Virus record (IMG/VR): IMGVR_UViG_3300043173_000258
Span: 1 to 28,958 of that record
Source of the DNA: a virus
Taxonomy: Duplodnaviria; Caudoviricetes
DNA: 28,958 nucleotides
Reading direction: 5' to 3' (one strand)
Within the stretch, counting starts at the first letter, position 1. Each line of letters opens with the position of its first letter. The notes below the pieces were generated by a model. That model worked only from the letters and a program-made list of their open reading frames with translations, did not search any database and was not told the DNA's origin. The position numbers and the translations under genes are program-made. This document shows positions 1 to 28,958 of this stretch, one piece after another.

Positions 1-141
1 GGCGACGCGATGGTGAGAGCGGCGCAGGGGATGCAGCGTCACCTGGAGCTGCTGGAGCCGAGCGAGCCCGACGCGCTGGAGCCGCTTCGCGAGATCGCGG
101 CTGCGATGGATCGTCGCACACAGGCGGAGTTCGAGGAGTAG
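1..141 (+). CDS. partial hypothetical protein (3' end)
   Basis: Frame 1 is open from the window edge to TAG 139-141 with GC3-rich codons (…EIAAAMDRRTQAEFEE*). Confidence 0.6.
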   Translation, partial: GDAMVRAAQGMQRHLELLEPSEPDALEPLREIAAAMDRRTQAEFEE

Positions 142-202
142 GGCGCGAGAAGGCTGCGGGCGCTTCGGAGACCCAACGCTCCGGGCGCCCGCAGTTGCGT
201 TC
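141..202 (+). terminator. long GC hairpin after stop codon (terminator or processing stem)
   Basis: GGCTGCGGGCGC-TT-CGGAG (152-170) pairs with CTCCG-G-GCGCCCGCAGTT (179-196); no strong U tract. Confidence 0.45.
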
Positions 203-333
203 GTCGCAGCGGCGTCGATACTGATCGACACACACACACGAGGTCAACCGAATGAGCTTCACCTGAATGCCGAGCACGCTCGCCGCCGTGTCGGGTCGAC
301 ACCCACTGTCAACCCACACACACGGAGGCGACG

Positions 334-654
334 ATGAACGCCAACGGCACGACCTACCTGAAAGTGAAGATCAAGAGCCTGGCAGCCGAGGCTCGCATCA
401 TCCGGCTGGAAGAGCGACGCGCCACGAGCACGAGCCTGAAGTGCGGGCTCGCCGAGCACAGGCGCGGAGTCGTACGACGCGAGGCCCGTCTGTCACAGCT
501 CGCGTATGGCTTCCTGCGCGGCCGCGCGCTGGCGGCGATCGAGTCGAAGCGCCGGCCTGGGAACGCCCCTGACTGGAAGCGAGTCGCGTCGCTCGTCGCT
601 CGCTACGCGTCGAACGCGTCGCAGGCCGCTACGCTCGACGAGTGGCGCGCGTAG
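334..654 (+). CDS. phage hypothetical protein (LKVKIKSLAAEARIIR motif)
   Basis: (AC)n-GGAGG-CGACG-ATG start; GC3-rich codons. Confidence 0.8.
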   Translation: MNANGTTYLKVKIKSLAAEARIIRLEERRATSTSLKCGLAEHRRGVVRREARLSQLAYGFLRGRALAAIESKRRPGNAPDWKRVASLVARYASNASQAATLDEWRA

Positions 655-662
655 CGACAGAA

Positions 663-696
663 GAGGCCCGGGGCGGCGAGCGTAGCCCCGGGCCTC
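663..696. terminator. hairpin between convergent genes, possible bidirectional terminator
   Basis: 12-bp perfect stem GAGGCCCGGGGC/GCCCCGGGCCTC between stops at 654 (+) and 719 (-). Confidence 0.55.
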
Positions 697-718
697 CGAT
701 CGTCCCATAGAGGCGATT

Positions 719-1216
719 CTACGGCGTGGCGTCCCAGCCCGCTCTCGTCTCTGCGCGCTCGACGATCGACTGCGCTGCGTCCCGGCAGCCCTCGCAGTGT
801 GCTTCGACCGGGTGGAACGGATCGCCGGTCAGGCACGACGGACAGCGTGCGTCCTCGTCCGAGTGGTCGAGGAAGTGTGGCCAGTCGAGCGCCACGACGT
901 CCGGCTGGCTCACCGAGGTGAACCCGATCGACTCGACGCGCCAGTAGGTCGGCGACTCCCAATCGCACTTCGGGTCGTCTGCGCCTGGGGCCGGGACCTC
1001 GATGACGTCACCCACGCTCAGGCTCGGGCACCGCCTGGGCTGGAAGTCGTTCTGCCCGAAGTGGAAGGCGCCGTTGAGCACCGCTGCCGGATACTCGTCG
1101 TCCTCCAGCGGGTGCTCGGCCATCCCCGGCCACGTGTCCCTGATGTCGATCGGACGGAGCATCGTAGGCTCTCCGTCGTGGCCCGTGAACGCGGTCATCC
1201 ATGCGTAGACTCTCAT
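719..1216 (-). CDS. YodL-like domain protein with C-terminal CxxC…CxxC zinc-finger motif
   Basis: SLSVGDVI…YWRVESIGF resembles the YodL motif; CPSC…CEGC; TGATG coupling to upstream gene. Confidence 0.65.
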   Translation of the reverse strand: MRVYAWMTAFTGHDGEPTMLRPIDIRDTWPGMAEHPLEDDEYPAAVLNGAFHFGQNDFQPRRCPSLSVGDVIEVPAPGADDPKCDWESPTYWRVESIGFTSVSQPDVVALDWPHFLDHSDEDARCPSCLTGDPFHPVEAHCEGCRDAAQSIVERAETRAGWDATP

Positions 1217-1620
1217 CAGCTCGTCTCCCCATCGTGCTCGTCGCGCAGTGCCAGGATCTGCGACGGGCTGTCAGAGAGTCGCCCGAAGCGCGTCGTGATC
1301 CGGCGCCGTGCCAGGTCGTGGAACGCCTCGTGCAACTCGTCGATCAGTCGTGACGATCCCATCGCCGCGACCCACTCCAGGGTCTCGGGCCTGGGGTCAA
1401 GCCCAGAGCGCGGGCTGACCTCGTGCATCGCGATCAGCCCCTGGATGTGCTCGCGAAGGTCGTCGGGGAATTCCCGATCACCCGTGACGAGCGATACCTG
1501 CTCAACCATCGTGTGCTCGATCGCGGCGACGGCCTCCAGGAACGTGTCGTACACGTTCGAGGAAGTCCCTTCGCTCAGGCCCGCGATCTCGCGCGCTGCG
1601 CCGTCGAAGTAGCTGCTCAT
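1216..1620 (-). CDS. hypothetical protein (MSSYFDGAAREI…)
   Basis: Start revised to ATG 1620 with GGAGG RBS and ATGA overlap with the upstream stop. Confidence 0.7.
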   Translation of the reverse strand: MSSYFDGAAREIAGLSEGTSSNVYDTFLEAVAAIEHTMVEQVSLVTGDREFPDDLREHIQGLIAMHEVSPRSGLDPRPETLEWVAAMGSSRLIDELHEAFHDLARRRITTRFGRLSDSPSQILALRDEHDGETS

Positions 1621-2015
1621 GACGCCACCTCCGACTCGTCCAGCATGCGCCAGGAGCGCATGTGGCTGACGCTGGCCTTGAAGCCCTTCCCGGTCCCGTC
1701 CTCGATCTTGATCGGGTACTTCTTGGCGAGCTTGTTCAGGCCCACGACGGTGAAGACGCGATTGCCGTGGTCGATGAACGAGCGCCCGAGCCAGTCGCTC
1801 GGGATCCCGAGCTTGTCGGCGAAGCGCTCCCACTCGACGTCGGCCTTGCCGCGGCCGCCCGCCTCCGTGCACGTCACCTTGAAGCTCACGGAGCCAGCCT
1901 CACTGTCGTACCGCGACCGGGGCTCCACGGTGACGTCCATCCCCAGGCTCTTGGCGACCTTCGCCATCTCGTGCTCGAATCTGTTCCGTGTGTACTTTGC
2001 TGAACTGCGGTCCAT
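1617..2015 (-). CDS. hypothetical protein
   Basis: CACACAC-GAAGGAGAACGAT-ATG leader; 132 aa. Confidence 0.8.
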   Translation of the reverse strand: MDRSSAKYTRNRFEHEMAKVAKSLGMDVTVEPRSRYDSEAGSVSFKVTCTEAGGRGKADVEWERFADKLGIPSDWLGRSFIDHGNRVFTVVGLNKLAKKYPIKIEDGTGKGFKASVSHMRSWRMLDESEVAS

Positions 2016-2042
2016 ATCGTTCTCCTTCGTGTGTGCTGATGC

Positions 2043-2159
2043 CTACCAGCGTGGGTCGTTCGTTTGTTCAAACTCACCGTCCTCGATCAGGACGGCCGGT
2101 CCGACGCGCTCGCACTCGTCGAGCAGCGCGAGCACGTCGGGGTCGATGTCGTCGTTCAC
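2043..2159 (-). CDS. small acidic protein, 38 aa (MNDDIDPDVLALLDECERVG…)
   Basis: GTG overlaps the upstream TGA and fills the gap; below the ORF-track size cutoff. Confidence 0.5.
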   Translation of the reverse strand: MNDDIDPDVLALLDECERVGPAVLIEDGEFEQTNDPRW

Positions 2160-2662
2160 GACGTCGTCTCATCGTCGATGACGATCAGCTTGGCGCCGAT
2201 GTACTCCAGGTTCGTGACGTTGGCGCCGTGTGCGCCCCCGCCCTTGTAGATCAGCACCACTTCGTTCGTGCGACGAACCTTCCAGCGACCCGCGAGCACC
2301 TTGTGCTTGACGAAGTCGCCGTTGTGGATCTCCTTGCCATTCGAGAGCCTGATCAGCTTGTAGGTCGGACGGCGAGTCGCGCCAGCGTCGTCGTCGCTCG
2401 CCAGGTCCTCGTCGTCCACCACGAGGTCGGTCGCCTCGTCGATCGCGTCGAGCAAGGCCCGCAGGAGCGGTGACGCTCGTCGCACCGTGTTCGTGTACCG
2501 CTCCGCGAAGTCGTTGAACGCGACGTGGAGCGCGGCCTGCTGCTCGGCCGGCGCTTCGGTGATGACGTCGAAGAGGGCGCTGGCGAGCGTGTTCCTGTTG
2601 GTGGCGCGCTCAGCGATCTGGCGCTGGGCTCGCTCGTAGTTCTTGGTGTGCTTGTTGCTCAT
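2156..2662 (-). CDS. hypothetical protein (MSNKHTKNYERAQ…)
   Basis: Start revised to 2662: (AC)n…GGAGAACGAG-ATG; lies directly downstream of the hammerhead. Confidence 0.8.
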   Translation of the reverse strand: MSNKHTKNYERAQRQIAERATNRNTLASALFDVITEAPAEQQAALHVAFNDFAERYTNTVRRASPLLRALLDAIDEATDLVVDDEDLASDDDAGATRRPTYKLIRLSNGKEIHNGDFVKHKVLAGRWKVRRTNEVVLIYKGGGAHGANVTNLEYIGAKLIVIDDETTS

Positions 2663-2694
2663 CTCGTTCTCCGTGGCGCGTGTGTGTGTGGCTT

Positions 2695-2745
2695 CCTGGA
2701 CGCCCGAGGGCGTTTCGGCCGATGCCACTCGGCCTCGTCAGCAGG
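2695..2745 (-). ncRNA. type I hammerhead self-cleaving ribozyme
   Basis: Minus strand reads CCUG-CUGACGA-GGCCGA(GUGGCA)UCGGCC-GAA-ACGCC(CUCG)GGCGU-C-CAGG. The complete CUGANGA/GAAA/GUC core and all three stems are present. Predicted cut is between 2699 and 2698. Confidence 0.9.
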
Positions 2746-2747
2746 GG

Positions 2748-2954
2748 CTACCCGACCACCGTCACGCCGTTGTGGCAGAGAGCGAAAATGTCATGGCGGT
2801 CTCTGGCGTGATCGAGAATTGCGATCGGCGCGAAGCGCCCGTCCTCGTTAACTGCGATCACGTAGCTCAGGCTGTCGAGGTCGATCAGCTTGGCGAGCGC
2901 CTTCACGGCATTGGCTCGGGTCTTGTAGGTTCGGTCGGTTCGTAGAATGTCCAT
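2748..2954 (-). CDS. hypothetical protein (MDILRTDRTYKTRANAVKAL…)
   Basis: Start revised to 2954: (AC)n-CACCAAGGAGAACGAG-ATG. Confidence 0.8.
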   Translation of the reverse strand: MDILRTDRTYKTRANAVKALAKLIDLDSLSYVIAVNEDGRFAPIAILDHARDRHDIFALCHNGVTVVG

Positions 2955-2997
2955 CTCGTTCTCCTTGGTGGTGTGTGTGTTGGGATTCATCTCGGCT

Positions 2998-3174
2998 CTA
3001 CTTCGAGGCGAGCCACGCGATGCACGCGCTGGCGTTGCCGGACTTGCTCGGGCGACTCGCGCCCGGGCTCTTGATCTTGTACGTGCCGGCCTTGTCGCCG
3101 AGCTGGACGGTGAAGCCCAGGGGGCGGGCGGCGCGGACGACGGCCCAGAGAGTCGGCTGAAGCTTCATGATCAC
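2998..3174 (-). CDS. small hypothetical protein
   Basis: GGAGG RBS; GTG 3174 (or ATG 3168) coupled to upstream TGA; the longer 331-aa track ORF is a repeat read-through. Confidence 0.6.
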   Translation of the reverse strand: MIMKLQPTLWAVVRAARPLGFTVQLGDKAGTYKIKSPGASRPSKSGNASACIAWLASK

Positions 3175-3305
3175 TTGACCTCCTGGGCGATCGACGCGCT
3201 GGCACTGACGACGTTGGAGCCGGGAAGCTCCCAGCTCTGCAGGGCGGGGACGGCGATCGAACCCAGCACCCATGCGATCGAGATTGCGATCAGAAGCTTG
3301 GCCAT
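3171..3305 (-). CDS. small membrane or secreted protein, 44 aa
   Basis: GAGGAGAACGAA-ATG; hydrophobic N-terminus LLIAISIAWVLGSIAV; first gene of the leftward operon. Confidence 0.7.
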   Translation of the reverse strand: MAKLLIAISIAWVLGSIAVPALQSWELPGSNVVSASASIAQEVK

Positions 3306-3352
3306 TTCGTTCTCCTCTTTCGGGCGTGTTTCTCTCTGCCGCCCTGACACTC

Positions 3353-3381
3353 TTATCGTCCTGACCCCGATCGAGGTGGAG
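3353..3381 (-). promoter_or_regulatory. putative promoter of leftward operon (CTCCAC-N15-GACGATAA)
   Basis: Same GACGATAAG box and 15-nt spacing as at 4649 and 6905. Confidence 0.55.
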
Positions 3382-3594
3382 TGAATTAGCCGTAAGAGAA
3401 GGAGGAACCGCCCTCGAGCCTGCGTGCGCGTTGCGCCGGTAACGCAACCTCTTGAATGGCCTACGCCCAGCGATCGGCGGACGGTGGGTATGCTCGCCGC
3501 CCTCCCCTGGTCGATCGAGCCAGGCCCTGACGAGACCAGCGAGAGAGGCGGTCCCAGCGCGCTCGTCCTGCTCTCGCTCAGCTCGCGCCCACAC

Positions 3595-3970
3595 GCCGAC
3601 CACATTGCGCCACAATGTTGTGAGCGCAGACCACATCCGTTTTTCGCAGACCACATCCGTCGGCGCCGACGACATCCGACCACAATGGCCACAATCCCAC
3701 ACTTGCGCATCACCTGCGTGTGTTGCGCACATGTTGCGCATTGTGCGGGAGAGTGACGGATGTCGTCGGTCGTGACGGATGTGGTCGGCGACCGACGGTT
3801 GTGGTCGGCGGCCACAATGTTGTGACCCATTGCAGACGGATGTCGTCGGCGGTGACGGATGTCGTCGGCGACCGACGCATTGTGTCGGCGGCCACAATGT
3901 TGTGGCCCATTGCAGACGGATGTGGTCGGCGACCGACGAAGGTTGTCGGCGGTGACGAAATGTGTCGGCG
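3595..3970. repeat. bidirectional iteron-like repeat array (candidate origin or terminus)
   Basis: GACGGATGT(C/G)GTCGG-like units at 3755, 3774, 3794, 3835, 3854, 3874, 3915, 3935, 3954; reverse copies at 3626, 3646, 3665; 80-bp higher-order duplication. Confidence 0.85.
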
Positions 3971-4314
3971 GTGTCGGAAAGCGCGGTTGGCATACTTCTT
4001 ACGGCGGCGGTCGGTGACCAATTTTGTATGCCAAAAAGTTGGCACAGAATATCTTTCCGACGGCGCAGCGACCAAGCAACTCACACGCAAAACAAGCAGT
4101 CTGTACGCAGTTCAAAAACCATGCCATGCGCAAGTCCCGCGTATCAGGTGAACGGGCCACCCCCCGTATGCTCCCAGCCACCCTGGCTACGGCAGCGCTC
4201 GTGGCAGCTCAGAGCGTCGTTTCAGGATCGACACGCAGTGCGTCTCGTAACCGCGCGCTATCGCTTGGGAGATAGTGAACCGCACGAGCGCCCTGTGGAT
4301 TTGTCTGTCTATCG

Positions 4315-4343
4315 CTAAAGAGAACGCATAGAATGGACGTTAT
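4315..4343 (+). promoter_or_regulatory. putative promoter of rightward operon (CTAAAG-N15-GACGTTAT)
   Basis: TAAAG upstream box and variant downstream box at the same spacing, 55 nt before ATG 4399. Confidence 0.5.
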
Positions 4344-4398
4344 ATAGAAGGAGGCGCCGCAAGGAAGCGGGCCGCAGACAGACAGCAGGAGAGAGACG

Positions 4399-4644
4399 AT
4401 GACCGACGACCAACGCAAAGCGAAGTGGGAGCAAGGCCGAGAGCGCCGCGAGGAGATCGAGGCCATTCGCACGAAGCAGGCCACGTGCCGACACCGATTC
4501 AGCGAGACGGTCTGGACGGTCGGCTTCACCAACCTTGGCCGTGGCGAACGCGGACAGGAGCGCCAGGGCATCACGGTGCGGTGCGCGAAGTGCGACAAGA
4601 CCGCCGTCCGTAACTGCGCGACTGGCCGCCTGGTCTACCGGTAA
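4399..4644 (+). CDS. hypothetical protein, putative zinc-binding (CxH…CxxC…C)
   Basis: AGGAG RBS; 81 aa. Confidence 0.7.
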   Translation: MTDDQRKAKWEQGRERREEIEAIRTKQATCRHRFSETVWTVGFTNLGRGERGQERQGITVRCAKCDKTAVRNCATGRLVYR

Positions 4645-4648
4645 GGGG

Positions 4649-4677
4649 CTTCAGTCTCAGACTGAAGGCGACGATAA
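4649..4677 (+). promoter_or_regulatory. putative promoter CTTCAG-N15-GACGATAA with overlapping palindrome
   Basis: Motif repeated at 6905; inverted repeat CTTCAGTCT-C-AGACTGAAG. Confidence 0.6.
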
Positions 4678-4731
4678 GAGAAGTGAGGCGCGGCACGGGC
4701 CGCGACCGAGACAGGGACAAGGAGAACGACG

Positions 4732-5205
4732 ATGGCAACCAAGACCAACCAGGCAGCACGCACACGACACCAGGCGAGCCCCACAGCGTACTACCAGCGC
4801 GCCGGCTTCCGCCCCCAGTACCAATTCACCGATGGCACCAAGAGCGTCTCGGCCAGCCTGCGACGCGGCTGGAAGAACGCAGTGGCCGACGCATACGAGA
4901 GCGTGCTGGCGCTGGCGACGGACCCGAGCTTCGACGCTGAGATTGTCGAAGAGCTGGAGCTGGTCCGCTGCGAGCTTCGCTCCCACATCCGATCGGTCCG
5001 GCGCGAGTCGTGGGCCGGAGCCCGGCAGACCGAGAGCGCCTTCATCGCGATGCGCGACGACGTCACGGCCGCGCTGAAGGAGGTCCGCTCGCAGGCCAGC
5101 GCACGTCGCCGCGAGCTGGACGCGATCATAGCCACCGGGGTCAGCGCGATCGGCTTCGACGCCTGGCAGGCCGCGCTCGACGAGCGCCACCCGACCGACA
5201 GCTAG
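4732..5205 (+). CDS. hypothetical helical protein
   Basis: AAGGAGAACGACG-ATG leader; 157 aa. Confidence 0.8.
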   Translation: MATKTNQAARTRHQASPTAYYQRAGFRPQYQFTDGTKSVSASLRRGWKNAVADAYESVLALATDPSFDAEIVEELELVRCELRSHIRSVRRESWAGARQTESAFIAMRDDVTAALKEVRSQASARRRELDAIIATGVSAIGFDAWQAALDERHPTDS

Positions 5206-5236
5206 CCCACACACACACGAGCGAAGGAGAACGACG

Positions 5237-5509
5237 ATGGACATCCAACGAGCAGAGCAGATCAGGGAAGCGTTCGGCCACTGCACGTCAGTGTACGAGT
5301 GCAGGAACGCCGAAGAGATCGTGGCCGACTTCGCCAGCATCGAGGAGTCACACAGGACCGAAGCGAACTGGGTTCACATCCAGCTCAGCGTCGAGTCGAT
5401 CGTGGCGGAACGCTCAGGCTGCTACGGCGAGTGGAGGGACGAGATGGAGCCGGGCGTCATCGAACGGCTCGCCGCGATCGGGATCGACCCGACGCAGAAC
5501 ACCTGGTAG
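5237..5509 (+). CDS. hypothetical protein
   Basis: (AC)5-GAGCGAAGGAGAACGACG-ATG leader. Confidence 0.8.
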   Translation: MDIQRAEQIREAFGHCTSVYECRNAEEIVADFASIEESHRTEANWVHIQLSVESIVAERSGCYGEWRDEMEPGVIERLAAIGIDPTQNTW

Positions 5510-5535
5510 CACGCACACACACGAAGGAGAAGACG

Positions 5536-5688
5536 ATGGACACCACGGAAATCGACAGCCTGATCGAGTCAATCATCTCGCAGCTCAACGACGCGAAGAA
5601 CAACCACGGCACGATCATCGACGACGCGGAGCTGATCAAGTTCCTACGCGAGATGGACGGGGACATCGGCGACTTCATCGAGGAGTAG
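5536..5688 (+). CDS. small highly acidic protein, 50 aa
   Basis: (AC)n-GAAGGAGAAGACG-ATG; MDTTEIDSLIESII…GDFIEE. Confidence 0.75.
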   Translation: MDTTEIDSLIESIISQLNDAKNNHGTIIDDAELIKFLREMDGDIGDFIEE

Positions 5689-5756
5689 CCACACACACAC
5701 GAGTTGCGCGGCACGTCGCCGCGAACGAGAGAACGAAACGAACGAAGGAGAACCAA

Positions 5757-6818
5757 ATGTCAAACGTACACGACGCCAAGAGCCTCTACTTCAACGCCAC
5801 CAATCGCAAGCGCTCCTACGGTGGTCGCTTCGGGACCGACATCGGTGACTGCACGAACATCGACGAGGCAGCCGCCAAGGTCCCGGGCTTCACGGATCGG
5901 ATCGCCAAGCTCCCGATCAGCGTCGAGCTGCCCGGCTCGATCGTGTCGAACATGACCGGCGGCAAGGACACCAAGCCGGGGATGGTCGACATCGACCGCA
6001 AGTACGCCACCGTGAACGAGCGGACCGGCGCGCGGTACGGCGTGGTCGGCGAGGACTACGAGGTCTGTCAGTGGGACAGCGCGTTCCTCGTCCCACGCAT
6101 CCTGCAGCAGGAAGGCAAGCTGGAGTTCGACGCTGCGGGCACCACGAAGGACGGAGCCAAGCTCTGGATGTCGATGAAGATCGACAGCGGGATCATTCGC
6201 CAGCTCGACGGAAGCGAAGACGCCCTGGAGCACTACCTGCTCTTCAGCAACGCACACACGGGGAAAAACTCCGTGATCGGGGGCCTGCACACGCATCGCT
6301 TCTCGTGCAGCAACGCGTTGGCCACGACGATCAGGGGGATGAAGACGCAGTTCAGACTCTCCCATCGTGGCAACCTCGAGGAGCGCATCGCCGAGGCACA
6401 CGGAATGATCGTGGAGGCGACGAGCGCGCTCGATCAACTCCAGGACACGTTCCAGGCCCTGGCGCTGAAGCGCATGACGAAGAAGCAGTTCCGCAACTTC
6501 GCCAAGAAGATCCTCGACGAGGTACAGGGGACGCACGACGAGCACGACGGTCAGCGGGACGCTCGCGACAGCGAGGACTCACGCACGGCCAAGATCGACG
6601 AGCTGGAGGCGTACTTCGGCTCGGGTAACCAGGGAGCCGGCGCAACGGCCTGGGGCGCATACCAGACCATCACGGGCTACCTGGACGCCAAGCAGGCCGA
6701 GCGTGACCTGGCCAAGACGAGCGTGGCTCAGCTCAATCGCCACTTCGAGTCGACCGCCTTCGGCAAGAACCATCGGACCAAGAGCAAGGCACTCAACCTG
6801 CTCCTGGCTCGCAAGTAG
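5757..6818 (+). CDS. DUF932-family phage/plasmid protein
   Basis: Start revised to 5757 (GAAGGAG RBS); motifs GVVGEDYEVCQ, YLLFSNAHTG, RFSCSNAL, TAWGAYQTITGYLD. Confidence 0.8.
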   Translation: MSNVHDAKSLYFNATNRKRSYGGRFGTDIGDCTNIDEAAAKVPGFTDRIAKLPISVELPGSIVSNMTGGKDTKPGMVDIDRKYATVNERTGARYGVVGEDYEVCQWDSAFLVPRILQQEGKLEFDAAGTTKDGAKLWMSMKIDSGIIRQLDGSEDALEHYLLFSNAHTGKNSVIGGLHTHRFSCSNALATTIRGMKTQFRLSHRGNLEERIAEAHGMIVEATSALDQLQDTFQALALKRMTKKQFRNFAKKILDEVQGTHDEHDGQRDARDSEDSRTAKIDELEAYFGSGNQGAGATAWGAYQTITGYLDAKQAERDLAKTSVAQLNRHFESTAFGKNHRTKSKALNLLLARK

Positions 6819-6825
6819 ACGAACG

Positions 6826-6863
6826 GCGGGCGGCGAGGGCGGAGGGGCCCTCGACGTTCCCGC
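6826..6863 (+). terminator. GC hairpin after the DUF932 gene
   Basis: CGAGGGC/GCCCTCG inner stem with GCGGG/CCCGC outer stem; no U tract. Confidence 0.35.
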
Positions 6864-6901
6864 GGAAGCGCACACACAGCGTGCTGCGATTCCTCGGGAA
6901 C

Positions 6902-6933
6902 GGGCTTCAGCTGAAGCCCCGACCAGACGATAA
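6902..6933 (+). promoter_or_regulatory. putative promoter CTTCAG-N15-GACGATAA with 18-bp palindrome
   Basis: GGGCTTCAGCTGAAGCCC (6902-6919); GACGATAA at 6926-6933. Confidence 0.6.
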
Positions 6934-6997
6934 GTAGATAGCACCACGGAGAGCGCACAGGGCGCGACCCGACCTGAACGAACGAAGGAGAACGACG

Positions 6998-7363
6998 ATG
7001 GCCAAGAGCAACGAGCGCTTCAACATCAAGGTCCCGCTCGGCGACGCCGAGCACAAGAGCGAGGAGAAGGGCTCCACGAAGTACGTGAAGCGCGCACTCG
7101 CGAACCTCAAGGGCACCAAGCCCAAGCGCACCGGGATCGTCTTCTGGCGCAAGACGCACTACCTCGCGACGGAGATCCAGGACCACCCGGGATCGTTCGT
7201 GGTCAGCCGCAAGGCCAAGGCCAGCGAGACGCCCGAGAAGGCGGAGCCGAAGAAGGCGACGCCCAAGGGCAAGGCCACGACCACGGCCAAGAAGAAGGGC
7301 GCCAAGGCTCGCGCGTCCAAGGGCAAGTCCACCAAAAAGGAGGGAGTTCGTCGCGCCGCCTGA
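6998..7363 (+). CDS. Lys/Ala-rich histone H1-like basic protein
   Basis: Strong RBS; C-terminal KKATPKGKATTTAKKKGAKARASKGK; may be fused to the next ORF (see findings). Confidence 0.7.
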   Translation: MAKSNERFNIKVPLGDAEHKSEEKGSTKYVKRALANLKGTKPKRTGIVFWRKTHYLATEIQDHPGSFVVSRKAKASETPEKAEPKKATPKGKATTTAKKKGAKARASKGKSTKKEGVRRAA

Positions 7364-7418
7364 CAGTCAGGAGGACGATGAGACCCAAGCCGGCGACGAC
7401 GCTGGCGCACCGGGCGGA

Positions 7419-7649
7419 GTGACGGACATGGATGGGAAGGCCCTGCAGGTGGGAAGCAAGGTGCGCGTCCCCGAGTACAAGAGCAGCGCACTCGGAGTCG
7501 CCATCCCCGCCTTCACGGGCACCATCACAGAGATCCTGGAAGACGCGAAGGGGCTGATGCTCCGGCTTCAGCAGCGACACGTCTCTCACGATCGAGCCGT
7601 CAGACCCGCGATGGTGTCAAGGCGCCGCTTCAAGGCAGCGGCAGCATGA
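7419..7649 (+). CDS. small KOW/SH3-like beta-barrel protein
   Basis: DGKALQVGSKVRV…FTGTITEI pattern. Confidence 0.55.
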   Translation: MTDMDGKALQVGSKVRVPEYKSSALGVAIPAFTGTITEILEDAKGLMLRLQQRHVSHDRAVRPAMVSRRRFKAAAA

Positions 7650-7930
7650 CAGGACGGTGGACGAGCGAGGCCCGGATGGGGGGCTTCGCTCGTTCGCGGT
7701 ACTGGGGGGTAGTGACGATGATCGACTTGGACACACAGGAGACGAACGACAAGTGCCAGGCGTGCCGGCGTAACGATGCGGCCATCCTGGACGACGCGGG
7801 AACCGCGTACTGCCCGCAGTGCTGGTTCGTGCGATGCGAGAGCGCCATCGGCGGGACTCGTACTCGGGCGCGACGCCCAGGCGAGGTGTACCTGAGCCTG
7901 GTGGTGACGGCGGGCATGGACGGTGGCTGA
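7646..7930 (+). CDS. zinc-ribbon protein (CQAC…YCPQC)
   Basis: ATGA overlap; alternative start ATG 7718. Confidence 0.6.
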   Translation: MTGRWTSEARMGGFARSRYWGVVTMIDLDTQETNDKCQACRRNDAAILDDAGTAYCPQCWFVRCESAIGGTRTRARRPGEVYLSLVVTAGMDGG

Positions 7931-8288
7931 CGTCGGACGCGTACGCTTCGTGTGCCTCCACTGCTTCGACGTCGTCGTGGTGGTCGGGGCACGCGACGCG
8001 TGTGCGACGAGAGAGGCGGCGACGCTCTGTCGAGCCTGCCAGCGCTCTGCGCTCCCACTCGATTGTTCCACAAATACTGTAATTGGCGAGAGCGCTCTCT
8101 CTGGCGTCTCTCGCGAGAACGAGCCTGCTGGGGCGGCGAGCGTAGCTGCCTCTCCCCGATCGGCTGATACGGGAGCACTCGCAGGCCGCTCATGGACAGA
8201 CTACCCCCGGCCTTGGGGCGTCTCAGGGCGCGACGAGCGAGAGGCGCGAGAGCCGGACGAGCGCGACGAGCGAGAGGAGACAGGATGA
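7923..8288 (+). CDS. hypothetical CxxC…CxxC protein with low-complexity tail
   Basis: CLHC…CRAC; stop overlaps the next ATG; the 3' half has atypical codons. Confidence 0.45.
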   Translation: MADVGRVRFVCLHCFDVVVVVGARDACATREAATLCRACQRSALPLDCSTNTVIGESALSGVSRENEPAGAASVAASPRSADTGALAGRSWTDYPRPWGVSGRDEREAREPDERDEREETG

Positions 8289-8599
8289 GAGCGTACCAGC
8301 GACGCGACGTCACGGTGATCAAACTCGTGACGGTAGTAGAGAGAGCGAAGGAGGCGTGGGTGTTCGTCCAGCACGACTTCACGTACTGGGATGACGACCT
8401 CGCACAGTGGGCGTCGGACGGATACGAGCACGAGCTGGTGGCCGTGTTCGAGTCGATCGCCGAACTGTTCACACAGTGGGACGTCGAGGCTGAGTCCCTC
8501 TATGACGTGACCGTCCTGTTCGACGGTCAGGAGGAGCAAGCAACATGGCTGACGAAGAACACGCTACTGGAAGCGGACCCCGAGCACGTGATGGTCTGA
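8285..8599 (+). CDS. hypothetical acidic protein
   Basis: Start revised to 8285 with GAGGAG RBS. Confidence 0.7.
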   Translation: MRAYQRRDVTVIKLVTVVERAKEAWVFVQHDFTYWDDDLAQWASDGYEHELVAVFESIAELFTQWDVEAESLYDVTVLFDGQEEQATWLTKNTLLEADPEHVMV

Positions 8600-9207
8600 C
8601 CGAGCTCAAGCCGGGCGATCGCTCGTGTGGCTCGTGTCGCTTGTGCTGCAAGGTGCTCGCGATCACAGAGATCCGCGACGACCCCGGGCCTGGGTACGAG
8701 CCGGCCGGCGATCGCCACACGTTCAAGAAGCCCTCGGGCGACTGGTGCCAGTTCTGCAAGGCGTCCGAGGCCGGCGGGTGCTCCATCTACGAGGAGCGAC
8801 CACACAGCTGCGTCGTCTACCAGTGCGGGTGGCTCCAGGGTGTGGGCACGAACGACGAGCGCCCGGACAAGCTGAAGGTCGTGATCCAGATCGAGGACAC
8901 GGACGAGTACGGTGTGGTGGCCATCTTCTACGAGTCCTTCCCTGGCGTGATGAAGAAGTCGAAGCGTGCCCAGCGGATCTTCAGAGAGCTGTACGAGATG
9001 GAAGAGGTCAGCGGGTGCGCGATCATCCCGAGCCCGAGCCTGCCCAGGCGAATCATGCACAAGCGGTTCGGCGTCGAGAGCCACGTGCCTCTCAACGAGC
9101 AGTGGAAGGAAGGCGAGCTGCTGGTGGACGTCGAAGCCCAGACGGTGGGCGGAGTACCGATCGACGACACACAGCGTGACGAGTCGAGTGACGAAGAAAC
9201 CGAGTAG
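8545..9207 (+). CDS. YkgJ-like CxxCxxCC cysteine-cluster (Zn/Fe-chelating) protein
   Basis: CGSCRLCC…WCQFC…GCSIYEERPHSC…YQCGWL; GAGGAG RBS. Confidence 0.8.
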   Translation: MADEEHATGSGPRARDGLTELKPGDRSCGSCRLCCKVLAITEIRDDPGPGYEPAGDRHTFKKPSGDWCQFCKASEAGGCSIYEERPHSCVVYQCGWLQGVGTNDERPDKLKVVIQIEDTDEYGVVAIFYESFPGVMKKSKRAQRIFRELYEMEEVSGCAIIPSPSLPRRIMHKRFGVESHVPLNEQWKEGELLVDVEAQTVGGVPIDDTQRDESSDEETE

Positions 9208-9230
9208 ACTAACGAGAAGGAGATAGGCAG

Positions 9231-9449
9231 ATGAGCAAGATGAAGCCCGAGGACGCTCTGGTGATCACACAGAGCGATCCCACGAACTACAGGATCGTGA
9301 AGCGACCTGATGGCAAGCTCGCGCTTGACAATCGGAACAACGCAGGCGACCAGCGCATCCTGCGTCGTCCCTTCGAGGACACGGACAAGGTCGTGGCCCA
9401 TTGGTTCAGAGCCGCGTCAGCAGCCGTGGCAGAGGGGGAGTCCTGGTGA
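9231..9449 (+). CDS. hypothetical protein
   Basis: GAAGGAG RBS; 72 aa. Confidence 0.7.
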   Translation: MSKMKPEDALVITQSDPTNYRIVKRPDGKLALDNRNNAGDQRILRRPFEDTDKVVAHWFRAASAAVAEGESW

Positions 9450-9688
9450 CCGCACAAGAGGATCTGGAAGCGTGGCTGGACCTGCCCGATCGAGAGATGT
9501 GTGTCAAGGCCAGGCAGGTACTGAACTCGCACGTCCTGCACGTCGTGTGGGACAAGGAGGAGAACGCGATCGGGATGATGACGACGTGCGACGACCAGAC
9601 GGAGCTACTGGAGCTGGTCGAATGGGTCGCGAAGCGAATCCGTAGCGGCGAGCACGTCGCGAGTCGCGAGGAGGTCAGGCTGGTATGA
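9446..9688 (+). CDS. hypothetical protein
   Basis: GTG 9446 coupled to the upstream TGA; GGGGAG RBS. Confidence 0.7.
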   Translation: MTAQEDLEAWLDLPDREMCVKARQVLNSHVLHVVWDKEENAIGMMTTCDDQTELLELVEWVAKRIRSGEHVASREEVRLV

Positions 9689-10029
9689 CGACGACTGGAG
9701 ACCTCGAGCCACACAGGCCCACCTACATGCGATCGTCTGGCACGCCCGATAGCCAGACGTGCTTTGAGTGCGGGACACCGTGGCCGTGCGAGATCGTTCG
9801 CGCCGCTTCAGCGCCGGAGCCGTTCTGCCAAGCGTGCGGTCAGTCGTGGACGACGCACGGACGGGTGACGCACGAGACCACGGCGGCCGTGTTCTATCGC
9901 TGCCGGTGCGGGTCGTACTACCGCTTTGGCAAAGCGAGCTACGAGGTCGTCCAGTCGGTGGGCGATCACGTCTCGCGAAAGCCGATCGCGAGAACACACA
10001 CACACACACGAGGTAGGCGCTCAGGGTGA
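9685..10029 (+). CDS. double zinc-finger-like protein
   Basis: H…CFECGTPWPC and CQAC…CRCG; ATGA overlap; (AC)8 near the 3' end. Confidence 0.7.
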   Translation: MTTTGDLEPHRPTYMRSSGTPDSQTCFECGTPWPCEIVRAASAPEPFCQACGQSWTTHGRVTHETTAAVFYRCRCGSYYRFGKASYEVVQSVGDHVSRKPIARTHTHTRGRRSG

Positions 10030-10186
10030 GCGGAAATCGGAAGTCACATCGAGCGGGATACGAGGTCGCCAGAGCCACGGTACTCGCCCCACTGGCCACG
10101 TCTCTTCGGAGCCCTCTAGCCGACACGCGCGACTGCGGAGCCCCGACACCCTGGGCGCTGAGCGTTCACACACGAAAGGAGAACGG

Positions 10187-10399
10187 ATGGAGATCAAGAC
10201 ATACTGGCGACTGGTTGTGCAGATCGAGAAGGTGACCGAGCACGACAGCGGCAAGGCGGAGCTGCGCGGGATCGCAGTCGAGCCGGGTCGCACGATCCTC
10301 GCCATCTCGACAGTCGAGCCGGGCGAGGGCTGGCAGCGCTACATCAGGCTGATCAAGGAAGTGGACACGAGCAAGAAGGGAACGGGGATTCAGGAATAG
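10187..10399 (+). CDS. hypothetical protein
   Basis: CACACAC-GAAAGGAGAACGG-ATG leader. Confidence 0.75.
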   Translation: MEIKTYWRLVVQIEKVTEHDSGKAELRGIAVEPGRTILAISTVEPGEGWQRYIRLIKEVDTSKKGTGIQE

Positions 10400-10430
10400 C
10401 GACGACACACACACAGAAGGAGACGAACGG

Positions 10431-10703
10431 ATGGCACCGAAGGCACCGCTAGCACCACTGCACGTGAGCACGTACCCGAGTCTGGACGAAGTCGATCGGG
10501 CGTCGCGCACACGTATCGCGTACTGGATGCGATACCTCGCGAGCCCTGGCCTGGACGCGGCCGGCAAACCCAACTTCGCGGACGTCACGGCGATGGAGTC
10601 CGCGACGATGGACCTCATCTCCGAGCGACACACACACCTGGGCGGCTGGCAGCCACGGCTGTCGAAGGACGTGGACAGGCTTCACGAGAAGGAGCGGACA
10701 TGA
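10431..10703 (+). CDS. hypothetical protein
   Basis: (AC)n-AGAAGGAG leader. Confidence 0.75.
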   Translation: MAPKAPLAPLHVSTYPSLDEVDRASRTRIAYWMRYLASPGLDAAGKPNFADVTAMESATMDLISERHTHLGGWQPRLSKDVDRLHEKERT

Positions 10704-11047
10704 TGAAGATGGTGGTCAGGGCGAAAGGCGAGACGCGCCTGCTGCTCGGGCTGACGCGTGAGAACGTCGACCGCATGATGGCCGGCGAGCCTGTGCTCGT
10801 GAAGCTCGCTGATCTGGGGCTCGCGTTCGCACGCCCACCTGGGCCCGGCGAAGTGCTGTTCGAGATGGAGGCCGGCGTGATCGCGATCGACTACGGGAAC
10901 ACGCTGGCTGAGCTTCAGACGCGCTGGGGGCTGGCCGCAGCGGCTGTTCGCACAACGGACGGAGGAGACCAACGAATTGACGAAGCTGAAGCGTCGCGCC
11001 TCACGCCCGCCGGAGACGACGGGGGAGGCGACGATGGACCTGGATGA
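10700..11047 (+). CDS. hypothetical protein (LLGLTRENVDRMMAGEPV)
   Basis: AAGGAG RBS and ATGA overlap. Confidence 0.75.
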   Translation: MMKMVVRAKGETRLLLGLTRENVDRMMAGEPVLVKLADLGLAFARPPGPGEVLFEMEAGVIAIDYGNTLAELQTRWGLAAAAVRTTDGGDQRIDEAEASRLTPAGDDGGGDDGPG

Positions 11048-11240
11048 GAAGCAGCACCACGCGGTTCGGATATTCAATCAGCTACGCGTGGTGACGAAGC
11101 TGATGGACGAGGGCGTCAAGAACGGACTGGTAATAGAGCTGCCCGTGTGGGAGCAAATCGTGGACCATCGCGTTCCCGCTACTCGCGAGGTCAAGCTCAC
11201 AGACTTCCGTATCTACATCAACCCGCTGGAGGACGTGTGA
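11034..11240 (+). CDS. hypothetical protein
   Basis: GGAGG-CGACG-ATG at 11034. Confidence 0.65.
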   Translation: MDLDEKQHHAVRIFNQLRVVTKLMDEGVKNGLVIELPVWEQIVDHRVPATREVKLTDFRIYINPLEDV

Positions 11241-11467
11241 TGACGCTACGCGAATGGCTCGGAGTCGTAGAGCTGGGTGTGGTCTCGATCACGATGGGAT
11301 GGTTCTGGTGGAGTGTGCGACGCGACCGGAAGCGCACGGCGCGAAAGATCGAAGAGATGGACGTCGCGCTTGACGTCGAGCTAGCGAAGATCACGAAGGA
11401 GCTGGACGAGAAGTATCGGCTGAGACGAGAAGGTGCTGCGCCAGGCGCAGCGAGGAGGCTGCACTGA
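11240..11467 (+). CDS. single-TM protein with coiled-coil tail
   Basis: WLGVVELGVVSITMGWFWW hydrophobic segment; TGATG coupling. Confidence 0.65.
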   Translation: MTLREWLGVVELGVVSITMGWFWWSVRRDRKRTARKIEEMDVALDVELAKITKELDEKYRLRREGAAPGAARRLH

Positions 11468-11733
11468 TGTCGAAGCGAGAGCGAACGGAAGAGGAGCTGC
11501 ACAGGCTGGAGACTGTCGCCCAGCGTGTGGGTGGCCTGATCGGTGGCGCGATCGACTCGGGCGACTCGGGCGCGCTGTTCGCGCTCCTGATGTTCACGCC
11601 AGGCGAAGAGGGCTGGATGACATGGGTGTCGAACGCAGAGCGACCGGACATGGTCAAGGCGCTGCGCGAGATGGCCGACAAGCTCGAGGCTGGGCTGGAC
11701 ATGCCGCCGGGATCGTCACACAGGAAGCACTGA
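11467..11733 (+). CDS. hypothetical protein (FALLMF…WVSNAERPDMVKALRE)
   Basis: GAGGAGG RBS and TGATG coupling. Confidence 0.75.
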   Translation: MSKRERTEEELHRLETVAQRVGGLIGGAIDSGDSGALFALLMFTPGEEGWMTWVSNAERPDMVKALREMADKLEAGLDMPPGSSHRKH

Positions 11734-12312
11734 GTGGCACGACACTCGATCGCGTGGGAGCGCCCGCGACGTGACGTCCACTTTGAGTTCGCCCGTCTGG
11801 ACTACGCCGCAGAGTGGTCGCTGCTCGCTGTGTGCCAAGAGCCGATAGAGATCACGCTCGGGAGAGACCCGACCGAGCTGGTCGCGAACCCCATCTGCCA
11901 CTACCGCTTCCGCGTCTCGGACTACGAAGTCAGGCGCACAGGTAGCCCGATGTGGGGGGCAGAGGCGCTGATGTTCGAGAGGATGCGCGCCGAGTGGCCG
12001 GAGCCGAGCGAGGACCAGCGCATCCTGATGCTGTCGTACGGGCGCCTGTGGTCACGGATGTTCCGGTCGGAGCTTCCCGAGTCGATCGTTCGCCATCTAC
12101 TCGGGCTCGGCCTGCCCGTGATCGCGAGGGACGCACACGTCGCATCGGAGCGATTCCGCCAGCTGGGACGCGCGCTCGCCGATACACAACACACAATACG
12201 GCGAGCGATGGCCGTCCCGACCGAGTATCTTCTAAGAGATAGTGAAGCGATCGACAGACCGAAACCACTTGCCCCGCCGAGTCGCGGGCTCCCCATCTAC
12301 AAGCCGAGGTGA
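11734..12312 (+). CDS. hypothetical protein
   Basis: 192-aa ORF filling the operon; stop overlaps the next GTG. Confidence 0.6.
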   Translation: MARHSIAWERPRRDVHFEFARLDYAAEWSLLAVCQEPIEITLGRDPTELVANPICHYRFRVSDYEVRRTGSPMWGAEALMFERMRAEWPEPSEDQRILMLSYGRLWSRMFRSELPESIVRHLLGLGLPVIARDAHVASERFRQLGRALADTQHTIRRAMAVPTEYLLRDSEAIDRPKPLAPPSRGLPIYKPR

Positions 12313-12509
12313 AGCTGATGACGAGAAGGCCGAGAGTCCATCGCAAGGATGGCATCCTGAACAGGACTGTGTGTGGTCAGATGCTGGCACAGGTCTCAGC
12401 GTGGACCGACGAGGACGCTGACGCGACGTGCCTGAAGTGCGAGAAGGAGATCACGTTCAGGCGAGAGAGCGGGCTGTACCTGAAGAGGGAGAATCGACCT
12501 CATGCGTGA
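12309..12509 (+). CDS. small zinc-binding protein (H…CG…TCLKC)
   Basis: His/Cys ligand spacing; coupled start. Confidence 0.65.
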   Translation: MKLMTRRPRVHRKDGILNRTVCGQMLAQVSAWTDEDADATCLKCEKEITFRRESGLYLKRENRPHA

Positions 12510-12801
12510 AGCCGTACACGACGAAGATCCCCACCCTGGCGAAGCGCCGCACGTGATCACGGAGCTGTACGCGTTCGTGGCGATCGACCCAGCGTGTGGG
12601 TGCGAGGGGATCATGGCGATGGTCGATGAGCGTGGGAAGGGCTGGGTGCCGATGATCGGATCGGACCAGCGTCGCGTGGACACGCTCAGACCGATCGCGG
12701 ACGCGATCGCCAAGGGTGGCGGGATCACGTACCGCATCCTGAAGTTCACGCTGACCGGAGAGGAGGACCCATCGTGCGGCTCTATATCTGGACGCGCGTG
12801 A
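12502..12801 (+). CDS. hypothetical protein
   Basis: GGGAG RBS; 99 aa. Confidence 0.7.
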   Translation: MREAVHDEDPHPGEAPHVITELYAFVAIDPACGCEGIMAMVDERGKGWVPMIGSDQRRVDTLRPIADAIAKGGGITYRILKFTLTGEEDPSCGSISGRA

Positions 12802-13037
12802 CCGGGGTGCTGTACCCGAGAGATCGGAAGGACGTCGCGTGTGTGGTCGCCGTCGCGCGCTCCGTGCTCTCGGCCAGGGCCATGCTCCAGACGCGCGCCA
12901 ACGAGCTGAGATCGAGCGAGCGTGATCCCTGGGCGGCGCCGTCCCTGAAGGACATCGCGGACTACAGCACGAAGGTCGACGACACGAAGGAGCGTGTGTG
13001 GGTGTTCCCGAGAGCGACCGAGTATGGAGGCGACTGA
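12774..13037 (+). CDS. hypothetical protein
   Basis: GAGGAGG RBS before GTG. Confidence 0.6.
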   Translation: MRLYIWTRVTGVLYPRDRKDVACVVAVARSVLSARAMLQTRANELRSSERDPWAAPSLKDIADYSTKVDDTKERVWVFPRATEYGGD

Positions 13038-13431
13038 TGCCTGGCCGAGCTACGTCATCCTGGACCCGGAGATCGGGAACGGTCACGTGCCCGTGCCGTG
13101 CGAGCCAGACGAGTGGGCGCGCTGGTCCGAGGAGCACGCGAGCGATCGTCGCGTGGGCAAGGACATGGTCGGGACGGTCATGCTCTCGACGGTCTTCCTC
13201 GGGCTGGACCATAGCTTCGGCGCCGGTCCGCCGCTCTACTTTGAGACGATGGCCTTTGATGAGAGCGACGTGCGGACGAACACGATCGGTGATCGCAGCT
13301 ACACACACACCGCTACGGTCGATGACGTGTTCGAGCGCTACTCAACGTGGGAGGCTGCGGAGCTCGGTCACGCCGAGTGGCTTGCCAAGCTTCGCGAACG
13401 GATGGAGGTAGCTGCTGATGCTCCTGGGTGA
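13024..13431 (+). CDS. phage hypothetical protein (STVFLGLDH…PLYFETM motif)
   Basis: Motif recalled from phage hypothetical proteins; start uncertain. Confidence 0.7.
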   Translation: MEATDAWPSYVILDPEIGNGHVPVPCEPDEWARWSEEHASDRRVGKDMVGTVMLSTVFLGLDHSFGAGPPLYFETMAFDESDVRTNTIGDRSYTHTATVDDVFERYSTWEAAELGHAEWLAKLRERMEVAADAPG

Positions 13432-13855
13432 CCACAACTACGACTGCGGGTGCCGAGTCAGGTCCGGCGTGGACCCGGCGGACGGGCTCGACACGTCGCG
13501 ACTCTACACGTGCGAGCTACGAGACGCGTGTCCGAACGCACAGCTGTTCATCAGGACGGTCGAAGCGGCGGAGCGCGAAGCGGGTGGCGTCGTGCGTCGC
13601 TTCAAGACGATAGGCGAGAAGGTGCCGAGGGAGTGGCTCCCGCTCGTACCGGAGCACGACGACTCGGACCCGACGGGCCCACCGGAGCCGATCGACAAGC
13701 GGTTCCCGTGTGGGTGCTGGCTGAAGTGCGAACCGCCAACGGACGACGCGCCACCGCTGATGCTGTTCGTCGCGTGCAGGGAGTCGTGCGCGACTGCGCT
13801 CCAACACATCATGCTTCTCAAGTCGATCTGCGGCGACAACATGGAGGTGCTCTAA
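13418..13855 (+). CDS. protein with two CGC…C…C modules
   Basis: GGAGG RBS; YDCGC…C…C and FPCGC…C…C. Confidence 0.7.
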   Translation: MLLGDHNYDCGCRVRSGVDPADGLDTSRLYTCELRDACPNAQLFIRTVEAAEREAGGVVRRFKTIGEKVPREWLPLVPEHDDSDPTGPPEPIDKRFPCGCWLKCEPPTDDAPPLMLFVACRESCATALQHIMLLKSICGDNMEVL

Positions 13856-14061
13856 TGGAGATGCCGCCGCCTGACGTGAAGTTCGTGTGCGGGTGTGAGC
13901 TGAAGCTGGGATTTAACGAGGCGGGCGAGCGCACGGCGGTGTTCATCGCGTGCCCGGACCAGCTGGACTGCGAGGTGGTCCAGGAGTTCAAGGCACGTGC
14001 GGAAGAGAAGAAGAGACGCGACCCGAACACGAAGCTGATCGTAAAGGAGACGCAGCAGTGA
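13855..14061 (+). CDS. small protein with one CGC…C…C module
   Basis: GGAGG RBS, TAATG coupling; FVCGCELK…FIACPDQLDC. Confidence 0.7.
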   Translation: MEMPPPDVKFVCGCELKLGFNEAGERTAVFIACPDQLDCEVVQEFKARAEEKKRRDPNTKLIVKETQQ

Positions 14062-14540
14062 GCCGACGCTCACAAAAGAAAAGGGGTGAGAGGATGGGAA
14101 GGGGCAAGACGTCAGACGAGTACAAGGATGGTGTGCGACGTGACCTGATCAGGATGTTCGCGTTGGCTGAGCTGATGTTCGAGGACGAGCGCGACATGCG
14201 TACGTGGATCGGGAGCGGGTGCACGGTGAACCCGGAGACCGTCCTGCGCTGGCAGAACTACGCAGACCTGAAGGATCGTAACGCGAACCACCCAACCGGG
14301 GATGCACGCGACGCGGTCATCACACTCGGCCAGCTAATACGCGATGACATGCGCGCAAAGCTTCACGGCTGGGAGCCCCCGCAACGGCCCGAGCCAGTCG
14401 AGCCTGTGCAGCTGCAGATGCCGAACGCAGAGACAGTCGAGCTGACGGCCGTGCGTGCGCTGATGGACAAGCTGGAGCGCGACGACGTGCTCAAGGTGAT
14501 GACCCAGGTGGTAACGCGCCTGGGAGAGACGGAGGTGTGA
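14058..14540 (+). CDS. hypothetical protein, possible HTH (VNPETVLRWQ)
   Basis: AAGGAG RBS with GTG 14058 (alternative ATG 14094). Confidence 0.65.
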   Translation: MSRRSQKKRGERMGRGKTSDEYKDGVRRDLIRMFALAELMFEDERDMRTWIGSGCTVNPETVLRWQNYADLKDRNANHPTGDARDAVITLGQLIRDDMRAKLHGWEPPQRPEPVEPVQLQMPNAETVELTAVRALMDKLERDDVLKVMTQVVTRLGETEV

Positions 14541-14881
14541 TGGCATTCCCGCACAGCATGAGCCTGAACGTGCCGCCCGAGATCGCGAACCTGTCGCGAC
14601 GACTCGATGGCTTCGGAGTGCTGATCAGGCGAGCGCTCGACGAACACGCCAGCCAGATCAGGCAGGCACACCAAGCCCACAACGACCAGCTATTCCAGGG
14701 CCTGCAGTCCCACGCGACGAACCTCGCACGAGACGGCAGGGCGATGCTGGACAGGCTGGAGAAACTTCTGGACACACACGCCACGCGGCTCGAGGTGGCG
14801 ATGGACGTGGACGGGCGCCACGTCGAGTCGTACAAGCAAGGACAACGAGACGCCATCGACGGCGGGAAGGGAGGTGGCTGA
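14540..14881 (+). CDS. hypothetical helical protein
   Basis: GGAGG RBS and TGATG coupling. Confidence 0.7.
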   Translation: MAFPHSMSLNVPPEIANLSRRLDGFGVLIRRALDEHASQIRQAHQAHNDQLFQGLQSHATNLARDGRAMLDRLEKLLDTHATRLEVAMDVDGRHVESYKQGQRDAIDGGKGGG

Positions 14882-15330
14882 TGCCCTGCAGCGGCGAGCA
14901 CCTGAAGCCGACGGCATACGAGCGCGAGAGCCAGCACATGTGCCAGAACATCATCTACCTGTCGGGCGTCCTGCAGCTCCCCGTCGTGCACTGGGCGATC
15001 GACGGGGCTGAGTCCATCTACGGGACACAGGTGAAGCGTGACCACGTGTACGCCGCGCTCTGCTCGCTCTGCAAGAGAGCCGGCGACGACGTGATCTACA
15101 ACGGGCGCATCCAGGACGCGCGTCACGTCGCGAACTGGTGGGACGCACACAAGGCCGCTGACGAAGCGAAGGAGCGACGTCAGGAGGAGAGCGCGTACGC
15201 GCTGCGAGACCTGGCACACGCGTCTCACGAGCTGGCGGCGCTCATCTTCGCCGACGCCACGCGCGCCCAGCTCGCGCCACACATCGAGAAGGTCCGCAAC
15301 CTGATTCGCCAAGCGGAGGGGGGCGCGTGA
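14881..15330 (+). CDS. hypothetical protein (LCSLC…WWDAHKAADE)
   Basis: GGAGG RBS and TGATG coupling. Confidence 0.75.
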   Translation: MPCSGEHLKPTAYERESQHMCQNIIYLSGVLQLPVVHWAIDGAESIYGTQVKRDHVYAALCSLCKRAGDDVIYNGRIQDARHVANWWDAHKAADEAKERRQEESAYALRDLAHASHELAALIFADATRAQLAPHIEKVRNLIRQAEGGA

Positions 15331-15506
15331 GACACAAGTGGATCACCCCGCCGGCCATCATGACGGATCTGTTTCACCACGGGCGACGCAAGTGCGTCAA
15401 CTGTGGGGCGGAGCAGACGAAGGAAGTACAGCACCTCTGGATGAGGGTGACGGGCTATCGGTGGGAGCCGCTGGTCGGGAGATGCAAGCCGAAGGAGGGG
15501 ACATGA
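15327..15506 (+). CDS. small zinc-binding protein, 59 aa (HKW…CVNCG…C)
   Basis: GTGA and ATGA overlaps at both ends; missed by the track. Confidence 0.65.
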   Translation: MRHKWITPPAIMTDLFHHGRRKCVNCGAEQTKEVQHLWMRVTGYRWEPLVGRCKPKEGT

Positions 15507-15799
15507 GGCTCACGGATCTGAGCCGGCCCGTCGTGATCTACTGAGCGGTGGTGGTCCGGTTCGGTCGAACCGAAGAGGAGAAGAAGGCGCTGTGGGACCA
15601 GGGCTTCCTGCCCGTGTACTCGGTCGACACAGAGGACGAAGCGCGGGAGCTGCTGGCCTTCGCGTGTGAGACGAACAAGGGTGGTGACTTCGTGGCGCGC
15701 GAGCTGGCGGAGGCACAGGACCTGGAGAAGCTGTACGCGTTCGGGGACAGGCTCCGAATGATGCACGAGAGCATGAGGGAGAACGATGCGAAAGGCTGA
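15503..15799 (+). CDS. 98-codon gene with in-frame TGA at codon 14 (candidate selenoprotein, read-through or pseudogene)
   Basis: GAAGGAGG RBS and ATGA coupling; MRLTDLSRPVVIY*AVVVRFG… stays in frame; hairpin 15557-15572 follows the TGA. Confidence 0.55.
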
Positions 15800-16142
15800 A
15801 GACAAGCTGGTGGTGTTCCTGTACGTGCTCGCACGGGAGCACCTGCCGACCGGGAAGATCGAGCAGTTGCTAACGGACCACATCGAAGGCCACGACCTGG
15901 AGCCTGTGTTCAGCAGCCCACAGCTGGAGTCGCTCGCACGCGATTGGGAGCGGCGGCTGACGACGAACGGCGCGGACATGTTCTCGCTCGGGATGGCTAA
16001 GGGCCAAATCGAACGTCACCACGCCGAGCACAGGGACGAGGACGACGACTGCACAGGCGAGGGGTGCGACCAGTGCCGTGGCTACGCGATGGCGTACCAG
16101 CTACTGGGGGACCGGATACGAAAGGAGGTGGAGCCCTGGTGA
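15786..16142 (+). CDS. hypothetical protein
   Basis: GGGAG RBS; LVVFLYVLAREHLPTGKIE; Cys-rich tail. Confidence 0.7.
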   Translation: MRKAEDKLVVFLYVLAREHLPTGKIEQLLTDHIEGHDLEPVFSSPQLESLARDWERRLTTNGADMFSLGMAKGQIERHHAEHRDEDDDCTGEGCDQCRGYAMAYQLLGDRIRKEVEPW

Positions 16143-16213
16143 CAGACTCAGAGAAGCTGATGCTGACGGCGATCGCGCTCGGCGTCATCTACGTGGCGGC
16201 GAGGGTGCTGTGA
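16139..16213 (+). CDS. 24-aa single-TM microprotein
   Basis: MTDSEKLMLTAIALGVIYVAARVL; coupled at both ends; GGAG RBS. Confidence 0.5.
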   Translation: MTDSEKLMLTAIALGVIYVAARVL

Positions 16214-16431
16214 TGAGAGAGACACGCGCACAGCGCAAGGGCAAGCGACGTCGTGAGATCATGAATGGCCACGGCAAGAAGTCGGGGAAGGGCGCACACG
16301 AGCGCGGGACGATGCAGGGCAAGTGTGGCCACTGCGATCTGTACGCGTCCGACGCTGTGGACGACGCGCTCAGGGATATGGGCCTGGACGACGCTGCGGA
16401 CTTCGGGCTCGACGACGTGGGGGACAAGTAA
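16213..16431 (+). CDS. small protein, basic N-terminus / CxxC / acidic C-terminus
   Basis: TGATG coupling. Confidence 0.6.
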   Translation: MRETRAQRKGKRRREIMNGHGKKSGKGAHERGTMQGKCGHCDLYASDAVDDALRDMGLDDAADFGLDDVGDK

Positions 16432-16476
16432 CGATCAACGATATAGTCAAGTCAACCAACGAGAAGGAGAGCCAAC

Positions 16477-17256
16477 GTGATACCTGAAACCCAATCACTA
16501 CCGGCACCGCCCCCGAGGTGGATCCAATGGATTGTGGGCGCGAGCACGGCCATCGCGCTTACTGTGGTCGTGGCTGTCGTCGTCTGGGTCGGCAGCCTGC
16601 TGATCGGCAAGGCCGTCGAAGCCAGCGGGAACGACATCCCCGAGGAGCGTCAGCTGCTCATGTGTGAGGGGATCGGCTACGACTCCGGCTGCGACCTCGA
16701 CGACATCGACTGGGAGCCTGGCAAGCACTTCAAGCTGGTGCTGGAGTTCAGCGTCGCCGACAACGTGGGTGAGGACGGCGACCCACACGACGCCGTCGAG
16801 GGCGTGAAGGCGACGACGCTCACGTTCAGAGTCAAGGGCCAGCCCATCTCGGCGAAGACCTATCAGGTCAACTGCGACGACTGGTGGCCGTTCTACTACG
16901 CGATCACACAGCCGCCGACCGTGACCGCCGCCCAATGGGAAGCACGCGAGGCTGCGCTGGGCGAGGGCGACGGTAGCTACTACGGGCTCACGAAACAGGA
17001 TCTGCTCACGCCCGAGTTGATCTTGGCGAAGCTGCTCTACCAGCTCGGCACACCGGAGATGAACGAAGACCTCCGGCGCATCTTCGGAGCCAACGGCATC
17101 CCGATCTCACTCTGGTTCAACGGGAAGTCGGCCGTGAGCCTGCCCAACATCGGACGCGACGTGAACGGCATCTTCACGGTGGAGCTTGGTGGACGGTTCG
17201 CGCTACCGGGTCCGAACATGCCGTTCTTGAGGGCGCTGATCGAGGGGAAGCTGTAG
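16477..17256 (+). CDS. membrane-anchored or exported hypothetical protein
   Basis: GAAGGAG RBS; long N-terminal hydrophobic helix. Confidence 0.8.
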   Translation: MIPETQSLPAPPPRWIQWIVGASTAIALTVVVAVVVWVGSLLIGKAVEASGNDIPEERQLLMCEGIGYDSGCDLDDIDWEPGKHFKLVLEFSVADNVGEDGDPHDAVEGVKATTLTFRVKGQPISAKTYQVNCDDWWPFYYAITQPPTVTAAQWEAREAALGEGDGSYYGLTKQDLLTPELILAKLLYQLGTPEMNEDLRRIFGANGIPISLWFNGKSAVSLPNIGRDVNGIFTVELGGRFALPGPNMPFLRALIEGKL

Positions 17257-17261
17257 TCACC

Positions 17262-17585
17262 ATGCTGAAGCTGAACGGAGAGGGCCGATACGTGCAGGGC
17301 CCCGCCTTCGGGAAGGACGCGATGCTCCTGGCCGAGCACGGTGTGGTCGAGATCACCGTGTCCACGTACCCGGACTGGGGTCGCGCGGGGGCTCCGGTGT
17401 GGCCACTCGCGGACGGGCGGGAGCTGGTCGCGTGGGTCGATCGCCACGCGTTCGAGGCCGCGCTCTGGATCCAGGATCGTCACGACTACGACCGCGTTGT
17501 GCGGGCGCTCCAGGGCGGGGACGTCGTCCGCTGGTTCGTCGTCGATCGCGATCGGTTCGAGGAGGCGTCTCGTGCTCCCGTCTGA
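17262..17585 (+). CDS. hypothetical protein
   Basis: 107 aa with GC3-rich codons. Confidence 0.65.
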   Translation: MLKLNGEGRYVQGPAFGKDAMLLAEHGVVEITVSTYPDWGRAGAPVWPLADGRELVAWVDRHAFEAALWIQDRHDYDRVVRALQGGDVVRWFVVDRDRFEEASRAPV

Positions 17586-17877
17586 CCACGACGAACCGAG
17601 GGCTAGCGCGCCTCGCCCCTTCCCCCGATCGGTCCATACGGGGCCACTCTGGGGCACGTTCGCGTTCTACCTACTGTGCGTCGTCGGGATCGCGCTCCTG
17701 GGGGCGTACCTGACTGTGCTGGCGCCCGACTCCGACTACCAGCGCCTGGGCGTCCTGGAGCGACGCGTCAACGCGGTCGAGCGTGTGCTGGAGCTCATCG
17801 CCAGCGTGGACTTGCTCGAGGCTGACCTAGACGAGATGAATCGACTGCTCGATGAACACGAGCGCGATCACGAATGA
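17572..17877 (+). CDS. single-TM coiled-coil protein
   Basis: GAGGAGG RBS, GTG 17572; FAFYLLCVVGIALLGAYLTVL. Confidence 0.7.
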   Translation: MLPSDHDEPRASAPRPFPRSVHTGPLWGTFAFYLLCVVGIALLGAYLTVLAPDSDYQRLGVLERRVNAVERVLELIASVDLLEADLDEMNRLLDEHERDHE

Positions 17878-18098
17878 GCACACACCCGACCTTCGGCCAG
17901 CTACTCGCCGAGGCTCGCTACGACAAGGGCTGGACACAGTACGAGCTGAGCCGGCGCACAGGCTTCCAGCCGTGCGCGATCAGCCACTGGGAGTGTGACC
18001 GGCGCACGCCACACGTCGCGAACCTGATCGTGCTCTGTCGCGTGCTCGACGTCTCGGCCGACTGGATCCTGGGGCTCCCGATCGTGGATGAATTGTGA
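17874..18098 (+). CDS. XRE-family HTH transcriptional regulator
   Basis: ARYDKGWTQYELS…AISHWE…RTP…LDVSADWILG. Confidence 0.9.
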   Translation: MSTHPTFGQLLAEARYDKGWTQYELSRRTGFQPCAISHWECDRRTPHVANLIVLCRVLDVSADWILGLPIVDEL

Positions 18099-18102
18099 GC
18101 TG

Positions 18103-18342
18103 ATGGCGTTCGAGCACCCAGGCCCCGCGATTCGGAAGCAGCTCAGTGACATGACGGTCACAAAGATCGCGAAGCGCTTGGGGTTCGGGCGCCCCGCCGT
18201 CTCGCGATTCCTCAATGGAAACAGCGTGGCGTCGCCCCCGCTTGCCTACGCGTTCGAGATCCACCTGGGCTTCAAGGCCGTGTGGATCATCGAGGAGCAG
18301 GCACGATTCTTGTACGCGGAGTGGCTCAGTGGCGACGTCTGA
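18103..18342 (+). CDS. HigA-like HTH protein
   Basis: HPG N-terminal motif, IAKRLG…AVSRFLNG…W…Q pattern. Confidence 0.75.
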   Translation: MAFEHPGPAIRKQLSDMTVTKIAKRLGFGRPAVSRFLNGNSVASPPLAYAFEIHLGFKAVWIIEEQARFLYAEWLSGDV

Positions 18343-18508
18343 GACGTTCCAGCTTCGGGTCTACCGCGTCGATCACCACCCTGGTCGAGAGGTCTGGCTA
18401 TGTGAGATCCAGTTCGAGGGCGAATGGCGAGCGGCCATGATCGTCAAGCACGCGAGCGGGAAGATTGACATGACGGTCGCGCCTCCTACGGTGGGAGCAG
18501 ATGGCTGA
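18329..18508 (+). CDS. small hypothetical protein
   Basis: GGAG RBS with GTG 18329. Confidence 0.55.
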   Translation: MATSETFQLRVYRVDHHPGREVWLCEIQFEGEWRAAMIVKHASGKIDMTVAPPTVGADG

Positions 18509-19544
18509 CGAGACCAGGGCGAACTATCTCAAGTTTGACGGCGTTGACGATTACGTGACGGTGCCGGACGAGGGGTCCGTGCGCGACATGGGTGTGTTCA
18601 CCTACTCGGCCTGGGTGTACCCGACAGCAGATGGGGATCGGGAGATCCTGTCCAAGTCGGGGTCGAAGCGCGAGCTGCGACTGGTGAACCAGGGCGACGC
18701 ATTGACTCTGCGCGGCTGCGTCGTGGCCTCGTTCGATCCGGCGTGTAGCAACGCTACCGATGGCTCGTTGGTGCTCGACCAGTGGCAGCACGTCGCGATG
18801 ACTTATGACGATGGCGCGGATCGCATGGTGCATCTGTTCATCGACGGGCAGGAGGTCAGCTACACGACGCAGTCGCAGGCGGTCGGCACGCTGGTAGCGG
18901 ACGCAGGCTCCGACCTCAATCTCGGGCGACGCAGCACAGGCGGGCGGCACTTCGCGGGGGACATCGACGACGTGCGGGTCTGGAGTCGCGCGCTCTCTGT
19001 CGAAGAGATCCAGGCCAACGCCGAGCCGAACCTCGTGGCGTACTGGAAGCTGGATGAGGGCACGGGGCAGATCGCGAACGACAGCGCGGCCAATTCACAC
19101 CACGGCACGCTGGGCTCGACACCCGGTGTCGATGTCAACGACCCGACCTGGGTGACGGATGCTCCGCCAGTCGATCCGCCTGTGGAGCCGCCGATCGAAC
19201 CGCCTGTGGAGCCGCCTGTGGAGCCTCCGGAGATGCGAGCGCTCCTGTTTCATGTCCGGTACGACGCCTTGGAATGCGCGTTGGAGGTCAGATCGGTTGC
19301 AGACGGCGACACCTTCATCGGACCAGCCAGACAGATCGAGGCCAACTACTACACAGCGATGGGACACACGCCGGTAGCCGTACTAAAAGGTCGGTGGGTG
19401 GAGTGCTCGCCGAAATGGTGGCCTGAAGCCACGAGCCCCTGGAGCGTCGAGCCGCTCGTGAAAGTGCCAGAGCCGAGCGGTGTGAGCCTGCTGCTCGCGG
19501 GCGTGATCCTGCTCGTTGTTCTAGCGCGTCGGAAGTCGACATGA
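18501..19544 (+). CDS. LamG/ConA-like domain protein with Pro-rich linker and PEP-CTERM tail
   Basis: LKFDGVDDYV, WQHVAMTYD, FAGDIDDVRVWSRALS, LVAYWKLDEG; ends VPEP-hydrophobic helix-RRK. Confidence 0.9.
   Translation: MADETRANYLKFDGVDDYVTVPDEGSVRDMGVFTYSAWVYPTADGDREILSKSGSKRELRLVNQGDALTLRGCVVASFDPACSNATDGSLVLDQWQHVAMTYDDGADRMVHLFIDGQEVSYTTQSQAVGTLVADAGSDLNLGRRSTGGRHFAGDIDDVRVWSRALSVEEIQANAEPNLVAYWKLDEGTGQIANDSAANSHHGTLGSTPGVDVNDPTWVTDAPPVDPPVEPPIEPPVEPPVEPPEMRALLFHVRYDALECALEVRSVADGDTFIGPARQIEANYYTAMGHTPVAVLKGRWVECSPKWWPEATSPWSVEPLVKVPEPSGVSLLLAGVILLVVLARRKST
19164..19223 (+). repeat. five 12-bp coding tandem repeats (PPVE-like)
   Basis: CCGCCTGTGGAG x3 plus two variants. Confidence 0.8.
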
Positions 19545-19654
19545 CTTGCGCTGTCGATCGTCTGCTCACATACTGGGGCTGAGCGGGCAGTTGACCCCGA
19601 GAGCTGACGCGCTCTGAACGTAGGTGTGTCGGGGGGTTACAGGATTCCCTGACC

Positions 19655-20260
19655 ATGTCGAGCCGCCGCTGGTCTGAACAGGATCGCGACCAGATCATCC
19701 GAATGACGGCAGAGGGTGTGTCGCGCGAGTCGATCGCCAAGCGACTCAAGACGAGCGTGTCGAGTCTCAGGCGTCACTTCCCCGACCTCCTGAATCACAA
19801 GGCGGGCGGGTCGCCCACGGAGTTCAGCGACACCGAGCGTGCGTCTGCGATCGCGATGGCGAGCTACGGGATCCCGCAGCGTGAGATCGCTGGCGTGCTG
19901 AAGTGCTCGCTCACCACGCTGAAGAAGCGACTCGGCGACGACATGCGAGCGGCGCCCACACAGGCGAACGCCAACGTGGCCCGCGCTCTCTACAGGAACG
20001 CCGTTCGCGACAACAACACACAGGCCCAGGTGTTCTGGCTCAAGGGGCGCGCCGGCTGGAGTGACAAGCTCGAGGTGGGTGTGTCCGGCGAAGTAGAACA
20101 CACACACTCGCTGGACATGGTGGGGCTCGTGCGCCAGCTCTCGCCATCCGGGCGCGCGTCCCTGAAGGCCGTCCTCCAGGAAGTCCGCACACTGCGGGAG
20201 TCGGAGGCGATCGCCGCTGAGTCGCTCGACGTTCGGGCGCTCGCAGCTGGCGGCGCGTAG
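19655..20260 (+). CDS. terS: terminase small subunit (two HTH motifs)
   Basis: Directly upstream of terL; ANVARALYRNA…AQVFWLKGRAGW motif. Confidence 0.75.
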   Translation: MSSRRWSEQDRDQIIRMTAEGVSRESIAKRLKTSVSSLRRHFPDLLNHKAGGSPTEFSDTERASAIAMASYGIPQREIAGVLKCSLTTLKKRLGDDMRAAPTQANANVARALYRNAVRDNNTQAQVFWLKGRAGWSDKLEVGVSGEVEHTHSLDMVGLVRQLSPSGRASLKAVLQEVRTLRESEAIAAESLDVRALAAGGA

Positions 20261-20268
20261 GGCCCCGT

Positions 20269-21936
20269 ATGGCGTTCCCGCAGGAGACCCCGGCCGAGAC
20301 CCCCCCCGATTCTCTCGATGCTCTTCTCGGCGATCCTGGCGGCGCTCTGGCGGCGCTCGCTCAGGTAGAGGGCGAGGGGAGCCTGCGAGACTACATCCCC
20401 CTCGTCTGGGACGTCATCGAGCCCAGCACCCGGCTCGTCCAGGGCTGGTGCCTGGACGCGATCTGCGACCACCTGGAAGCCGTCACACGTGGCGACATCA
20501 AGCGGCTCGTGATGAACGTGCCCCCAGGGTGCATGAAGTCGCTGACCACGGAAGTGCTGTGGCCCACGTGGGAGTGGGGGCCGATGAACATGCCGGAGAC
20601 GCGGTACGTGTGCTCCAGCTACTCGGATAAGCTCACGATTCGGGACAACCTGCGCTCCAGGCGGATCATCCAGAGCGACGCCTACCAGGCCATGTGGGGC
20701 GATCGCTTCCAGCTCACCAAGGACCAGAACGCCAAGGTGAAGTTCGAGAACGACCAGACGGGCTTCAAGCTCGCCACGTCGGTCGGCGGCCTGGGCACAG
20801 GGGAACGTGGCCACAGGTTCGTGATCGACGACCCACACAACGTCCAGGAAGGCGAGTCGGTCAAGAAGCGGGAGAGCGCGCTGTACTGGTTCGCCAACGT
20901 GGTCCCGTCCAGGATCATCGAAGCAGAGACGTCAGCGATCATCGTGATCATGCAGCGTGTGCACGACTCGGACGTCACAGGCTTGATTCTAAAGGAGGAA
21001 TTGGGATACGAGTGGCTGTGCCTGCCCATGGAGTACGAGGAGCGCCACAGGTGTTTCACGAGCGTTCCACGTGGAACGAACGAGCCCGAGCGCGTCACAC
21101 GCTTCATCCGGGAGGGCGAGCCGATCCCCAGGTGGCTGACTGAGAGCGAGGTCGCAGAGGAGCTGGACGTTGGAGCTCCGCCTGGCTGGGAGCCAGACTA
21201 CAGGATCATGTGGTCCCAGGATCGTCGTGACGTCGAAGGCGACCTCCTGTGGCCCGATCGCTTCTCAGAGCACCACATCGAGCAGGAGCTGAAGCCCCAG
21301 CTACGATCGTGGGGCGGCACCTACGCCGAAGCCGGCCAGCTCCAGCAGCGACCGGCACCACGAGAGGGCGGCATGATGAAGCGCGCTGACTTCCAGTTCG
21401 TCGACACGATCCCGAAGGGCGGCCGCTGGGTACGTGGCTGGGACTTCGCCGCCTCCACATCGGCTAGGGCCAAGTTCAGCGTCGGCCTGAAGATGGGACT
21501 CGTGGAGGGCAAGGTCTTCATCGAAGACGTCCAGCGCAAGAAGGCGACACCCGGCCAGCTCGAGGCCATGATCGTGATGTGTGCCGAGATGGACGGCCGT
21601 GACTGCGAGCAGGACATGCCACAGGACCCGGGCCAGGCGGGGAAGTACCAGAAGGCGGGGCTGTCGAAGATCCTGCACGGCTGCAACTTCCACTTCTCAC
21701 CAGAGACCGGGTCGAAGCCCGAACGTGCGAAGGGCTTCGCCGCTCAGGTCGAAGGGCACAACGTGTACTTGCTTCGCGCGCCCTGGAACGACACCTTCAT
21801 CAACGAGGCGTGCCTGTTTCCCAACGGCGAGTATTCTGATCAGGTGGACGGGTGCTCGCGTGCGTACGGTCGCTTGCTCATGGGCAGGCGTCGCAGGATC
21901 GGGGTCGCGCCAATCGCGATCGGGTCGGGGGGATAA
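20269..21936 (+). CDS. terL: terminase large subunit
   Basis: Walker A NVPPGCMKS, Walker B FVIDDPH, IMQR coupling motif, nuclease GWDFA…FPNG..SDQVD. Confidence 0.95.
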   Translation: MAFPQETPAETPPDSLDALLGDPGGALAALAQVEGEGSLRDYIPLVWDVIEPSTRLVQGWCLDAICDHLEAVTRGDIKRLVMNVPPGCMKSLTTEVLWPTWEWGPMNMPETRYVCSSYSDKLTIRDNLRSRRIIQSDAYQAMWGDRFQLTKDQNAKVKFENDQTGFKLATSVGGLGTGERGHRFVIDDPHNVQEGESVKKRESALYWFANVVPSRIIEAETSAIIVIMQRVHDSDVTGLILKEELGYEWLCLPMEYEERHRCFTSVPRGTNEPERVTRFIREGEPIPRWLTESEVAEELDVGAPPGWEPDYRIMWSQDRRDVEGDLLWPDRFSEHHIEQELKPQLRSWGGTYAEAGQLQQRPAPREGGMMKRADFQFVDTIPKGGRWVRGWDFAASTSARAKFSVGLKMGLVEGKVFIEDVQRKKATPGQLEAMIVMCAEMDGRDCEQDMPQDPGQAGKYQKAGLSKILHGCNFHFSPETGSKPERAKGFAAQVEGHNVYLLRAPWNDTFINEACLFPNGEYSDQVDGCSRAYGRLLMGRRRRIGVAPIAIGSGG

Positions 21937-21939
21937 GAG

Positions 21940-23421
21940 ATGGCGGCTCCTTCATCTGTGGCGACGGACATCGGGATTCGACGTCAGCGTGTGCGACCCA
22001 CGAAGACGGAGGGCGTGCCCGGCGTCGCCTTCTTCGGTGGCTTCATCGAGCGCGAGGAGCGCAACACGAAGCTGCTCGGCCCGGATCGCTACAAGACGTT
22101 CAGCGACATCCTGGCCAACACAGCGATCGTCGCAGCCGGGTGTCGCTACTACCTGAACCTGATCGCCAAGGCAGGCTGGTCGGTCGAGCCCGCACAGATG
22201 GACAAGGTGCGACGCCAGAAGGAAGCGGAAGTCCTGGCCGAGATCGTCGAAGACATCATCAGCGACATGCGCCGGCCCTGGCACCGGGTCGTGCGTCGTG
22301 CGGCGATGTACCGCTTCCACGGATTCAGCATTCAGGAGTGGACGGCGAAGCGACGTGACGACGGTGTGATCGGTCTCCTGGACGTCGCACCACGGCCACA
22401 GCAGACGATCGAACGCTGGGACCTCGAAGAGGACGGGAACGTCAAGGGCGTCGTGCAGCGTGCGCCGAACGACGGACGTAGCATCTACCTGAACAGGGAC
22501 AAGATCGTGTACCTCGTCGAGGACTCGATCAGCGACAACCCAGAGGGACTCGGCCTGCTCCGTCACATGGTGGACGCGAACAACCGGCTGAAGGAGTTCG
22601 AGACCCTGGAGCACTACGGGTTCGAGACAGACCTCCGTGGGATCCCGATCGTCAAGGGTCCGTTCGCTGCGCTGGAAGACGAAGTGCGCCGCGGGAATCT
22701 CGCACCCGAAGATCGTGACCGGATGATCGCGCCGCTCCAGAAGTTCGTGGAGAACCATATCAAGAGCCCCACACGCGGGCTGATGCTCGACAGCGAGCCG
22801 TACCGAGATGAGGGAGAGAACCAGACGCCGTCCGGTATCGCGCAGTGGACGTTCGAGGTCTCGCAAGGAGGGGCCCAGGGCGCTGTCGAAGTAGCGGCCG
22901 CTATCGAGCGACTGAATCGCGAGCTGGCGCGCATCATGGGCGTCGAGGGGCTTCTGCTCGGAGGCTCGAACGTCGGGTCGCAAGCGCTCTCGATCGACAA
23001 GTCACACACGTTCGGGCTGATCGTCGATTCAGCGCTTGGCGAGATCCGTGAGCAGTTCGACAGCGACCTGATCGACCCGCTCTGGCGAATGAACGGCTGG
23101 GACGAGGAGCTCAAGCCCACGTTCAAGACCGACGTGGTGCGATACCGCGACGTGTCGGTCATCACACAGGCGCTCGTGGACATGGGCAACGCGGGGCTCT
23201 CTGCCGACCCGGACTGGGAAGGGATCAACGTCCTGATGGATCTTCTCGGCATGCCCAACGTGGACCTCGAGCAGCGTGCGATCGACGCGGCGCTCACACC
23301 AGAGCCTGAGCCCGAGCCCGAGCCCGACACACCTGACGACGGGGAGCCTGACGACCCGGAGAACGACGACGCCACACCCGGCGCTGACGTCGATGACGTC
23401 GATGACGAGGAAGATGATTGA
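21940..23421 (+). CDS. portal protein (DUF935/Mu gp29-like) with acidic Pro-rich tail
   Basis: Follows terL; GFSIQEW, NPEGLGLLR, DLRGIP motifs; 493 aa. Confidence 0.85.
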   Translation: MAAPSSVATDIGIRRQRVRPTKTEGVPGVAFFGGFIEREERNTKLLGPDRYKTFSDILANTAIVAAGCRYYLNLIAKAGWSVEPAQMDKVRRQKEAEVLAEIVEDIISDMRRPWHRVVRRAAMYRFHGFSIQEWTAKRRDDGVIGLLDVAPRPQQTIERWDLEEDGNVKGVVQRAPNDGRSIYLNRDKIVYLVEDSISDNPEGLGLLRHMVDANNRLKEFETLEHYGFETDLRGIPIVKGPFAALEDEVRRGNLAPEDRDRMIAPLQKFVENHIKSPTRGLMLDSEPYRDEGENQTPSGIAQWTFEVSQGGAQGAVEVAAAIERLNRELARIMGVEGLLLGGSNVGSQALSIDKSHTFGLIVDSALGEIREQFDSDLIDPLWRMNGWDEELKPTFKTDVVRYRDVSVITQALVDMGNAGLSADPDWEGINVLMDLLGMPNVDLEQRAIDAALTPEPEPEPEPDTPDDGEPDDPENDDATPGADVDDVDDEEDD

Positions 23422-24326
23422 GCAAGAACCTACAGATCCCGTGGCGCGTCAAGCCGCTCCGGTTCGGTGCGATTCGCTGCGTGGAGTCGCGCCTCCTACG
23501 GCCGAACATGGGTCGCAGGCTTCGACGCATCGGCCTTGAAGCTGTTACCCGAGAACTGGAGGACGAGGGTCGAAGCGGTGACGACCTGTGCTCGCCGATC
23601 AAGTGGCAAGAGCGACACCAGTTTCACGAGTTGGAATCGGCAGCCATAGACGCATCACCGGACCCGGCACAGTTCGACTACGCCGCCTTTGAGCGCGACT
23701 TCGATCCGCCGCTGGAGGACTGGGAGACCGATAAGGATCTGCACCTGTTGGAGTGGGCCGTGATCGGCGAAGCGAACGGAAAGCTGTACGGCTTCCACTC
23801 GTGGTACAACATGAACATCGACAAGCGGGCCGATCCGTGGCGGCTACGCGTGATGCACGTTCCGTGCTTCTACGGCCTAGACGTGTTCCAAGCAGAGGGC
23901 CGTCGCGGCGCGATGATGGCGACGCTGGCGATCCTGATGCGCCACTTCATGCTTCACCCGTTCGCCTTTACGGTCGAAGGTCGCGAGCAGCGAGCCGTGG
24001 TAGTGGAGTGGCGGACTAGCACGGAGAACCCCCTACACCACTTCCCGGCCAGTCTGCCGCACCTCGCTGACGTTCTCGATCCGTTCGCTGACATCGTCTA
24101 CGCAGGCACCGGGCGACGTCGCCACTTCTCGACGATACGAACGAAGACCGCAGTGCTTCGCAGTGTGGTCGACGGGACGTTCACTGACGCCCGAGTGCCG
24201 CCGCCTACGTCCGCGCCTGAACCCGAAGACGAACCGGACATTGAGCGCGAGACGATCAAGGAGATGCGTACCCCGAGCCGAGATCGAACGCTGGAGGCCA
24301 TGCCCGCTGCCAGCCGAGGCCGGTAG
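23418..24326 (+). CDS. hypothetical protein inserted in the head module
   Basis: 302-aa ORF with TTG overlapping the portal stop; start uncertain. Confidence 0.6.
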   Translation: MSKNLQIPWRVKPLRFGAIRCVESRLLRPNMGRRLRRIGLEAVTRELEDEGRSGDDLCSPIKWQERHQFHELESAAIDASPDPAQFDYAAFERDFDPPLEDWETDKDLHLLEWAVIGEANGKLYGFHSWYNMNIDKRADPWRLRVMHVPCFYGLDVFQAEGRRGAMMATLAILMRHFMLHPFAFTVEGREQRAVVVEWRTSTENPLHHFPASLPHLADVLDPFADIVYAGTGRRRHFSTIRTKTAVLRSVVDGTFTDARVPPPTSAPEPEDEPDIERETIKEMRTPSRDRTLEAMPAASRGR

Positions 24327-24328
24327 CC

Positions 24329-26635
24329 GTGGGCTCGGTAACTGAACTTGAAGCCAGCTACGCCAAGGAGAACCATGAGGCCAACAGGAGCGCTCAAGTA
24401 GGCCAGAGCCAAGGCGACCGTGTCTACATCGGCCTCGAGTTCATCAAGAACGGTCAAGACGTCCGCCGGGTTGCGTCGATCGTATGGCACGACACAGGCA
24501 TCCCTGCTGGCGTCACTATCACCCAAGCACAGATCCGGCTCTGGCCGGTCAGCGCGACGGGGCCGTTCACCCATCAGACGGGCTGGGAGGTGGCCATCCC
24601 ACGCATTGACGGGGCGTGGAACGAACCCTCTGACACCGTAGTCGCCCGTTCGTACCTGAAGCAGATCGCCATGAAGGCAGGCACGATAGCCGACGACGAT
24701 CTGATCTACTCGCTGCCTGGTGGAGCCATCGACGGCGGCGGCTTCGAGATGTTCGCATGGGGCCGGGACGATCCGTCTGGCTACCGGACAGACGGTACTA
24801 CGGAGCCAACGTACACCCAAATTTTCAAGTGTGATGCCACGACTGGCACGCTGCTAGAGGAGATCAGCCTCATCGCAGTGCAGAGCCAGGGCGCGATGGA
24901 CCCGAGCGTTAAGATCCATTTGGAAGTCTACGACATACTCGGCGACGACATCGTGGCCGATGAAGACGGCGCATTGCTGGCCACTAGCGAGACGTTGCTA
25001 TATGCGGCGTGGTCGGCCAAGACGCGCACTCAGTTCACGGCGTTTTCCTTCCTTGCCGTAGACGGCGGGTCCGGTGCGCCGTCGATGACCCAGAACCAGA
25101 ACTACCGCTTGAAGGTCGTCTTCAGTTTAGACGGTTGGGCGCCACCTTCAGGCAGGACGGGCGGCCTCCACGGGACGTCAGTCGTGCATGGCGAGACGGC
25201 CAACGAGCTACCGAACAACGTGGCCAACCTCACCGCTGGGGTCGAGGTGGTTATAGCGCCCGGTGATCGTCACTTCTGGGCACCGCTTGCCAGCGCGACG
25301 ACTGACGTCCCGCACCTGAACAACTACCTTTCGGACGATCAGAACTCCTCGAACGTGGGCTACGCCTCCGGCATCCATTCGCCGATCGAGACGTTCGGGA
25401 GCACACCTTTCACGATCGGTGACGCTGGCTTCTCGCCTGACTACGAACTGGACATGGCCTCGGTCATTCAAGATTATATCGACGACCCCGCCTATGTGAC
25501 CGACGCTGGCATGTGCATCGTGGTCGGCTTGAAGGACGTCTTCGGCGCGGGTGCTGATATTGATGTTCGGGTCTTTCTCCCCCTGGTCGGCATCGCAGAA
25601 CGACGGCCGCACCTCTGGATCGACTTCACGGTCCCGGCGCCGACGCTCACGTTGATCGACCCAGTGAGCGGACCGACCGCAGGCGGCACACCCGTCACGA
25701 TCACCGGGACGGGCTTCGTCGATTTTATGAGTGTGTTGACATTCGGTGGAACCAGCGCGACCCCGTCCATCGACAGTACCACGACCATCACCGCGACTAC
25801 TCCCGCCCATGCCGCTGGCGCCGAAGACGTCTTCTACGGTCAGGACAGCCCGAGCCAAGACGACACGCTGGTCGATGGTTTCCTCTACATCGACCCGACC
25901 GTTCCGACCCTCAACTCGATCGACCCGATCAGCGGCCCGCCGGCATTCCCCGGAACGATCGTCGATCTGTTCGGGTTCAGCTTCGTCAATGGGGCGAGTG
26001 TGAGCTTCGGCGGGACGGATTCATTCGAGGTCACTTTCATAAGCCAGGCCCATCTCACCGCGCGAACGCCCTTCCACGCCGTCGGGCTCGTGGATGTGAT
26101 TGTTACGAACCCGGCTGAGCATTATTGGGGACCGCAACCCAGTAACACGCTCGTCGATGCCTTTCTCTACATCCTGCCGGCCCCGGTACTCACGTCGATC
26201 GACCCGGTCAGCGGGCCGACAGCGGGCGGGACTCAAGTCGGGATCGACGGGACCGACTTCGTCAACCCGCCGACGGTTACGTTCGACGGCGTTCCAGCGA
26301 CCGGCTTGATCTTCGTGAACCCCACCCGGATCGCCGTGGACTCGCCGGCACACGTGCCTGGGACGGTGGACGTCGTTGTCACGAATCCTGACGCCCAGTT
26401 CGACACGCTCGCCAGCGCGTTCACGTACATCGCGGACGCCCCCGCCGTCGAGTTTGTCGTGGAGGTCGCTGAGGCGATCGCGACGGTCCAGGTGCCGGCG
26501 GCGAGTATCGCGGCCCAGACCACGTCGCCCGGTCTCCCTGTGGAGACCACGACGGCCCATGTGGCGATCGCTACCGAGACGTCTGGCCTGGAGATCGCTG
26601 TGCCAGCAGCGGAGATCGACGTCGAGCTTGACTGA
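24329..26635 (+). CDS. IPT/TIG (Ig-like) x3 protein, probable virion decoration or adhesion protein
   Basis: Three PTL.SIDP.SGP..G(G)T.V.I.G..F…TP.H..G..DV repeats at ~25634-26431. Confidence 0.85.
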   Translation: MGSVTELEASYAKENHEANRSAQVGQSQGDRVYIGLEFIKNGQDVRRVASIVWHDTGIPAGVTITQAQIRLWPVSATGPFTHQTGWEVAIPRIDGAWNEPSDTVVARSYLKQIAMKAGTIADDDLIYSLPGGAIDGGGFEMFAWGRDDPSGYRTDGTTEPTYTQIFKCDATTGTLLEEISLIAVQSQGAMDPSVKIHLEVYDILGDDIVADEDGALLATSETLLYAAWSAKTRTQFTAFSFLAVDGGSGAPSMTQNQNYRLKVVFSLDGWAPPSGRTGGLHGTSVVHGETANELPNNVANLTAGVEVVIAPGDRHFWAPLASATTDVPHLNNYLSDDQNSSNVGYASGIHSPIETFGSTPFTIGDAGFSPDYELDMASVIQDYIDDPAYVTDAGMCIVVGLKDVFGAGADIDVRVFLPLVGIAERRPHLWIDFTVPAPTLTLIDPVSGPTAGGTPVTITGTGFVDFMSVLTFGGTSATPSIDSTTTITATTPAHAAGAEDVFYGQDSPSQDDTLVDGFLYIDPTVPTLNSIDPISGPPAFPGTIVDLFGFSFVNGASVSFGGTDSFEVTFISQAHLTARTPFHAVGLVDVIVTNPAEHYWGPQPSNTLVDAFLYILPAPVLTSIDPVSGPTAGGTQVGIDGTDFVNPPTVTFDGVPATGLIFVNPTRIAVDSPAHVPGTVDVVVTNPDAQFDTLASAFTYIADAPAVEFVVEVAEAIATVQVPAASIAAQTTSPGLPVETTTAHVAIATETSGLEIAVPAAEIDVELD

Positions 26636-26680
26636 GCGATTCGGTATGCTGCCGACTCCGCTCTCAGGGGGAGAGACCAA

Positions 26681-27046
26681 ATGCCTACCTTGAACGTGTG
26701 CCCGTTCGCGTTCGACATCTGCATCACGCGGGGCGACTCGACGCCGATGAGCGTGACGATCACGGACGACGCGGCCACGCCCGCCCCGATCGACATCACG
26801 GGGTTCACGTATCTCCTGACCGTCGATCCGAGCGAGTCGCCAGCCGACGGCACAGGAAACCTCTTCCAGCTCGCCGAGAGCAACACGCCAGGGGTCGACG
26901 GCGTGGTCGTGTTCTCGCCATCGACGACAGATACCGACCAGACGCCATCGGACTACTTCTTCGACATCCAGCAGACGGACGCCGGGGCGAATCTGCGAAC
27001 GGTCGCGAAGGGCAAGTTCACGGTCCTGCAGGACATCACCAAGTAG
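26681..27046 (+). CDS. BppU N-terminal-like structural protein
   Basis: ITRGDS…IDITG…YFFDIQ…TVAKGKFTV..DIT pattern. Confidence 0.65.
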   Translation: MPTLNVCPFAFDICITRGDSTPMSVTITDDAATPAPIDITGFTYLLTVDPSESPADGTGNLFQLAESNTPGVDGVVVFSPSTTDTDQTPSDYFFDIQQTDAGANLRTVAKGKFTVLQDITK

Positions 27047-27055
27047 GGAGACGCC

Positions 27056-27673
27056 ATGCCCACCGTGTCGATCGCCGGCCAGACCATAGAGGTCTACGAG
27101 ACCTTGGCCCTGGCCAATTCGTACTTCGCAAGCGCGTTCCACGGTGCACCGTGGGCTGCGGCCGAGTCGTCTCTTCGGATCCAGGCGCTGGTGACCGCCG
27201 GCTCGGTCTTCGACCGTACCGCGTGGCAAGGCTCGCCGACTGAACCGATCGACAAGACACAGCCGCAGCCCGCGAGCACACAGCCGCTCGCGTGGCCCCG
27301 TCTCGGGCTCGTCGATAAGGACGGGGTCACGGTCCCGTCGGCGACGATCCCGCTCGACGTCCGCAACGGCAACCTGGAGTACGCCCTGGCGCTCGTGAAC
27401 GACGCCACCGTGCAGACGAACGCCTCGACGGTCTCCAACGTCAAGGTCCAGAAGAGCACACAGCGCGTCGAGGGCGCCATCACCGTGGCCACAGAGACTG
27501 GCTTCTTCAAGACCCCGTCGAGCCAGGACACGGAATTCCCGCACATCGTGATGGACTTCGTGGGCTTCTGGCTCTCGTCCGCGGTCGGCCCAACGCTCGC
27601 CTTCATCGGCGGGACGGACGTCGCCTCGTGTGCGAACCAGGATTGGGGAACGGGCAACGGTGGCTGGCCGTGA
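27056..27673 (+). CDS. putative head-tail adaptor (DnaT-like-annotated phage family)
   Basis: Y.TLA.ANSYF…W…ALVTA…Q.LAWPR…IP.DV motif. Confidence 0.7.
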   Translation: MPTVSIAGQTIEVYETLALANSYFASAFHGAPWAAAESSLRIQALVTAGSVFDRTAWQGSPTEPIDKTQPQPASTQPLAWPRLGLVDKDGVTVPSATIPLDVRNGNLEYALALVNDATVQTNASTVSNVKVQKSTQRVEGAITVATETGFFKTPSSQDTEFPHIVMDFVGFWLSSAVGPTLAFIGGTDVASCANQDWGTGNGGWP

Positions 27674-28671
27674 GCCTGGGGATCGTCCCGCAGCTCGTCC
27701 TGATCCCGGACGTCCGCCTGGACGACCTCAGTCGCCTGACGGCGCTCCTGGATCGCGCAGAGCCTCGTGTGCGGCGTCGCTTCATCCAGCTCGTGGACGG
27801 CGCAGTCGGTCTCGACTCGCTCGACAACGTCGCGGGACTCCTGCAGCGTGGGGACGTCGCGGGTGCGCTACGCGCCACAGAGGAGATCGGCCCTGGGCTC
27901 TCGACAGCGCTTGAGGAGGCGTACACGGCGGCGGGACTGTCTGCAGCGACGGTACTTCGCTCCCAGGTGGACACGCTCCTGGACTTCAACACGCTCAACG
28001 CACGGGCACAGGCGTCGCTCCAGTCGAATCGACTCAGGCTGATCTCCGAGTTCGGGCGTGGCCAGCGTGCGGCCACGATGGAGCTGCTGGACGACGCGTT
28101 CAGGCGCGGGCTGGCCCCGATCGAGCAGGCACGTGAGCTCAAGCGATCCATCGGGCTCACACGTCGCCAGGCTCGCAGCGTGACCAACTACCGGCGCCTG
28201 CTCGAGGACGGGTCCTCCGAAGCGCTCACACGCCGGCTTCGTGACCGGCGATTCGACCCGACTGTCAGGGCGTCGATCCGTGGTGATCGAGCGCTCACAC
28301 GCGCCCAGGTCAATCGGATGACGGAGCGCTATCGCGAGCGCATGGTGCAGTTCCGGGCTCGCACGATCGCTCGCACGGAGACGCTCCGGGCCATGCACGA
28401 GGGCGACGAAGAGCTTTGGAATCAGGCAGTTGAGTCCGGGACGATCAACGCAGAGGACATCACGAGCAAGTGGCACACGGCCAGCGACGAGCGTGTGCGC
28501 GGTAGCCACCGGGCGCTGAACGGGGACACCGTGCCGTTCGGACAGCCCTTCACGTCCGGGGCCGGGAACCTGATTCGCTTCCCTGGCGATCCCTTCGCGC
28601 CGCCGAGCGACACAGTCAACTGCAGGTGTGTGGTGGCCCGAGAAGTCAAGCGCGCCAGAGCCGCAGCCTGA
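27670..28671 (+). CDS. minor head morphogenesis protein (Mu gpF / SPP1 gp7-like)
   Basis: RARTIARTET, W.TASDERVRGSH, FPGDP…VNCRC; GTG 27670. Confidence 0.9.
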   Translation: MSLGIVPQLVLIPDVRLDDLSRLTALLDRAEPRVRRRFIQLVDGAVGLDSLDNVAGLLQRGDVAGALRATEEIGPGLSTALEEAYTAAGLSAATVLRSQVDTLLDFNTLNARAQASLQSNRLRLISEFGRGQRAATMELLDDAFRRGLAPIEQARELKRSIGLTRRQARSVTNYRRLLEDGSSEALTRRLRDRRFDPTVRASIRGDRALTRAQVNRMTERYRERMVQFRARTIARTETLRAMHEGDEELWNQAVESGTINAEDITSKWHTASDERVRGSHRALNGDTVPFGQPFTSGAGNLIRFPGDPFAPPSDTVNCRCVVAREVKRARAAA

Positions 28672-28736
28672 CGTAAGGGTTGCGAACTGCGCGGAATGCG
28701 TACACTATCCCAGCGAATGCCATTGGGGGGTGGTCG

Positions 28737-28958
28737 GTGACGGAGAAGCTGTTCCGCGTCACGAGCAAGATCGCGAAGGTCGACGACGACCTTGGGCTGG
28801 TCTTCGGCTGGGGCATCATCTGCACAGAGGGCGGCGAGCCCTACGTGGATCTCCAGGACGAGTACATCCCCGTGGACGAGATGCTCAAGGCCGCGACCGA
28901 CTTCATGCTCCACTCCCGCGCGACTGACGACATGCACGACGAGGTCGCACGTGGCGTC
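28737..28958 (+). CDS. XkdF-like putative prohead serine protease (partial)
   Basis: KVDDDLGLVFGW…YVDLQDEYI…EMLKAATDFM…DMH; runs off the window end. Confidence 0.8.
   Translation, partial: MTEKLFRVTSKIAKVDDDLGLVFGWGIICTEGGEPYVDLQDEYIPVDEMLKAATDFMLHSRATDDMHDEVARGV

Follow-up and report, generated by a model that had tools for sequence, protein, structure and literature searches.

Hammerhead ribozymes of DNA phages, which a 2026 paper treats as already described (PMC13725137), were surveyed in 2011 by Perreault, who reported hammerheads flanking prophage genes and proposed that they process transcripts into operon- or gene-length mRNAs (PMC3088659). In that study, whose taxa include F. prausnitzii, three native tandem arrangements from phage polycistrons cleaved in vitro and one cleaved in E. 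coli; a halovirus example, HHphage, lies in the early region 13 nt before a start codon, and the 5' end of the early transcript falls within 3 nt of the cut (PMC3088659). Pseudoknots between stem I and stem II were noted in approximately 40% of representatives, across all three hammerhead types, and breaking one in a type II example led to large losses in cleavage rate, indicating that the contact is needed for fast cleavage; of the 18 consensus hammerheads assayed in that study, 4 showed no activity (PMC3088659). The layout discussed below and the processing idea were thus already published in 2011, with processing partly shown there (PMC3088659). A 2019 review nevertheless describes the in vivo role of phage hammerheads as open, and an effect on stability or stoichiometry as unproven for the whole class (PMC6765202); no test of that role during infection was found in a literature search covering few subscription journals. 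Two further systems produce comparable ends. The engineered, sTRSV-derived RiboJ sits behind a promoter and retains a 5' hairpin, to which its effect has been attributed, and a synthetic hammerhead ahead of a ribosome-binding site (RBS) raised mRNA approximately twofold and protein two- to tenfold (PMC6206723). In T4, the protein enzyme RegB cuts early transcripts at intergenic sites within GGAG, inactivating the message and leaving 5'-OH and 2',3'-cyclic phosphate ends upon which a polynucleotide kinase (PNK) then acts (PMC3014915).

The locus considered here lies in a 28,958-nt viral contig (hereafter the window, meaning this whole stretch of DNA). A sequence-only reading had placed a hammerhead on the minus strand at 2695-2745, in sense orientation between two small genes, and each element that it named (the core, stems of 4, 6, and 5 bp, and the GUC triplet) was located where it had been put, as were the 2-nt gap after the upstream stop codon and the 36-nt leader. 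The motif is confirmed as a complete type I hammerhead, predicted to be self-cutting, and is arranged with its flanks as follows.

2748..2954, minus strand: upstream gene, a small phage protein of 68 aa with no assigned function, UAG at 2750-2748
2745-2742, minus strand: stem I 5' strand (CCUG), pairing with 2698-2695
2741-2735, minus strand: catalytic core C3-A9 (CUGACGA)
2734-2729 and 2722-2717, minus strand: stem II, 6 bp (GGCCGA/UCGGCC), first pair G10.1-C11.1
2728-2723, minus strand: loop II (GUGGCA)
2716-2714, minus strand: core G12-A13-A14 (GAA)
2713-2709 and 2704-2700, minus strand: stem III, 5 bp with a 4-nt loop (ACGCC/GGCGU), pairs A15.1-U16.1 and C15.2-G16.2
2699/2698, minus strand: predicted cleavage site from the hammerhead consensus, after C17 (2699) of GUC, N1.1 being 2698
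2698-2695, minus strand: stem I 3' strand (CAGG), the first four bases of the predicted 5'-OH product
2692-2688, minus strand: putative pseudoknot strand (GCCAC), set off from stem I by an AA linker, inner three pairs conserved
2663..2698, minus strand: leader of the predicted downstream product, 36 nt, nearly unstructured (MFE -1.3 kcal/mol)
2689-2680, minus strand: (AC)5 within the leader
2677-2673, minus strand: second GCCAC within the leader
2672-2669, minus strand: Shine-Dalgarno-like GGAG
2156..2662, minus strand: downstream gene, 168 aa, with no assigned function, AUG at 2662

The type I core (C3 U4 G5 A6 N7 G8 A9 ... G12 A13 A14) is present in full, A15.1-U16.1 corresponds to A2713-U2700, the N-U-H triplet is the GUC ending at 2699, and the three helices surround the core with stem I open and stems II and III closed by loops. 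A structure descriptor returned 2695-2745 as the sole type I match on both strands of the contig. When the contig was shuffled 400 times with dinucleotides preserved, a site with stems as long as 4/6/5 bp never arose, one reaching 4/4/4 or more arose in 1 shuffle, and one reaching 3/3/3 or more in 5; the core pattern taken without its stems was matched in 66 of 100 shuffles and is not significant. When compared with the Rfam family RF00163 (Hammerhead_1, clan CL00010), as the sequence-only reading had advised, 2693-2747 aligned over the whole model with an E-value of 0.00048 in a 351-nt search, but its 25.2 bits fall below the gathering score of 34, which by Rfam's rule bars filing under RF00163 and does not bar membership of the hammerhead class. 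The motif shares with that family the open stem I topology, an identical core, and the GUC triplet, and differs from it in a shorter stem I (4 bp against 6), a longer stem II (6 bp against 4), and a loop II-tail pseudoknot absent from the model. As Rfam yielded no matches at the gathering level across the contig or by E-value across 1-18500, no other catalogued ribozyme was seen, and neither the descriptor nor a covariance model of the subclass described below, run with its filters off, found a second copy in this partial contig.

The feature that the sequence-only reading had not listed is the complementarity of loop II (GUGGC, 2728-2724) to the tail (GCCAC, 2692-2688), which would permit a 5-bp pseudoknot, and this was pursued through covariation in two complementary searches. 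In the first, the tail was fixed in the search pattern and loop II left free over 16 + 39 contig stretches, two rows that parse with another tail being excluded: loop II carried GGC in 10 of 17 distinct AAGCC-tailed hammerheads and GGU in none, while among AAACC-tailed hammerheads GGU appeared in 25 of 27 and GGC in none. All seven AAGCC rows lacking GGC have one other loop type in common. In the second, the loop was fixed as UGGYA and the tail left free in viral and genomic collections, where a type I parse was obtained for 63 of the 68 distinct viral matches and for 19 of the 22 from genomes. A matching tail triplet, wobble pairs counted, accompanied the loop in 63/63 of the viral examples (C-loop/GCC 25, U-loop/ACC 33, wobble-compatible 5, unmatched 0) and 17/19 of the genomic ones (C-loop/GCC 13, U-loop/ACC 3, wobble-compatible 1, unmatched 2); 32 of the 63 viral examples were new relative to the first search, and the split was unchanged. 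For comparison, a general type I sample had a comparable triplet in 14 of 80 hammerheads without such a loop versus 7 of 8 with it. As the sequences are related, Fisher values from these counts are not true probabilities.

In an alignment of the window with 19 rows hand-picked from the 46 others of the first search, pairing holds in 93.5% of cells. The third pair of the pseudoknot varies between U-A (11 rows) and C-G (9 rows), and the two G-C pairs are invariant, the tail side having been fixed by the search pattern. Compensatory changes occur in all hammerhead stems, and in stem I three of the four pairs have changed on both sides among the 20 rows. Conservation of the full 5-bp pseudoknot was rejected, with the outer two pairs forming in 13/20 and 6/12 rows; because the inner three pairs alone hold, the conserved part of the contact amounts to 3 bp, which the window lengthens to 5. 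Relatives from both phages and bacteria show covariation in this predicted 3-bp core. The sequence-only reading had cautioned that a 4-bp stem I might entail weak activity; the stem is indeed that short, and the concern is lessened by the covarying pseudoknot. Judged from its sequence, the ribozyme is very probably active. In one AAGCC-tailed lineage (L187, L188, L194, L196, and L201), loop II reads CGU(A/C)GCAA and is unable to form GGC:GCC; a different contact may be in use there.

Folding predictions bear on whether that activity would be expressed in the native transcript. The hammerhead fold is both the MFE and the centroid structure of the minimal 62-nt construct 2747-2686, whose folding energy is unremarkable against shuffles at its GC content (z -1.09). 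In longer constructs, stem I is predicted with a probability of just 0.1-0.3 by a model that ignores pseudoknot energy and folding order, and stem II falls to 0.56 in one construct. These alternative folds speak for a motif that is real in sequence and practically inactive through misfolding, as do the three competing partners of loop II, 2677-2673 and 2777-2772 also pairing with it at a duplex energy equal to that of the tail. Nevertheless, the core bases are all intact with no decayed pair, the folding model leaves out the very pseudoknot that covaries, and co-transcriptional folding would offer the proximal tail first, so that practical inactivity is considered very improbable.

The position of the motif was compared with that of other viral hammerheads by scanning 1 of 64 parts of a viral collection with the core pattern, from which an estimated 9000 stored viral stretches match. 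Of the 125 loci returned, 66 contained type I hammerheads whose stems reach 4/4/4 bp or more; 77 such hammerheads are distinct, and 68 of the 77 lay away from locus edges. An AUG open reading frame (ORF) of at least 30 codons within 60 nt of the cut was found on the sense side in 54 of the 68, with a Shine-Dalgarno-like motif in 32, against 9 and 0 on the antisense strand and 21 of 49 and 3 at a control site 200 nt downstream. A stop codon lay within 25 nt upstream in 43 of the 68, mostly at -8 to +7, a count without a control. The succession of stop codon, ribozyme, and RBS is the usual layout for phage type I hammerheads, and the window, in which stem I starts 2 nt past the UAG and the cut falls 36 nt before an AUG preceded by GGAG (sampled leaders span 11-58 nt), is ordinary in this respect. 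It likewise agrees with the hammerheads of Perreault (2011) in its sense orientation, its place between small genes, and the polycistron processing proposed for it, and it departs from them in occurring singly within a 29-kb contig, their clusters being frequent and not obligatory, and in having neighbors with no assigned function in place of ardA or a helicase (PMC3088659).

The closeness of the stop codon raises the possibility that translation gates the cut. A ribosome terminating at the UAG, given its footprint, would cover stem I and the core, with the result that the ribozyme would fire just when the upstream gene is untranslated, or only slowly under load. The 2-nt spacing and the stop codons near 43 of the sampled hammerheads accord with such an arrangement, although that number was obtained in phage genomes that are compact anyway; moreover, a terminating ribosome stays only briefly and no conditional element was found. 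Gating by translation is therefore rated as rather improbable.

The hammerheads with the UGGY loop and AARCC tail form a subclass that extends well beyond this locus. Members occur in genome records assigned to Bacillota, Alphaproteobacteria, Actinomycetota, and others, including the named strain Desulfoscipio geothermicus DSM 3669, and in one named phage record:

MG711465.1 ~52975-53035 (L241 3989-4067): unannotated hammerhead of Faecalibacterium phage FP_Brigit, 56.3 bits with the subclass model

Like the window's motif, the FP_Brigit hammerhead starts right past a stop codon, has the loop UGGCAC with GCCAC in its tail, and is followed by a gene at a similar distance (the next annotated gene begins ~40 nt past the cut, compared with 36 nt to the AUG in the window), whereas it carries an extra U after A9, has other flanking genes, and bears no ribozyme annotation in its record. 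The genes that follow the subclass are mostly unrelated unknowns: 5 of the 36 scanned, which were taken from 53 ORF references, match a PHROG, all of unknown function. Two or three subclass copies lie within a few kb of each other, each before a different gene, in several loci (L248-L250, L244-L245, L258-L259, L188, and L194). By eye, L204, L206, L208, L210, and their relatives have a further conserved hairpin between tail and RBS, which would make the leader of their cut product structured, unlike the window's.

The subclass falls below the Rfam threshold and is thus missed by standard annotation. It was not found singled out in the literature searched, outside of which many ribozyme papers lie, and its motifs had no match in 300 pages of the Perreault (2011) dataset, beyond which lies the type I alignment (pages 651-975). 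A broader proposal is offered tentatively, as one that is unlikely to hold: these hammerheads may constitute a distinct, uncatalogued portable cassette (stop codon, ribozyme, A/C-rich leader, and RBS). Its pseudoknot strand would also serve as the beginning of the new mRNA leader, and phages would exchange the cassette by recombination, with a ribozyme kept before the same gene because a protein-free, possibly ribosome-gated cut sets that gene's output. In any case, the covariation-defined subclass gains members in a named phage record and in strain DSM 3669.

The 68-aa protein has 8 homologues at 47-60% BLASTP identity, aligning from the Met at 2954, with no Pfam or PHROG match and, in the Atlas, just hypothetical viral clusters scoring under 0.9. 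The 168-aa protein has no Pfam or PHROG match and no usable Atlas match, and its relatives are encoded in none of 241 fetched loci; from its sequence it seems to consist of two modules, of which the first (residues 20-85) is 67% identical to a 72-aa protein and the second, reached through an acidic linker, is another small domain that matches nothing. A short acidic ORF of ~38 codons (2043-2159, minus strand) was seen by eye to overlap the stop of the 168-aa gene with its GUG start. Long close relatives were not found when the 68-aa, 168-aa, and 132-aa proteins were used as single queries in viral contigs, when an alignment was searched in genome contigs, or when one homologue (P0005) was searched in annotated phages.

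For the comparison of synteny proposed in the sequence-only reading, homologues of the upstream gene were collected in 60 fetched loci (32-53% identity, some redundant). In none of the 60 does a hammerhead follow the homologue's stop codon, which indicates that this gene family does not need one; in a single locus a type I hammerhead occurs on that strand at a distance of 679 nt beyond the stop. A 151-nt contig of depth 5 from another study matches 2587-2690 with one difference in 104 letters, and so represents a 99%-identical relative, with 47 further letters unmatched; a different sequencing run had no match to 2540-2860, from which nothing follows. The 30 of these that are visible, read by eye in the mRNA sense, comprise a perfect 7-bp stem III that opens A-C and closes G-U around a 4-nt loop, C at position 17 (GUC), a different 5-nt stem I strand, and the AAGCC tail of the window, lengthened by one CA. 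It thus seems that the gene is preceded in a near-identical phage by another hammerhead-like element, with the half comprising CUGA, GAAA, and stem II out of view; since the contig is single, of low depth, and possibly chimeric, and since that half is hidden, this evidence of a swapped ribozyme is supporting and not decisive. This hint of an exchanged ribozyme at one site is, together with the covarying pseudoknot, what the analysis chiefly adds. In several homologue loci (L136-L138, L153, L156, and L157), a CUGAGCA...GAAAC or AAAAC motif with short inverted repeats follows the homologue's stop codon; it occupies the position of the window's hammerhead and is scored by neither the descriptor nor the model.

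The hammerhead behaves as a portable intergenic cassette and not as part of either flanking gene family. It could also be a neutral or selfish passenger, spread by recombination between similar intergenic cassettes, whose cutting is tolerated and not useful. Its absence beside the upstream-gene homologues, the different version in the near-identical relative, the unrelated downstream genes, and the several copies per contig in some relatives would all suit a passenger. By contrast, the surroundings of the hammerhead showed neither a mobility gene nor a target duplication, and the compensatory changes in all stems and the pseudoknot, along with the strong bias toward the sense strand ahead of an RBS, point to selection on the RNA; a mere passenger is consequently thought quite improbable.

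The leader downstream of the cut was likewise examined for a special relation to the ribozyme. The sequence-only reading had tied the hammerhead to an (AC)n-RBS leader, and this tie was not borne out: the contig holds 13 runs of (AC)4 or more, several of which precede the RBSs of genes that have no ribozyme, and the (AC)n leader as a ribozyme-specific partner was rejected.

228-239, 316-323, 2680-2689, 2971-2980, and 5209-5218, contig coordinates: (AC)4+ runs
5515-5522, 5691-5700, 9994-10009, 10405-10414, and four more, contig coordinates: further (AC)4+ runs

Several of the runs lie directly 5' of a shared RBS motif, GGAGAACGA(N)AUG, which suggests a phage-wide unstructured translation leader. 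A switch in translation was also considered, in which cleavage would free the Shine-Dalgarno sequence and AUG of gene 2156-2662 from a helix with upstream coding sequence (2790-2776). The construct 2790-2640 does fold as a rod that buries both elements, with the hammerhead at its tip and a duplex energy of -13.4 kcal/mol. The energy needed to open the Shine-Dalgarno-AUG region, however, is no higher than in synonymous shuffles of the upstream gene at five construct lengths (30/60 to 48/60, and 34/120 and 68/120, shuffles being at least as high), and it is approximately the same in the product (3.9 kcal/mol) as in the precursor (2.9-5.6 kcal/mol). With neither comparison in its favor, release of a sequestered RBS by cleavage was rejected and is deemed extremely unlikely.

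That a genuine hammerhead is placed ahead of an RBS so as to cut a polycistron, as the sequence-only reading maintained, finds good support in its anatomy, in covariation, and in published precedent. The best explanation, held with somewhat more confidence than doubt, is that it cuts a leftward polycistron at 2699/2698 and gives the downstream genes a separate, probably longer-lived message. A single transcript would span ~3305 to 700; its RNA would fold during transcription, loop II would dock on the tail through the pseudoknot, and the ribozyme would cut after C2699, constitutively and without protein. From hammerhead chemistry, the upstream piece would bear a 2',3'-cyclic phosphate 3' end behind stems II and III, and the downstream piece a 5'-OH and the nearly unstructured 36-nt leader. 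As RNase E and G favor 5'-monophosphate over 5'-OH and PNPase requires a 3'-OH (PMC3014915), both pieces would be fairly protected in such a host: the 5'-OH end would escape decay of the 5'-monophosphate-dependent RNase E/G type, and the two halves would decay independently. An effect of the cut on stability or stoichiometry is plausible, and a stabilizing or uncoupling role, provided that the ribozyme is active, is reasonably probable. The resemblance to RiboJ lies in a hammerhead cut just 5' of the RBS that would yield a uniform 5' end, the window's leader being without the hairpin that RiboJ retains (PMC6206723).

The same ends could instead start a decay timer, in which the new, unprotected 5' end is attacked and the downstream genes are switched off or lowered. 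Degradation does follow glmS self-cleavage (PMC6765202), T4 converts the 5'-OH ends of its early mRNAs into RNase E/G substrates through RegB plus kinase (PMC3014915), and the leader of the predicted product has no protective hairpin. Unlike the RegB cut within GGAG, however, the predicted cut lies 26 nt before GGAG and keeps the Shine-Dalgarno sequence intact; the subclass, moreover, precedes many unrelated genes and occurs in genomes assigned to several phyla, which fits a general processing device, and no polynucleotide kinase family is among the matches listed for 38 proteins of this partial contig. Timed decay is accordingly regarded as unlikely, and processing into separate messages is retained as the preferred reading. 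The locus does not settle the in vivo role of phage hammerheads, and it offers a clean single-ribozyme junction suited to reporter tests.

The wider contig is a tailed-phage fragment, with the terminase large subunit at 20269-21936 and portal, head-tail adaptor, and head morphogenesis genes in its right part; 10 of the 38 proteins scanned have a PHROG match, and no tRNA genes were found. The sole sequencing run spanning all of it carries the label marine sediment metagenome and may be the source of the contig; no RNA sequencing run covering it is listed. A repeat-rich stretch at ~3600-4000 lies between two diverging arms of small genes, and the leftward arm, which holds the hammerhead, spans 3305 to ~720. 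The "early operon" of the sequence-only reading and the single transcript are inferences from gene size, layout, and a DUF932 gene in the opposite arm, given that no sigma-70-like promoters were found in 600-4700 and that Pfam and PHROG gave no match to any of the seven proteins scanned from the left arm. The leftward unit closes on a strong hairpin:

655..715, minus strand: hairpin past the last leftward gene, between convergent genes (z -3.23, 2/200 shuffles)

A terminator-like match at 681-666 falls within this hairpin, which, as modelled, is likely a terminator at the end of the leftward transcription unit; a portion of it recurs at 8130-8169 with 75% identity. Lastly, the stretch between the diverging arms contains an array of repeats of 19-20, 41, and 80 nt at 3755-3971 with an inverted partial copy at 3596-3688, and these repeats (3596-3973) could be an origin, packaging, or regulatory region.
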